From assembly GCA_963825135.1 (NCBI GenBank), contig CAWGRW010000009.1, positions 1,481,410 through 1,545,409 of the forward strand: DNA of 64,000 bases, read 5' to 3'. A program made the translations under genes and the position numbers. The notes below the pieces were generated by a model. The model worked only from the letters and a program-made list of their open reading frames with translations, searched no databases and was not told the DNA's origin. Positions 1 through 64,000 of the stretch are shown piece by piece (positions within the stretch are counted from its first letter, which is position 1; the number at the start of each line of letters is the position of its first letter). This DNA comes from an uncultured bacterium. GTDB lineage: Bacteria; Desulfobacterota_D; UBA1144; Nemesobacterales; UBA2774.

Positions 1-2
1 TC

Positions 3-467
3 ATGGGCATCGATAACGAAATCAGCATGGCGTTCGCGAAAGCCCAGATGGCCGCCGGCAACGACCTCCCACTTTCCGGCACCGCGTTCATAAGCGTGAA
101 GGACGACGATAAACCCAGGCTCTCCGAGTTCACTGGGGACCTCGCGGGGCTCGGTTTTAGCATTATGGCGACGAAGGGCACCGCGGCTTATCTCGAAAGT
201 ATCGGCATACATTGTTCTGTCGTGAAGAAGGTAAAGGAGGGGCGTCCGCACGTAGTCGATCACATAAAAAACGGGGGGGTTCAGCTCGTCGTAAATACTA
301 CGTTCGGGGAAAAAGAGGTGGAGCAGTCATACTCGATAAGAAGGGCTGCTCTCGTTCACAGGGTGCCGTATTTTACCACGATTTCCGGCGCCAAGGCCGC
401 CGTGGGAGCGATCGGGGCGCTGATTAAGAGGGGGCTCGACGTAAAGGCTATTCAGGACTATTATTAA
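3..467 (+). CDS. carB: Carbamoyl-phosphate synthase large subunit, C-terminal MGS-like domain. 5'-truncated by the window edge.
   Basis: Translation (…GIHCSVVKKVKEGRPHVVDHIKNGGVQLVVNTT…IRRAALVHRVPYFTTISGA…) matches the CarB C-terminal allosteric (MGS-like) domain. The ORF runs off the 5' window edge and is followed by greA, as in many genomes. Confidence 0.8.
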   Translation: MGIDNEISMAFAKAQMAAGNDLPLSGTAFISVKDDDKPRLSEFTGDLAGLGFSIMATKGTAAYLESIGIHCSVVKKVKEGRPHVVDHIKNGGVQLVVNTTFGEKEVEQSYSIRRAALVHRVPYFTTISGAKAAVGAIGALIKRGLDVKAIQDYY

Positions 468-570
468 GTGTTGTATAATACATACCATGTTCCGCTTTTC
501 TAAAATTGATTTAATCCGCTTAATACGGTTTCCGTTTCCGCTCTCTTAGCAGCTCCAGGAGGATTTTAAT

Positions 571-1047
571 ATGACAGTAGAAAGAGTGCCGATGACCCCC
601 AATGGATATAAAAAGATGCAGGAGGAGCTCCGCAGGCTGAAGACCGTGGAAAGACAGGCGGTGATAAAGCTTATCGAGTTCGCGAGGTCTCTTGGGGACC
701 TTTCGGAGAATGCCGAGTATGAAACGGCGAAGCAAAGACAATCCTTCGTGGAAGGGAGAATTCAGGAGCTCGAGAGCAGGATCAGCAGGGCGGAGGTTAT
801 CGACCCCGCTGAGTTAAGGGATAAAGACAGGGTAACGTTCGGGGTCAGGGTCAGGCTTGAGAACGTCGATACGGGGGAAACTGTCAGCTATCAGCTCGTC
901 GGACCCGATGAATCCGACCCTGAAGGCGGTCTCATCTCGATTTCCTCGCCCATCGGGAAGGCGCTAATAGGAAAGCGGGTTGATGACGAGGTTCAGGTTC
1001 AAGCGCCGGGCGGCGTAAGGGAGTTCGTCGTTCTTGAGATCACCTGA
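571..1047 (+). CDS. greA: Transcription elongation factor GreA
   Basis: 158 aa; N-terminal coiled coil with acidic tip (…SENAEYETAKQRQ…) and C-terminal FKBP-like domain (…ISISSPIGKALIGKRVDDEV…). RBS GGAGG lies 7-8 nt upstream of the ATG. Confidence 0.9.
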   Translation: MTVERVPMTPNGYKKMQEELRRLKTVERQAVIKLIEFARSLGDLSENAEYETAKQRQSFVEGRIQELESRISRAEVIDPAELRDKDRVTFGVRVRLENVDTGETVSYQLVGPDESDPEGGLISISSPIGKALIGKRVDDEVQVQAPGGVREFVVLEIT

Positions 1048-1063
1048 CCGTCGGTAAACGACA

Positions 1064-2143
1064 TCATTCGACGTCTATGGAGGACGCGACTTTTCCCGTT
1101 TCAGGATTGTAAATATATTCCCCGCCCAGAGGGTGGGCCGGGAAATCCGTTGTTGTCTGCAGTTCTATGAATTTTCTGAGCTCGTCCATATTCTTCGGAT
1201 AATCACCGTATAGCTTATTATATCTGGCCGACTTTGCATTCAGAAAATTTATATCCTCATCGATCTTCCGCTTGGATAATTCCGAGCTTTTGATCGCCCC
1301 GATCTTGGGCGCCAGAATGAATTTGCCTCCCATCGGGGCCTCCGGAATCCCGTTTTTCAACACGCCGGCCCTGACCATGTCTTCGAGCCCGGAGGGGGGC
1401 TTTCCATAGGTTTTGACGTACTCGCGGAGGGACTCGGTCAGTTTGTCTTCGAGGGACATGGTATCTATCTCCTCTATATTTCTCAGAGCGAAGTTCCTTC
1501 TCCCTTCGCTCGGGCTCGTTTCGTAGATTATTTCCCAGATTTTCCTCGAAAGCTCCCTGTTCCCGCCCTTCGCATGGGCCGACGCGGCCATGCCCTTCAT
1601 CGAGGCTGCCCTCAATGGGGAAATGCCCGGCTTCTCGGACGCTTCCTTGAACAGCTCTGCCGACTTTTCGTAGTCCTTCGGGTAGAAATAGTATATAAAG
1701 GCTTCCTCCAGGGGCAGGTTGTAGTTCCCGGGGTTGTTCTTCCTCCCTTTGTCGAGGAGCTCTATCCCTTTCTTCGTCTCGCCGAGCCCGAAAGGCGGAG
1801 GTTCGGCCAGGAAAGTGCCTCCGTACCTGTATGCGTTTATGAACTTCGGGTCGAGATCCGTGATGATATCGAAGTAGTGATAAAGCAGGTCGGAGTTCAG
1901 GTCAGCGGGTTTCTCTCCGCCGAAGTACTGGAGCGCCCGTATCCAGTAAATGTCGGCCAAAATCTCATAATATCCCAGGGACAGCTTTTTCAGGGACGAC
2001 GAAGATATGTAGAGGCTCCCTTCGACAGACCGGAACTTGCCCCTTATTTCGTCTATCCTTATCTGAAACGGAATCGATACCGCTACCAGCACGGCCAGAA
2101 TGACGAGGGCGACAACAGGCTTTCTGGATGATATGACGGACAT
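1064..2143 (-). CDS. Hypothetical membrane-anchored protein with an N-terminal TM helix and TPR-like repeats. Last gene of the ABC-2 transporter operon.
   Basis: 359 aa, N-terminal hydrophobic helix (PVVALVILAVLVAVSIPF). A 4-nt gap to the upstream ABC-2 permease gene suggests co-transcription. I recognised no family. Confidence 0.45.
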   Translation of the reverse strand: MSVISSRKPVVALVILAVLVAVSIPFQIRIDEIRGKFRSVEGSLYISSSSLKKLSLGYYEILADIYWIRALQYFGGEKPADLNSDLLYHYFDIITDLDPKFINAYRYGGTFLAEPPPFGLGETKKGIELLDKGRKNNPGNYNLPLEEAFIYYFYPKDYEKSAELFKEASEKPGISPLRAASMKGMAASAHAKGGNRELSRKIWEIIYETSPSEGRRNFALRNIEEIDTMSLEDKLTESLREYVKTYGKPPSGLEDMVRAGVLKNGIPEAPMGGKFILAPKIGAIKSSELSKRKIDEDINFLNAKSARYNKLYGDYPKNMDELRKFIELQTTTDFPAHPLGGEYIYNPETGKVASSIDVE

Positions 2144-2146
2144 ATA

Positions 2147-2950
2147 TTATTTGAACTCTTTCCTCTCGAAGATGATGATTGCGAGTATCAGAAGGGCGAG
2201 CGTATATAGGACCGCATAGACCGTGGTGTATAAGACCAGGTCGGGGTTAACGATGCCGCCGTAAACGGCTTCGCTCCTCACGTCGAATTTCTCCAGATTG
2301 GGAATTATTCTGTACACCGCTTCTGAAAATATTGCGGTTACCGGGCTCTTGACTTCCTCGGCGAACAGTCTGATATCGCTCGAGAAGCGGCCTATCGCGA
2401 TGGCGAAAAAGGTGAAAAGGGCGCTCATAACCGGGGTCGTGAAGCTCGAGAAGACGAGCGCTATGCCGATTACGACGAGGAATTCGAGGTATTCGAAATA
2501 TATCGCGTTAAAGAACTCCGCGTAGTAATGCCCCCCGTAATAAAAGTTTATCAGCCCCTCGTACCTGATTTCTATGAACAGCACCAGCAGGAATAGAATA
2601 AGCGCCATTCCGAGCGTGATTACGAATAGAGTAAGCCCAAGGCCCAGATACTTCCCGAATATGAATTCGTATCTCTTTATAGGCTTCGAGAAGATGTTGT
2701 AGACAGTCTTTCTCTCCACCTCTTTATATACGAGTCCGATACCCAGAAATACGGAGATAAGGATTCCGATTATGGATATCGCGGTGAGTCCCAGGTCCTT
2801 GACTATCTTGTTGTGCTGTTCCGCCGATATGCTGGCGAAGACGAGCGAGCTCATGATCATTATTATTGCGAATAAGATAAGGCTGTAGAGGACCCTGTCC
2901 CTGATTGCCTCAATGAACGTATTGTGCGCGACGCTCAGTATTCTTCTCAT
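2147..2950 (-). CDS. ABC-2 family transporter permease
   Basis: 267 aa, about 6 predicted TM helices. It lies immediately downstream of the ABC ATPase gene. Typical ABC-2 (NatB/YadH-like) topology. Confidence 0.65.
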   Translation of the reverse strand: MRRILSVAHNTFIEAIRDRVLYSLILFAIIMIMSSLVFASISAEQHNKIVKDLGLTAISIIGILISVFLGIGLVYKEVERKTVYNIFSKPIKRYEFIFGKYLGLGLTLFVITLGMALILFLLVLFIEIRYEGLINFYYGGHYYAEFFNAIYFEYLEFLVVIGIALVFSSFTTPVMSALFTFFAIAIGRFSSDIRLFAEEVKSPVTAIFSEAVYRIIPNLEKFDVRSEAVYGGIVNPDLVLYTTVYAVLYTLALLILAIIIFERKEFK

Positions 2951-2983
2951 CTTGTCCTGTATGCCTGACGGGGGTCGAAGTCT

Positions 2984-3928
2984 TTACTGTTCCTTTTGTG
3001 AATTCTCTTTGCGGGCTTCCTCCACAAAGAGTCCTTCGAGGGACTTCCTCAGCGGATGAATGGAGACAATCTCCGCCGAAGTGCGTGTAACGGCGTCGAG
3101 GACCCTCCGTTTAATGTCTTCGTCGAACTTGAGCACTATGTACCCTGCCCTGCTGTCCATCTCTACCCTCAGGTCTTTTACGCACTGCCTTATCTCATCT
3201 CCCGGCCCTTCCAGGTGCATTTCATAGTCGGTGTGAATCTCTTTGAGAAGATCCCCGATCTTGCCTGTTTTTATTACGGCGCCTCCCATTATTATCCCTA
3301 CCCTATCGCAGAGTGCTTCGACGTCCGAAAGCATGTGGGAGCTAAGGAGTATAGTCTTTCCGCTCCGTTTTTCTTCCAGTATCAGGTCTTTTATCTCTCT
3401 CCTGCCTATGGGGTCGAGTCCGCTCATGGGCTCGTCGAGAATGATGAATTCCGGGTCGTTTATGAGGGCCTGTGCGATGCCGATCCTCTGCATCATGCCC
3501 TTTGAGTATTTCCTCATCTGCACCTTTTTTGCGTGCTCCATCCTTACTTTCAGCAGCAGCTCGTCTACCTTTTCGCGGAGGTGTTTCCGTTTCAGGCCGT
3601 GAAGCTCGCCCATGTAAAAGAGCAGCTCCTCGCCCGTGAGGTAGTCGTAGAAGTAAGGGTTTTCCGGAAGGTAGCCGATCCTGCTCTTGACCTCGGAGCT
3701 CGAATGCTCTTTGCCCATGAGCTCTATCTTCCCTTCGGTCGGAGTGACGAACCCCAGGATTGATTTGAACGTCGTGGTCTTTCCGGCGCCGTTAGGCCCG
3801 ACGAAACCGAACACCTCTCCTTTATGAACGTCGAAGGATACGTCTTTCAGGACGCGTGTCTTCTTCCCCGAAAACCCGGTTTTATAGTCCTTGACCAGGT
3901 TCGTGATTTTGAGAATTGTTTCTGGCAT
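2984..3928 (-). CDS. ABC transporter ATP-binding protein (ABC-2 / NatA-like)
   Basis: Walker A GPNGAGKTT, ABC signature YSKGMMQRIGIAQAL, Walker B IILDEP, H-loop SSHML. Confidence 0.9.
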   Translation of the reverse strand: MPETILKITNLVKDYKTGFSGKKTRVLKDVSFDVHKGEVFGFVGPNGAGKTTTFKSILGFVTPTEGKIELMGKEHSSSEVKSRIGYLPENPYFYDYLTGEELLFYMGELHGLKRKHLREKVDELLLKVRMEHAKKVQMRKYSKGMMQRIGIAQALINDPEFIILDEPMSGLDPIGRREIKDLILEEKRSGKTILLSSHMLSDVEALCDRVGIIMGGAVIKTGKIGDLLKEIHTDYEMHLEGPGDEIRQCVKDLRVEMDSRAGYIVLKFDEDIKRRVLDAVTRTSAEIVSIHPLRKSLEGLFVEEARKENSQKEQ

Positions 3929-4014
3929 GTTCGGATATCTAAATATATGTTAATGAATGCCGGGAGGCAATACGGCGATACATCGAAAGGAGCGTTCGGG
4001 CGTATTAATCAATC

Positions 4015-4614
4015 TTATCCGTCACAGGCGGGGTCACCGCTTCCGGATTCGAACGTGCCGTTTGCTCCCGAGGCCTGCGTTGTCACTGTACACTTGATGA
4101 CCTTGTCGGTGAATGCGGAGAAATCTTTCCTGCCGTTAACCCTCGCACTTGTCATAGAAGCCTCCCATCCGAAGTCTCCTTTGAGGGACTGAGCATCGGT
4201 GCCGGCGTCGTCGCTCCATGACAGACAGTATCCTGCTTTGGGATCGTTACAATCGGCGGAGCTCGAGGGGGTGCCGTCGTTAGTAACCGCGTCTTCGAAT
4301 GTAGAATCTAATAGTGCGTCTGCGGGATCGCTTGTTCCGCCCGGGTCTCTGAGTGTTCCCGCGGTGCCGAGAGATCCTATGAGGTTTGTAAAGTTCCTGT
4401 CACCGTTATCGTCCAGGTCCTGTTCGAAATACTCATATTCGGAGTCTTTTAGTGTCTGCAGGGCCTTCCGCGCGTTAGCTTCATTTGAAGAGATACGGGC
4501 TTTTAACAGGTTAGGTATAGCGATTGCGAGCAGGATACCGATGATAGCCGCCACTACGAGAAGCTCGATGAGGGTAAAGCCGTTTTCAATATTTCTATTT
4601 CTCTTCCTGATCAT
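4015..4614 (-). CDS. pilA: Type IVa pilin (PilA-like), paralog 1
   Basis: Class III signal peptide / prepilin motif KRNRNIENG|FTLIELLVVAAIIGILLAIAIPNL (Gly-1, Phe+1, Glu+5). About 170-aa variable C-terminal domain ending in Cys-containing …ACDG, like Myxococcus-type PilA. Confidence 0.85.
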   Translation of the reverse strand: MIRKRNRNIENGFTLIELLVVAAIIGILLAIAIPNLLKARISSNEANARKALQTLKDSEYEYFEQDLDDNGDRNFTNLIGSLGTAGTLRDPGGTSDPADALLDSTFEDAVTNDGTPSSSADCNDPKAGYCLSWSDDAGTDAQSLKGDFGWEASMTSARVNGRKDFSAFTDKVIKCTVTTQASGANGTFESGSGDPACDG

Positions 4615-4640
4615 ATTATCGCCCTTTATAGGTAATTATT

Positions 4641-4656
4641 AGCAATATACATACCA
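4641..4656 (-). promoter_or_regulatory. Putative sigma-54 (-24/-12) promoter for pilin paralog 1
   Basis: Minus-strand sequence TGGTAT-gtata-TTGCT (GG-N10-GC core) about 27 nt upstream of the start codon. Weaker match than the paralog-2 promoter. Confidence 0.3.
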
Positions 4657-4980
4657 CAACCGGCGCTAATATATCTGGTTTACATGCTTTCGTAACAGGC
4701 CCTCATTGTTATATAAATGGATACTCGAAATCGTATCGAGGGTAAGAATATTCATATGATACATTTCTTCAGAAAACGACTTGACAATATTTGTCATAGT
4801 GATGCGATTTCTGTTATCCGGGTGGGTCGAAGAAGAAATTGAAAGATAACATTCTTCCGAAAAACACAGCGGTGAGCTATTGTCAAGTTGTCAATTTTAT
4901 CATGAATACCAAGGGAATAATGGATCAATCGAATAGAACTATGGTCGTCGATTGGAGTAACGGTATACTGTTTCGGGAAT

Positions 4981-5022
4981 AAAAAAACGGCGGGTTTATT
5001 ATAAACCCGCCGTTTTGAGTTT
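4981..5022. terminator. Bidirectional rho-independent terminator between the two pilin genes
   Basis: A7-CGGCGGG-tttattataaa-CCCGCCG-TTTTGAGTTTTT. GC stem flanked by an A-run and a T-run, immediately 3' of pilin paralog 2 (minus strand). Confidence 0.6.
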
Positions 5023-5050
5023 TTCTTTCTGTTGATTATCTATCAGAGTG

Positions 5051-5656
5051 TTAATCGCAGCCGGGTGCAGTACGATGGGCCTCGAATGTCCCGACAGCTC
5101 CGGTAGCTTGTGTACTTAATGTGCATCTTATAACGCCGTCTCCGTATACGGAGAAGTCCCTTCTGCCGGTCTTGTTAAAGCTCGACATACTGTTCTGCCA
5201 GCCGAAGTCGTCAAAACCGCCTGAAGCATTTGCGGTGAATGCCGCGCCGGTCGAATCATTAAAATCACTTTGTATGCAATAACCCGCCTTCGGGTCAGCA
5301 CAGAGTGCGCCTCCTGTACTTAATGCGCCCTCGAAGCTGTCGTCAACAAGAGCGTCCTCTTCTACACTTGTACCCCCGGGATCACGCAAAGACTGAGCAG
5401 TTCCTAGTGCACCAATTTGATCGGTAAAATCTCTTCCACCCTGATCGTCCAGGTCCTGCTCGAAATACTCGCCTTCGGCATCCCTGAGCGTCTGCATGGA
5501 CTTTCTGGCGCTGGCTTCGTTCGCCGACATTCTCGCCTTTATAAGGTTGGGTATCGCGATCGCGAGCAGTATGCCGATGATTGCCGCTACCACTAGAAGT
5601 TCGATAAGCGTGAAACCCTTCTCTCCCTTTTTAACTCTGTTTAACTTGCTTAACAT
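5051..5656 (-). CDS. pilA: Type IVa pilin (PilA-like), paralog 2
   Basis: KGEKG|FTLIELLVVAAIIGILLAIAIPNL prepilin motif. The 25 aa after the cleavage site are identical to paralog 1; the C-terminal domain is divergent and ends …PGCD. RBS GGAGG 8 nt upstream. Confidence 0.85.
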   Translation of the reverse strand: MLSKLNRVKKGEKGFTLIELLVVAAIIGILLAIAIPNLIKARMSANEASARKSMQTLRDAEGEYFEQDLDDQGGRDFTDQIGALGTAQSLRDPGGTSVEEDALVDDSFEGALSTGGALCADPKAGYCIQSDFNDSTGAAFTANASGGFDDFGWQNSMSSFNKTGRRDFSVYGDGVIRCTLSTQATGAVGTFEAHRTAPGCD

Positions 5657-5698
5657 ATCAATAACCTCCGTTTCGGAAATAGTCTTGTAAACTAAGGA

Positions 5699-5714
5699 TG
5701 CAAAGGCCGTGCCA
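5699..5714 (-). promoter_or_regulatory. Sigma-54 promoter (consensus-quality -24/-12) for pilin paralog 2
   Basis: Minus-strand sequence TGGCAC-GGCCT-TTGCA matches the sigma-54 consensus TGGCAC-N5-TTGCW. It sits about 43 nt upstream of the ATG, with the GGAGG RBS in between. Confidence 0.55.
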
Positions 5715-5988
5715 CGTGCCGTTATTACGGCGTATTACACACATAAACCGCTGAAATACAATCGGAATTAGCTTTTATCACGAATATGCCGGATGGCATC
5801 CGGAACCATGGTCGCACTCACAAATTTTATTAATTGTGACATTTTTGCGTCCTTGACGTGACAATGTGACAAAATTTGTCAGGATGTCTGTTTTGGATAC
5901 TATCGGCATGGATATGATTGGGGAATGTTTATCAATCTGAGGAAGTATGCTATTTTATACTACCTATTTTAAAGGAGGCGGTTTTATC

Positions 5989-6519
5989 ATGCATAGAGAT
6001 AAGCATTTCGTTTTCCCGTTACTAATTTCGATTGCCTTTTTCGCCCTGATTGTTACCGGATGCACGACTATCAAAACTACTTCCTACTTTGCCCCGACAA
6101 AGACCAAGCTGCGCGACTTTCAGGCCATTCAGTTCGAGACGTTCGAGACTCAGATCGAGGATTTCCCTAAAGATGCTCTCACGAAGATCCCGGATAAAGC
6201 CGCCGCTCTCCTTGAATCCGAGAATAAGTTCAAAGAGGTTAAATACGGCAAGATTGAAAATATCCCCGCCGAGGATACTATAGTGTTGTTAGGCGAGATA
6301 AGCGAGTACAGACCGAGCTCGGATGTCTCGTTCGAAGGCGGCGCGCTTAAATTCGGCGAAGTCTCTATTTCCATCAAGCTCGCTCTGGTCAACAAAGCTA
6401 CGGGAGATGAAATCGCGACCGGAGAAGTGAACGGATTCAGCTCGACTGGATTTATGGCGAAGGACATTTTCCAAAGCCTCGCGGAGGAAATAGTAAAGTA
6501 TATAAACGAAACCTATTGA
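5989..6519 (+). CDS. Hypothetical lipoprotein
   Basis: Signal peptide with lipobox LIVTG|C. Strong RBS AAAGGAGG 10 nt upstream of the ATG at 5989; the track ORF starts earlier at 5947. No family recognised. Confidence 0.5.
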   Translation: MHRDKHFVFPLLISIAFFALIVTGCTTIKTTSYFAPTKTKLRDFQAIQFETFETQIEDFPKDALTKIPDKAAALLESENKFKEVKYGKIENIPAEDTIVLLGEISEYRPSSDVSFEGGALKFGEVSISIKLALVNKATGDEIATGEVNGFSSTGFMAKDIFQSLAEEIVKYINETY

Positions 6520-6561
6520 GCGGTCGGTACGACGCTTTGAAAATTAAATTTGGAGGATGAT

Positions 6562-7575
6562 ATGAGAGAGCTTGTTCTTTGTCTTTTACTTCTGCCTGTG
6601 ACTATGGGCGCATTCCAGTCGGGAGAGCTTGCTGTGTACGCGCAGGGCGCGGGAGGCGCAGCGGATTTATATAAACAGGGGCGGGAGGCGTTTATGAAGT
6701 TCACGCCTGAAGGGTTCGATCAGGCGATTTTACTCTTCAACCAGGCGATCAAGGCGGACCCCAAGTACGCGCAGGCCTACGCCGGTCTCGCAGAGGTTTA
6801 TTCATTCATGGGTTATTACAGGTATCAGGTCAGGGAGGAGTACGAGAAATACTACAACGATTCCTATGCAAACATGGTCAAGGCTCTTCAGTTCGGTCCG
6901 AACCTCGAAGAGACGCAGGTTGCGCTTGCCTACAGCTATATACAGCTGAGCAGGGAAAAAGACGCGAAGATAACCGCGCAGAATATATTGGCCAAAAACC
7001 CGAACAACGCCGAGGCCCTTTACGTTCTATGGTTCGCCAGCGGCGAGAACCCGGACTCGCCTGACATAAGAAAGGTAATCGAGCTCAACCCGAAATTCGT
7101 ACCGGCTTACGTGGGTCTGGGGAACTCATTATTCTTCAAGAAGAGAGCCTACGGGCAGGCGACCGAGAACTTCAGGAAAGCCGCAGAATTAGCCCCCTCG
7201 GCCCAGATCCATAATTTATTCGGCACCGCCCTCAGGACGCAGGGTCACTACAATGAGGCGATCGAGCAGTACGAGATGGCTATAAAACAGAATCCGAACT
7301 ATGCGCCCGCTTATATGAATCTCGGCATCACCTACTATTACCTCAACAAGTTCAACCAGGACATCGACAACCAGAAAAAAGCGATATCGCTCAACCCGAA
7401 ATATCCCGATGCGTACTTTTTTATCGCGGAGGGTTATGAAAAGGCAAACAATCCGCAGCAGGCCGTCATCTACTACAAGAAATTCCTCGACGTGTCTCTC
7501 GAGCAGGAAATGTACGCGGGTTACGCGGCACAGGCGAAGCAGAGGCTTTCGGCTCTCGGCGGAGGCGGCAAGTAA
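6562..7575 (+). CDS. Secreted tetratricopeptide-repeat (TPR) protein
   Basis: Signal peptide MRELVLCLLLLPVTMGAF. Multiple TPR-like repeats (…AIKADPKYAQAYAGLAEVY…, …NPNYAPAYMNLGITYYYL…). GGAGG 5 nt upstream of the ATG at 6562. Confidence 0.7.
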   Translation: MRELVLCLLLLPVTMGAFQSGELAVYAQGAGGAADLYKQGREAFMKFTPEGFDQAILLFNQAIKADPKYAQAYAGLAEVYSFMGYYRYQVREEYEKYYNDSYANMVKALQFGPNLEETQVALAYSYIQLSREKDAKITAQNILAKNPNNAEALYVLWFASGENPDSPDIRKVIELNPKFVPAYVGLGNSLFFKKRAYGQATENFRKAAELAPSAQIHNLFGTALRTQGHYNEAIEQYEMAIKQNPNYAPAYMNLGITYYYLNKFNQDIDNQKKAISLNPKYPDAYFFIAEGYEKANNPQQAVIYYKKFLDVSLEQEMYAGYAAQAKQRLSALGGGGK

Positions 7576-7675
7576 GCCGGGTCATCGGGCCGGATCGGAA
7601 TATTACGGACGCTCGTGATATTAAGCCGTTTCCGTTGTGCTGCGCGGCGAGCTCCGGCTAAAATAAAAACAATCG

Positions 7676-8050
7676 GTGTGCGGGTTTCACGAAATGCCCA
7701 AGGAAATTCACGAGCCTGAGTTAATAGCATTGACCTTCGGAATGGAATCGAGCGCGAGTCTGTGGAACGTTATATTCGAAGGGTTCGATCAGGAAGTCGT
7801 GCTGGTCTCGAAATTCTCCGGAAGCGACGACCGTGTCGTGAACACCCTCTATGAATTCGGCGATATAATCGGAAGGAACTACAAGGATTGCAAAGTGAGG
7901 GCGACTCGTACGGGGATTGAGATAAAAAAGCCGCTGCCGGGATATGACGTTTCTCTCGTTAACGATTGGACCGGGCTCATGGAGAACATACGGGAGGAAA
8001 TGACCAAATTCATACCGGACGGCATGTTAAGACCCGGCGCAATTAAATAA
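7676..8050 (+). CDS. Hypothetical protein (about 124 aa); start uncertain
   Basis: ORF with coding-like composition, convergent with birA. No recognisable motif. Confidence 0.3.
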   Translation: MCGFHEMPKEIHEPELIALTFGMESSASLWNVIFEGFDQEVVLVSKFSGSDDRVVNTLYEFGDIIGRNYKDCKVRATRTGIEIKKPLPGYDVSLVNDWTGLMENIREEMTKFIPDGMLRPGAIK

Positions 8051-8843
8051 TCGAAACGTCTCCGGTCGTTATTTTGATTACGTTTTCGTCGTCTTGTTTG
8101 AGCAGCAGGTGTCCCTCCCCGTCTATCCCAGTTGCGATACCCTCTATCGTATCCCCGCCTTCCGTGCTGACCCTGACCCGTTTATTGTATCCGCCCCACC
8201 TCTCGGTCCACTCCTTGATTATGGAAGACTTCCCCCGCCTGTTGAACGTTTGATACCACGATTCGAGCTCGACTAACAGGTCTCCGGTAAATTTGGCCCG
8301 GTCGACGTCCTCGCCCAGGCTCTCTTTGAGAGACGTCGCAAATTTCGCCGTCTCTCCCATCTCCTGTTTAATTTGCCCCCTGGTCATGTTTATATTCACC
8401 CCGATCCCGACTACGATGTAATCGACCCTTTCTCCCTTTGGCTCCATCTCGGTCAGCACGCCCGCCGCCTTCTTCCCGTCTATCTGTACATCGTTGGGCC
8501 ATTTGATGACCGTGTTTCTGATACCCGTCTTTTTAATGGTCTCCGCGAGCGCTATGGAAGCGAGGAATGTGAAAATCGGCGATTCCCAGGCCGGGATGGC
8601 GGGCCGGAACAGGACTGATATATAGAGGTTCATGCCGGGCGGGGAGATCCACTTCCGTCCGAGCCTTCCCTTTCCGCCCGTCTGCTTGTCCGCGATGACG
8701 GCCGTCCCCTCGGACGCGCCGTTCTCGGCAAGCCTGCTCAGCACGGTATTTGTGGATACGGTCTCGTCGAAGTAGTGTATGACTTTCCCTATCGTCTCGG
8801 TTTTGAGGAGGCCGTTTAATTTGCGTATCATCGGCGAGGTCAT
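8043..8843 (-). CDS. birA: Biotin--[acetyl-CoA-carboxylase] ligase (group I BirA, no N-terminal HTH)
   Basis: GGKGRLGRKWISPPGMNLYISVLF matches the BirA biotin-binding motif (GRGRxGRxWxSP). 266 aa with a C-terminal SH3-like domain. Confidence 0.85.
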   Translation of the reverse strand: MTSPMIRKLNGLLKTETIGKVIHYFDETVSTNTVLSRLAENGASEGTAVIADKQTGGKGRLGRKWISPPGMNLYISVLFRPAIPAWESPIFTFLASIALAETIKKTGIRNTVIKWPNDVQIDGKKAAGVLTEMEPKGERVDYIVVGIGVNINMTRGQIKQEMGETAKFATSLKESLGEDVDRAKFTGDLLVELESWYQTFNRRGKSSIIKEWTERWGGYNKRVRVSTEGGDTIEGIATGIDGEGHLLLKQDDENVIKITTGDVSII

Positions 8844-9031
8844 GCCTGGTTGTCCTCCATATCCTGCCCGGAACCTATTCTAACCGTTTTATCGCCTTTG
8901 TAGAATCCTCCTAGGCAAGGTCGTGCTGACCGGATTCCGGCGGCCACGGCGCTGAATGGTGGAAAATCATCGGATTACGCTTATAATATTTATATCTTAC
9001 GATCGTCGGGGTTATTACGATTACGAATATA

Positions 9032-9433
9032 CTGAAGATATGCGTCTTCGTTGCGGCGCTGTCCGCGCTTTCATTCCCATTTGATTCTCCCGGCCGGGCG
9101 GAGCAGACGCCCGCCCCGAAAGAGAGCCCGGTACTCGAGGTTCAAATAAAGGACGTAGTCTCTAATCCGGGGGAATTCAACGGTAAAAAGGTTTCCCTGG
9201 AAGGCAAGGTCGCGAAGGTGGACTACAGGAAATCGAGCAAAGGGGAGCCCTTCACCGTATTCAGATTGAAGGATTCCGAGAACAACGAGGTTGGAGTTTA
9301 TTTCGAGGATGAGCGCCTGCCGATCTCAAAGGGCGATAGAGTAAAGATCGTGGGCAGGTTCTGGAAGGAGAAGAGTTATTTCCTCTATAAGATAAAGAAC
9401 GTGATTAAAGCCAGGACCGTCGATATAATCTAG
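9032..9433 (+). CDS. Small OB-fold (BOF/tRNA_anti-like) protein, probably secreted. Start codon unresolved.
   Basis: The open frame from 8987 encodes a hydrophobic signal-like segment (ICVFVAALSALSFPF) then …GKKVSLEGKVAKVDYRKSSKGEPFTVFRLKD…VKIVGRFWKE. No in-frame ATG/GTG/TTG precedes the GTG at 9218, which is where the track ORF starts. An out-of-frame ATG sits at 9039. Confidence 0.35.
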   Translation: MKICVFVAALSALSFPFDSPGRAEQTPAPKESPVLEVQIKDVVSNPGEFNGKKVSLEGKVAKVDYRKSSKGEPFTVFRLKDSENNEVGVYFEDERLPISKGDRVKIVGRFWKEKSYFLYKIKNVIKARTVDII

Positions 9434-9540
9434 ATTCAGCCGTAAATGAGAATCCCGCTTCATGCGGGTTGTTCTACAATGACACCTGTCCGGTCAAATT
9501 CCGCTTTTAAATAGATGATTCGTCATATAATATCTTTTGC

Positions 9541-12500
9541 ATGACCCTCCTCAGGAACGGGTTAGCTAGAGTTCTTTTAATAATATCTCTCGTTGTTTGC
9601 ACTGTCCTCATTTTTCTCAACATATTCCTGGGCGGAAAAATAAGCCGGCTGGCGCCGGAATACCTCGACCGATTCTCAAGGCAGAGCGGTTTTACTCTCC
9701 GGGTTAATAAGGCGGGCCTCGATCCCCTTTTCAGGATCAGACTCGACGGGTTAAACGCCGCCGATCCGGCCGCCCCCGATAAACCGCTGGCCGAGATCGA
9801 AACCCTGACTATCGATCCGCGCATATTTTCCTCCCTCCTTTCCCGGAGCGTGAAAATCGGGGAAATAATAATAGACCGTCCCGTAGTAAGGTATGACGGC
9901 AAGAGCGCCGGCAGGATCATCGCCATGATAAGAGAGGGGGAGGGCGGCGGTAAAGGGTCACAGGTGGAGATCGGGAGAATAAGATTGAATGACGCCCGCG
10001 TCGAAGTCGGCCCCGGCTCCGCCTTTACTTCCGGGGCAATGGATATTCGAATCGCCGGGGAAAGGTCACGGAACGGATCGAGTATCGGGATCGTCGGCGA
10101 CGTTACAGTCTTCGGAAAGGGGATGAGCGTCGAGGGCTCCTTAGATTTAAAGCCAGGCGAAACGAGCGGGAAATTCAATATCGAGACGGATAAATTTCAG
10201 ATCGGCTCACTTCCGGGACCCTCTGAGGGGGCGGGGAATTTGAAAGGGGTACTCGAGCTCTCGTTCAGTGCGGCTGAAAACGTCCGGTCGCGGGGTGAAT
10301 TGACTGTTCGCTCGGACGATGAGGGGAGCGGGACCGGGCGCGCCGCGCTCGGGACGCTCAAGTACGGGCTTACGTATGACAAGGCGGAGGCCGCGGCTCA
10401 TGTGAGCGCTTTGAATTTCGACATGATGAACGTCTTGCATGGAAGTCTGAGCGGTGATGTAAAGAGTGTTACGGAAAACCCCGAATTCGATTTACACGGC
10501 TCCGCCCAGTCGAGCGATCTGAAGCTGCTGTCGAAGCTGGTTCCCGAGATAAAGGCTGATACAATCACCGGAAATTTACGGTCGGACAATTTAAGGGTGA
10601 GCGGTTCTATCGGGAAAAACAGCGTCGAGCTTACGGGAGGAGTTGCGCTCGACGGTATCGGCTTCGCCTACTCGGACGATAGTCTCAGTATTGCGGGATT
10701 AAACTGCGCTCTCGACGTTAAACAGGATATCGGCGGTGGATACGGTCTATCGTTCATATCACGGGGGCCGTGCTCCGTAGAAAAATTATCTCAGAAGGAT
10801 CTGGGCGAGGTAAACGGCATTTCGGCGGGAGTAGAGATTAAAGGGAGCGACCTCTGGAAGAGTAAGGAGCTCTTGTTCTCGGATCTGAACGGCATCTATA
10901 TGGACGGAGTTGTATCCGGCTCGTTCGGCCTGTCCGTAATTAACGGACGAAGCAAAATCGATGGGAGCCTCACGGGAGCGAACCTGAATCTGAAGAAGGT
11001 GCCCAAATCTTTAGTTCCTTTCGACCTGGAGGGCAGCGCCCGGTCCCTGTCCGCCGATATAGAAGGGAATCAGGGAGCCTACGAGGCGGGGGTCAGCTTC
11101 GCCGTAAGTGATTTGATAGTCAGGTCTAATACAGGAAGGGAGTTTAAGGTGTCGAAAGCCGGGTCTTCGGGTCCGCTCGATCTCGAGTACGTGGAGAAGG
11201 CGGCCGACGAGGGTAAAGAGGCCGAAAGGAAAATCAAAATAAACGGCAAAGGGCTCTCGTACGAGAGCCTCTCGTTCGGCGAATATTTTATCGAAGGGGG
11301 CAAGGTCGACGACCTCTCTTTCTCTCTCGATCCCGGCGGCGGCTGGGCCCTCAGTATGGCGTCACAGGGGAAGGGTTTTCAGGTGTCCGGCAGGGAAATA
11401 GGCCTCGAGCAGTTTAAAGAACATATAGAGATAGAAGACAGCGGAAGGAGAGGGTTCAGCGGCACGATCACCGGCACCGGAGGCAGATTCAAGAGTGTGA
11501 CGTTTCCGGAGCTGTCGGCCGAATACGTTTTCGGGGGGGACTTTCTCGATATACGGAAGCTGAGCACTAAAGTGAGCACGATAGGGGAGCTCAGGACAGA
11601 TGATTTGAGAGTCGAGTTCGGCGCCGGGAAGGGGGGCTACCCCTATACTATTAAACTCAATGACGGGGTATTCTCCGGATATGAGGATAAATTGAGGTCC
11701 GAAGGCATATCCGGAACCTTTGTCGTCAACGATCCGGAAACGAGTAAAACCGAATGGGAGGGAGCCGCGTCGGCGTTGAAAACCGATATATTCTCACAGG
11801 TCGTCGAGGGTCTTCATTTGACGGCTTCGCCTTCCCCCGACGGTATTCTTTTAAAAGACATCACCGGCAAGCTCCTGAACGGGGAGGTTAAAGGGAGGGC
11901 CGATATCGTTACCTCCGGTACCCCCGCCCGCATAATAACCGACATCGGTCTGAAAAATGCGTCCGTAAAGTCGGGCGATCTCGATATTGCGCTCGGTAGC
12001 GCGGATTTTGCTTTCTCGGGAACCGTTCCCGACGATTCCCTCCCGGAGGGTACGGGCAAACTGGAGTTCGATCGGCTGAATTTAAAGAAGCCGGTAATGG
12101 ACCTTGTTGACAGCGGTTCGGTAAACATTCGGACTTCGGGTGAAACATTATTCATCGAAGACGGGTTTATAAGAGATAAGGACAAGAGCGAGTTGAGATT
12201 CCTGGGAGAAATGGGAAATTCCCTTAGCGCGGACAGGAGGCTTGAGGTCGTTTTCCCCGACTTCGCCCTTGCAAGCGCAGTTAAATTCCTGTCGCCCCTG
12301 ATGCCGGTGACGATCAAGGAGGGACAGGTCTCGGGTACCGCGAGTTTTAATGTCGTGTTCAACAGGGTATTCGATGCGGGGAGCTCCTGGAGCGGCGGCC
12401 TCTCGTTCAAAGGCGCATCGTTTGCCGCTTATATAGGGGGAGCCGATCTTTCCTTGAGGGGAATAAACGGGTCCATAACAGTAAAAGACGAAGGGGAGGG

Positions 12501-13242
12501 CGGAAACGCCCTGGCGTCACTCGTCGGCAATGCGCTCACTCTCGATAAAGAGGTCTATAAGGAGTACCTGCGCTCGTTCAAGGAGCCGGCCCCGGATACT
12601 GGGGCCGATCATATTAAAATCGACGGGATTGAATACGGGATATTGAAATTCGAGAACGTCGAATGCTCGCTCGAAGCCGACAGGGGCAAGATCGGGATAA
12701 TAAAGCTCGCCGCCGGTTTCTTCGGCGGGAATCTCTACGCAAACGGGGTCCTTAACCTGGGCGGAGCCGAGAGTGTTTATAATTTCTCATTCCTCTTTAA
12801 CGATATCAGCCTCGACGCTATTTCGAAGCGGCTGTCGCCGTCCGAGGAATATATAACGGGGAGGTTAAACGGTCTCGTCTGGCTCACGGGGGAGGGAGGG
12901 GACCTGAACACCATAGACGGCCCCTTCGAGTTCTGGTCAATCAGCTCCGCGAAAGAACCCAGGTCCATCGGCAAGGCTCTTCTCGATAAGCTCGGAGCGA
13001 AAGAGAGACTCATCCTGGGCTCCTCGCGCAGCTATGATAACGGTGAGATTTCAGGTTATATTAATGACGGCGTAATAACGTTCAAAAAGTTTAATATTTC
13101 TAATTCGATTCTTGGAATTAGGAACCTGTCGATTCAGGCGGACCCGGTGAAGAATTCGATCTCCATCGCGCACCTTGCGTCCGTGATAAGGGAAATCGCG
13201 AGAAGGTCGCAGTCGGGCGGTCCGACGATAGAAACTCAATAA
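9541..13242 (+). CDS. AsmA-family large envelope protein (YdbH-like)
   Basis: 1233 aa; single N-terminal TM helix (VLLIISLVVCTVLIFLNIFLG) followed by a long repetitive beta-rich region, as in AsmA/TamB/YdbH proteins. Immediately followed by a DUF1318-like lipoprotein gene, as in ydbH-ynbE-ydbL. Confidence 0.65.
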   Translation: MTLLRNGLARVLLIISLVVCTVLIFLNIFLGGKISRLAPEYLDRFSRQSGFTLRVNKAGLDPLFRIRLDGLNAADPAAPDKPLAEIETLTIDPRIFSSLLSRSVKIGEIIIDRPVVRYDGKSAGRIIAMIREGEGGGKGSQVEIGRIRLNDARVEVGPGSAFTSGAMDIRIAGERSRNGSSIGIVGDVTVFGKGMSVEGSLDLKPGETSGKFNIETDKFQIGSLPGPSEGAGNLKGVLELSFSAAENVRSRGELTVRSDDEGSGTGRAALGTLKYGLTYDKAEAAAHVSALNFDMMNVLHGSLSGDVKSVTENPEFDLHGSAQSSDLKLLSKLVPEIKADTITGNLRSDNLRVSGSIGKNSVELTGGVALDGIGFAYSDDSLSIAGLNCALDVKQDIGGGYGLSFISRGPCSVEKLSQKDLGEVNGISAGVEIKGSDLWKSKELLFSDLNGIYMDGVVSGSFGLSVINGRSKIDGSLTGANLNLKKVPKSLVPFDLEGSARSLSADIEGNQGAYEAGVSFAVSDLIVRSNTGREFKVSKAGSSGPLDLEYVEKAADEGKEAERKIKINGKGLSYESLSFGEYFIEGGKVDDLSFSLDPGGGWALSMASQGKGFQVSGREIGLEQFKEHIEIEDSGRRGFSGTITGTGGRFKSVTFPELSAEYVFGGDFLDIRKLSTKVSTIGELRTDDLRVEFGAGKGGYPYTIKLNDGVFSGYEDKLRSEGISGTFVVNDPETSKTEWEGAASALKTDIFSQVVEGLHLTASPSPDGILLKDITGKLLNGEVKGRADIVTSGTPARIITDIGLKNASVKSGDLDIALGSADFAFSGTVPDDSLPEGTGKLEFDRLNLKKPVMDLVDSGSVNIRTSGETLFIEDGFIRDKDKSELRFLGEMGNSLSADRRLEVVFPDFALASAVKFLSPLMPVTIKEGQVSGTASFNVVFNRVFDAGSSWSGGLSFKGASFAAYIGGADLSLRGINGSITVKDEGEGGNALASLVGNALTLDKEVYKEYLRSFKEPAPDTGADHIKIDGIEYGILKFENVECSLEADRGKIGIIKLAAGFFGGNLYANGVLNLGGAESVYNFSFLFNDISLDAISKRLSPSEEYITGRLNGLVWLTGEGGDLNTIDGPFEFWSISSAKEPRSIGKALLDKLGAKERLILGSSRSYDNGEISGYINDGVITFKKFNISNSILGIRNLSIQADPVKNSISIAHLASVIREIARRSQSGGPTIETQ

Positions 13243-13255
13243 ACGAGGTGAAATA

Positions 13256-13933
13256 ATGGATAGGCGTATATCGAGGGTCCTGCAGTCTTCTCTTTTCATT
13301 CTAACGCTCTATTCCTTGTCCTGCGCGACTATTACCGTCAACGTGTATTTTCCGGCGGAAGAGGTCAGGGAGGCTTATTCGAACCTGGAGGACGAGTTCC
13401 TCGATCAGGGCTCAAAGGGTAACGCCGGTTCCGAGAAAAAACAGCCGGTCGAAAACAAACCCGCGCCCTCGCCCTCACCGTCCCCTCAGAGTATGAGAAA
13501 GTATCAGGACAAGCCGGCTCTCTCGTCGGAGAGGAAATATCTCGTAATCAAAAAAGAGATATCACTCGATTTCAGCGACTATGCCTGGGCTCAGGGCAAT
13601 ATAGCCCAACAAATCACCCAGAAGATACGCAGCATGCCGGATGTTATCCAGGCTTATAAGCGGAGGTCCCAGCGCCTGGGCGAAATAAATCAGATGCTCT
13701 CTCAGGGTCTCGTCGTGGAAGGCAACCAGGGGCTGCTCATTCAGAAAGGCAGTCTAGCCCCGGGGCAGACACAGGCCCTCAACGCGGAGAACGCCGACCG
13801 TCAGGTGATTATCAGGGGGATGGCGAAGGCGATAGTGGAGATTAATAACATAGACCCCACGCCTGAAAATATAGATAAGGTGCTCCCTGAGGCAGCAAGG
13901 CAGTTCGCGAGCGTGAGGCAGAGCGAGAGGTAG
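13256..13933 (+). CDS. Lipoprotein with a C-terminal DUF1318 (YdbL-like) domain
   Basis: Lipobox LYSLS|C, a Pro/Ser-rich linker (PAPSPSPSPQ), and a C-terminal …QGLVVEGNQGLLIQKG…NAENADRQVIIRGMAKAIVEIN… resembling the YdbL/DUF1318 motif (GxVGE…GYL…N..R..IY..IA). Confidence 0.5.
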   Translation: MDRRISRVLQSSLFILTLYSLSCATITVNVYFPAEEVREAYSNLEDEFLDQGSKGNAGSEKKQPVENKPAPSPSPSPQSMRKYQDKPALSSERKYLVIKKEISLDFSDYAWAQGNIAQQITQKIRSMPDVIQAYKRRSQRLGEINQMLSQGLVVEGNQGLLIQKGSLAPGQTQALNAENADRQVIIRGMAKAIVEINNIDPTPENIDKVLPEAARQFASVRQSER

Positions 13934-14163
13934 GGGGCTGCGGCGCTTCATGCCGATAGCCTGAGATTGAGTTCCGGCTTACGGAGGGGGCTTCCCGCAT
14001 CGGCCTTCCCGTGAGGGATTGCCCCCAAGGGGATGGGCTTGGAGTCCCTGCCGGACCGCCCGTCGTCGAATATTTCACATCTTGAAGTTGTTCCGTATTT
14101 GTTGTCTAATAAGAAGCGTAAGGTTGCCCATTCCGTATAGAATCATCACCTGGAGGATGAGAT

Positions 14164-15417
14164 ATGCGCCCGAGAATAGTTCTCCTGGCCGTCATAGCAG
14201 TGTTAACCGCCTTTGCTCCTCTTACGTCGGACGCAAAGAAGTTGTTTGTCGCCAATATAAAAGTCGATGACGAGGTGGAATTCGAGGGCACGGACAGTCT
14301 TTTCAAGGTCGTCGATTTTTTTGACAACAAATCGCTCAAGGAATTCTTCCCGGATTACACGTCGAATTCCGCCGTATTGGCGAGGGTCGATCTGAGGGGG
14401 ATCGATCTCGAAGTAGAGTATCATCAGAATTCGTCGGTCCTTATCGTCAGGATACCTTCAAAAAATTTCGAAGTCAGATTCGAGGGGGCAAACCGCAACC
14501 AGAGCCAGGAGCAGTTCGAGGACTGGCTCAAAGGCGATTTCGAATCCCTTACGGCTCCGAGCGGGAAGCTTACGACGCTCCTCCACATAGTTGTGGCGAA
14601 CTCCCCTGTCGAGCCCGTCGCGGGGAACCCGAACAGTCTTCTGACCAGGATGTTCCTGTCCGATTTCAACGCGGGCATAACAGGGCCCTTTATCAGCTCC
14701 GGAAAACGCGTGGAGGGGAATCAGAACTTCCTCACGCTCGGCGGAGAGTTCGGATTCTTCAACGCGGGCCCTTACGACGGCCAGGTGCTGAATTTCCCGA
14801 TAAATTACAAGTGGAATTTCAAAGGGTGGCCGAAGCTCTCGTGGATATTCGACCTCCCCGTAACGCTTACGAGGGACGAGACGGGGTGGGCTTACATGGC
14901 TTCCTTCGGCACGGGCTTCCAGTTCAGGCCTTACAAATGGTGGAGCATCACCCCGATGGGTCGTATAGGCGGGGTCGGTTCTTTCGACGTGGGGGCGCTG
15001 GCGGTTCTGGTTTCGGGGAGTCTTACGAATTATTTCCAGGGCAGTATCGGCTCCACGAACCTCGGCTTCGGGACGATGACGGGCATATCGACTACGATAG
15101 ACGGGATCAAGGTGGGGGGTTACGACCTCAGCTACGAGCTTACGAATTACGTGCTCCGTAACGGCGGCAACCTGACTCAGAAGCTCAATTTTAATTTCCT
15201 CGGGAACCCCGCGGCGTTCAAGCTCTTCCTTAACCACACGAAATTCTGGGGCAACGAGCTCTACCTGAATTCCTTTTTCGATATGGGGCTCGCATTCGTA
15301 ACGATAAAGAAGGTCGCGGATTCCTTCGTGGAGGCGCTCGACCTTTCGTTCACGTTCTCCGCGGGCGTCGATAACGACTACAACAATTACAGCATTCAAT
15401 TGACTTACCGTTTCTGA
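14164..15417 (+). CDS. Outer-membrane beta-barrel protein (hypothetical)
   Basis: Signal peptide MRPRIVLLAVIAVLTAFAPLTSDA. Alternating-hydrophobic beta-strand pattern in the C-terminal 250 aa. Terminal …QLTYRF (aromatic-x-Phe OMP signature). Confidence 0.55.
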   Translation: MRPRIVLLAVIAVLTAFAPLTSDAKKLFVANIKVDDEVEFEGTDSLFKVVDFFDNKSLKEFFPDYTSNSAVLARVDLRGIDLEVEYHQNSSVLIVRIPSKNFEVRFEGANRNQSQEQFEDWLKGDFESLTAPSGKLTTLLHIVVANSPVEPVAGNPNSLLTRMFLSDFNAGITGPFISSGKRVEGNQNFLTLGGEFGFFNAGPYDGQVLNFPINYKWNFKGWPKLSWIFDLPVTLTRDETGWAYMASFGTGFQFRPYKWWSITPMGRIGGVGSFDVGALAVLVSGSLTNYFQGSIGSTNLGFGTMTGISTTIDGIKVGGYDLSYELTNYVLRNGGNLTQKLNFNFLGNPAAFKLFLNHTKFWGNELYLNSFFDMGLAFVTIKKVADSFVEALDLSFTFSAGVDNDYNNYSIQLTYRF

Positions 15418-15418
15418 C

Positions 15419-15471
15419 CCGCACGCACACGTAGTGCGGCACACAATGTGTGCACACACAATGTGTGTTTT
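15419..15471 (+). terminator. Structured region / putative terminator after the OMP gene
   Basis: GC hairpin CCGCAC-n9-GTGCGG, then tandem CACACAATGTGTG units (self-complementary CACACA/TGTGTG) ending in a TTTT run. Confidence 0.35.
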
Positions 15472-15581
15472 ATGATTCCATCCAACTCTTCTGCTTCCGC
15501 CGCTTCCCCTATCGGTTCTCTCCAAAATCCTCTATTATTTGGTTATGATATATCCCGATCATACCGTCGGAGGTCGTTAGA

Positions 15582-16265
15582 ATGTCTGGGACCGTCAGAC
15601 CGGGCTTCCTAGCCCTGATATTCAGCTCGACTCAATACAAGATGTTCAATTTCATGGTCTCGATTCTGCTCCTGCTGATCCTCTCGGCGGTGCTCGAAGG
15701 CACCGAATACGGATATATCGTAATTAATACGATGAGCAGTATCGTTTTCTTTCTCGGGGTCTATGCCGTGGGCAGGAGCAGGCGCGCTCTCGTCACCTTG
15801 ATTTTACTGGGGCTGCCGTGGTTTTTCTCCGAGTGGGCCTTCACGAAATCGAGCAGGACCATATTCACGAGTATGCTCTTTTTCATTTTCGTGACCGCCA
15901 CTATATTCGAGCATATCTTGAAAGCGGAGGAGGTGACGACCGATACGTTGTACGGCGCCGTCTGTGTTTATCTCCTCCTCGGGATAATGTGGGCCTCTAT
16001 TTACGGTTTCCTCGAATATATTACGCCCGGGGCGGTCTTCAGGGGGTCTGACGTGGGTGCCAATACGAAGCTCAGCACGAACGAGCTCATATATTACAGC
16101 TATTCCACGCTCGCGACCATAGGCTACGGGGATATCACATCCGTGACGCCGGTCGGGAGGATTTTATCGGTGCTCGAGGCCGTATTCGGCCAGCTCTATA
16201 TCGCGTTCCTCGTCGCGAGACTGATAAGCATATATACAATGGACGCGCTCAGGAGAAAAGACTGA
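15582..16265 (+). CDS. Small two-TM-type potassium channel (Ion_trans_2-like)
   Basis: K+ selectivity filter TIGYGD flanked by pore helix and TM helices. 227 aa; the start may be the internal M at about 15642. Confidence 0.7.
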   Translation: MSGTVRPGFLALIFSSTQYKMFNFMVSILLLLILSAVLEGTEYGYIVINTMSSIVFFLGVYAVGRSRRALVTLILLGLPWFFSEWAFTKSSRTIFTSMLFFIFVTATIFEHILKAEEVTTDTLYGAVCVYLLLGIMWASIYGFLEYITPGAVFRGSDVGANTKLSTNELIYYSYSTLATIGYGDITSVTPVGRILSVLEAVFGQLYIAFLVARLISIYTMDALRRKD

Positions 16266-16271
16266 TAGGTC

Positions 16272-16874
16272 TTAGTTCGGAATAGTCAGGTTGCTTATAA
16301 ATTTAACGCCTATGACAACGGCGCCCATCCTGATCCACCACCCCAGAAACACTATCGGGATGAAGAGCGCCGCCGGGTAACGCATCATCCCGCATGCGGC
16401 GTACATCGGGTGGACAGGTATCGGCGACATGGCGCCCCCGAATAACAGCAGGCTCACGATCTTGAGCGAACGGCCCTTCGTCCACCTGTGGTTTTGAACC
16501 TCCGGAAATTTTCTCCTCACGAACGGCGTATCCCCGAAGTACCTGCCGAGAAAGTACGATACTGACGAGCCCGTAACAGCCCCGAGCGCTATTAATGTTA
16601 TCAACCTCCCGGGCTCGTACCCCAAAATTGTCCCCAGCACCGCGTAGGCCGTAACGGGAAACGTGATGGGGGAGCTGCTGACGGCGGTAATCAAGTACAG
16701 CATGATGTCCGTGTTTCTTTGACCGTAGCTCGTGAGGAGACCCTCGCCAAAATCGAGCAGCCTTTCGCCGTAGAATAGCGAGACCGCGGAGCTTGCCAGC
16801 ACCATTCCGAATGTGACCAGCAGGGCCAGCTTTATCGAGTTAGGGACCGCCCGGAGCCTGACAGGGATCATCAC
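16272..16874 (-). CDS. DedA / VTT-domain (TVP38/TMEM64) family membrane protein
   Basis: 200 aa polytopic membrane protein with a YFLGRYFG motif, typical of DedA-family proteins. Confidence 0.65.
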   Translation of the reverse strand: MMIPVRLRAVPNSIKLALLVTFGMVLASSAVSLFYGERLLDFGEGLLTSYGQRNTDIMLYLITAVSSSPITFPVTAYAVLGTILGYEPGRLITLIALGAVTGSSVSYFLGRYFGDTPFVRRKFPEVQNHRWTKGRSLKIVSLLLFGGAMSPIPVHPMYAACGMMRYPAALFIPIVFLGWWIRMGAVVIGVKFISNLTIPN

Positions 16875-17021
16875 GTGTAATAAGAAAACATGGCCGTCTT
16901 TAATTTCGGTTAAGCGGCCGTGAATCTATGATGAAGCTCAAAATGCGTATAGCGGGTATTTTTTGACAATTTTCATCACAGGGAATTGATAAGGCCGTTA
17001 AATCAGGGTTCAATATTTCGG

Positions 17022-18041
17022 ATGAGCGAGCGTAAGATAGTAATAATCCCGGGGGACGGCATCGGTCCCGAGATCACGGCTGCTGTGATGAAGGTTATCG
17101 AGGCCTCCGGCGCGGAAATCACGTGGATCGAGCGCGTAGCCGGCCTCGCCGCCCTCGAGAAGGGCATGGACGTGCTTCCGGACGAGACTCTGGAGGCTAT
17201 AAAGGAACACAAGGTCGCATTGAAGGGTCCCTGCACTACCCCGATCGGCGAAGGTTTTACATCCGTAAACGTAAAGCTCAGAAAGACACTCGACCTTTAC
17301 GCCGCCGTGAGGCCCGTCAGGAACCTCCCGGGTGTTATAACGCGGTTCAGGAATGTGGATATAGTTATCATACGCGAGAATACCGAGGGACTTTACAGCG
17401 GGGTTGAGAACATCATTACGCCGGGAGTCGTGATGAGCATGAAAGTCGCGACTGAGAAGGCCTGCACCCGTATTTCGCACTGGGCTTTCGAATACGCGCT
17501 TCACCGTCACAGGAAAAAGATCACGGTCTTACACAAAGCCAACATCATGAAATTGACGGACGGGCTCTTTATCAGGAAATCGAAGGAAGCGAGCAGGGAA
17601 TACAGTGACATCCAATACGAGGAGATGATAATCGACGCGGGGTGCATGAAGCTCGTACAGGACCCGGCCCTTTTCGATATGCTGCTTCTCGAAAACCTCT
17701 ACGGGGACTTGATCAGCGACCTGTGCGCGGGACTGGTCGGCGGGTTAGGGGTAGTGCCCGGAGCTAACATAGGCGACAGGGAAGCCGTCTTCGAGGCCGT
17801 CCACGGCTCGGCTCCCGATATAGCCGGAAAAGGCGTCGCGAACCCGCTCGCGCTCCTCATGTCGGGGGTGATGATGCTCAACCACCTTGCGGATACGGAG
17901 GGGCGGGAGGACCTCCGCGCCTCAGCCGTGAAGATAAAAAACGCTTATGACAGCGCCCTCCAGGAGGGCGACCGGACACGCGACCTCGGCGGAAAGCTCG
18001 GCACCATGGAATTCGCCGACGCGCTGATCAGGAGAATGTAA
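17022..18041 (+). CDS. Isocitrate/isopropylmalate dehydrogenase family protein, NAD-IDH / homoisocitrate-DH-like
   Basis: IIPGDGIGPEI, …NVDIVIIRENTEGLYSG…, …NLYGDLISDLCAGLVGGLG… signature of the beta-decarboxylating dehydrogenase family. Start placed at MSERKIVII; the track ORF begins 12 codons earlier. Confidence 0.8.
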   Translation: MSERKIVIIPGDGIGPEITAAVMKVIEASGAEITWIERVAGLAALEKGMDVLPDETLEAIKEHKVALKGPCTTPIGEGFTSVNVKLRKTLDLYAAVRPVRNLPGVITRFRNVDIVIIRENTEGLYSGVENIITPGVVMSMKVATEKACTRISHWAFEYALHRHRKKITVLHKANIMKLTDGLFIRKSKEASREYSDIQYEEMIIDAGCMKLVQDPALFDMLLLENLYGDLISDLCAGLVGGLGVVPGANIGDREAVFEAVHGSAPDIAGKGVANPLALLMSGVMMLNHLADTEGREDLRASAVKIKNAYDSALQEGDRTRDLGGKLGTMEFADALIRRM

Positions 18042-18084
18042 TGCGGGTTAGAATGGTCCGCCTGAGATCTAATCCGGAATTTGC

Positions 18085-19047
18085 TTAAGAGGCCGGTTTA
18101 ATGTTTTCCTTGACTACCCTCAGAAAATTACCGCCCATGATTTTTCTCACTCTGCTCTCGGAGTATCCTTTCTTCTGGAAATAATCAGCTATCTTCGGCA
18201 GGTCCGCGATCCTTCTCAGGTCTTCGGGGAAGTCCTCGATCCTGGCCCCGTCCATGTCGCTCCCAATGCCCACGTGGTCCTCGCCGCAAAGATTGACTAT
18301 ATAGTCCGCATGCCTGAACACGTCTTCCACCGTGGGCGTGCTATCCCCCGTCCTGAGGAACTGGTTATAGAGCACGATCCCGATGACTCCCCCTCTTTCC
18401 GAGATAGCGAGGAGCTGGTTGTCTTTCAGGTTCCTCGGGTGCTCGGTGAGCGACCTCGCGTTTGAGTGCGAGGCTATGGGTATGAGACTCGTGAGCCGTA
18501 TCGCTTCCCAGAACCCCTTTTCGTTGATATGAGAGAGGTCGAGCGTGATATGGAGCTCGTTCATTCCCTTTATCAGCTCCCTCCCCTCGTCCGTGAGCCC
18601 TTCTTCGGTCTCGTTCCCCGAGGCGTATCGGTTCTTATCGTTCCATGTAAGCCCTATCAGCCTCACTCCCCGTTCGTAGAATTCACCGAGCTTGTCAGGG
18701 CCTTCAATCGGGTCAGCACCCTCCACGAGCGTAAGGAACCCGGTTCTCCCGTCGGAGCCTGTACTCATGAGGTCCTCACGCGTCTTTATCTGAAAGACTT
18801 CGTCTTTATGCTCTTTATAAATCCTGTCGTATGTGTCGAACTGACGGAGCGCCGATTCGAGCGTCTTTTCCGGCTTGTGTTTAGGGTGTACGAATATTGT
18901 ATTGAATACGAGACGGATGTTGGCTTCTTTCATCCAGGGGAGTGTGATCATGCAGGGTACGGAGGGGCTAACGAAGTCCCTGTCGTAGTAGTTTAAATGG
19001 AACGCGATGTCTTCGTGCGCGTCGAGTATGAATAAATCCTTAAGCAC
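18085..19047 (-). CDS. Membrane dipeptidase (peptidase family M19, renal dipeptidase-like)
   Basis: N-terminal ILDAHEDI zinc-binding motif, …IASHSNARSL…, …HVGIGSDMDG… are typical M19 motifs. 320 aa. Confidence 0.8.
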   Translation of the reverse strand: MLKDLFILDAHEDIAFHLNYYDRDFVSPSVPCMITLPWMKEANIRLVFNTIFVHPKHKPEKTLESALRQFDTYDRIYKEHKDEVFQIKTREDLMSTGSDGRTGFLTLVEGADPIEGPDKLGEFYERGVRLIGLTWNDKNRYASGNETEEGLTDEGRELIKGMNELHITLDLSHINEKGFWEAIRLTSLIPIASHSNARSLTEHPRNLKDNQLLAISERGGVIGIVLYNQFLRTGDSTPTVEDVFRHADYIVNLCGEDHVGIGSDMDGARIEDFPEDLRRIADLPKIADYFQKKGYSESRVRKIMGGNFLRVVKENIKPAS

Positions 19048-19098
19048 TATTTCCCGCCTGTTCCCGATAATTTCTATTCGAGCCCTTGTGTCTTCCGG

Positions 19099-20340
19099 CT
19101 AGATATAAAACCCCATGCTCGCGTAACTCACTACCGACCCCGTATCCGGCTCGAGCGCCTGCCCGTAATCGAGCAGCTTACCCCTCTCCGCGTCGATCGC
19201 CGCGAGCGTCGCGTATATAGGTGAGAGCCCGCAGACCTTCCGCCAGTCCTTCTCCTCCTCGACGGAGCGGTAAAACCCCTCGGCGTCCATCTTCTCGCCG
19301 AAGGAGAGGCTCAGCATGTCTCTTTCTCTTATCTTGCCGAGCGTGAGATCGTTTACGGGTTCTTTGTCCCCGAACTTGAGCCCCACGTGGGCCATGTCCG
19401 CCCCCGCGATTATAAAGACGTTATCGCCCGTATCCCTTACGATCCCCGCGACCGCTTCGAGAAAGACGGATATGTATTCGTCCTCGGCCGGCGATCTGCC
19501 GTCCATGACCAGTCTGTAAAACGAGTTGCAGAGTACGGGCACTATTTTGTATTTCTTTTTTCCGTTCAGCATATGCTGAAGGAACGCGACCTGGAACTCT
19601 ATCGAATGCTCGGTACGGTGCGAGATCTCGCCATCATACAAATCCCATCCGCACGCTCCTTCGAGCTTCTCGATTATCTTCCTGTCCGTTTCAGCTTCCC
19701 CGAGGGGCGTCATAAAGTTCTTTCTGGTCAGGATAAACGGGTTTTCCACTTCGGCATAATGAGAGGTGCCGAAGATAATAAATGTATCCGCTTCGTTTTC
19801 CCGAAGCAGTTCCCTGTATGCGAGCGCGTACGATACACCGCCCCTCCCGTAGTCGATATGAGGGGAAATCAGCCCCCGTAACTTTCCGGGGGTTTCTTCA
19901 TAGGGCCGGCTCTCTTCCGCCTTGCCGAAAAAGGCCTTAAACCATCTGTCGAGCTCCTTCGGGTCACCGGGGTACGACAGGCCCGCGTGGCTCGACTCCC
20001 TCGTCACCGCTTCCCGGAAACCGGATTCAAGCCGGTGCTTATAGTCCCTGAAATTTTCGCTTTCGAGAAAGAGCGCTTCGTCGAGCTGTTCTATTAAATC
20101 CTCTATTTCGTCCGATAGCACAAGCTCCCCGAACCTCTCCATGCAGAGCGACTGAATATCGCGGACGGTCTTTGTCCCGTCGAAGAGGCTCAATATCCTG
20201 AGAGTATCTATCGGGACTGCGAGGATCTTATCCGACAGGTTCTGCGGGTCCCTCAGGCATATGATCCTCTCCCCTTCGACCTCCGCGGGGACGGCCTCGA
20301 CGTATCTCAGTCTCGGATATTCAAGAGTTTTATCGGTCAT
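19099..20340 (-). CDS. Fusion protein: N-terminal PqqD-like RRE (peptide-recognition) domain plus C-terminal MEMO1 / AmmeMemoRadiSam system protein B-like domain
   Basis: N-terminal residues about 15-110 (…RYVEAVPAEVEGERIICLRDPQNLSDKILAVPIDTLRILSLFDGTKTVRDIQSLCMERFGELVLSDEIEDLIEQLDEALFLE) align motif-for-motif with PqqD (LNETAAxILELxDGxRxVxxIIxxLxERF…VxEFLxxL). The C-terminal part carries Memo-family motifs (SHAGLSYPG, ISPHIDYGRGGVSYA, IFGTSHYAE, AGADMAHVG). Start set at M8 so that ATG overlaps the upstream HyuB stop (ATGA coupling). Confidence 0.65.
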   Translation of the reverse strand: MTDKTLEYPRLRYVEAVPAEVEGERIICLRDPQNLSDKILAVPIDTLRILSLFDGTKTVRDIQSLCMERFGELVLSDEIEDLIEQLDEALFLESENFRDYKHRLESGFREAVTRESSHAGLSYPGDPKELDRWFKAFFGKAEESRPYEETPGKLRGLISPHIDYGRGGVSYALAYRELLRENEADTFIIFGTSHYAEVENPFILTRKNFMTPLGEAETDRKIIEKLEGACGWDLYDGEISHRTEHSIEFQVAFLQHMLNGKKKYKIVPVLCNSFYRLVMDGRSPAEDEYISVFLEAVAGIVRDTGDNVFIIAGADMAHVGLKFGDKEPVNDLTLGKIRERDMLSLSFGEKMDAEGFYRSVEEEKDWRKVCGLSPIYATLAAIDAERGKLLDYGQALEPDTGSVVSYASMGFYI

Positions 20341-21905
20341 GCGTTTTTTGGTCTCCCCCACCCGCCCCCGCCGGGCGTCCTGATTTCGAGCACGTCCCCT
20401 TTGCTTACCGCGAACGTTGACTTGGGAGGTATAACGGATGATTTCCCCTTTCTCAAGAGGGTGTTCCTGCCTCTCATTCCCCGCCCTCCGCCTTTAATGC
20501 CGTAAGGCGCCGATTTCCTGCGCTCGGTTATGAGAGAAACGGTCGCGTCCGTGAGGAACCTGTACTTCCTGACGATGCCGTCTCCCCCCCTGAACCTTCC
20601 GCCGCCTCCGCTGTTTTTACGTATGGAATACGCATCTATCATGACGGGGAGCTCCCTCTCGAGCGCCTCAATCGGGGTATTGAGTGTATTGGTCATATGC
20701 GTCTGGACGGCGCTCACGCCGTCCTTCCCGTACCTCCCGCCCATGCCGCCCGCGATGGTTTCGTAGTAGGCGAAGTTCCTGCCGTTCCCGGGGTTCACCC
20801 CCCCGAACGTCGTATTGCTCATGGTGCCCGCGCTCGCCGCCTGGATCTTTTCGGGGACGGCTTTTGAAAGCGCTCCGAACACAATATCGACGACGCGCTG
20901 CGAGGTCTCTACGTTTCCCCCGACTACCGCCGCCGGGAATTCGGCATTTAATATGGAGCCCTTTTCAGCTTTGATATCTATTACCCTCAGCGGCCCCGAG
21001 TTAAGCGGCATGCCTTCCGGGGCAATGCACTGAAATGCATATACAGTAGCTGCTGTCGTCACGCTGAAGGGTGCGTTCAAACAGCCCTTCACCTTCTCGG
21101 ACGACCCTCTGAAATCCACGACCGCTTTTTCTCCTTTAATGCTTACGGAAACCCTTAGAGGTATATTCCTGGTCCCCGCCCCGTCGTCGTCGAGGACGTC
21201 TTCGAACGTATAAACCCCGTCGGGAATATTGTCGATAACATTCCTCATCATTTTTTCGCTGTACCCGAGGAGCCCCTCAGCCGCTTCTTTTATCTTTTTT
21301 AGCGAGTACTTCGCGGTGACTTCCTTTAACCTTCTTATCCCGAGTTCGAGCGAGCCTGACTGCGCCCTCAGGTCTCCTTCCCTTTCTTCCGGGTCGCGCG
21401 AAGCGGACAGGATGCCTTCAAAGAGAGACCGGTTCAGCTTCCCTTTCTTATATAGTCTCGACGGGGGGATCAAAATCCCTTCTTCGTGTATCGATGTGGA
21501 CAGCGGCATCGAGCCCGGCGTGAGGCCCCCCATGTCCGCGTGGTGGGCGCGTGAGGCGACGAAGAATTCAAGCGTGCCGTTTACCATTACCGGCGCTATG
21601 CATGTGACGTCGGGCAGGTGTGTCCCGCCCCTGAATGGGTCGTTAAGTATGAAGACGTCTCCCTCCGCTATCCCCGGCTCTCCGATAATCGCTTTCACCG
21701 CGAAGCTCATCGAGCCCAGGTGTACGGGGATGTGCGCCGCCTGCGCGATCATTTCCCCCGTGGCTTTGAATATCGCGCAGGACAGGTCTCTCCGCTCCTT
21801 TATATTGGGCGAGAACCCGGCGCGTATGAGGACGACCCCCATTTCCTCGGCGATCGAGCTGAGCGCGTTCTGAAATATTTCGAGTTCGAATGGGCTAAGG
21901 GGCAT
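20337..21905 (-). CDS. Hydantoinase B / oxoprolinase B family protein (HyuB-like); no HyuA partner in the window
   Basis: Classic HyuB motifs: …IAQAAHIPVHLGSM…, …GDVFILNDPFRGGTHLPDVT…. 522 aa. Confidence 0.85.
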   Translation of the reverse strand: MPLSPFELEIFQNALSSIAEEMGVVLIRAGFSPNIKERRDLSCAIFKATGEMIAQAAHIPVHLGSMSFAVKAIIGEPGIAEGDVFILNDPFRGGTHLPDVTCIAPVMVNGTLEFFVASRAHHADMGGLTPGSMPLSTSIHEEGILIPPSRLYKKGKLNRSLFEGILSASRDPEEREGDLRAQSGSLELGIRRLKEVTAKYSLKKIKEAAEGLLGYSEKMMRNVIDNIPDGVYTFEDVLDDDGAGTRNIPLRVSVSIKGEKAVVDFRGSSEKVKGCLNAPFSVTTAATVYAFQCIAPEGMPLNSGPLRVIDIKAEKGSILNAEFPAAVVGGNVETSQRVVDIVFGALSKAVPEKIQAASAGTMSNTTFGGVNPGNGRNFAYYETIAGGMGGRYGKDGVSAVQTHMTNTLNTPIEALERELPVMIDAYSIRKNSGGGGRFRGGDGIVRKYRFLTDATVSLITERRKSAPYGIKGGGRGMRGRNTLLRKGKSSVIPPKSTFAVSKGDVLEIRTPGGGGWGRPKNA

Positions 21906-21968
21906 CGGATTAGCTCTCCGCTGCTTTTCCCGGCAGCGGTTGCGGGTCTGTGGCCGAAGAGCCGATTG

Positions 21969-22430
21969 TTATTCCGGCTGGGGCGCGGAAGGCGTCATGG
22001 TTTCCAGGTTCGAGTATCTGCATAGCTCGGAGGCGTAGTACCTTACCCGGGTGCTTTCCCCGAGATCTGCCTTCGGGCTTCCCGGAATGATGTGACTGCC
22101 GTTCTTGCATTCCTGCGCGACCTTTAGAAACGGCACCGGCGCAAGGTCGCCCGGTCCGTATTTGCCCTTTATGTTCTTTTCTACTTTCACGGTAGCGTTA
22201 CATTTCGACACCGTCTCGGGAATAAAATCCGCTGCGCCTTCGTCGGACGCTCTGCATTCTCCCGAATCGTAAGGCTTCCCGCATTCGATTTTCACGACCG
22301 TCCCCTCGACTGCGTAATCGGAGCTATTGAGGAGATCCTCCCGGGAGCAAGGGGGCGGGATAGCGCGGACGCTTACCGCTCCGATAGCGAATAAAGTAAA
22401 AATGAGTGGTATTATTAACTTGTTTTTCAC
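21969..22430 (-). CDS. Secreted cysteine-rich hypothetical protein
   Basis: Signal peptide MKNKLIIPLIFTLFAIGAVSVRA; 6 Cys in the roughly 130-aa mature part. No family recognised. Confidence 0.45.
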   Translation of the reverse strand: MKNKLIIPLIFTLFAIGAVSVRAIPPPCSREDLLNSSDYAVEGTVVKIECGKPYDSGECRASDEGAADFIPETVSKCNATVKVEKNIKGKYGPGDLAPVPFLKVAQECKNGSHIIPGSPKADLGESTRVRYYASELCRYSNLETMTPSAPQPE

Positions 22431-22521
22431 CCTGATTATACTAATGTATTGTGCTTTTATTCGTTGTCAAACGAAATCTTCAAAGCGGAGAAATTTGGCA
22501 TGCAAGGGGACGATAAATAGA

Positions 22522-23472
22522 ATGAAAATTCTGGTTACGGGGGCCGCCGGGTTTATAGGGTCTCACCTTGCCGAGAGGCTTGTTAAAGAAGGCCATACGG
22601 TCGTGGGAGTAGACTCGTTTCTCGACTACTACCCCCGAAAGATTAAAGAGCGCAACGTCGAGGGCCTGGTCGTTAAAAAGGGGTTCGAGTTCATCGAAGG
22701 AGACATACTCTGCCTTGATCTCGATAAGCTCTTAAGCGGCATAGACGCGGTGTTCCATCAGGCTGCGATCGCGGGAGTGAGGTCGAGCTGGGGCGCCGGG
22801 TTCGACGAATACGTCAGGAACAACATACTCGGGACGCAGCTCCTGCTGGAGGCCTGCAGGGACGGTCGTATCAAAAAGTTCGTGTACGCATCCTCCTCGT
22901 CCGTTTACGGCGATTGCGACGAGCTCCCGATAAAGGAGACCTCCCCCGTGAGGCCGGTCTCGCCTTACGGTGTTACTAAGCTCTCAGGCGAGCAGCTCGC
23001 TTATCTCTACTACAAGGGCTACGGAGTCCCGGTCGTGTCTCTCAGATACTTCACCGTCTACGGTCCGAGGCAGCGCCCGGACATGGCCTTCCACAAGTTT
23101 CTGAAGGCGGTAATCACGGGAGGGGAGATAGAGGTCTACGGCACGGGGGAGCAGACGAGGGATTTCACCTTCATCGGGGACGCTGTCAGTGCCAACCTCG
23201 CTGCGTTCTCAAACGGCGTGAACGGGGAGGCATACAACGTAGGCGGCGGAAGCAGGATAAAGCTCATCGAATGCATAAGGGTTATCGAGGAGATATGCGG
23301 AAAGAAGGCCAATCTCAACTTTACAGACCCCCAGAGGGGCGACGCGGCCCACACCTACGCCGATGTATCGAAGGCAAAAAAGGATTTCGGGTATTCCCCG
23401 TCGGTCGGTATAAGGGAAGGGCTGACTGAACACTACGACTGGCTGAAGAAGAATTTAGGGCTTTACCTCTGA
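22522..23472 (+). CDS. NAD-dependent epimerase/dehydratase (UDP-sugar 4-epimerase / UDP-glucuronate decarboxylase-like SDR)
   Basis: MKILVTGAAGFIGSHL Rossmann motif, YASSSSVYG, catalytic Y-x3-K (SPYGVTKLSGEQ). The track ORF is extended upstream; the ATG at 22522 fits the family N-terminus. Confidence 0.85.
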   Translation: MKILVTGAAGFIGSHLAERLVKEGHTVVGVDSFLDYYPRKIKERNVEGLVVKKGFEFIEGDILCLDLDKLLSGIDAVFHQAAIAGVRSSWGAGFDEYVRNNILGTQLLLEACRDGRIKKFVYASSSSVYGDCDELPIKETSPVRPVSPYGVTKLSGEQLAYLYYKGYGVPVVSLRYFTVYGPRQRPDMAFHKFLKAVITGGEIEVYGTGEQTRDFTFIGDAVSANLAAFSNGVNGEAYNVGGGSRIKLIECIRVIEEICGKKANLNFTDPQRGDAAHTYADVSKAKKDFGYSPSVGIREGLTEHYDWLKKNLGLYL

Positions 23473-23473
23473 G

Positions 23474-24343
23474 TTAGCTTATCGCCTCTTTCAGGGTCTC
23501 CCCCATCTCTGCAGGGCTCGGGCATACCCGCACCCCCGCTCTTTCTAGCGCCGCTACCTTGTCCTTGGCGCTTCCCGAGCTTCCCGATATGATCGCCCCC
23601 GCGTGTCCCATCCTTTTCCCTTTGGGGGCGGTCGCTCCGGCTATAAACGCAACTACGGGTTTTGACATATGGCTCTTGATGAATTCGGCAGCTTCCTCTT
23701 CCGCGCTTCCGCCGATCTCGCCTATCATCACTACAGCGTCCGTATCCTTGTCCTTTTCAAATAGCTTCAATATGTCGATGAACGTCGAGCCGATTATAGG
23801 GTCTCCGCCAATCCCGACGCTTGTGGACTGCCCTATGCCGAGGTTGGACAGCTGCCATACGGCCTCATAAGTGAGCGTGCCGCTGCGGGAGATAATGCCT
23901 ATTCTTCCGGGCGTGTGTATGTATCCGGGCATAATGCCTACCTTCGCTTCGCCGGGCGTCATCACTCCGGGGCAGTTGGGCCCCACGAGACGCGCCTTCT
24001 TGCCCTTCAGGTACTCCTTTACCTTAATCATGTCCTGCGTCGGGACGCCTTCGGTGATACATATTACGAGCTCGATCCCGGCGTCTATAGCCTCCACCAT
24101 CGAATCCATCGCGAACGGGGCGGGTACGAATATAAGAGACGCGTTAGCCCCGGTCTTTTTGACTGCGGCCGCCACTGTGTCGAATACGGGGAACCCCTCG
24201 ACCTCTGTCCCGCCTTTCCCCGGCGTGACTCCGCCCACGACCTTCGTGCCGTATTCGCGGCACTGTGTGGCGTGGAACAGGCCCGCGCTCCCGGTAATCC
24301 CCTGAACTATTACTTTTGTATTTTTATTGACCAGGATACTCAT
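23474..24343 (-). CDS. sucD: Succinyl-CoA synthetase alpha subunit (SucD-like CoA-binding / ligase-CoA protein)
   Basis: …[12 protein letters not shown]…, …[20 protein letters not shown]…, catalytic His region …[13 protein letters not shown]…. No sucC adjacent. Confidence 0.8.
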
Positions 24344-24541
24344 GTTTACTTACTCCTTTAGGCGATTCCTTATTCAAAGCCGTGACGGCGGAGAGGAATC
24401 ATAACACAGTGTTTTGCCGCTTGCAAACCCCGGAACCCGCCGCTCGATCCGGGCCTTATCAACCGTATTATCGGGAGTTTTTTCGCCCCACGCCGCAGAC
24501 TATACGGTCTCTACGCATATTTTTGCGGTCGTCCGGACAGG

Positions 24542-25411
24542 TTATTCTATATTCTGGAGCTGCTCCCTTATTTTCTCAAGCTCCGACCTGAGCTCTATGG
24601 TAAAATGGGAGATTTCGGCGTCCTTGGCCTTCGCCGCTACGGTGCCTGCCTCGCGGTTCATCTCCTGGAGCAGGAAATCTAGCTCCTTTCCTATCGACCC
24701 CTTGTCCTTGATGGTTTCCCTGAATTTGCCGATGTGAGCCTTTAATCTGACCAGCTCTTCCGTAATGTCGCTTCTTTCCGTGAGGAATGCCGCTTCCTGA
24801 TAGAGCCTCGCTTCGTCTATCTGGTTGTCTTCGAGGATTTTCGATATCCTCTCCTTGAGCTTCACCGAGGCGGTCTCCATGAAGTCCTTTCTTTTTGTTG
24901 TTATCGTGCGTGTGAGGCCCTCGATCTTGTCGAGTCTCTCCCTGAAATCCTTCTCGAGCTTCTTCCCCTCGGCCTTTCTTGTTTCGTCGAGCTTTTGAAT
25001 CGCCTTTGAGAGGACTTTCTCGATCTCGAGGATATCGCCTGCGGTGAAATGATCGTCTGCTTTGGTCGTAAATATGTCCTTGACCGTAAGGAAATGCTCG
25101 AGCCGCAATTCTTCTTTTATTCCGAACTCCTTCTTCAGGGATTCGATGCTCTTCTTAAATTGCTTCGCAAGATCCAGGTTGAGGACCGGAGGCGTCGCCT
25201 TCGTCCCCTCGAGCGTAACCGTAATTCTCAGCTTGCCCCTCAGAATATGTTTCTTTACGCATTCCGCGAGCTCCGGTTCGATCGAGGAAACGGATTCAGG
25301 GAGCATCAGCTTTATGTCGAGGAACCTGTGGTTCTCGGACCTCGCTTCAACCACGACCCTTCCGTATCTCGTTTCGCCTTCGCTCTTTCCGAACCCTGTC
25401 ATGCTTTTCAT
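24542..25411 (-). CDS. yicC: YicC-family stress-induced protein
   Basis: Starts MKSMTGFGKSEGE… (YicC N-terminal signature) and has a long coiled-coil C-terminus. Start set at the internal M so it overlaps the upstream gene stop by ATGA. Confidence 0.75.
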   Translation of the reverse strand: MKSMTGFGKSEGETRYGRVVVEARSENHRFLDIKLMLPESVSSIEPELAECVKKHILRGKLRITVTLEGTKATPPVLNLDLAKQFKKSIESLKKEFGIKEELRLEHFLTVKDIFTTKADDHFTAGDILEIEKVLSKAIQKLDETRKAEGKKLEKDFRERLDKIEGLTRTITTKRKDFMETASVKLKERISKILEDNQIDEARLYQEAAFLTERSDITEELVRLKAHIGKFRETIKDKGSIGKELDFLLQEMNREAGTVAAKAKDAEISHFTIELRSELEKIREQLQNIE

Positions 25412-25944
25412 CTCTTCGTCACCTCTTTCAATTGACCCGTGTAATCGTGCCTGAGCTTCCCGAACAACTCTCTCATCAGGGCGCTCCCGTAATCCGGATA
25501 GGTCCATTCGAGCGTTCTGAATTCATCTCTCACATAAATAAGCGTCAGGTCGGCATAAACTCCTCTTCCGAGATAGGGGCGGTGGGAATAACCTTTTCCC
25601 GTGGCCAGGATTACGTGCTCTTGCGCGATGTATCCGGGATCGATGTTTATAGTCCTCTTATGTTCATATGAAAATACCTTTTCCATGTTATTTGTAAATA
25701 TTTTTATTTCTACGATATCTTCCCTCTTTACGAGATCCCTGAAAGTGATGACGGCCCTCCTGAGCGCGGGCCCCATTTCCTCTTCGTAGTATCTGGTGCC
25801 GTCGAAAGGCATCTCGCCGCTCCTGAACTCGATCTCGCCGACCCCCTCCCCGAGTTTCCCGATGCACTCCTCTATCCGGGAGGACGGTCTGTATATCAGT
25901 CCCGCAAAGAGCTTGACGGGCTTGGGGTCCTGAAGGAGGCTCAT
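25408..25944 (-). CDS. Hypothetical protein (DUF4416-like?), translationally coupled to yicC
   Basis: 178 aa soluble ORF; 4-nt ATGA overlap with yicC. The family assignment is only a weak recollection. Confidence 0.4.
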   Translation of the reverse strand: MSLLQDPKPVKLFAGLIYRPSSRIEECIGKLGEGVGEIEFRSGEMPFDGTRYYEEEMGPALRRAVITFRDLVKREDIVEIKIFTNNMEKVFSYEHKRTINIDPGYIAQEHVILATGKGYSHRPYLGRGVYADLTLIYVRDEFRTLEWTYPDYGSALMRELFGKLRHDYTGQLKEVTKR

Positions 25945-26052
25945 GTATTCTCTATCGCCCGGGGCAAAATTGAATTTTTCGCTGAATCAATCATTATTTG
26001 AGTCTAACGAACTCTATTTCCAGCACCAATTTTACTACATAACCGACCGTTA

Positions 26053-27333
26053 ATGAAAATTAGAGAACCGGTGATCCTGCTTACTTTACTCTTCATAGCC
26101 TCGATTTCGTTAAGCCTCGGAGTCCCGAGGAATTTCGGCAGCGAAATCGGATTTGTGAACGATTACGGTGACAAACTTGTCTATGCCGCCAGGGGTTCCT
26201 GGTACCCGTACTCGAATAATCCATATACGGATATCCCGAGCGAATATCCCCAGGCCGCTACCTATTTCTTCGCCGTGCCTTATATGGTATTGGGCTCTCC
26301 GGGTTCTTTCGACACGCACCTGATCGCGCAGATCGAGCGCTTTGTTAACAGCAATCCTCAGACTAATCCCAACCTGCCGTCTTCTCCGCATCTCAGGAAC
26401 AGGCTCTTCATGCGCTATTCGCTCGTCTTTTCGCTGCTCATGGTCCCGTTCCTATTCTTTTCGATACTGATCGTTTACAACCTGAGGCCCGAAAGGAAGT
26501 ACCTCGCATACCTCATGCTCCTTCCGGCCGGGCTATTCTTTACCCACAACAGGTTCGATATAATTCCCGCTTTCCTCGGACTTCTGGCCGTTTTCCTGCT
26601 TTCAAAAAACAGATTCAAGCTGTCGGCGTTCGTAATAGCGTTCGGGTTTCTTACGAAGTGGTACCTCGCGCTCCTGCTTCCCGTATTTCTCGCCTACTAT
26701 TACACTCAGAGGAGAAAAATCAACTGGCCGATGGTCCTCGTCTTCGCGGTAACCTGCCTGGCTGTCCTCGTTCCTACTTTCCTGGCAGGCGGCCTGAACG
26801 GGCTCTTCGCTCCTTATATCGCCCAGCTCTCCCGCGACCTTGACCAGCCGTCCTTGTTTTTCCTCGTGTCCATGCTTCTCGACCGGGGCTTCGGTCTAGA
26901 TATCGACAATTTCTATCTCGCGGCCGCGTCGCTCGCACTTCAGTTCTCGGTGATACCGCTCTGCGTGACGAGCAGGGTCGATTCCCTGGACAAGGTGATC
27001 AGGTGGTCATCGTTATCCATTCTGGTGTTCATCATATTCGCCCGGATAAATTCTCCGCAGTGGATTTTGTGGGTCAGTCCCATGCTTATCTTGATTGCGG
27101 GCAGGGGGATGTTCATAGCGGGCATTGTCCTCCTCGACCTGCTGTCCTACATCCAGTTCCCCGTGCTCTTTTATCTCCGCTCTTACAGCGAGTCGTATTA
27201 CAATCTCTTCCTCCTGGCGTTTTCAGTCAAGCTCGCATTACTTATCTTGTTCGCCGTTTATCTATTCGGGGGCCTGATAGGGGATAATCCGGTTTTCGCC
27301 CGCCTGCGGGGCCGGAAGGCGGATCAGTCCTGA
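26053..27333 (+). CDS. Polytopic membrane protein, GT-C-fold glycosyltransferase-like (DUF2029/GT87-like)
   Basis: 426 aa with more than 10 TM helices and a conserved loop region (…DIIPAFLGLLAVFLLSKNRF…). Resembles PIG-M/GT87-type mannosyltransferases; tentative. Confidence 0.45.
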   Translation: MKIREPVILLTLLFIASISLSLGVPRNFGSEIGFVNDYGDKLVYAARGSWYPYSNNPYTDIPSEYPQAATYFFAVPYMVLGSPGSFDTHLIAQIERFVNSNPQTNPNLPSSPHLRNRLFMRYSLVFSLLMVPFLFFSILIVYNLRPERKYLAYLMLLPAGLFFTHNRFDIIPAFLGLLAVFLLSKNRFKLSAFVIAFGFLTKWYLALLLPVFLAYYYTQRRKINWPMVLVFAVTCLAVLVPTFLAGGLNGLFAPYIAQLSRDLDQPSLFFLVSMLLDRGFGLDIDNFYLAAASLALQFSVIPLCVTSRVDSLDKVIRWSSLSILVFIIFARINSPQWILWVSPMLILIAGRGMFIAGIVLLDLLSYIQFPVLFYLRSYSESYYNLFLLAFSVKLALLILFAVYLFGGLIGDNPVFARLRGRKADQS

Positions 27334-27358
27334 ACAGGGGGTTATATATTGTCGATGT

Positions 27359-27919
27359 GTGAAATTTCTTGATATATCGTCTCCGACAACTTATTCTAAT
27401 TGCTTGACGCAGCGGGGTATTTTTGAGAAACGTTTGAGAAAATCATTTTATGCGGTAATTGCCGCCTTGATGCTGTCCGCGGTATTTTCCTGCGTTAAGA
27501 AGCCTGAGCCGGAAATCCCCGAGAGGAAGACTCTCGACCCTTCACCGACGAAAGTGGTCGATGAATTGCTCAATGCCTGGCAGCATGAGGATTTCAAAAA
27601 GGCCTTCAAATATGTCTATGCGCCCTATTCGGACGTGGACGGCTACGTGATTCAGATGAAGAACTATTTCAAGGATAATCAGATAACCATTCTCGATTAT
27701 CATATACTGGGGACGCAAATATACGACAGGACGGCTATCGTCGTCGTGGAGCTGAGACAAAAACTTAAATCCTCCAAGACGGGCACCGTCATCGAGCTCA
27801 ATCAGAAGAGCCAGTACGACCTGGGGATCTTCGAGGACAAATGGAAAGTGACTGCGGGAATCTGTATCGAGAACTGTATCGAGAAAGAGCAGCAATTAAA
27901 GGTGAACGACAGCAAATGA
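27359..27919 (+). CDS. Hypothetical lipoprotein (start uncertain)
   Basis: Lipobox AVFS|C after a hydrophobic stretch, so the real start is probably near 27437-27470. A 4-nt overlap with dapB suggests co-transcription. Confidence 0.45.
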   Translation: MKFLDISSPTTYSNCLTQRGIFEKRLRKSFYAVIAALMLSAVFSCVKKPEPEIPERKTLDPSPTKVVDELLNAWQHEDFKKAFKYVYAPYSDVDGYVIQMKNYFKDNQITILDYHILGTQIYDRTAIVVVELRQKLKSSKTGTVIELNQKSQYDLGIFEDKWKVTAGICIENCIEKEQQLKVNDSK

Positions 27920-28716
27920 TAAGGGTATCGGTAATGGGTTCAGCGGGGAGGATGGGGCAGAGGATAATTTATTACCTCTCCAGGGACGAGGGGATCAGGA
28001 TAGTCGGAGCCAAGGAAGCCGATAGACACCCCTCGCTCGGCATAGACGCGGGGATACTCGCCGGGGTGGGAGAGATAGGCGTCCCTATAACGAGCGATAT
28101 GGCCGGATCCTCGCACGGTGCGGATGTCATCGTCGATTTTTCTTCCCCTAAATCGACGCTGCTTAACGCCTCGTACGCTTCGGCCGAAGGCAAATCCATG
28201 GTGATCGGGACTACGGGCTTTACGGAAGGAGAGGAGAAAGAGCTCTCGGAGATTTGCATGGGGTTACCCTGCGTGGTCTCGGCGAATATGAGCATCGGCG
28301 TAAATGTCATGATAGAGGCGACAAAGATCCTGGCGCGTACCCTTGGGGACGAATACGACGTCGAGATCTTCGAGGCCCACCATAAGCATAAAGTCGACTC
28401 CCCGAGCGGCACGGCGTTAATGATCGGGCAGGCGGCCTCGGAGGGTCTGGGCCGGGATTTCCGGGAAGTCGCCAGATTCGAAAGGCACGGGAGGGTGGGT
28501 GAGCGGAAACAGCATGAGATAGGCATACAGTCGCTCCGGGGCGGGGACGTGGTGGGGGAGCATACCGTCATGTTCCTGGGCGAGGGGGAGAGGATCGAGC
28601 TTACACACAGGGCGTTCAGCAGGGACAATTTCGCCAAGGGAGTCTTGCGCGCTGTAAACTGGGTCCATGGCAAGCCGCCCGGAATCTATTCCATGAAGGA
28701 CGTTCTGGCCCTTTGA
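27916..28716 (+). CDS. dapB: 4-hydroxy-tetrahydrodipicolinate reductase
   Basis: MIRVSVMGSAGRMG NAD(P)-binding N-terminus and the DapB signature EAHHKHKVDSPSGTAL. Confidence 0.85.
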   Translation: MIRVSVMGSAGRMGQRIIYYLSRDEGIRIVGAKEADRHPSLGIDAGILAGVGEIGVPITSDMAGSSHGADVIVDFSSPKSTLLNASYASAEGKSMVIGTTGFTEGEEKELSEICMGLPCVVSANMSIGVNVMIEATKILARTLGDEYDVEIFEAHHKHKVDSPSGTALMIGQAASEGLGRDFREVARFERHGRVGERKQHEIGIQSLRGGDVVGEHTVMFLGEGERIELTHRAFSRDNFAKGVLRAVNWVHGKPPGIYSMKDVLAL

Positions 28717-28722
28717 TCGTAG

Positions 28723-29879
<1,157 letters not shown>

Positions 29880-29880
<1 letters not shown>

Positions 29881-30269
29881 TGTATAAGAACATCATAGCG
29901 ATAATATCCGTAGCTTTAATGGCGATGGGCGGGTGCCAGGCGCCCGGAGGCGAAGGCGGGGGCGGCACTTCTCCCTTGGCCTTCCTGCCGTTCGTCCTGA
30001 TATTCGTCCTGTTTTATTTCCTGATTCTGAGGCCCCAGCAGAAACAGGGCAAAAAAAAGGAAGAGCTGCTGAAGAGCCTTAAGCGCGGAGACAATGTCAT
30101 CACCGCCGGGGGTATCTACGGTAAGATAATGAACATCACGGAAGACGATATTGTAACGCTCGAGGTATCCAAGGGCGTAAGCATCCGCATCGCCCGCTCC
30201 GGTATTTCCGGGCTCGAGGGCCAGGCGAAGGAAGAACCAAAGGATAAGGAGGATAAATCCAAGAAATGA
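29880..30269 (+). CDS. yajC: Preprotein translocase subunit YajC
   Basis: TM helix followed by …QQKQGKKKEELLKSLKRGDNVITAGGIYGKI…; conserved tgt-yajC-secD-secF order. Start codon uncertain (GTG at 29880 or a downstream ATG). Confidence 0.75.
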
Positions 30270-31864
30270 GAGCTTCCAGAGGATGGGTTATTGCGATTCT
30301 CGTCTTTACCGTGCTGTCTGTGCTTTTAATGATCCCGACGGTTGCGGGCGACGCCCTTCCGAAATGGTGGGGAAAAATTTTCCCCGACAAGGGGATCAAC
30401 CTCGGGCTTGATTTAAGAGGAGGGATTTTTCTTCTTGTTGGTGTGGACAGCGATAAGGCTATAGAGCATGAGCTTAACAGCATTAACGATTTTATGGGGC
30501 AGGAATTAAAAAACGAAAAGGTGCTGGTTAAGGGTTCTCAGATAACCGGTCAGGATCTGACGATGCAGTTTTTTTCGAAAGAGGACCTAGATAAGGCGAA
30601 GAAGATCGCGGATGACAACTTCAAGGACAGGACCGATATTGACGAGAAAGATCTATCTTTGAAATTTGCCCTTAAGAGCAGATATCTAGAGGATGTACGC
30701 GTCAGGGCAATCGACCAGGTCAAGCAGGTGCTGGAAAACCGCATTCAGGAGATGGGGCTTGTCGAGCCATCCGTCCAGAAAGCGGGAGCGGGAAGGATAT
30801 TGATACAGGTCCCGGGCGCTTCCGAAAAGGACAGGCAGAGAGTAATCGACATAATAAAGCGTTCTGCGGTGCTCCAGTTCAAGATCGTCAAGGATACGGG
30901 TCCTGACCAGGACGTCCTGCTTGCAAAATACGGCGTTAAGACGCCAGAAGAGCTCAAAGCCCAGGGCTTGACGCTCATTCCCGGGTCTACGGGGACCGAA
31001 AACGAGAAATTTTTTATCGCTACCGCCGATTCGCCGGTGACGGGCGAGTCTCTTTCCGACGCGAGGATCATATTCGACGAATTCGGCAGACCCGCCGTCG
31101 GCTTTAACTTCAAAGGCCAGGGCGCGAGCAGATTCGGCGAGCTGACTGAGAAAAATATCGGCAAGAGACTTGCCATAGACCTCGACGGAACAATCAAGTC
31201 CGCGCCGACTATTCAGGAGAGAATATCCTCCCAGGGGAGGATTACGGGTAGTTTTACACCCGATGAAGCGAAAGACCTGGCGCTCGTGCTGCGTTCGGGC
31301 GCCCTTCCGGTCCCGGTTAATATCGAGCAGGAAAGGACAGTGGGGCCGTCGCTCGGCAAGGACTCTATAGATAGCGGCATTCGCTCGATGGTCGTCGGGG
31401 GGCTGTTGGTCATCGTCTTCATGATCTTCTTCTACAAGCTGCAGGGCTTTGTCTCCGACCTCGCTCTCGCATTGAACATGCTGTTCATACTGGGTTTCCT
31501 TTCCGCCTTCGGAATTACGCTTACGCTTCCCGGCATAGCGGGTCTCGTCCTTACGATGGGTATGGCCGTTGACGGGAATATTATTATTCTCGAAAGGATT
31601 AAAGAGGAGATCAGGGCCGGGAAATCTCCCTTGGCGGCGATAGACGCGGGTTATGGAAGATCTCTATGGACCGTGCTCGACGCAAACATAACGACCCTGA
31701 TTACGGCCCTCATTCTGTTCTGGTTCGGCACCGGGCCGATAAAAGGCTTCGCAGCGACGGTTTCGATCGGTATTATTTCAACGGTTTTCAGCAACGTGGT
31801 TGTTGCTCGCGTAATGACCAATTTTATTTATCAGGATAGAAAAGTACCTGCTATAAGCATCTAA
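30266..31864 (+). CDS. secD: Protein translocase subunit SecD
   Basis: 532 aa with a large periplasmic domain and C-terminal 6-TM bundle (…SIDSGIRSMVVGGLLVIVFMIFFY…). Conserved synteny. Confidence 0.9.
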   Translation: MRASRGWVIAILVFTVLSVLLMIPTVAGDALPKWWGKIFPDKGINLGLDLRGGIFLLVGVDSDKAIEHELNSINDFMGQELKNEKVLVKGSQITGQDLTMQFFSKEDLDKAKKIADDNFKDRTDIDEKDLSLKFALKSRYLEDVRVRAIDQVKQVLENRIQEMGLVEPSVQKAGAGRILIQVPGASEKDRQRVIDIIKRSAVLQFKIVKDTGPDQDVLLAKYGVKTPEELKAQGLTLIPGSTGTENEKFFIATADSPVTGESLSDARIIFDEFGRPAVGFNFKGQGASRFGELTEKNIGKRLAIDLDGTIKSAPTIQERISSQGRITGSFTPDEAKDLALVLRSGALPVPVNIEQERTVGPSLGKDSIDSGIRSMVVGGLLVIVFMIFFYKLQGFVSDLALALNMLFILGFLSAFGITLTLPGIAGLVLTMGMAVDGNIIILERIKEEIRAGKSPLAAIDAGYGRSLWTVLDANITTLITALILFWFGTGPIKGFAATVSIGIISTVFSNVVVARVMTNFIYQDRKVPAISI

Positions 31865-31890
31865 AGGACTACTCGGGAGGGTATCGTAAC

Positions 31891-32808
31891 TTGGATTTAA
31901 TAAAACCTGGCACTCATATCGATTTCGTGGGGAAAATGGGAAAAGCCTTGGTAATATCGGGCGTACTCATCCTGATTTCGATAGCATCGGTAATATATCA
32001 TAAGGGTCCTAACTGGGGGGTCGAGTTCACCGGCGGCAGTGAGATACAGATTAAACTCGCAAAGGACGTGAGCGTCGAGGATATCAGAGCCGTCCTGACA
32101 AAGTCCTCTTACCAGCCGGATGAAGTTCAGAGGCTCGGCCTTCAGAGCGAGCACGAGTACCTGATCAGGTTCAGCTCCGACGTCGTAAAATTTGACCAGA
32201 TACAGGGCTTTCAGAATAAGCTGAGAGAGATAATGGATTCGAATCCCGAGTTCCAGGGCGGTTCTATTTTGAGGGTCGATTATATAGGACCTAAAGTCGG
32301 CGCGGAACTGATAGAGAAGGCGATAATTGCCGTGTTATTGGGATGTGTCGGGATCCTCATATATGTAATGTTCAGGTTCGAGTTCGCTTTCGCAATGGGG
32401 GCCGTCCTCGCGCTCGTGCACGACACGGTCATAACCATAGGAGCCATATCCATTACGGATAAGGAATTCACTCTCACGATTGTAGCCGCCCTGCTGACGA
32501 TAATCGGTTATTCGGTGAACGACACTATCATCATATTCGACAGAATTAGAGAGAATGTGAAGAAGGGCGGCGGTTTGAGCTTCGGGGAGATCGTGAACAA
32601 TTCCGTGAATCAAACCCTGTCGAGGACGATATTGACGAGCTTGACGGTTTTCCTCGTGTTGTTATCGCTTTTCTTCCTGGGCGGCTCGGTAATACATGAT
32701 TTCGCCTTTGCACTTATTGTGGGCGTCATAGTGGGTACTTACTCTTCGGTCTTTATAGCGAGCGCGCTCGTCATATACTGGAGAAGATTCAGAGGAATGA
32801 CGAATTAA
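31891..32808 (+). CDS. secF: Protein translocase subunit SecF
   Basis: 305 aa, SecF TM core (…IIGYSVNDTIIIFDRIREN…), immediately after secD. Confidence 0.9.
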   Translation: MDLIKPGTHIDFVGKMGKALVISGVLILISIASVIYHKGPNWGVEFTGGSEIQIKLAKDVSVEDIRAVLTKSSYQPDEVQRLGLQSEHEYLIRFSSDVVKFDQIQGFQNKLREIMDSNPEFQGGSILRVDYIGPKVGAELIEKAIIAVLLGCVGILIYVMFRFEFAFAMGAVLALVHDTVITIGAISITDKEFTLTIVAALLTIIGYSVNDTIIIFDRIRENVKKGGGLSFGEIVNNSVNQTLSRTILTSLTVFLVLLSLFFLGGSVIHDFAFALIVGVIVGTYSSVFIASALVIYWRRFRGMTN

Positions 32809-33137
32809 ATAACGGAAGCCCGCGGTTCGAGCTCTTTCGCTATATCCTCCAGGGACGGCACAGTCCCCGAGCTTACCGTTTTCCCGTTCACGATGACAGC
32901 GGGCACCGGATACCAGAGCAGCAGGGTCCTTATGGAAGAAATTAGAGGCCCGCGGCGCCTTAAAATGTCTTTAATCACCGCGGGTATGACGTATATATAG
33001 TCTTTGGGCTCGATCTGTATTATCTCCACTTCGTCTTCCGAGTACCTTTCCCTGATTTCCCTGTGGAGCCTCCCGCATTCCCCCGCCGATTCCCTTATCT
33101 CATGGTACGAGGGTTCCTTCTTTGCATGCTCCCCCAT
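32805..33137 (-). CDS. Small thioredoxin-fold protein (redox-active disulfide protein 2-like C-terminus); start uncertain
   Basis: C-terminal …WYPVPAVIVNGKTVSSGTVPSLEDIAKEL… resembles small thioredoxin-family proteins (…TPALVIDGEVVSSGRVPSKEEI…). The track ORF (to 33290) overlaps the cstA 3' end by 86 nt; an internal Met at 33137 avoids the overlap. Confidence 0.4.
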   Translation of the reverse strand: MGEHAKKEPSYHEIRESAGECGRLHREIRERYSEDEVEIIQIEPKDYIYVIPAVIKDILRRRGPLISSIRTLLLWYPVPAVIVNGKTVSSGTVPSLEDIAKELEPRASVI

Positions 33138-33204
33138 GCCTCCCGAGCAGCATATGCACCCGCTTCCCGAATCGCTCTCCCTCACTATGATAACGGTCGA
33201 GTCG

Positions 33205-35034
33205 CTAATCGTGAGCCGCCTCCTTTTCAGGGAGTGTCTCCGCTTTCTTTTCGGCGGGTGACGCCTTGATCCATACCCTGATCGAATCAATAATGATTAT
33301 TATAGCGCAGAGCATAATCACGGCCGTGAAAATTATGTTCACGTACCCCTGGAGCGCGAAGCCTTCCTTCCCGGCAAGCGGAATGTAATTCTTCGTGATA
33401 TTCAGCCACGCGGCCGTGAGCGTCGTCGCCATGACGAATGCCATCGGCACGAGGGTAACCCATGCGTATTTCGCCCTGCCGAGCTTGATGATGAACGTCG
33501 TCCCGACGCAGAGCGCGATTCCGGCCAGCAGCTGGTTCGCCGTTCCGAACATGGGCCAGATTGTGCTGATGCTCCCGGTGAGCACGAAGTATCCCCAGGC
33601 GCAGGATATGAGGGCGCTCGAAATCACCGCCGACGGCAGGTGGTCTATCCTCTCGAACGGTTTATAAAACCTCCCGCCGAACTCCTGTATCATGAACCTG
33701 GCGACCCTCGTCCCCGTGTCTATGGTCGTCAGTATGAAGAGTGCTTCGAACATTATCGCGAAATGGTACCAGTAGTCCATCAGTCGGCTCATTCCCGGGA
33801 GCGCCGTGAATATCTGGGCCATCCCCACGGCGAGGGAAACTGCTCCGCCCGTCCTTCCGTACAGGCTTTCCCCGACCTGCGCCGAGAGATGGTCGAGGTT
33901 CACGGTGCTCAGGCCGAGCGTTTCGAATATCGGCGCGGGGACGTTTATGGCGAAGTAGTCGCCGGGGAAGAGGGCGGTCGCGGCGATGAGCGCGAGGATT
34001 GCGATGAACCCCTCTATCAGCATCGCGACGAACCCTATCGTTTTGATATCCGATTCCTTCGAGACCATTTTGGGAGAAGTACCAGATGCGACGAGCGCGT
34101 GGAACCCCGAGATCGCGCCGCAGGCGATTGTTATGAAGGTGAAAGGGAACAACGCCCCCGGTATTATGGGCCCTCCGCCATGTATATACCGGGTCAGGGC
34201 CGGCATCTTGAGCTCGGGGTCGACGATGATTATCCCGACGGCGAGAAATATTATAGTGCCGATTTTCATGAAAGAACTAAGATAATCCCTCGGACAGAGG
34301 AGGAGCCAGACGGGCATTATCGAGGCGGCAAAACCGTAAATGAGTATGAATATGGTTATCTTGGTTTTCGGAAGCATGAAATAGGGCGCGAGCGAAGAGT
34401 GCGCTATGTCCTTCCCGAAATAGACGGCGCAAATGAGCAGGATTACGCCTATGACCGTGGCTTCCACTATCCTTCCTTTCCTGAACCTGTACATGTAGAG
34501 TCCCATAAAGAAGGCGATCGGTATGGTGCACCCTATAGTGAACACCCCCCATGAGCTTTCCGCGAGCGCGTTTACTACGGCGAGCCCGAGCCCTGCCAAT
34601 GCTATGACGAGTATGAACAGGACCGCGATCGAGGCTATGATCCCCGAAAGCGGGCTGATTTCCGCCTTCGCTATCTCCGCTAGGGATTTTCCCCCGTGCC
34701 TTACCGATGCGAAGAATATGATAAAGTCATGTACCGCGCCCGCGAGCACTACGCCTATCAATATCCAGAGATAACCCGGCAGCACCCCGAACTGGGCGGC
34801 GAGGACGGGCCCTATCAGGGGCCCCGCTCCCGTAATGGCGGCGAAGTGATGTCCGAAGAGCACCCATTTATTCGTCGGGAAGTAGTTCTGACCGTCATAC
34901 ATCGTGTATGCGGGGGTTTTTCTCGAATCGTCCAGCACCGCGACCCTGGCGGCGATAAACCCGTGGTAATACCTGTAGAAAATCACCATGACGCAAAGAG
35001 CCGCTACGACCAGAGGCATGGCGTGTATGGTCAT
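33205..35034 (-). CDS. cstA: Carbon starvation protein A (peptide/pyruvate transporter CstA family)
   Basis: 609 aa polytopic protein; N-terminus [31 protein letters not shown]…[29 protein letters not shown] is highly characteristic of CstA. Confidence 0.9.
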
Positions 35035-35483
35035 CTGGGTGACCTCGTTTCAGAATCAATATCGAAGGGGGCGATCATGATCTCGTTAATCGGCCGTATT
35101 CATCATTCCCGGTTGTTTTTATCATGAAACCGGCGCTCCGCCGGATATGAAGATACAGCAAATGGATCATAAACTCAAAAAACCTGCCGTTTATGGAACG
35201 ACGGTATCTATTTTATGCCCCTCGCATCATTCTCCTTGACTTTATTGTGTATTCTGATATGTTTTCCGCATCTTTGGGAGGAATGAGGTTATAAATTGCT
35301 TCGATCGAGGTACGGAAACGTTAGTAAGAGTACCTGCCGGGAATGTGTGTTCCGCTCATTTTTATTTTTAAATTCAGGCAGTTCCAGCATAGCTAGAAAA
35401 TCCCCCGGTTTACACCTCGCCCCCCGCACGACAATAATCTGAAAATTGCAGAATGTTATCAATAAAACAAAGGAGAATTTGAT

Positions 35484-37607
35484 ATGGAGATAAGCAGCCA
35501 CACATTAATTTTGCTTGTTTTAGGCATAAGCGTGCTTTCTCTGGCTTTCGCGGGATATCTTGCGAAGTTCGTGCTCAGTTCCGATGTGGGCACGACCGCG
35601 ATGCAGGAGATAAGTAACGCGATTAAGGAAGGAGCGGAGGCGTTTCTCAAGAGACAGTACTCGACTATTATCATGATGAGTCTCGCTCTCGCTGCACTTA
35701 TGTTCCTGGTTTACTGGTTCCTCGCCGGCGATAAGGATACCGCCTGGCGTACTACAGTCGCATTTCTTTTCGGAGCGGGCTGCTCGGCTCTTGCTGGATA
35801 TATAGGGATGTGGATATCGATAAGGACGAACATCCGTACCGCGAGCGCCGTCAGGTCGAGTCTCGACAGGGCGCTCAGGATTTCGTTCAGGGGCGGGGCG
35901 GTATCGGGTATCACGATCGTCGCCATGAGTCTTCTAGGCGTTGGCATTCTCTTCGTGCTCTACGGCGGATATAGTGATAATGCGGAAGTGCTGAAGAGGG
36001 TCCCGTATCTTATAGTCGGGTACGGATTCGGAGCGAGCTTCGTCGCGCTTTTCGCTCAGCTGGGAGGCGGTATTTACACTAAAGCGGCTGACGTCGGAGC
36101 CGACCTCGTCGGCAAGGTCGAAGCCGGGATACCCGAAGACGACCCAAGGAACCCCGCCGTTATAGCCGACCTCGTCGGTGATAACGTCGGCGACTGCGCC
36201 GGCCGTGGAGCCGACCTCTTTGAGTCGACCGCCGCAGAAAACATAGGCGCCATGATTTTGGGTGTTGCCCTCTTCCCTCACTTCGGGATCAAGGGGATAC
36301 TCTTCCCGCTCGTCGCCCGTGCCTTCGGTCTCATAGCGAGCATGATTGGAATAACGTTGGTTAAGTTAAAAAATGAAAATGAAGACCCCATGGAGTCGCT
36401 CAACCGCGGCTACTACATCACCTGCATCCTTGCGGCCGCAGGGTTTTTCGTTGCGACGTATCTCCTGCTTAACAACAACCTCTGGTTGTTCCTCTCAGGC
36501 GTGATCGGTATCGCGACGAGCATCGCGTTCGTTTACATCACACAATACTATACGGAATACAGATACCGTCCGGTGCAGTTCATAGCCGAAGCGTCTCAAA
36601 CGGGTCCCGCTACCAACATCATAGCCGGTCTCGCGGTAGGCCTCGAGTGTACCGCCCTCCCCGTGCTTGCTATTTCCGCGGCTCTTATAAGCTCATATTA
36701 CTGCGGAATGCACGGACTTAAGGAGTTTGCCGATATTTCACGGAACGCCGCGGGTCTATACGGCACTGCAATCGCCTGTATGGGAATGCTGGGTACGGCG
36801 GCATACATCCTTGCCATGGATACCTTCGGGCCTATTACGGACAACGCCGGCGGTATAGTTGAAATGAGCAAGCAGCCTGAAGAAATTAGAAACAAGACGG
36901 ACAGGCTCGATGCGGTCGGAAACACGACCAAGGCCCTCACCAAGGGATACGCTATAGGCTCTGCTGCTCTCGCGGCGTTCCTTCTCTTCTCGGCTTACAT
37001 GGACGAAGTCTCACACCTCACCGGAAAGCTTTTCGATACCGTTGACATTGCCCAGGTCCAGGTCTTCGTGGGCGGACTCTTGGGAGCGATGTTGGTCTTC
37101 CTCTTCAGCTCGCTCGCGATAAGGGCTGTAGCCAGAGCGGCGTACTATGTAATCAGCGACGTACGCGCTCAGTTCAAGGAAAACCCGGGTATCCTCCAGG
37201 GCACTTCCAAGCCTGACTACGCCAGGTGCGTCGATATCGTCACGAAGGGCGCTCTCAAGGAAATGATCCCTCCCGGGCTTCTCGCCGTCTGCATGCCTAT
37301 AGCGGTAGGACTCGTATTCAAGCAGTTCGGTCTCGGTGCAGAGGCTGTGGCCGCGTTCCTGATGGTGGGAACGATAGCAGGCATCCTGCTCGCGACGTTT
37401 ATGAATAACGGCGGCGGCGCCTGGGACAACGCGAAGAAATTCGTGGAGATGGGGAACTACGGCGGTAAGAAGTCAGAGACGCATAAAGCTACAATAGTAG
37501 GCGACACGGTCGGCGACCCGTTCAAGGACACGGCAGGCCCGTCTATACACGTGCTGATCAAGCTTCTCTCGACGATTACGCTCGTGCTCGCGCCGTTGTT
37601 TATCTAA
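35484..37607 (+). CDS. hppA: Membrane-bound proton-translocating pyrophosphatase (H+-PPase); K+-independent-type signature
   Basis: …GGGIYTKAADVGADLVGKVEAGIPEDDPRNPAVIADLVGDNVGDCAGRGADLFES… and …GNTTKALTKGYAIGSAALAAF… (Lys in the GNTT[A/K]A motif). Confidence 0.9.
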   Translation: MEISSHTLILLVLGISVLSLAFAGYLAKFVLSSDVGTTAMQEISNAIKEGAEAFLKRQYSTIIMMSLALAALMFLVYWFLAGDKDTAWRTTVAFLFGAGCSALAGYIGMWISIRTNIRTASAVRSSLDRALRISFRGGAVSGITIVAMSLLGVGILFVLYGGYSDNAEVLKRVPYLIVGYGFGASFVALFAQLGGGIYTKAADVGADLVGKVEAGIPEDDPRNPAVIADLVGDNVGDCAGRGADLFESTAAENIGAMILGVALFPHFGIKGILFPLVARAFGLIASMIGITLVKLKNENEDPMESLNRGYYITCILAAAGFFVATYLLLNNNLWLFLSGVIGIATSIAFVYITQYYTEYRYRPVQFIAEASQTGPATNIIAGLAVGLECTALPVLAISAALISSYYCGMHGLKEFADISRNAAGLYGTAIACMGMLGTAAYILAMDTFGPITDNAGGIVEMSKQPEEIRNKTDRLDAVGNTTKALTKGYAIGSAALAAFLLFSAYMDEVSHLTGKLFDTVDIAQVQVFVGGLLGAMLVFLFSSLAIRAVARAAYYVISDVRAQFKENPGILQGTSKPDYARCVDIVTKGALKEMIPPGLLAVCMPIAVGLVFKQFGLGAEAVAAFLMVGTIAGILLATFMNNGGGAWDNAKKFVEMGNYGGKKSETHKATIVGDTVGDPFKDTAGPSIHVLIKLLSTITLVLAPLFI

Positions 37608-37637
37608 TTTTTAGAGAGTAATATTCAGGAGGCCCTG

Positions 37638-39080
37638 TTGATGTTGAAACAACTCCTGAAACGAAAAAATATAAGCCGGATAATGGTTGAAGCGGACGAG
37701 CGGCACGGTCTAAAACGTGTGCTCGGTCCGCTTGATCTGGTTAGCCTCGGCGTCGGGATCATAATCGGCGCCGGTATTTTCGTCGTTACGGGCCAGGCGG
37801 CTGCCCAGTACGCGGGACCCGCAATATCGCTCTCCTTCGTTCTATCCGGTTTCGGCTGCGTTTTGGCGGGTTTGTGTTATGCCGAAATGGCCTCGATGAT
37901 CCATGTCTCCGGGAGCGCATATACCTATGCGTATGCCACGCTCGGGCAATTTATCGCGTGGGTGATCGGGTGGGACCTCATTCTCGAGTACCTCTTCGCA
38001 AGCTCGACTGTCTCGGTAGGCTGGTCGGGCTACGTCGTGAGTTTCCTCAAGGACTTCGGCTACATAGTTCCCGACATCATATCGAAGGCACCTTTATCCT
38101 ACGACCCTCATGCCGGATGGGCTTTCACGGGCGCGGTTATCAATCTCCCCGCCATACTTATCGTTCTCGCCGCGATGACGCTCCTGACCCTAGGTATCAG
38201 GGAATCGGCGGCGGCGAACAGCATTATCGTGATTATGAAGCTCGCGGTTCTGCTGGTCTTCATCGGGGTCGGCTTTTTCTATATAAACAAGGAGAACTGG
38301 CACCCGTTCATACCCCCTAATACAGGATCGTTCGGTCATTTCGGATGGAGCGGAGTGCTCCGGGGCGCGGGCGTGATATTCTTCGCTTATATAGGCTTCG
38401 ACGCCGTTTCTACCGCAGCGCAGGAAACACGAAACCCGCAGCGTAACGTGCCTATAGGCATACTCGGCTCTTTGCTCGTCGCGACTGTTTTATATATCGT
38501 AGTAGCGCTTGTTCTAACGGGCGTCGTGAAATATTCGATATTGAACGTGCCCGATCCGATCGCGGTGGCCGTCGATTTTATGGGGGAGAAGCTCTACTGG
38601 CTCCGCCCGTTGATAAAGATAGGGGCGATTGCCGGCCTCACGTCCGTTATCCTCGTGCTCCTGTTCGGGCAGACCAGGATATTCTATTCGATGGCGCGCG
38701 ACAAAATGCTGCCCGGACGGTTCGCGGCCTTGCATCCCGTATACAGGACCCCGATATTTACTACGATTCTGACTGGGGTCTCCGCTTCTTTTATCGCGGG
38801 AATATTCCCTATAGGAATACTGGGAGAGCTGGTATCGATAGGGACCCTGTTCGCTTTCGTGATAGTCTGCGCCGGGGTGCTTGTGCTCCGATATACCGAC
38901 CCCGGGCTTCCGAGGCCCTTTAAGGTCCCGTTTTTTCCCCTTGTCCCGATACTGGGCGCGTGCGTGAGCTTCCTTCAGATGGCGGCGCTTCCTATGAGTA
39001 CGTGGTTAAGGCTGATTATCTGGATGCTGATCGGGTTCGCGATATATTTCCTGTACTCCCGGAAACATGCCGTGATCTGA
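37638..39080 (+). CDS. Amino acid permease (APC superfamily)
   Basis: 480 aa, 12 TM helices, APC signature region …GAGIFVVTGQAAAQYAGPAISLSFVLSGFGCVLAGLCYAEMAS…. Confidence 0.85.
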   Translation: MMLKQLLKRKNISRIMVEADERHGLKRVLGPLDLVSLGVGIIIGAGIFVVTGQAAAQYAGPAISLSFVLSGFGCVLAGLCYAEMASMIHVSGSAYTYAYATLGQFIAWVIGWDLILEYLFASSTVSVGWSGYVVSFLKDFGYIVPDIISKAPLSYDPHAGWAFTGAVINLPAILIVLAAMTLLTLGIRESAAANSIIVIMKLAVLLVFIGVGFFYINKENWHPFIPPNTGSFGHFGWSGVLRGAGVIFFAYIGFDAVSTAAQETRNPQRNVPIGILGSLLVATVLYIVVALVLTGVVKYSILNVPDPIAVAVDFMGEKLYWLRPLIKIGAIAGLTSVILVLLFGQTRIFYSMARDKMLPGRFAALHPVYRTPIFTTILTGVSASFIAGIFPIGILGELVSIGTLFAFVIVCAGVLVLRYTDPGLPRPFKVPFFPLVPILGACVSFLQMAALPMSTWLRLIIWMLIGFAIYFLYSRKHAVI

Positions 39081-39187
39081 TCAGGATCAGCATGTAAGGG
39101 GGCGCCGCACTCTGGCGAACAAACCGAACTCAAGTTTGCGAATAATAAGTTGGATAAGCGCATTTTTGTAGGTAAATCTATTTAATC

Positions 39188-39694
39188 ATGGATTACGTCG
39201 TCCTCGCCTTCTACCTGCTAATATCCCTCGCGGGTCTCGTTACCCTCATATTCGGCCTCCCGGGTACTTTCATCATACTCGGAGCCTCTGTCCTCTACGG
39301 CTGGTACGGCGGTTTTCAGGAGATTACCGTCAAAATAATCGTTATTCTGGTAGTTCTCGCGCTCGCCGGGGAGCTTATAGAGCTCCTTCTCGGCATATTG
39401 GGGGCTAAAAAATACGAATCGAGCAACAGGGCCATTGTGGGCTCTATAATCTTCGGCATCATCGGCGCCGTCCTGGGCGCGCCATTTTTTTTCGGCATTG
39501 GGGCTGTCCTGGGCGCGTTTGCGGGGGCTTTCGCCGGGGCGATATTGATCGAGCTCTCGCAGGGAAAAAAGATGGACGAAGCCATCAAATCTGGCTGGGG
39601 GGCGTTCCTGGGCAGGGTCGCCGGGACCATTTCAAAGGGCGCCCTGGGAATAGCGATGATAGCAATAACCGTGACGGCCGTGCTCAAAAATTAA
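39188..39694 (+). CDS. DUF456-family small membrane protein
   Basis: 168 aa, 4 Gly/Ala-rich TM helices with the pattern typical of DUF456. Confidence 0.55.
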   Translation: MDYVVLAFYLLISLAGLVTLIFGLPGTFIILGASVLYGWYGGFQEITVKIIVILVVLALAGELIELLLGILGAKKYESSNRAIVGSIIFGIIGAVLGAPFFFGIGAVLGAFAGAFAGAILIELSQGKKMDEAIKSGWGAFLGRVAGTISKGALGIAMIAITVTAVLKN

Positions 39695-39783
39695 TACACG
39701 ACTATCATTCGTCGGTCGGTATAGATGTAAATTCTCGTTATGGTAGATTATTCTCCGGATTTCGATGATTTTGGCGGAGCGAA

Positions 39784-40806
39784 TTGATGATAGATATGCT
39801 CGAAGAGGTTAAAAAACAGGCGGAAGCCGAGCTCAGTTCGGTAAGCGACGAGATATCTCTGCAGAACCTCAAGGCCAAATTCGTCGGCAGGAAGGGGGTT
39901 ATCACAGAGATATTAAAGGGCATGAAGGATATACCCGACTCCGACCGACCGCGCATGGGGAAGCTCATAAACGAGACCAAGACCTTCGTCGAGGACCTCA
40001 TCGACGGCAGGCTTAACGAGATCAGGGACGAGAAGAAGAGACGCTCCCTCTTTGAGGAGAAAATAGACGTCACGCTTCCGGGTAGGGGAATGCCGATAGG
40101 GGCGAGACACCCCATAACTCAGGTCATGGAGGAGATAATAGCGATCTTCGAGAGAATGGGGTTCGAGGTCGCCGAAGGCCCCGAGGTCGAGACCGACTAC
40201 TATAACTTCGAGGCGCTCAATATTCCCAAGAACCACCCGGCGCGGGACATGCAGGACACATTCTATATTTCCGACGATATAGTCCTCAGGACACACACCT
40301 CCCCCGTTCAGATACGAGTCATGGAAAAGCGGAAGCCTCCGGTGAAAATTATCGCCCCCGGGAAGGTGTACAGGTGCGATAGCGATATATCGCACACGCC
40401 TATGTTCCACCAGATAGAGGGGCTCCTCGTCGACGAGGGGGTAACTTTCGGGGACCTGAAGGGGGTGCTGACCGAGTTCGTGAGGCTCGTCTTCGGAGAG
40501 GGCGTGGGGGTCAGGTTCAGGCCGAGCTTCTTCCCGTTCACGGAGCCGAGCGCGGAAGTCGACATAGCGTGCCTCATATGCGGGGGGAAGGGGTGCAGGG
40601 TGTGCAAGAACACCGGCTGGCTCGAGATTCTGGGCTCCGGCATGGTCGACCCGGAGGTCTTCAAGAGCGTGGGTTACGACCCCGATAAATACTCGGGCTT
40701 CGCTTTCGGCATGGGGATCGAAAGGATAACCATGCTCAAATTCGGCATCAACGACATAAGGCTCTTCTTCGAGAACGACCTCCGTTTCCTAAGGCAGTTC
40801 ACCTGA
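39784..40806 (+). CDS. pheS: Phenylalanine--tRNA ligase alpha subunit
   Basis: Class II aaRS motifs (…FRPSFFPFTEPSAEVDI…, …GSGMVDPEVF…, …GFAFGMGIERITMLKFGI…). 340 aa. No pheT follows. Confidence 0.9.
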   Translation: MMIDMLEEVKKQAEAELSSVSDEISLQNLKAKFVGRKGVITEILKGMKDIPDSDRPRMGKLINETKTFVEDLIDGRLNEIRDEKKRRSLFEEKIDVTLPGRGMPIGARHPITQVMEEIIAIFERMGFEVAEGPEVETDYYNFEALNIPKNHPARDMQDTFYISDDIVLRTHTSPVQIRVMEKRKPPVKIIAPGKVYRCDSDISHTPMFHQIEGLLVDEGVTFGDLKGVLTEFVRLVFGEGVGVRFRPSFFPFTEPSAEVDIACLICGGKGCRVCKNTGWLEILGSGMVDPEVFKSVGYDPDKYSGFAFGMGIERITMLKFGINDIRLFFENDLRFLRQFT

Positions 40807-40826
40807 TCGGACTCTTAGCACCTAAT

Positions 40827-40950
40827 ATTTGTCACTGCGAGCGTAGCGCGGCAATCTCATCACTTTCTCGTTTCATTTTTGTCATCCTGAACTCGTTTCA
40901 GGATCTGATCTTTTAAGTTTTGTCATTCCCGAATGTCTTTATCGGGAATC
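40827..40950 (+). repeat. Tandem array of three REP-like hairpin repeats, each TTTGTCA[C/T] plus an 8-bp-stem palindrome
   Basis: Units begin at about 40828, 40878 and 40919. Unit 2 is ATCCTGAA-ctcgt-TTCAGGAT and unit 3 is ATTCCCGA-atgtcttta-TCGGGAAT; unit 1 is degenerate. Confidence 0.6.
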
Positions 40951-40997
40951 CATTCTTATCCTTTAACGCCACCTCTTATATGTGGATGCGTGGGAGT

Positions 40998-41051
40998 GGG
41001 GGGTACGTTAAATTCCCCCCAATTGAGTTAAATCCCCGTCTGTGGTACTAT
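40998..41051 (+). promoter_or_regulatory. G6-N11-C6 hairpin followed by a putative sigma-70 promoter (TTGAGT-17-TACTAT) upstream of dcd
   Basis: GGGGGG-tacgttaaatt-CCCCCC at 40998-41020, then TTGAGT (41023-41028), a 17-nt spacer and TACTAT (41046-41051). The dcd ATG is at 41097. Confidence 0.3.
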
Positions 41052-41096
41052 GCTTTTCCCTAAGCGGTAAAACCCAAATCACCAGGAGTAAGAACA

Positions 41097-41651
41097 ATGG
41101 GAGTCAAGCCCGACCACTGGATCAGAAAGATGGCCAAAGAGCATAAAATGATAGACCCTTTCGTCGACGGGCAGGTGAGGGAGGGCGCTATATCGTACGG
41201 CCTCTCCGCATACGGCTACGACATCAGGGTGAGCGACGAATTCAAGGTATTCACTAACGTGTACAACACCGTAGTCGACCCCAAGGGTTTCGATGAACGA
41301 TCGTTCGTCGAGATTAAATCGGACGTCTGCATGATCCCGCCCAATTCATTCGCGCTCGCGCGGACGGTCGAGTACTTCAGGATACCCAGGAGTACCATCA
41401 CGCTCTGCGTCGGGAAGTCCACATACGCCAGGTGCGGGATTATAGTGAACGTCACCCCGTTCGAGCCCGAATGGGAGGGGTTCGTCACGCTCGAGATCTC
41501 GAACACCACGCCTCTTCCGGCGAAAATATACGCCAACGAGGGCATAGCCCAGGTGCTTTTTTTCGAGGCCGACGAGATGTGCGAGGTCTCTTACGCGGAC
41601 AAGAAGGGGAAATACCAGAAGCAGATGGGGATAACTCCGCCCAGGGTGTGA
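41097..41651 (+). CDS. dcd: dCTP deaminase
   Basis: 184 aa; …[22 protein letters not shown]…, …[31 protein letters not shown]…, typical of Dcd. Confidence 0.9.
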
Positions 41652-41779
41652 TTCGGGCATCCGGAATACCCTGTCCTGACTGGAAAATTAGCATTCCCGG
41701 CTTCCTGCGCCCCGCTTCAGGAATTACTTCGATAAATGTATTAAAACCCCTTGATTTTACTTCCATTTTTTGCCCGTCA

Positions 41780-41788
41780 TGGTATAAT
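41780..41788 (+). promoter_or_regulatory. Extended -10 promoter element (TGgTATAAT) upstream of gyrB
   Basis: Perfect TATAAT with TG at -15/-14, about 50 nt upstream of the gyrB TTG start. GGAGG RBS at about 41824. Confidence 0.35.
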
Positions 41789-41830
41789 ATTATCTCAGAA
41801 ATTTCCCCCCTGCAGGATTTTCGGAGGTAG

Positions 41831-44305
<2,475 letters not shown>

Positions 44306-44335
44306 TCGAAATATCCCCGGGCCGGGACAAACGAA

Positions 44336-44701
44336 ATGTCCGAGTCAGTAAAAAATATAAATAAAATCCCCGTAGAAAAGGTAAGCGCCGGGAGCTCCGC
44401 GTACCGCCAGGTGCTGATCGGCCCCGACGAAGGGCCCAACTTCGCGATGAGACGCTTTATCATGGAGCCGGGCGGCGGCATACCCGCCCACACGAACACC
44501 GTCGAGCACGAGCAGTACGTGCTGCGCGGCCGCGCGCGGATCGGCATTGGCGATAATGTATATGAGGTGAAAGCGGACGACATTCTCTACATCCCCGCCG
44601 GGGTGCCCCACTGGTACGAGGTCCTGGGCGGTGAGAATTTCGAATTCCTCTGCATGGTCCCCAATCGGGACGATCAGATAAAATTAGTCGGAAGCGACTA
44701 A
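44336..44701 (+). CDS. Cupin-domain protein
   Basis: 121 aa; two-His/Glu cupin motifs (…GGGIPAHTNTVEHEQYVLRG…, …ILYIPAGVPHWYE…). Confidence 0.65.
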   Translation: MSESVKNINKIPVEKVSAGSSAYRQVLIGPDEGPNFAMRRFIMEPGGGIPAHTNTVEHEQYVLRGRARIGIGDNVYEVKADDILYIPAGVPHWYEVLGGENFEFLCMVPNRDDQIKLVGSD

Positions 44702-44767
44702 TTTCCTAATTGTTTCCGCAATAATTCATTTACAGTCAAAAGAAATAAGTGCGAACCGGCGGCGTAT

Positions 44768-45835
44768 TTAAACCTTTAAATAGCCGTAGCTCTGGAGGAC
44801 CAGGATAGCGATGCTTACGATTATCAGGTTCGCGACGGCTATAGGAAAGAGCACCTTCCATCCGAGGCTCATCACCTGGTCGTACCTGAACCTCGGCAGC
44901 GTAAACCTCACCCATATGAAGAAGAACAGGAACGCCAGCACCTTCCCCATGAAAACGATAGGAGGGAGGTACCAGTATTTGTCTATGTCGATTCCGAACC
45001 ATCCGCCGAACGGGAGCGGATACCACCCGCCGAAGAATAGCGCTACGGCCAGGCACGAGACCACTATCATGTGCGTGTACTCGGCCATGAAGAACATCGC
45101 GAATTTCATGCTGCTGTACTCCGTGTGATAACCCGCCACTATCTCGGGCTCCGCTTCCGGCATGTCGAACGGCAGCCGGTTCGTCTCTGCGAACGCAGCG
45201 GCCAGGAATACGATGCAGCCGAGTACCTGCGGGACCGCGAACCAGCACCTCGACTGCGCTTCTATTATGTCCTCGAGCCTGAGCGACCCCGTCCAGGCTA
45301 TGACGCCCACGATGGATAAACCCATGGCGAGCTCGTAGCTTATCATCTGCGCCGCGCCGCGGAGACCCCCCAGGAAAGAGTACTTGCTGTTGGATGCCCA
45401 CCCCCCGAGCACTACTCCGTAAACGCTGAGCGACCCTATCGCGAGCACGTAGAGGATACCGACATTTAAGTCCGCTATCTGGAGCTTGACGAAAATGGGC
45501 TCGCTCAGGAGGCCCAGTATCGTCGTATAAAATCCCCTGCCGATCGGTACTACGGCGAGCGCTATGAGGGCCGTGATGAGTGCGAACGCGGGCGCCGCGA
45601 TAAAAAAGGGCTTATTCGCGTGGTTCGGTATTATGTCTTCCTTGAATATGAACTTGACGCCGTCCGCGAGAGGCTGGAGTAATCCGAACGGTCCCACGCG
45701 GTTAGGGCCGAGTCTGTCCTGAATGAACGCGCTTACCCTCCGCTCTGCGAGCGTGAGGTAGGCGACGAGCGTAAGCACGACGAAGAATAAGAGAGCTATT
45801 TTTACGAGTGAGATTCCGAGTTCTACCCAGACCAT
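44768..45835 (-). CDS. nuoH: NADH-quinone oxidoreductase subunit H (ND1/NuoH family)
   Basis: 355 aa, 8 TM helices, conserved NuoH regions (…ERRVSAFIQDRLGPNRVGPFGLLQPLADGVKF…, …YELAMGLSIVGV…). Could alternatively be the H-like subunit of a related energy-converting complex. Confidence 0.85.
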   Translation of the reverse strand: MVWVELGISLVKIALLFFVVLTLVAYLTLAERRVSAFIQDRLGPNRVGPFGLLQPLADGVKFIFKEDIIPNHANKPFFIAAPAFALITALIALAVVPIGRGFYTTILGLLSEPIFVKLQIADLNVGILYVLAIGSLSVYGVVLGGWASNSKYSFLGGLRGAAQMISYELAMGLSIVGVIAWTGSLRLEDIIEAQSRCWFAVPQVLGCIVFLAAAFAETNRLPFDMPEAEPEIVAGYHTEYSSMKFAMFFMAEYTHMIVVSCLAVALFFGGWYPLPFGGWFGIDIDKYWYLPPIVFMGKVLAFLFFFIWVRFTLPRFRYDQVMSLGWKVLFPIAVANLIIVSIAILVLQSYGYLKV

Positions 45836-45858
45836 ATCTGTTCCCTGTCAGCGGTTCG

Positions 45859-47454
45859 TCAGACCCTGTCCCTGCCCAGCACGCCTATGTTTTCGTAGTT
45901 GATACCGCCGTAGGAAGGGACGTGAGCCGCTATGTCGAGCATTATTTCCGAAGGAGCCTCGTATTGGAAGCCGGCCGGCTCTATGGCGCCGCCTATGAGC
46001 GAGAGTATTTCCCAATCCGGCCTCGCAGTCCCCGGAGGCGGTATCGCCCGCCCGGCCCTCTGTACCCTTCCCCTGTCGTTTGTGAACGTGCCCTCCCTTT
46101 CGTAGGGGCTTGCGCCCGGGAGTATTACGTGAGCCAGTTTTACGGTTTCCGTGAGCCTGTAATCCTGCACTACCAGGAGCGATAGTCCGGCGAGCGCTTC
46201 CTTAAGTCTCGGGTGCCGCTCGGCCGCCGTAATCTTAAAGAGATCGTCCCCGGCGACATATAGCGCCCCGACGCCGCCGTCTAATATCGATTGTATAAGT
46301 TCTTCTATCCTTTCCGGGCCGGCGGCTATTCCCAGGTCCTTTACCCCCGCGCTGTTGGGATGCGGGTCCCCGCTTATCAGGCCGTGGAGCTTTTGAGCGC
46401 CCGGGTCGCCCGTGTTCGAGTACACCCTCTCCGTATTAAGCGCCGAGGCGATTTTCTTCAGCAGGTAAAGCTCCTCGTTCGTTAGCGTGGGCGATCCTAA
46501 AAGAGCGATTGAACTGGGCAACGTTTCCCGCGCCTTCATGAGGCCCGACGACGCGGCGTCCACGGCGTCCTTCCAGTCCGATATTTGAAACCCCTCGCCT
46601 TTTCTCACGATCGGGTCTTTCAGGCGCACTGTACCCTCCTGAATGTCCCTGAAACCGTACCTTCCCCTGTCGCATATCCAATATTCGTTCACGTCCATAT
46701 TCGTTCGCGGCCTTACCCTCGACACCTCTCCCTTACGCGGGTCGACGCCGACTGTAATATTGCATCCGTTACTGCAGAGCGTGCAGACGCTGTCCGTGAA
46801 TTTCCAGTACCAGACCCTCTCCTCGTGAAGGGTGTCCTTGTTGAGGAGCGCCCCTACGGGGCAGAGGTCCGTAACATTTCCCGAGAGCTCGTTGTCGAGG
46901 TTCTGACCCGGGAAGACGACGATCTTTTTCCTGAAACCCCTGCCGTCGAATCCAAGCTCCCCGGTTTTCGTGATTTCGTCTGTAAACCTGACGCACCTGG
47001 TGCACATGATGCACCGGTTCGGGTCATAGAGTATCCTGTCGCTGAGGTAGTATTTCCGTCTGACCTTTTTCTCTTCCGGCCCTTCGAACCTGCTGTGTCC
47101 CGGCCCGTGCTTGACCGTAGTGAGCTGGAGCGGGCATTCCCCGCCCTTATCGCATATGGGGCAGTCGAGGGGGTGATTGATGAGAGTGAATTCTACTGTC
47201 GCCCTTCTGGCTTTTATCGCCTTATCGGTATTGGTTTTGACTATCAGGCCCTCTCTGACAAAAGTATTGCAGGCGGGCATGACCTTCGGGACCCCCTCCA
47301 CCTCGACGAGACATTGCCGGCACTGAGCCACGACGCTCAAGGCCGGGTGGTAGCAAAAATGCGGGACTTCGATGCCGACCCGTGAAGCCGCCTGTATCAG
47401 GTTGAGGCCGTCTTCGACTTCTATTTCGATTCCGTCTATCGTGAGTTTAGGCAT
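45859..47454 (-). CDS. nuoG: NADH dehydrogenase 75-kDa subunit NuoG-like (short form)
   Basis: N-terminal 2Fe-2S ferredoxin fold (MPKLTIDGIEIEV…CYHPALSVVAQCRQCLVEV), HPLDCPICDKGGECPLQ, and 4Fe-4S motifs (CIMCTRCVRF, CTLCSNGCN). Start set at MPKLTIDG, internal to the track ORF. Confidence 0.8.
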   Translation of the reverse strand: MPKLTIDGIEIEVEDGLNLIQAASRVGIEVPHFCYHPALSVVAQCRQCLVEVEGVPKVMPACNTFVREGLIVKTNTDKAIKARRATVEFTLINHPLDCPICDKGGECPLQLTTVKHGPGHSRFEGPEEKKVRRKYYLSDRILYDPNRCIMCTRCVRFTDEITKTGELGFDGRGFRKKIVVFPGQNLDNELSGNVTDLCPVGALLNKDTLHEERVWYWKFTDSVCTLCSNGCNITVGVDPRKGEVSRVRPRTNMDVNEYWICDRGRYGFRDIQEGTVRLKDPIVRKGEGFQISDWKDAVDAASSGLMKARETLPSSIALLGSPTLTNEELYLLKKIASALNTERVYSNTGDPGAQKLHGLISGDPHPNSAGVKDLGIAAGPERIEELIQSILDGGVGALYVAGDDLFKITAAERHPRLKEALAGLSLLVVQDYRLTETVKLAHVILPGASPYEREGTFTNDRGRVQRAGRAIPPPGTARPDWEILSLIGGAIEPAGFQYEAPSEIMLDIAAHVPSYGGINYENIGVLGRDRV

Positions 47455-47684
47455 AGGAAATTCGGTTAAGCGAGAGTCGGGAAAAATATTATCTGACGGG
47501 AGGTGCCTTAGCAAGTTATGCGTGGAATATGGAAGATTTACAGCCGTATAAGCCTATCTGCGGAGTGAGAGCGATTTGCCTCCCGATGAAGGAAAACGAT
47601 TCCATCCGATGTCGCAAGAGCGCGCGTCCCCGTCATTTGTATCGAGAGGGCGGGGGGCATGTGTTATAATTCACAGGATAGGCT

Positions 47685-50600
47685 ATGCGTTCGAAAGTCC
47701 TAAAACCTATATTTATATTTCTTCTGTTGCTGCTTTTATTGTCCGCTGTAATCGTTCTAATAATTCAGACCCATTACTTCAGGCAGTTCGTCAAGATCAC
47801 GACCAACGCCATCGTCAGCACCCTTACGGCCCAGGATTTCACAATCGGGAGCATTGAAGGCAATTTTCTTAAAGGCATGACCCTCAGGAACGTTTCTTTC
47901 CAAATAGGGAAAGAGAAGTTCGTCGATTGCGACGAGATTTACATAGATTACTCCCTCCCCCTTATACTCGACGGCTCGATGCTCTTCAGCAAGGTGATCC
48001 CGCTTCACGAAGTCAGGATGACGGGTATCCGGATAAATCTTGTCCATTACAAGGACGATACATGGAATTTTCAGGAGTTTCAGAAGTTAATGATGAAAGA
48101 AAAAAGGCCTAACCCCGACTGGAACATCTTTATCCAGAACGGTTCTATCGTGGACGCGGAAATGACGATCGAGGACGAGGCCAGGGGGGAGAACTCGATC
48201 TTCGAGCTGTCGAATGCGGATTTATCCTTGAACATGTTCAAGATAGCCGACAAAGCGGAGCTTGATCTTCGTGACGCTCATCTGACGGTCGCCTACGAAA
48301 GCATGAATTATGAAAAACTGTATTTTGAAAACATAAAGGGCAAGGCCGTATATTCGAACAAGGAGCTGCCCGATAAGTTCGATGTCGAGAGCCTCGTTTT
48401 CAATTATCTGGGCGCGGCGGTTTCGGGAAAGGGGACCATAATCAATATGATGGACCCGAAGTTTAGCCTGAAGGGGGTCATAAACGGTATCGACATCCCC
48501 GACGTCGGGACCCTCAACCTCGATATTGAGGCGCAGGGTAGTTCCTTTCAATGGAGGGATTTGCACGCTACGGGGAAGATGAGGCTCAGGGACTCTTCGG
48601 CGCTGCAGAGCGGTCTCACGGGCGGGGTCGAGTCGGTCGCCGTGGAGAACACGCACGTAGCATTAAATAAAGGCAGCCTGAGCGCAAGCTTCGGGGACGC
48701 GTCGTTTGACGGAACCATCGATCTTCTGGAGATGAGCGACAGGGCAAAGTATAACCTGGCGGACATACGGCTCGACCTCCGGTCTCTCAAGGTCCCACGG
48801 GTCCTGGAGCTTGTGGAGAAAAGAAACGGTCCTCTCGGCGAGGGTATCAACAAAAATATAGACGCGGTTATCAATTCGAAGCTGAAAGTTACAGCCGGAT
48901 GGAGCAGGTCCCGCGAGTTTACAGCCGGGCTGGATATAGGCGAAATGAGCTTAACCGGCGGAGGGGTCGGGGAGATCAAGCTAAAAGGCCCTGTATCGCT
49001 CGCGGGCTCGAAAATAGATTACGATCTGGACGCGGGCTTCCTCAAGACGAATTTCGCTCCCTTGCTTAATGATGAAAAGTACAGGAGCGATTTTAATTCG
49101 GATCTCAAGATTAAAGGGTCTTTGAGCACCGCCGAGGTCTTTCCCAAGGGCTTTGAGGTTGCGTTGCGCGGCGAGGCGGGGGCTTCAAAGATATTCGACC
49201 TGAATCTAAAAAGAGCAGTCGTGGATACGAGTTATAACGGAACATCGATCGATATCAGATCCCTTGTCCTGGAGTCCGAGCCCTTTAGCATGAATGCATC
49301 CGGCCGGCTCGGCAGCACCGGCGGAGAAGGCGTCAAGTACGAGATAAACGTAAAGAACCTCAATTTCCTCTCGAAACTCGCGCCCGCTCATCATGTCGGG
49401 GGGAGCCTCGGCCTCAGCGGCCGCATCGAGGGGAGTTTTCAGAACCCTAACATCATCGTTGACGTCACAGGCTCGGATATTACGTATGAGGAAATGCGGT
49501 TGAGGATGAAGAAGATCGAATTGAGCGCGCGCAGCTTTCTCGATATCAACGACCTGAAATTCAAAGCGGCCGCGGAAGTGAAGGGGATAGACGTGCAGGG
49601 CAGGGAAATCCAGACGGTCAATTTCAAGGCCGGGAGCAGAGGCGGCGAAATAGACGGGACGTTCGACGTACAGGAAACCGCGAAAAGGAAATATTCCTTT
49701 GATTTTAATATCAGGGATCTCGGCAAAGAGGAAACGAAGCTTGAGCTGGATAATGTCGTCATGAATTTCAGAAATGCCGTTTTTAAAAACCGTAAGCCCG
49801 TTCTTATTTCATTGTTCAAGGATAGAGTGAAGGTGAGTTCCTTCAACCTGTATCATAAAGATAACTTTATGGTCGGGGATCTCGTTCTCGGTTTCGACGA
49901 GAGCGTGGACGGATCGGTCAGGCTCGAAAAATTAAGCCTCCTCGACGCATCCGAGCTGTTGGGCATAGAATTCCCGGTAAAGGGCCAGATGACGGGAGAA
50001 ATAAAATTAGGTTCTTCGCTCAAGCATCCGGACTTGAGGGCCGATATCATGGTGAAGAACCTCGAGTATATGAAATTCAAGAGCGACGAGCTCAAGCTCT
50101 CGTTCTTTTTCTCCGATAATAAAATGGGCCTCGATTTGAAGATATGGGGCGGAAAGGAAGAGATCCTTTCCGCGGTTTGTGACGCGAAGCTGAATTTCGA
50201 TCCCGAGAATATCGATAAAAGCATCAGAGAGGCCGAGTATAGAGCGGTAATAAAATCGAAGGGAGTCGATATAAGCCCGCTGGCCATCTTCAATGAAGAG
50301 ATTCAGGAAATAAACGGGAAGCTTCTAGTGGACATCGTCGCCGAGGGAACGGGGGTCGATCCCAACGTCACCGGCAGTCTCGAGCTCCGGGATATGACTA
50401 TGAAGATACTGGCGCTGCGTAATAAAATTCACATAGATAAGGCGATCATGGATATGACCGGGAAATACGGAAAGCTCCGCCCCGCCATAATCGATACAGG
50501 CGGGGGAGAAGGGGTCTTCGAGGGCAGCGTAGATTTCCGGGACCTCTCATACACGGGTAAGGGGAAAATGTCCGGCCTGCTCGTAAAAACATATCCGGCT

Positions 50601-51578
50601 GAAGTTACCGCGAACCTCGACGGCGATCTGGAGGTGCAGGGGAAATTCATGAACGCGTCGATTAAAGGGAGCATCACGGCGAACAATGTCAAAGTCACTG
50701 TACCCGACAAACCCCTTAAGGAGATCGAGAACATAAAATTTATCGACGAAAAAGATGCGGACAAGGAAGAGTTCATATTCACAGGAGAGAAAAAAGAGGA
50801 TTTTGTCGAGGAGTACATTGCGCTTGACCTCAGCCTCGATATTCCCAAGGAATCGCGGGTAAAGGGCGCGGGTGCGAACATCGAGGTCGAAGGGAAGCTC
50901 GACGTCGATAAGAACTATAATGAGCCTTACACCATCTCGGGGAATATTGATGTCATAAGAGGTGATTACCAGTTCATGGGCAGGCTCTTCAAGATTGAGA
51001 ACGGTACGGTGAGCTTCAGAGGGAAGGATATCGCGGATCCGTTCCTCGACCTGCGCGCGACGTATGAGGTATCGGGCGTGGAGGTCTATATTAACATCAC
51101 GGGCACTGCGGAGAAACCGAGGATTCAGCTTTCGAGCGACCCTCCGCTCGATGAAAACGAAATAGTGTCCTATCTCGTGTTCGGCACTTCGTCGGAGACG
51201 CTCGGTACGGACGAGAGGGTGCAAATTCAGGAGAAAGCGGGAGAGGTTTTGGGCACGATGGCGGTGGGCGAGCTGAGGGAAGCCCTCGGCGAAGAGCTTG
51301 CCATAGACGTGATGACCATCAAGGGCGGCCAGACCGGGTTCAGGGACACTCACCTCGAGATAGGCAAATATCTGACAGACGACCTCTACATAGGGTATGA
51401 GCGGTTGTCTTATGAAAGGTATTTCTACGAGCGTTATTTCTTCAGTCCGGGTCTTCCTTCGTCCACAGTCACGGCCAACAGGGCCGTCATCGAATACAGG
51501 GTGTTCGATTTCCTGACGCTCGAGAGCGAGATAGGCGAGCAGGCGGGAGCCGACGTCTTTTTCAATTTCGACTATTGA
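47685..51578 (+). CDS. tamB: Translocation and assembly module subunit TamB-like (AsmA family, C-terminal DUF490)
   Basis: 1297 aa; N-terminal TM helix (PIFIFLLLLLLLSAVIVLII); C-terminal DUF490 signature (…GNIDVIRGDYQFMGRLFKIENGTVSFRG…DPFLDLRATYEVSGVEVYINITGTAEKPRIQLSSDPPLDENEIVSYLVFG…). No tamA adjacent. Confidence 0.8.
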   Translation: MRSKVLKPIFIFLLLLLLLSAVIVLIIQTHYFRQFVKITTNAIVSTLTAQDFTIGSIEGNFLKGMTLRNVSFQIGKEKFVDCDEIYIDYSLPLILDGSMLFSKVIPLHEVRMTGIRINLVHYKDDTWNFQEFQKLMMKEKRPNPDWNIFIQNGSIVDAEMTIEDEARGENSIFELSNADLSLNMFKIADKAELDLRDAHLTVAYESMNYEKLYFENIKGKAVYSNKELPDKFDVESLVFNYLGAAVSGKGTIINMMDPKFSLKGVINGIDIPDVGTLNLDIEAQGSSFQWRDLHATGKMRLRDSSALQSGLTGGVESVAVENTHVALNKGSLSASFGDASFDGTIDLLEMSDRAKYNLADIRLDLRSLKVPRVLELVEKRNGPLGEGINKNIDAVINSKLKVTAGWSRSREFTAGLDIGEMSLTGGGVGEIKLKGPVSLAGSKIDYDLDAGFLKTNFAPLLNDEKYRSDFNSDLKIKGSLSTAEVFPKGFEVALRGEAGASKIFDLNLKRAVVDTSYNGTSIDIRSLVLESEPFSMNASGRLGSTGGEGVKYEINVKNLNFLSKLAPAHHVGGSLGLSGRIEGSFQNPNIIVDVTGSDITYEEMRLRMKKIELSARSFLDINDLKFKAAAEVKGIDVQGREIQTVNFKAGSRGGEIDGTFDVQETAKRKYSFDFNIRDLGKEETKLELDNVVMNFRNAVFKNRKPVLISLFKDRVKVSSFNLYHKDNFMVGDLVLGFDESVDGSVRLEKLSLLDASELLGIEFPVKGQMTGEIKLGSSLKHPDLRADIMVKNLEYMKFKSDELKLSFFFSDNKMGLDLKIWGGKEEILSAVCDAKLNFDPENIDKSIREAEYRAVIKSKGVDISPLAIFNEEIQEINGKLLVDIVAEGTGVDPNVTGSLELRDMTMKILALRNKIHIDKAIMDMTGKYGKLRPAIIDTGGGEGVFEGSVDFRDLSYTGKGKMSGLLVKTYPAEVTANLDGDLEVQGKFMNASIKGSITANNVKVTVPDKPLKEIENIKFIDEKDADKEEFIFTGEKKEDFVEEYIALDLSLDIPKESRVKGAGANIEVEGKLDVDKNYNEPYTISGNIDVIRGDYQFMGRLFKIENGTVSFRGKDIADPFLDLRATYEVSGVEVYINITGTAEKPRIQLSSDPPLDENEIVSYLVFGTSSETLGTDERVQIQEKAGEVLGTMAVGELREALGEELAIDVMTIKGGQTGFRDTHLEIGKYLTDDLYIGYERLSYERYFYERYFFSPGLPSSTVTANRAVIEYRVFDFLTLESEIGEQAGADVFFNFDY

Positions 51579-51633
51579 AGGACTTCTATTCGGCCCCTTA
51601 CGGGTTCAAACCGCGCGTACGATATAATGCGCG

Positions 51634-52821
51634 TCAGTAACTATTGAGGAACTTCCTTATCCCCCTTACGGCCTGCATGATCCTTTTCTCGTTCTCGACG
51701 AGAGCGAACCTCAGGTGTCCTTCACCATAGTTTCCGAAGCCGATGCCGGGAGATACGGCTACCTTTGCCTTTTCTATGAGCAGCTTCGAGAACTCGAGAG
51801 ACCCCATGCTCTTGAATTCGTCGGGTATCTCGGCCCAGACGAACATCGTCCCTTTGGGTTTCGGTATCTCCCATCCCGACTTTGCGAGACCGTCGACGAG
51901 CTTGTCCCTTCTCGATTTGTATAGTTTTCTGATGTCCTCGACGCACTCCTGCGGTCCGCTGAGCGCCGCGATTGCGGCGACCTGAATAGGGGTGAATATG
52001 CCGTAGTCCATGTAACTCTTTATACGCTTGAGCGCGGATACTATCCTAGCGTTCCCCACCATGAAACCCACCCTCCACCCGGGCATGTTGTAGCTTTTGG
52101 ACAGGGAGTAGAATTCGACCCCGATATCCTTTGCGCCCGGGATCTGAAGGAAGCTCGGGGCCTTGTAGCCGTCGAAACAGAGCTCGGCGTATGCGAAATC
52201 GTGCACGACGATTAGTCCCGCTTCCCTCGCGAGCTCGTAGATGTCCCTGAAGAAACCGAGGTCCACCACCGTCGACGTGGGGTTGTTAGGGAACGAGATC
52301 ATGAGCACCTTCGGTTTTGGCCAGGTCTCTTTAACCGCGTTCTCTATCCCCTGGAGAATGTTCGAGTCCCTCGTGAACGGGACGCTGTGGACGTCGCCCC
52401 TCGAAATAATAACGGAGTAGATATGAATCGGATAAGAAGGGTTGGGAACGATAACCGTGTCGCCGGGTGAGAGTATTGACAGCATGAGGTGGCATATCCC
52501 TTCTTTCGAGCCGATCGTGGTAACGACTTCCGTATCGGGGTCGAGCTCGACGTCGTAATTCTTCTTATACCATCCCGCGACCGCCCTTCTCAATTTCGGT
52601 ATGCCGGCAGAAGCGGAGTACCTGTGGGCTCTCGGGTCCTTCGATGCCTCTATTAATTTTTTTACGATATGGTCGGGAGTCGCCTGGTCCGGATTACCCA
52701 TTCCCAGGTCTATGATGTCGTCGCCCCTCGCCCTCGCTTTGGATTTAAGCTCGTTGACGATCGTGAATACATAGGGCGGAAGCCGCCTTATTAATGAGAA
52801 TTCTTCTGGTTTATATTGCAT
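51634..52821 (-). CDS. Class I/II pyridoxal-phosphate aminotransferase (AlaT/AspC-like; possible LL-DAP aminotransferase)
   Basis: …[14 protein letters not shown]…, …[15 protein letters not shown]…, …VPNPSYPIH…, PLP-lysine region …[16 protein letters not shown]…. The DapL role is only suggested by dapF/dapB in the window. Confidence 0.8.
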
Positions 52822-52915
52822 TTATTGTCCTTTTGCATTTTCAGTTATTTTATTCGAATCCTTGACAATCTCAAGAAAATTAAGCGAAAATAGTAAAATA
52901 CTGAAATAAAGGGTC

Positions 52916-53314
52916 ATGAATAAAAATGTAGGCTTATTCTCAATATTGCTGCTTATCGTATTCGCTGTGCCTTTGGTTTGCGCTCAGGAGGTTCGTCAGT
53001 ACGGCAACGCCTCCTGGTATGCGAGCTCTCTGCACGGCAGGAAAACCGCGAGCGGCGAATGTTATGACAAGGACGAATACACAGGAGCCCACAGGGAGCT
53101 TCCGTTCGGGACGTTGATAAGGGTCAAGAACCTGGGCAACGGTAAAGAGGTAATAGTCAGGGTGAACGACAGAGGGCCGTTTGTTAAGAGTCGTATAATC
53201 GACCTCTCGCGGGCGGCGGCTGTTACGCTTGGGATTCTGAACATGGGCACGGCGAGGGTCAGCATAGAAGTAATATCGCTGCCGGAGAGCGCCGATCCGG
53301 GATCCTCTTCATAG
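52916..53314 (+). CDS. RlpA-like double-psi beta-barrel (DPBB) protein, no SPOR domain
   Basis: Signal peptide; …GNASWYASSLHGRKTASGECYDKDEYTGAHRELPFGTLIRVKNLGNGKEVIVRVNDRGPF… matches the RlpA DPBB core. Confidence 0.75.
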   Translation: MNKNVGLFSILLLIVFAVPLVCAQEVRQYGNASWYASSLHGRKTASGECYDKDEYTGAHRELPFGTLIRVKNLGNGKEVIVRVNDRGPFVKSRIIDLSRAAAVTLGILNMGTARVSIEVISLPESADPGSSS

Positions 53315-53361
53315 TTAGGGTTCCTCTTATAGCCCGTCCTCTGTCATCAATTTTCGAGAGC

Positions 53362-54036
53362 ATGAATAATAGATTACTTCTATTATTGTTGATTCTCCCA
53401 GTTGTATTCTCATGCGCAAAAAAAAGTGTCGAATCGACCCCCATACCGCGGGAGGAAGCCCCTTCGGGCGGTTATACCGAGCGGGGCTCTACCCAGGTCG
53501 GGACGGCTTCCTGGTACGGGATAGAGGAGCACAACAATAACGCGGCCAACGGTGAGCGATTCAGCAAGTACGCCTATACGGCGGCTCACAAGAGCCTCCC
53601 GATGGGCACGGTAGTAAGGGTAACGAATTTGGAGAACGGCAGGGACGTAATTGTGGAGATAAACGACAGGGGGCCGTTTGTGAGAGGCCGTATCATCGAT
53701 CTCTCGTATGCAGCGGCGCAGTCGATCGGAATGGTCGCGAAAGGCACGGTCGAGGTCAAGGTCGAGGTCATCTCGACGCCTTCCACCAGAGGGGGCAGCT
53801 ACTTTCAGCCGCTCTACACCGTGCAGGTCGCGTCGTTCTCGGAGGAGGGCAAGGCGCTGACGCTAAAGCGGGAGCTCGACGGCGAGTACGATGACGTCAG
53901 GGTGGAGTCGATAGAGGTGAGCGGTGATAACTACTGGAGGGTCAGGGTCGGGCGTTACGATGATAAGCAGGACGCCGAGGAAACCGCTTCGAAGCTCAGA
54001 ACGGACGGGCTTTACGGAAGGGTAATAATGGAGTAG
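53362..54036 (+). CDS. rlpA: Septal ring lytic transglycosylase RlpA-like lipoprotein (DPBB + C-terminal SPOR domain)
   Basis: Lipobox VVFS|C; DPBB core (…GTASWYGIEEHNNNAANGERFSKYAYTAAHKSLPMGTVVRVTNLENGRDVIVEINDRGPF…) and SPOR-like C-terminus (…YTVQVASFSEEGKALTLKRELDGEYDDVRVESIEVSGDNYWRVRVGRYDD…). Confidence 0.8.
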   Translation: MNNRLLLLLLILPVVFSCAKKSVESTPIPREEAPSGGYTERGSTQVGTASWYGIEEHNNNAANGERFSKYAYTAAHKSLPMGTVVRVTNLENGRDVIVEINDRGPFVRGRIIDLSYAAAQSIGMVAKGTVEVKVEVISTPSTRGGSYFQPLYTVQVASFSEEGKALTLKRELDGEYDDVRVESIEVSGDNYWRVRVGRYDDKQDAEETASKLRTDGLYGRVIME

Positions 54037-54149
54037 GTCTAATCCTGTTCCCGGAACATGCGCTGTCGCGGGTGGGCGCCTGACAATAAATCTGAACGCG
54101 TAGTATGAATAGATATGTTCTCTTATCGAGATTGTCGAGGTCATGATAT

Positions 54150-55019
54150 ATGAACGAATTCGTAAAATCACACGGGCTCGGGAATGATTATTTCGTGCTC
54201 GACGGCTCCCGGATTTCTTTCGAGCTCACGCCCGCCGCTATAAGACTCCTTTGCGACAGGAACTACGGTATCGGCTCGGACGGTATCCTGCTCCTCGGGC
54301 CTTCGGCCAGGGCCGCCTTCGGCTTGAGGATACTCAACCCGGACGGGAGCGAAGCCGAGAAGAGCGGGAACGGGCTCAGGATATTCGCCAAGTATCTCTA
54401 CGAGCACGGTCACACGGATAAGAAGGAATTTACAATCGATACGCCCGGAGGCGTAGTCACGGCCGAGCTCGAGGTAAGAGACGGCAGGGTCCCGTTCGTT
54501 ACCGTGGAGATGGGGACCGCGACTTTCGATAGCCGGCTGATACCGGTGCGGGGGGAAGAGAGGGAGGTAGTGAACGAGGAGATGAGGATCGAGGGCGAGG
54601 TGCTCAGGTTCACGGCCGTTTCCGTCGGCAACCCGCACTGCGTCGTGTTCTCGGAGACGCTCGACGAAGGGTACACGAGGCTCCTCGGGCCCTTGATCGA
54701 GACAGCCGAGCTCTTCCCCAACCGTACGAACGTCCAGTTCGCTCACGTCCTGTCAGGCGACAGGGTCGAGATAATGATTTGGGAGCGCGGGGCCGGCTAC
54801 ACGCTCGCCTCGGGGAGCAGCTCCTGCGCGGTCGCCGCGGCATGCGTGAGGAACGGCCTTACCGACAGCAAGGTGACCGTATCCATGCCGGGCGGCGAGC
54901 TCGATATTGAAATAAGGCCGGATTGGTCGATTAGAATGAGGGGGGCGGTGGAAGAGGTCGCTTACGGCACTCTGAGCGACGATTTGATAGGAAGGATAAG
55001 CTCGCTCCCGGCGGAATGA
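54150..55019 (+). CDS. dapF: Diaminopimelate epimerase
   Basis: …HGLGNDYFVLD…, …NPDGSEAEKSGNGLR…, …VGNPHCVVF…, second catalytic Cys region …ERGAGYTLASGSSSCA…. Confidence 0.9.
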   Translation: MNEFVKSHGLGNDYFVLDGSRISFELTPAAIRLLCDRNYGIGSDGILLLGPSARAAFGLRILNPDGSEAEKSGNGLRIFAKYLYEHGHTDKKEFTIDTPGGVVTAELEVRDGRVPFVTVEMGTATFDSRLIPVRGEEREVVNEEMRIEGEVLRFTAVSVGNPHCVVFSETLDEGYTRLLGPLIETAELFPNRTNVQFAHVLSGDRVEIMIWERGAGYTLASGSSSCAVAAACVRNGLTDSKVTVSMPGGELDIEIRPDWSIRMRGAVEEVAYGTLSDDLIGRISSLPAE

Positions 55020-55088
55020 TAGATTCATTCTCCGTGATGAGATATTTCGCTCGCCACCATACCTGATACGGGGACATTCGGTCTTATT

Positions 55089-56339
55089 ATGGAAAAGCTG
55101 ATACTGACTGCCGAAACGGTTCTGCCTGTTTCCTCCAAACCCTTGAAAAACGCATCCGTACTGATCTCAGGCGGAAAGATCAGGGAGATCGGAAAATCCG
55201 CGGCCCTCAGGAAACGCTATAAAGGTATTAACGAAATGGACCTCGGAAAGGGGATACTCCTGCCCGGCTTCGTCAATGCCCATACCCATCTTGAGCTAGG
55301 GTGGATGCACGGGAGGCTCCGCGGCTTCAGGGGCTTCACAGGCTGGCTCGGGCAGATAATAAAGGAAAAAAGGGCGGGCGTTACAATCGGAGAGATAATA
55401 ACATCGGTAGCGGACGGAATCGAAGCTAACATCCGTTCGGGGGTTACGACCGTAGGGGAAATATCCTCATACGGCGGCCTGGACAAACCGCTCCTTAAAT
55501 CCTCGGGGTTAAGGGCGGTGCTCTTCAAAGAAATACTCGACAGCAATGAACGGCGGACGGATTTCTCGTCTCTCGAAAAGGGCGCGCTCTTCGAGGAAAG
55601 GCTCTTCCCGCATTCACCATATTCGTGCAGTCCAGGGGTGCTGAAAAAAACGCTCAGGTCTCACAGGCGGAACGGCGTCCCCCTCGGCATCCACCTTGCC
55701 GAGAGCCCGGACGAGGTAAAGTTCGTGAGGGGTGAGGAAAACAGCATCGAAAACAAGATATTCCCGCTTATAGATAAAACACCCTTCAGAAGGCCCCCGT
55801 CGGACTCGCCTGTCTCGTATCTCGGGAAACTGGGCCTGCTCGACGGCACGAGAATCACTCTCGTTCACATGGTGCAGGTGAGCGTGAAAGAGGCGCGGGA
55901 GCTGCGCGAGCACGACGCGGCCCTGGTTCTTTGTCCGAGGAGCAATTTTTTTCTTCAGGTCGGGGCCCCTCCCGTAAAGGAATACGCGAAGTTCGAAAGG
56001 ATAGGAATGGGGACAGACGGTTTGTCGAGCAACTATAATCTCGACTTTTTCGAGGAGATGAGGTTCCTGCATCTCCTCATGTCGGAGTCCCAGGGGCAGA
56101 GGGCCGCGTATGTTGCCGTCTATGCGGCGACGCTCGGGGGGGCAGGGGCCCTCTATCTCGAGCGTAAGACCGGCAGCATCGAGCCCGGAAAAGAGGCCGA
56201 CCTGATATTCCTCGATAACGGCGCCGGATCGGGCGACCCGTATCTCTCCGTGATTTCATCGACCGCGCGGAATGTCGGAATGGTCATGGTCCGCGGCGAA
56301 ATTATCCACTCCGGAAAAGCTGCGCGTCCGAACAGGTAG
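55089..56339 (+). CDS. Amidohydrolase-superfamily protein (MTA/SAH- or aminofutalosine-deaminase-like, or chlorohydrolase-like)
   Basis: Metal-binding LLPGFVNAHTHLELG, later …HLAES…, …GMGTDG… motifs of the amidohydrolase_1 family. 416 aa. Subfamily not resolved. Confidence 0.7.
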   Translation: MEKLILTAETVLPVSSKPLKNASVLISGGKIREIGKSAALRKRYKGINEMDLGKGILLPGFVNAHTHLELGWMHGRLRGFRGFTGWLGQIIKEKRAGVTIGEIITSVADGIEANIRSGVTTVGEISSYGGLDKPLLKSSGLRAVLFKEILDSNERRTDFSSLEKGALFEERLFPHSPYSCSPGVLKKTLRSHRRNGVPLGIHLAESPDEVKFVRGEENSIENKIFPLIDKTPFRRPPSDSPVSYLGKLGLLDGTRITLVHMVQVSVKEARELREHDAALVLCPRSNFFLQVGAPPVKEYAKFERIGMGTDGLSSNYNLDFFEEMRFLHLLMSESQGQRAAYVAVYAATLGGAGALYLERKTGSIEPGKEADLIFLDNGAGSGDPYLSVISSTARNVGMVMVRGEIIHSGKAARPNR

Positions 56340-56341
56340 AG

Positions 56342-57388
56342 ATGTCGGGTCTAATCGATAAAATCTTCGTTTACGGCACGCTCCAGCGCGGGGAAGAGAG
56401 GAGCTGCTACATGCGGGACTGCAGGCTCTCGGGGATACTCGAGGTCCCCGGGCGACTATACGATACGGGGCGGGGGTACCCGGCCGCAGTATTCGACGGC
56501 GAATCGGACTCTACGGTGTCGGGCGAGCTCTACATCATGGAGAGCCCGACTTTGAGGATCGAGGAGCTCGACAGGGTGGAGGGGGTCAGCTCGGGCCTCT
56601 TCAGAAGGTCGAGGATCAAAAACCCCGTCGCGGAATTTTTCTGCTACGAGCCCGGGCCTCTGTTAAAGGACGTCGTCTCCGGCGGGAACAGGATTCAGGA
56701 CGGGATATGGAGGACTCACTCGTCACTCGCTTTCACCGACCCCGTCGATTTCGCGCTCAGGTTCGAGTCGCATATAAAAAATAGTTACAAAGTGCATGCG
56801 GAGGAAGGCACGGACGGGATACATCATATAAAAGGACGCGTCCCTGTCATCGTCACGGCCCCTCACGCGACCGCGCACGTGCGCATGGGCAGTTTGAAGA
56901 GGCAGGAGTTCTACACGGGGGCGCTCGCCGTCATGCTTCATTCCCTGACGGGGTGTCATGCGCTCTATACGGACAGGCTGTCTCCGATAGACCCCAATTA
57001 CTCGGACGAATCCCCGTTTAAGGCGAGACTCTCCGAAATAGCGGGGAGATACGGGATAGTATTTTTACTCGACCTGCACGGCACAGGCACTGAAAGTCCG
57101 GGCGACGTCTTCCCCGGAGCGGGAAGCGGCAGGGAGTTCCTAAACGGCGGTCACCGAATATTTGACGAGCTGAATAATGCTGCCGCATCAAACGGCATAT
57201 CGCTCGGCTCTGAGGACGTATTCCCGGCTCAGAGGCAGATGACCGTTACAAGGTTCTCGGCGGCAAGATTGGGCATACCCTCGATGCAGCTCGAAATAGG
57301 CGGGGGTCTCAGGCAGCCGGGGAGTGCGCCCGGGGATTTCACGAGGCTCGTGAATTTTCTGAGGGAATTTATCGGGCGTGTTTGTTGA
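56342..57388 (+). CDS. Two-domain protein: N-terminal gamma-glutamylcyclotransferase-like (AIG2/GGACT) plus C-terminal N-formylglutamate-amidohydrolase/gamma-PGA-hydrolase-like domain (tentative)
   Basis: N-terminus IFVYGTLQRGEERSCYM…GELY…RIEELDRVEG matches the GGCT-like fold (YGTL…E). C-terminal half has …PVIVTAPHATAHV…, …LLDLHGTG…, …MQLEIG… resembling FGase-family zinc amidases. Only a 2-nt gap to the upstream amidohydrolase. Confidence 0.5.
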   Translation: MSGLIDKIFVYGTLQRGEERSCYMRDCRLSGILEVPGRLYDTGRGYPAAVFDGESDSTVSGELYIMESPTLRIEELDRVEGVSSGLFRRSRIKNPVAEFFCYEPGPLLKDVVSGGNRIQDGIWRTHSSLAFTDPVDFALRFESHIKNSYKVHAEEGTDGIHHIKGRVPVIVTAPHATAHVRMGSLKRQEFYTGALAVMLHSLTGCHALYTDRLSPIDPNYSDESPFKARLSEIAGRYGIVFLLDLHGTGTESPGDVFPGAGSGREFLNGGHRIFDELNNAAASNGISLGSEDVFPAQRQMTVTRFSAARLGIPSMQLEIGGGLRQPGSAPGDFTRLVNFLREFIGRVC

Positions 57389-60290
57389 TCCTGCCCGCAA
57401 GCACCTCTGCTATGTGCTTCACCTTCCTGCCCGTGAAGTGCTCTATCTGATGCCTGCAGGATACGCCCGAGACCGCTATGACGGTTTCGGGTGAGGCGGT
57501 TCTCACGGCGGGGAATAAACGGTCTTCACCGATTGTTCTCGAAACCTCGTAGTGCTCGCTCTCATACCCGAAGGCCCCGGCCATGCCGCAGCACCCGGCC
57601 CCGCTCTCCCTCGCTCGTATGCCCGCGAGGCCGAGCATGCCGAGGGGCGCCTCGACTCCGGTGAGAGACCTCTCGTGACAGTGCCCGTGGTATAAGACCT
57701 CCTGAGCGTCTCCGCTCCATTCAATTCCGGGCCCTCGTCCCCCCTGCGCGCGGTATAAAAACTCCTCGAGCAGAAACGAGTTCCCGGCGAGCGATTTGGC
57801 GTCTCCGTCCCCCGGCAGGAGATCGGGGTATTCGTCCCTGAACGTGAGTATGCAGCTCGGCTCAGTACCTACGACGGGGATGCCTTCGGCCGCATATTTT
57901 GCGAGGAGCGAGACGTTTTTTCGCGCCATCTCCCTGGCCTGCTCGATTCTCCCTTTGCTGAGCATGGGCCTCCCGCAGCAGGCCCTCCGCCGCTCGAGCA
58001 ACACCTCGTATCCGGCGGCCTCGAGCAGCTCGACCGCCGATTTCCCAACCTCCGGATGGTAGTACGTCACCCACGTGTCATGAAAAAAGAGTACCTTCCT
58101 GCCTGATGTTTTCGGACGCGCTTTCCTCGCGTCGAACCATGCCGTGAAGCTCTCCCCGGCCACCTTCGGCAGAGACCGCTCCCTGTGAATCCCGATACCC
58201 GATAAAATCAGTCTCGTGACCGGGTTCCCGATAAGGATGTTCGATAACCCGGGGGCGAGCGAAGCGATACGGCTCGCTTCGTGGACGTCCGAGAGAACGC
58301 GGTCCCTCATACTCATACCGTGCGCTGCGTTGTAGTTGGAAAGGAACTCGGTCTTCATCTTGGCCGCGTCCACCCTCGACGGGCACTCCGTCTTGCAGGC
58401 CTTGCACGATATGCACAGATCAAAGACGCCGTGCATCTCCTTGCCTATGAGCGCCTCTTTCCCGAGCTCCCCGGAGAGCACGGCCCTGAGCGCGTTGGCG
58501 CGCGCCCTGGTCGAGTCCCTCTCGTCGCGTGTGGCCATAAAAGAAGGACACATTACCCCCTCGCCCAGCTTCCTGCACACGCCCTGACCGTTACACATCC
58601 CCACCGCCTGCGGAAATCCGTTGTCGGACGACCAGTCGAGGCCGGTCCTGATTTCGATCGAGCCTGATCTGTTTTTGTATCTGAGGTTCTCGTCGGGCCT
58701 GGCATGGTCAACGACTTTTCCGGGATTGAATATGCCCTCGGGGTCAAACGCCTCTTTAAGCCCCTTCATCGCCCTGTAGAGCTCGGCCCCGAACAGCTTC
58801 TCGTTGAGGTAGCTTCTTTGACAGCCGTCCCCGTGCTCTCCGCTCATCACGCCCCCGTACCTGAGCGCGAGCTTGAAGGCTTCGTCCATGAGCTCTTTCA
58901 TCATCAGGACGCCTCCTCCGGTTTTCAGGTTCACAAGCGGCCTTATGTGGAGACAGCCCGCGCTCGCGTGCCCGTAGAATCCGGCCGTTGTCCCGAGCCG
59001 TTTGATAAGCTCCGACACGTCGCGCACATATTCAGGCAGTCTGTCGACCGGGACGGAGACGTCTTCTATGCACGGAATGGGTTTATGGTCGTCCCTTCTG
59101 CTCATCATTATCCCGAGTCCAGCCCGCCTCACTCCCCATATGTTCGCCTGCTCCTCCGGGCTGAAGGCGTAATTGATTTTGCGTACGCCCGTTCTTTCCT
59201 TTAACGAAGCAGCGAGACCCCCGGTCTTTTTTCTTACCTCGGCTTCGCTCGCTCCGTAGAATTCCACAACGAGAAGGGCCTCGGGCTCACCATCGACGAA
59301 CGAGAGCATGGCGCTGAAGCCCGCGTGAGACCTCGCCAGGTTTATGAGCATGGAGTCTATGAGCTCGATCGCGGAAGGGCTATGCCCGAGAATTTCGGGC
59401 ACGGCCTCCATAGCGGAAATGATGCTCCCGAACTGGAGTATGGCGAGCCCGGTAAATTCGGACCTCGGCACGAGCTTGAGAGTGAATTCGGTCGCGACGC
59501 CGAGAGTGCCTTCCGCGCCCGCGAGCAGCCTGGCCGGATTAAACGGGGATTCGAGAAAATAGTTCAGGCTGTAGCCCGACGCCCTCCGCCAGTGCTTCGG
59601 GAAGTCGCGCTTTATCGCCTCCGAATATTTTTCACGCAGCGCGGCCAGGCTCTTAAACAGAAGCCCCGCGCTCCCCCCCTCCTTCGCCCGCGCGAGGAGC
59701 CCGTCTTCGCCGAGGGCTCTGAGCTCGATTGGATTTCCGCCCTGCAGGATCCTTGCGGCCTCGACGTTGTCCCCCGCCATTCCATAGAGTATGGAATGGG
59801 CCCCCGTGGCGTTATTCCCGACGACGCCTCCCGCGGTCGCTATCCTGACCGTGGACGGGTCGGGGCCGAACATGAGTCCGTACCGCCCGAGCTGCCGGTT
59901 CATCTGCTCAATGTATACGCCCGGCTGGACGCGCGCGGTTTTTGCCTCGGGGTTTATTTCGATGACGCTGTTCAGGTACTTCGAAAAATCGATGACGAGC
60001 GCCTCTCCCACGGCCTGCCCGGCAAGGCTCGTCCCCCCTCCCCTGGGCAGTATCGCGAAGCCGAGCTTCCGTGCGGTATCGACTGCGGCCGCCGCGTCCT
60101 CCTCCGTCCTCGGTATGACGACGCCGACAGGCTCTATTTCGTAATTGCTCGCGTCCGTGCTGTAGAGGGTTCTGCTGAGGGTATCGAAACACACTTCGCC
60201 GGTTATGGCTTTCCTGAGCTCTGATTCGAGCTCTGCTCTCGAGCGGTCCGCGTCTGTATTCGACATAGGCGGGATTAGTATAACTTGCAT
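57369..60290 (-). CDS. Large FAD-linked oxidase fused to an Fe-S (CCG-domain, GlcF/GlpC-like) module; YdiJ-like 2-hydroxyacid dehydrogenase
   Basis: 973 aa; N-terminal FAD-binding PCMH domain (…RGGGTSLAGQAVG…), central FAD-oxidase C-terminal domain, then 4Fe-4S (CISCKACKTECP) and CCG-type Cys clusters (…CCGMAGAFGYE…). Confidence 0.8.
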   Translation of the reverse strand: MQVILIPPMSNTDADRSRAELESELRKAITGEVCFDTLSRTLYSTDASNYEIEPVGVVIPRTEEDAAAAVDTARKLGFAILPRGGGTSLAGQAVGEALVIDFSKYLNSVIEINPEAKTARVQPGVYIEQMNRQLGRYGLMFGPDPSTVRIATAGGVVGNNATGAHSILYGMAGDNVEAARILQGGNPIELRALGEDGLLARAKEGGSAGLLFKSLAALREKYSEAIKRDFPKHWRRASGYSLNYFLESPFNPARLLAGAEGTLGVATEFTLKLVPRSEFTGLAILQFGSIISAMEAVPEILGHSPSAIELIDSMLINLARSHAGFSAMLSFVDGEPEALLVVEFYGASEAEVRKKTGGLAASLKERTGVRKINYAFSPEEQANIWGVRRAGLGIMMSRRDDHKPIPCIEDVSVPVDRLPEYVRDVSELIKRLGTTAGFYGHASAGCLHIRPLVNLKTGGGVLMMKELMDEAFKLALRYGGVMSGEHGDGCQRSYLNEKLFGAELYRAMKGLKEAFDPEGIFNPGKVVDHARPDENLRYKNRSGSIEIRTGLDWSSDNGFPQAVGMCNGQGVCRKLGEGVMCPSFMATRDERDSTRARANALRAVLSGELGKEALIGKEMHGVFDLCISCKACKTECPSRVDAAKMKTEFLSNYNAAHGMSMRDRVLSDVHEASRIASLAPGLSNILIGNPVTRLILSGIGIHRERSLPKVAGESFTAWFDARKARPKTSGRKVLFFHDTWVTYYHPEVGKSAVELLEAAGYEVLLERRRACCGRPMLSKGRIEQAREMARKNVSLLAKYAAEGIPVVGTEPSCILTFRDEYPDLLPGDGDAKSLAGNSFLLEEFLYRAQGGRGPGIEWSGDAQEVLYHGHCHERSLTGVEAPLGMLGLAGIRARESGAGCCGMAGAFGYESEHYEVSRTIGEDRLFPAVRTASPETVIAVSGVSCRHQIEHFTGRKVKHIAEVLAGRINKHAR

Positions 60291-60448
60291 GCCGCCATAA
60301 TATCCAATTCAGGAGCGGGCCCGTCTCTGCCTCTGATCCCGATTTCGAATATTACTGACTTTGAGAAAATACTGGTATCATTAACTGGTCTCAAAATGCG
60401 CCCTTATCGCGGGCGCGCCGTCTATGTCCGAGCACGAAAAGACCTCAT

Positions 60449-61102
60449 ATGAAATTCGCGATCGTTCCCGTAAAAGACCTCTCTAAAGCAAAAGAAAGAC
60501 TGTCCTCGATACTGCCGCAGGACGTGAGGACCGAGCTTGCCTACGCGATGCTCGAGGACGTACTCACGGCGCTCAGGGGATCAAAGCTCCTGGACCGTGT
60601 ATTCGTCGTGACGATGGACAGGGCCGCGGTGAAGATAGCCGGGCGAATGGGGGTCGAAGTCATCGAAGAGACCGAGCAGAACGGGGAGAGCGATTCTGTC
60701 GACCGGGCGTCCCGGATATGCGGGGATATGGGAGCCGGATCGGTGCTCGTTATTCCGGGCGATGCCCCCCTGATAAGAACGGAGGACATCGACTTTATCG
60801 TCGCGAGGCAATCGGTATCCCCCTCGGTCATACTCGTCCCCGCGAGGGACAAGCTGGGTACGAACGCCATATTGAGAACCCCTCCCGACGCTATCCCGTC
60901 CCGGTTCGGCCACGACAGCTTCAGGAAGCACATCGAGGAGGCGGACGGGAAGGGCATCCGGGTTGAATATTACGAGAACGAAAGGGTAGGGCTCGACATC
61001 GACCACCCGGACGATTTGAGAATATTCGCCTCTGAAAAGAGCGGCACCAAAACGTATGAATTACTTTTGAGTAAGAATATCCTGGGCAAGATCAGCGAAT
61101 AA
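60449..61102 (+). CDS. CofC-like (2-phospho-L-lactate / PEP guanylyltransferase family) MobA-like nucleotidyltransferase
   Basis: N-terminus MKFAIVPVKDLSKAKERLSSILPQDVRTELAYAMLEDVLTAL matches the CofC consensus (AVIPVK.L..AK.RL…R..L..AML.DVL). 217 aa. No other F420 genes in the window. Confidence 0.5.
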   Translation: MKFAIVPVKDLSKAKERLSSILPQDVRTELAYAMLEDVLTALRGSKLLDRVFVVTMDRAAVKIAGRMGVEVIEETEQNGESDSVDRASRICGDMGAGSVLVIPGDAPLIRTEDIDFIVARQSVSPSVILVPARDKLGTNAILRTPPDAIPSRFGHDSFRKHIEEADGKGIRVEYYENERVGLDIDHPDDLRIFASEKSGTKTYELLLSKNILGKISE

Positions 61103-61127
61103 TGCGAGAGGGTCCCGCGCTACCCGC

Positions 61128-62561
61128 TCAGTAATTGAGATTGACCACCATGAGTTTCAGTTCGGTCATCTCCTCGATCGCGTACCGGACGCCTTCCTTC
61201 CCGACGCCCGAGTCCTTGACCCCCCCGTAGGGCATGTTCTCGACCCTGAAGCTCGGATAGTCGTTCACGACCACCCCTCCTACATCGAGCGCGCTGTAGG
61301 CCTTAAACGCCTTCTTGATGTCCTTGGTAAAGACCCCTGCCTGTAGCCCGTAGCGTGAGTCGTTGACGGCCTTAAGGGCCTCGTCGAAATCCCAGTACCT
61401 CTCTACGTGCACGACCGGCCCGAACACCTCGCCCTTGCTGACGTCGCATCCGGGGGGCACGCCCGTCAGTATCGCGGGCTCGATGAGAGAGCCCTCCCTC
61501 TTCCCGCCCGTAAGGAGCGTCGCTCCCCTGTCTATTGCGTCCTCTATCCACGCCATTATCCTGTCGGCTGACGCCGCGTCTATGACCGGGCCCACGTCCG
61601 TGTCCTCGAGCATCGGGTCGCCCAGCCTTAACTTTCTGGTCTCTTCGACGAATTTGCTTATGAACCTGTCGAATATCTTTTCATGCACATACATCCTCTG
61701 CACGGATATGCAGCTTTGACCGGCCTGGTAAAATGCGCCCCACGCGTTCCTGCTCGCGGCGAAATCGAGGTCGGGCGGGTCCTCGTCTATTATGGTCGCA
61801 GCGTTGCCCCCGAGCTCGAGCGTAACCTTCTTTTTCGGATATTTCCTTTTGAGCTCCCACCCTATGGCGTCGCTCCCGGTGAATGAGACCTTCTTCACTC
61901 TGTCGTCGTCTATCACGGCCTCTATCTCCGCGCCGGGCACGGGCAATATATTGAGCAGTCCGTCGGGCAGTCCCGCCTCGCTGACGACCTCTCCCAGCAT
62001 AAGCGCAGAGAGCGGGGTCTGGGACGCGGGCTTGAGCACCATCGCGTTCCCCGACGCTATCGACGGGGCGACTTTATGTGCGACGAGGTTGAGCGGGAAA
62101 TTAAACGGGGATATGCCTATGACGACCCCTAACGGAAAGCGTCTCGCCAACCCGAACATCCCATCGCTTCCGGGCGCTATGTCGATCGGGATAACCTCGC
62201 CTTCGGAGGTCCTGTTCGCTTCCTCGGCCGCGACGGAGAATGTCGTTACGGCGCGGCCCACCTCGACCCTCGCTGTCTTAAGCGGTTTTCCCCCTTCGAG
62301 CACGAGCGTCCTGGCGAACTCCTCTTTCCTCGCGGCGATCCCCTCGGCTATTTTTCTCAATATACCGCTACGCTTGTGGCTCGGGCTTTCTCTCCATTTC
62401 CCGTACGCGCTCTCGGCCGGACCTATTGAGCCTATAGCGGTCTCGCGGTCGGGGACGCTCACTATTCCGGCGGTCTCTCCGTTATAGGGGCTTCTTATCT
62501 CCCTCTTCTTTCTGCCTTTCAGCCACTTGCCGTTTATGAGGTATCCGTATTCCTTGGGCAT
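61128..62561 (-). CDS. NAD(P)-dependent aldehyde dehydrogenase
   Basis: 477 aa; ALDH motifs (…VTLELGGNAATII…, catalytic Cys in …YQAGQSCISVQRMYV…, …FTGSDAIG…). Confidence 0.9.
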   Translation of the reverse strand: MPKEYGYLINGKWLKGRKKREIRSPYNGETAGIVSVPDRETAIGSIGPAESAYGKWRESPSHKRSGILRKIAEGIAARKEEFARTLVLEGGKPLKTARVEVGRAVTTFSVAAEEANRTSEGEVIPIDIAPGSDGMFGLARRFPLGVVIGISPFNFPLNLVAHKVAPSIASGNAMVLKPASQTPLSALMLGEVVSEAGLPDGLLNILPVPGAEIEAVIDDDRVKKVSFTGSDAIGWELKRKYPKKKVTLELGGNAATIIDEDPPDLDFAASRNAWGAFYQAGQSCISVQRMYVHEKIFDRFISKFVEETRKLRLGDPMLEDTDVGPVIDAASADRIMAWIEDAIDRGATLLTGGKREGSLIEPAILTGVPPGCDVSKGEVFGPVVHVERYWDFDEALKAVNDSRYGLQAGVFTKDIKKAFKAYSALDVGGVVVNDYPSFRVENMPYGGVKDSGVGKEGVRYAIEEMTELKLMVVNLNY

Positions 62562-62598
62562 TACACCGCTCCTATCCTGTGTTGCGAGTTATCGATTA

Positions 62599-63534
62599 TT
62601 ATAAGGCCTGTTGAACCCTTACTCTATCCCGGTCGAGAATATTTATTGGTGATTGATATGAGGAGGGGATTCCGTATCCGGAATCTAGATTTCGAGTATA
62701 TCGAGCCTTGCACTTTTCCTTTATAATCCCTTTGTCGTAAGCCCTGTTGAAGAAATATTCGAGCGCGGCCTTTCCTCTCTCCCCGAGTCCTAGCGTGTAT
62801 TCGTTTACGTACATAAGCACGAATTTCTCCCCGACGTCCTCGCCGATACCCCTGCCGTATTTCATTGCGTATTCGAGCGCTTCTTTTTTGTGCGCCAGCC
62901 CGTACTCGATGCTCTCCTTATGGGCCCTCAGAATCTCCCTCTGAAGCCCCTCTCCTATGTCCCTCTTCACGACGTTAAGCCCGAGAGGGAGCGGGAGCGC
63001 CGTGTCTTTCGCCCAGAGCTCGCCTATGTCGAATAGCATGTGAAGCCCGGCGTCCTTATACGTGAGCTGTCCCTCGTGTATGAGGAGCCCGGTCTCTATA
63101 TCCCCCCTCGCGACTGAGGGCATTATCTCGTCAAACGGCATCTCAACTGGTATGAATCCGTCGGCGAATATGGAGAGGAGGAGGTAAGCGGAGGTGAGCT
63201 TTCCCGGCACTCCTATCTCTTTTCCTTCGAGGCTCGTTACGGGCTCTTTCGAAACCACTATCGGCCCGTATCCCTCTCCCATGCTCGCCCCGCAGGACAT
63301 GATTCTGTAATCGTCCTGTACTTTCAGGTATCCGTGCGCGGAGATTGCGGTAGTTTCAAGTTCTTTATTGAGCGCGCGCAAGTTCAGGGATTGAATGTCT
63401 TCTATCACGTGCTCGAAATCGATCTTGTCCGAAGTCACTTTGCCTGAGGCTATGCCGTAAAACATGAAGGCGTCGTCCGGGTCGGGGCTGTGTCCGAGTC
63501 TCATCGTTATCTTGCTCAATCTGATTCCCTCCAA
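62599..63534 (-). CDS. mqnD: Menaquinone biosynthesis (futalosine pathway) MqnA/MqnD-family protein; most likely MqnD (1,4-dihydroxy-6-naphthoate synthase)
   Basis: N-terminus …RLGHSPDPDDAFMFYGIA… resembles the MqnD motif (SPCPNDTFIFYAL) of the PF02621 periplasmic-binding-like fold. 311 aa. Confidence 0.65.
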   Translation of the reverse strand: MEGIRLSKITMRLGHSPDPDDAFMFYGIASGKVTSDKIDFEHVIEDIQSLNLRALNKELETTAISAHGYLKVQDDYRIMSCGASMGEGYGPIVVSKEPVTSLEGKEIGVPGKLTSAYLLLSIFADGFIPVEMPFDEIMPSVARGDIETGLLIHEGQLTYKDAGLHMLFDIGELWAKDTALPLPLGLNVVKRDIGEGLQREILRAHKESIEYGLAHKKEALEYAMKYGRGIGEDVGEKFVLMYVNEYTLGLGERGKAALEYFFNRAYDKGIIKEKCKARYTRNLDSGYGIPSSYQSPINILDRDRVRVQQAL

Positions 63535-63543
63535 TCGTTCTTG

Positions 63544-64000
63544 CTATCGTGAATATATCTTGATTCGGGAAATTTCTTCGGACTCGCCCAGACGGGATAG
63601 ATATTCGCTGTATCTGCCGATCGCTTCGATCTCCCTTTCGCCGAGACCGTACTTTATCCTTTCAGTCAGATATTTATAGCATACGCCCTCGTTGATTCCC
63701 GTCCTCACCGACTCGGTCTTCGCTATTTCGCCTGTAATGCCGAGCCCGTAGTCCCTGGATTTATGGAGCGCGTCCAGGTTCCGTCCCAGATCCACGCCCT
63801 CGTTTACCGCGAAGACGGCGTATACGAAAGGGAGTCCGGTCTCTCCGGTCCATATCTCCCCCAGGTCATGGACGTCATAACCCCGGGGAGGGGTATGGGT
63901 CAATTCGAGCCCCGTATCACCGATTATCATCCCCGCATCGACGTCTATTAAAAAGTCCTTGCCCGTTTCTCTCGGGTAGTAGGCCGGGGACAGGCCGTTA
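63544..64000 (-). CDS. mqnA: MqnA/MqnD-family protein, probably MqnA (chorismate dehydratase). 5' end beyond the window edge.
   Basis: …LGEIWTGETGLPFVYAVFAVNE… matches the MqnA C-terminal motif (W…TGLPFVFA.WA). The frame stays open upstream of the track ORF start to the window edge, so the gene is truncated by the window. Confidence 0.55.
   Translation of the reverse strand, partial: NGLSPAYYPRETGKDFLIDVDAGMIIGDTGLELTHTPPRGYDVHDLGEIWTGETGLPFVYAVFAVNEGVDLGRNLDALHKSRDYGLGITGEIAKTESVRTGINEGVCYKYLTERIKYGLGEREIEAIGRYSEYLSRLGESEEISRIKIYSR

Follow-up and report, generated by a model that had tools for sequence, protein, structure and literature searches.

GGACT, E. coli YtfP and PH0828 (PF06094, AIG2-like) share a fold of about 120 amino acids (aa), a YG[ST]L motif and a catalytic Glu ending the cavity helix, and the known members are either stand-alone or duplicated proteins. 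GGACT-fold enzymes require a free alpha-amine and release 5-oxoproline. The two-domain GGCT-fold protein YkqA of B. subtilis (2qik) has a GGACT-like N-terminal domain, while its second domain is another cyclotransferase fold (PMC12569754). Among amidases, the HutG family (PF05013; structures 2q7s and 2odf/Atu2144) is typified by histidine utilisation or by N-formyl-L-glutamate as substrate, while PghP/PghL (YndL; MEROPS M86, PF05908) are phage or secreted depolymerases with a His-Glu-His zinc triad, in which a bidentate Glu ligand sits at His+5, and a distal catalytic Glu. In the five-step histidine pathway, the product of the deiminase HutF is the substrate of the FGase HutG, and these two enzymes are encoded by adjacent genes. 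Our literature search found no paper connecting the GGACT and FGase-type families, or either one to futalosine.

Here, we describe a locus in which domains of these two families are joined in one protein, known to date only from Candidatus Dadabacteria (a class of the phylum Thermodesulfobacteriota). The window, that is, the whole stretch of DNA analysed, is 64 kb long, and its relevant features are as follows.

54150..55019, + strand: dapF (diaminopimelate epimerase; TIGR00652), first of a co-directional three-gene block
55089..56339, + strand: metal-dependent deaminase-like amidohydrolase, 416 aa (Amidohydro_1, E 1e-42)
56342..57388, + strand: fusion ORF with GGACT-like and FGase/PghP-like amidase domains, 348 aa
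56363..56713, + strand: gamma-glutamyl(amine) cyclotransferase-fold domain of the fusion (N-domain, aa 8-124; PF06094)
56717..57385, + strand: divergent FGase/PghP-superfamily amidase domain of the fusion (C-domain, aa 126-348), with the conserved core H175, R181, K186, D217-P-N219, K227, D244-x-H246 and Q316-x-E318
57369..60290, - strand: FAD-oxidase/4Fe-4S/CCG protein (YdiJ-like; Pfam and NCBIfam), 973 aa, convergent
62599..63534, - strand: VitK2_biosynth gene (MqnA/MqnD-type, futalosine pathway; PF02621, E 8.7e-74)
63544..64000, - strand: second VitK2_biosynth paralogue, partial at the window end (PF02621, 4.4e-16)

The initial annotation, made from the letters of this DNA alone, placed the amidohydrolase ORF (with FVNAHTHLELG) 2 nt before the fusion ORF (N-terminus MSGLIDKIFVYGTLQRGEE), and both ORFs were recovered as described, with TAG-AG-ATG at their junction. 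It had also raised the alternative that two genes were joined by a sequencing error. This was excluded, since an uninterrupted ORF of about 348 aa occurs in 58 species-representative genomes and in about 130 protein clusters with 46-96% identity. An assembly or sequencing artefact that merged two genes is therefore given a next to negligible probability: the 58 genomes are independent, and the interdomain linker is conserved and indel-free. The observation that could favour it, two gene calls at the fusion position in contig L075, concerns a collinear ORF in the same frame with one in-frame stop codon, and L075 was for this reason also rejected as a natural split of the fusion. Candidates for a separately encoded C-domain in the fusion clade were discarded as well, since P0291 (338 aa) and the 329-aa forms P0087, P0092 and P0109 have a later start, without the N-terminal FVYGTL strand, and P0283 (257 aa) comes from a contig with 2x coverage. 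Likewise, the 126-aa genes beside stand-alone C-domain relatives (L007 and L003), considered as Rosetta-stone partners, are not GGACT. The AF2 model of the fusion protein has a pLDDT of 92.2 and a pTM of 0.92, the latter indicating one compact, fixed two-domain unit as modelled. The fusion is a genuine conserved two-domain protein, and its architecture is new; as anticipated, no paper describing a GGACT-amidase fusion was found.

The assignment of the N-terminus to GGACT was confirmed by a PF06094 match to aa 8-124, which scores 50.6 bits (cutoff 22.8; E 3.5e-13) and spans model positions 1-119 of 120. The top PDB profile match of the N-domain is YkqA (1.2e-7), a sequence match of the fusion protein to YtfP was found in PDB (1xhs, 2.7e-5), and the fold search returned 1v30, 5c5z, 3jud and 2qik, placing the domain in the GGCT fold. 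In the profile alignment, L76-D77-x-x-E80 corresponds to L78-D79-x-x-E82 of human GGACT and Y11 to Y7; similarly, Y11-G-T-L14 and E80 align with Y7-G-T-L and E82 of 3jub, which gives the YG[ST]L motif. Across 30 fusions, E80 never varies, and conservation of Y11, G12 and T13 is 90% or higher. E80 directly follows helix 69-79 in the AF2 model; in human GGACT, for which the roles of Y7 and E82 have been described, E82 comes after the cavity helix (PMC12569754). These comparisons show a full predicted catalytic set, the YGTL motif plus Glu80, in the N-domain. What sets the Dadabacterial domain apart from GGACT, YtfP and PH0828 is its fusion to a metallo-amidase-fold domain, where YkqA has a second cyclotransferase fold. 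The current annotation of the fusion proteins reads 'gamma-glutamylcyclotransferase' only, with the amidase half hidden.

The Pfam check of the initial annotation held for PF06094 but not for the C-terminal half, as neither PF05013 nor PF05908 matched the window protein. Even at E<=10, PF05013 matched neither the whole protein nor the C-terminal half searched alone, and PF05908 matched two distant relatives only, both sub-threshold. NCBIfam gave no match for the C-domain, and neither phmmer, the family profiles A2/A3 nor the distant relatives P0168/P0221 yielded a relevant match in PDB. The FGase/PghP-like assignment itself is nevertheless upheld by a fold search and transitive Pfam matches. 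A profile search with the C-domain collected 1315 representative clusters; 44 of the 63 stand-alone relatives match PF05013 at E<=0.01 (best 4.2e-12), with P0168, P0221 and P0151 above its gathering score, and homology of the C-domain to PF05013 is demonstrable, at the level of profiles, through such intermediates. The C-domain also has a fold in common with solved PF05013 members. The characterised structural neighbours named among the top fold matches are the FGase entry 2q7s and PghP/PghL on gamma-Glu-Glu, and all of them act on glutamate amides. A MqnB/MTAN nucleosidase identity was rejected, the PNP/MTAN fold not being the closest structural class.

All 30 full-length homologs keep the motifs first noticed in this region (P174-H175...H179, D244-L-H246-G and E318) unchanged, and H175, H246 and E318 are also invariant across 132 distant relatives. 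In 30 fusions of 45-96% identity, little or no variation is seen at H175, R181, D217, N219, D244, H246, Q316 and E318, and Arg181, Lys186 and Lys227 are invariant basic residues. Both predicted active sites are, judging from the 30-fusion alignment, under purifying selection. Taken together, the profile matches and motifs place the C-domain in the N-formylglutamate amidohydrolase/PghP superfamily of putative metallo-amidases, within a large branch that for the most part lacks annotation; no characterised member was found for this branch.

Because the characterised neighbours act on glutamate amides and GGACT acts on gamma-glutamyl compounds, the two chemistries would be naturally consecutive. 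Our preferred reading, offered tentatively and at somewhat less than an even chance, is that the fusion is a bifunctional enzyme that splits an amide bond of a glutamate residue by hydrolysis and cyclises the product to 5-oxoproline. The amidase domain would either take an acyl or aminoacyl group off the alpha-amine (FGase-like chemistry) or cut a gamma-glutamyl link (PghP-like chemistry), so that the product is a gamma-glutamyl compound whose alpha-amino group is free. This product would then be converted to 5-oxoproline by the cyclotransferase domain, with release of the amine, gamma-glutamyl compounds being the substrates cleaved by GGACT-fold enzymes (PMC12569754). The proposal of the initial annotation, release plus cyclisation to 5-oxoproline of a gamma-glutamyl or N-acyl-glutamate compound, is plausible. 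A Hydantoinase_B/oxoprolinase-family gene lies within the same window.

The metal site of the C-domain bears on this reading. H175, H246 and E318 have PghP-like spacing, but, in a mapping by motif order alone, His+5 is not acidic; in the 132 distant relatives, numbered from H175, His or Gln occupies position +4 and an invariant Arg position +6. The bidentate Glu zinc ligand of PghP/PghL thus appears to be replaced in the fusion, so that the metal site, and metal dependence itself, are putative. This counts against the bifunctional reading, as does the failure of the window protein to match any FGase or PghP sequence model. Unlike those depolymerases, the Dadabacterial protein is cytoplasmic and fused. 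The missing ligand would suit a protein with one catalytic domain, the other being binding or regulatory (for example, a GGACT fold that recognises a gamma-glutamyl moiety), and part 2 of Paulinella crTP is a precedent for a non-catalytic GGCT fold (PMC12569754). However, crTP differs in that its Glu82 is replaced (PMC12569754), whereas the Dadabacterial clade shows no change in either set of catalytic residues, and we consider this alternative improbable.

The upstream amidohydrolase matched 42 NCBIfam models, the best being NF006269 (aminofutalosine deaminase; 198.4 bits, below the cutoff of 320). Its PDB matches (3lnp, 7lkj, 3v7p, 4f0r and 2imr) range from about 1e-21 to 1e-29, and with 7lkj, the H. 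pylori aminofutalosine deaminase, it shares the deaminase metal and catalytic motifs HxH, H-L-A-E (HxxE) and TDGLSSN; MTA/SAH-deaminase structures match equally well. Relatives are named MTA/SAH or aminodeoxyfutalosine deaminase in their source records. These matches put it in the nucleoside/nucleobase branch as a predicted deaminase of 5'-substituted adenosines, resembling aminofutalosine or MTA/SAH deaminases. The coupling of the two genes, as originally proposed, stands physically, with a gap of at most 25 nt in 57 of 58 genomes, several of them overlapping. A shared pathway is weakened, because nucleoside-type deamination is not obviously related to gamma-glutamyl amides, and this best-conserved partner gene does not fit a glutamyl-amide pathway.

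The persistence of this gap while both flanks are rearranged would favour a relay, in which the deaminase and then the fusion act on one substrate, as in HutF (amidine deiminase) to HutG (N-acyl-glutamate amidohydrolase) with an added cyclotransferase, or in a lineage-specific step of the futalosine (menaquinone) pathway. The two genes belong to the same superfamilies as HutF-HutG, a HutF-type model matches the amidohydrolase weakly (NF006681, 71 bits), and HutG is the founding FGase; here, though, the deaminase is aminofutalosine/MTA-deaminase-like, a cyclotransferase is added, and no hutH/U/I-type genes were found in the 64-kb window or related loci. For the futalosine version, mqnA/D-type genes abut the fusion in the deep clade. 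In these deep-branching relatives, a convergent VitK2_biosynth gene lies immediately 3' of the fusion (as also in the L041 annotation), roughly 0-130 nt from its stop, with a few overlaps, in most of the loci L029-L067. In the window, the VitK2_biosynth genes are 5 kb from the block. The second match covers the C-terminal half of the model and its frame is open to the window edge, as in the L001 orthologue; a truncated gene was rejected, since the ORF simply continues past the window end. We judge the relay a doubtful explanation, with little probability. An obligate three-activity module of deaminase and fusion on a single metabolite (HutF to HutG-like plus cyclisation, possibly futalosine-tied and so far Dadabacteria-only) is likewise offered as a long shot.

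Between the fusion and the mqn genes, the YdiJ-like gene, cofC and an aldehyde dehydrogenase gene form a subclade-specific insertion. The YdiJ-like gene, with its own 3' end, overlaps the 3' end of the fusion by 20 nt but is absent from the 42-48% identity clade, and is probably not part of the system. A 3.2-kb insertion in L051 was also set aside, as it contains two unrelated minus-strand genes. Trimming or catabolism of gamma-polyglutamyl chains (tails of folate or F420, or fragments of poly-gamma-glutamate), in which the amidase would free oligo-gamma-glutamate from an acyl head group or cut the chain and the cyclotransferase would degrade gamma-Glu-Glu, could have drawn on the nearby cofC, but this neighbourhood is confined to the insertion. 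Neither the PghP-type Glu ligand nor PF05908 membership was found, and the Dadabacteria block has no ligase partner, so that this alternative appears quite unlikely.

The dapF gene noted upstream was verified by its match to TIGR00652, at 235 bits (cutoff 115). All loci with enough upstream sequence have dapF directly 5' of the amidohydrolase; this is true even of the deep clade, whose upstream genes are otherwise all different, and the linkage of dapF to the block is kept across the whole Dadabacteria class. The tight coupling of dapF, amidohydrolase and fusion is plain from these loci, and the three genes are predicted to be co-transcribed. However, dapF is a housekeeping biosynthetic gene, and gene order in the streamlined Dadabacteria lineage may combine unrelated housekeeping genes.

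The constant presence of dapF, two RlpA-like lytic transglycosylase genes just upstream of the block in this subclade, and the peptidoglycan degradation predicted for Dadabacteria (PMC8115339) point to a cell-wall context for the substrate. Under our bifunctional reading, the leading substrate candidate would be the peptidoglycan stem-peptide fragment L-Ala-gamma-D-Glu-mDAP, followed by gamma-polyglutamyl tails of cofactors or polymers. The initial annotation had offered cell-wall recycling as an alternative; in its full form, the amidase strips L-Ala from this fragment or cuts gamma-D-Glu-mDAP, the cyclotransferase yields mDAP and 5-oxo-D-proline, and dapF is co-expressed for DAP homeostasis. 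Against a cell-wall substrate, the link in peptidoglycan is gamma-D-glutamyl, but the known substrates of GGACT enzymes are L-gamma-glutamyl compounds, and we know of no GGACT-fold enzyme that acts on D-gamma-glutamyl amides. Use of released meso-DAP needs no dapF, and to our knowledge dapF has no mechanistic role in mDAP release or reuse, which also weighs on the bifunctional reading. In addition, the deep-clade neighbourhood lacks the RlpA genes, and neither a muropeptide transporter nor an AmpD/AmpG-type gene was found around the block. This full recycling scheme is thus rather unlikely, though worth keeping in view.

If the inferred chemistry of the bifunctional enzyme is true, the fusion would by itself convert a blocked gamma-glutamyl amide into 5-oxoproline and a free amine. 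This would be a new way to degrade or salvage isopeptide-linked glutamate in a widespread uncultivated lineage already believed to recycle peptidoglycan. A large FGase-superfamily branch, mostly missed by current Pfam/NCBIfam thresholds, also comes to light here. Genes for stand-alone distant relatives of the C-domain share operons with those for RimK-type ATP-grasp and Mur-ligase-type enzymes, families that make glutamate-containing amide bonds, which favours the bifunctional reading; our search found no paper on this trio. Their recurrent pairing points to a system for peptide or polymer turnover that has gone unstudied, and the C-domain family, with its 1315 clusters, may mark an undescribed system that both makes and breaks a glutamate-containing peptide or polymer.

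Both ORFs were found exactly as the initial annotation had described them, with the amidohydrolase stop lying 2 nt ahead of the fusion start (junction TAG-AG-ATG):
55089-56339, + strand: amidohydrolase, 416 aa, including FVNAHTHLELG
56342-57388, + strand: fusion protein, 348 aa, beginning MSGLIDKIFVYGTLQRGEE

The genes for dapF (diaminopimelate epimerase), amidohydrolase and fusion were not separated by any terminator-like site. Searched against 5.8 billion proteins, the fusion gave about 130 relatives, nearly all of 344-359 aa, with full query coverage and 46-96% identity, and the inter-domain segment (aa 125-145, SSLAFxDPVxFALxFE) was conserved without indels in an alignment of 30 sequences. 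Scanning one genome per GTDB species, we found the ORF uninterrupted at 58 loci. The fusion is a real ORF; these relatives and loci speak against two genes joined by a sequencing error, an origin that the initial annotation had raised. The sole "split" case (L075 583-1635, a Thermodesulfobacteriota MAG) is a collinear ORF called as two genes at a single in-frame stop near residue ~108; the stop is due to a sequencing error or marks a pseudogene.

Pfam placed GGACT (PF06094) on aa 8-124 of the fusion (E 3.5e-13), as proposed earlier, and the fusion-family profile aligned to YkqA (1.2e-7), YtfP (4.6e-7), and mouse and human GGACT. Y11-G-T-L14 aligned with Y7-G-T-L of human GGACT (3jub), and the invariant L76-D77-x-x-E80 with its L78-D79-x-x-E82. 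Tyr7 and Glu82, which define the superfamily, are the pocket and catalytic residues (PMC12569754). Another candidate catalytic residue, E62 (GELY), was ruled out by the alignment to human GGACT, which points to E80. Because of the Pfam match and the Y11/E80 alignment, the N-terminal domain is predicted to be an active cyclotransferase on every testable feature.

The C-terminal domain profile retrieved 1315 clusters at E<=1e-3 and 890 at E<=1e-10 among 1.84 billion representatives. PF05013 (Pfam FGase) was matched by 44 of the 63 stand-alone relatives (best E 4.2e-12); the gathering score was reached by three of ten scanned relatives, the remaining seven being below it or without a match. Since these intermediate relatives match PF05013, it follows, as judged from sequence, that the domain is homologous to FGase beyond fold similarity. 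The earlier assignment thus holds for the superfamily, but the fusion protein itself is not a strict member of PF05013 or PF05908. Across 132 distant representatives, H175, H246 and E318 were invariant and R181, D217, N219, D244, Q316, K186, K227, T192 and T301 nearly so. The array H175...D217/N219...H246...E318 resembles H40...H78/T80...H103...E165 of PghP in order and spacing; in PghP, H40 and H103 bind zinc and E165 acts as the distal catalytic Glu (PMC6506827). In contrast, nothing in the domain corresponds to the bidentate Glu ligand that PghP/PghL carry at His+5, and the metal site is putative; position +4 after H175 is His in 93/132, or Gln, and +6 is Arg, invariant or nearly so.

MAGs carrying the 58 fusion loci were mostly labelled Candidatus Dadabacteria, Thermodesulfobacteriota or Deltaproteobacteria (Dadabacteria being a class of Thermodesulfobacteriota in NCBI taxonomy), with other labels on four. 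Three of these four, labelled Ignavibacteriales or Spirochaetia (L035, L063, L066), carry the identical amidohydrolase-fusion-mqn block at 42-47% identity, with dapF wherever the contig reaches that far; their labels probably reflect mis-binning or mislabelling, not wider distribution. Among the 150 best C-domain representatives, the GGACT N-terminus was confined to about ten closest clusters, so the fusion is a single, lineage-specific invention. The rest were ~220-aa stand-alone proteins or had the following architectures:
N-terminal domain of 600-690-aa proteins: P0149, P0157, P0163, P0164, P0170, P0172, P0206, P0209, P0236, P0237, P0260
SLH-anchored surface forms and tandem duplications: P0151, P0154, P0221; P0140, P0167, P0200

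In P0149 and P0157, the two 600-690-aa forms that were scanned, Pfam matched nothing in the ~450-aa remainder.

The window order is TamB-like, aminotransferase (-), two RlpA-like DPBB genes, dapF, amidohydrolase and fusion; convergent to these lie a 973-aa FAD/Fe-S oxidase, cofC, aldehyde dehydrogenase and two VitK2_biosynth (MqnA/D-type, mqn) genes:
9541-13242 and 47685-51578, + strand: AsmA/TamB-type proteins, both very large (1233 and 1297 aa), inside one 64-kb window
52916-53314 and 53362-54036, + strand: pair of RlpA-like DPBB genes (lytic transglycosylase-type) in tandem; a SPOR domain is present in the second
57369-62561: FAD-oxidase/4Fe-4S/CCG (YdiJ-like, 973 aa), cofC and aldehyde dehydrogenase block

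Elsewhere in the window, ORFs 26053-27333 (426 aa), 14164-15417 (417), 1064-2143 (359), 13256-13933 (225) and 27359-27919 (186) had no Pfam match at E<=1e-4.

Comparison of the 58 genomes showed that deeper branches (42-48% identity) lack the TamB, aminotransferase, RlpA, oxidase, cofC and aldehyde dehydrogenase genes at this locus; their block reads release factor, CcsA-like, dapF, amidohydrolase and fusion, with mqn, mqn, HD hydrolase, hisF and hisA opposite. Because the other neighbours are absent there, dapF-amidohydrolase-fusion opposite the mqn genes is the invariant core. Compared with loci L029-L067, the oxidase-cofC-aldehyde dehydrogenase block separates the fusion from the mqn genes as an insertion specific to the subclade; the convergent oxidase and fusion genes share 20 nt at their 3' ends. 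The RlpA-like genes, adjoining dapF upstream, are conserved only in the window's subclade. The fusion starts within 25 nt of the amidohydrolase stop in 57/58 genomes (median 19, with several overlaps of 1-8 nt), the exception (L051) bearing an unrelated 3.2-kb insertion.

The upstream ORF matched Amidohydro_1 (E 1e-42). Its best NCBIfam model was "aminofutalosine deaminase family hydrolase" (198 bits, under the cutoff of 320), followed by MTA/SAH-type and 5'-deoxyadenosine deaminases, with HutF at merely 71 bits. PDB matches (1e-21 to 1e-29) included H. pylori aminofutalosine deaminase 7lkj, 3v7p, 2imr and MTA/SAH deaminase 4f0r; HxH, H-L-A-E and TDGLSSN motifs occur both in the amidohydrolase and in 7lkj, and its orthologues carry source annotations of either MTA/SAH deaminase or aminodeoxyfutalosine deaminase. 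Given these matches and the adjoining mqn genes, the protein is most likely an aminofutalosine (or related 5'-substituted adenosine) deaminase. Its predicted reaction is adenine-ring deamination, not amide hydrolysis, and no futalosine intermediate is known to bear a gamma-glutamyl or N-acyl-glutamate group. The common pathway first read from amidohydrolase, FGase and GGACT together therefore lacks chemical support, although the tight conserved coupling is real; a relay between the fusion and its deaminase partner is a lesser alternative.

GGACT-fold enzymes require a gamma-glutamyl amide with a free alpha-amino group; FGase-type enzymes deacylate the glutamate alpha-amine, and PghP-type enzymes cleave gamma-glutamyl links. 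The protein presents a fixed assembly of two intact domains, each predicted to be catalytic, which may act one after the other: the amidase domain, by an FGase-type or PghP-type reaction, would create the substrate from which the cyclotransferase domain would yield 5-oxoproline and an amine. The conserved Arg and Lys residues of the C-terminal domain would suit an acidic substrate. The leading candidate, itself rather unlikely, is the peptidoglycan stem peptide (L-Ala-gamma-D-Glu-mDAP), favoured by the invariant dapF linkage, the subclade's RlpA genes and the peptidoglycan degradation predicted for Dadabacteria (PMC8115339); however, its glutamate has the D-configuration, and dapF would have no mechanistic role there. 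Polyglutamyl tails (folate, F420, gamma-PGA) are a lesser alternative. A set 35 kb upstream of the fusion (18085-21905, -) recalls gamma-glutamyl-cycle components:
20337-21905, - strand: Hydantoinase_B/oxoprolinase-family gene, overlapping a Memo-like gene (19099-20361)
18085-19047, - strand: M19 membrane dipeptidase, after the Memo-like gene

The Hydantoinase_B/oxoprolinase gene is compatible with 5-oxoproline handling; no Hydantoinase_A gene adjoins it in the window.

In four independent contexts (L004/L005, L006, L070, L072), genes of distant stand-alone C-domain relatives share operons of overlapping genes with those for a RimK-type ATP-grasp ligase and a Mur-ligase-domain protein. The FGase-like, RimK/GSH-S-type ATP-grasp and Mur_ligase_M genes span:
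L004, 7001-9886
L005, 1235-4120
L006, 7001-9994
L070, 5920-9879
L072, 1651-5863

The hosts, outside Dadabacteria, are a Lachnospiraceae MAG, a Bacteroidales MAG and three metagenome contigs, and the FGase-like member either stands alone at 248-269 aa or makes up the N-terminal domain of a protein of ~600 aa. A literature search found no paper on the fusion or on the RimK/Mur-ligase trio. The superfamilies of both domains are already known and the predicted chemistry is conventional; new are the two-domain architecture, which is confined to a single class-level lineage and whose coupling to a nucleoside-type deaminase is rigidly conserved, and the membership of the C-terminal domain in a large FGase-superfamily branch mostly missed by current models. 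The RimK/Mur-ligase neighbours connect the family at large with glutamate-type amide bond metabolism, and their operon is possibly an undescribed system that makes and turns over a glutamate-type peptide or polymer.
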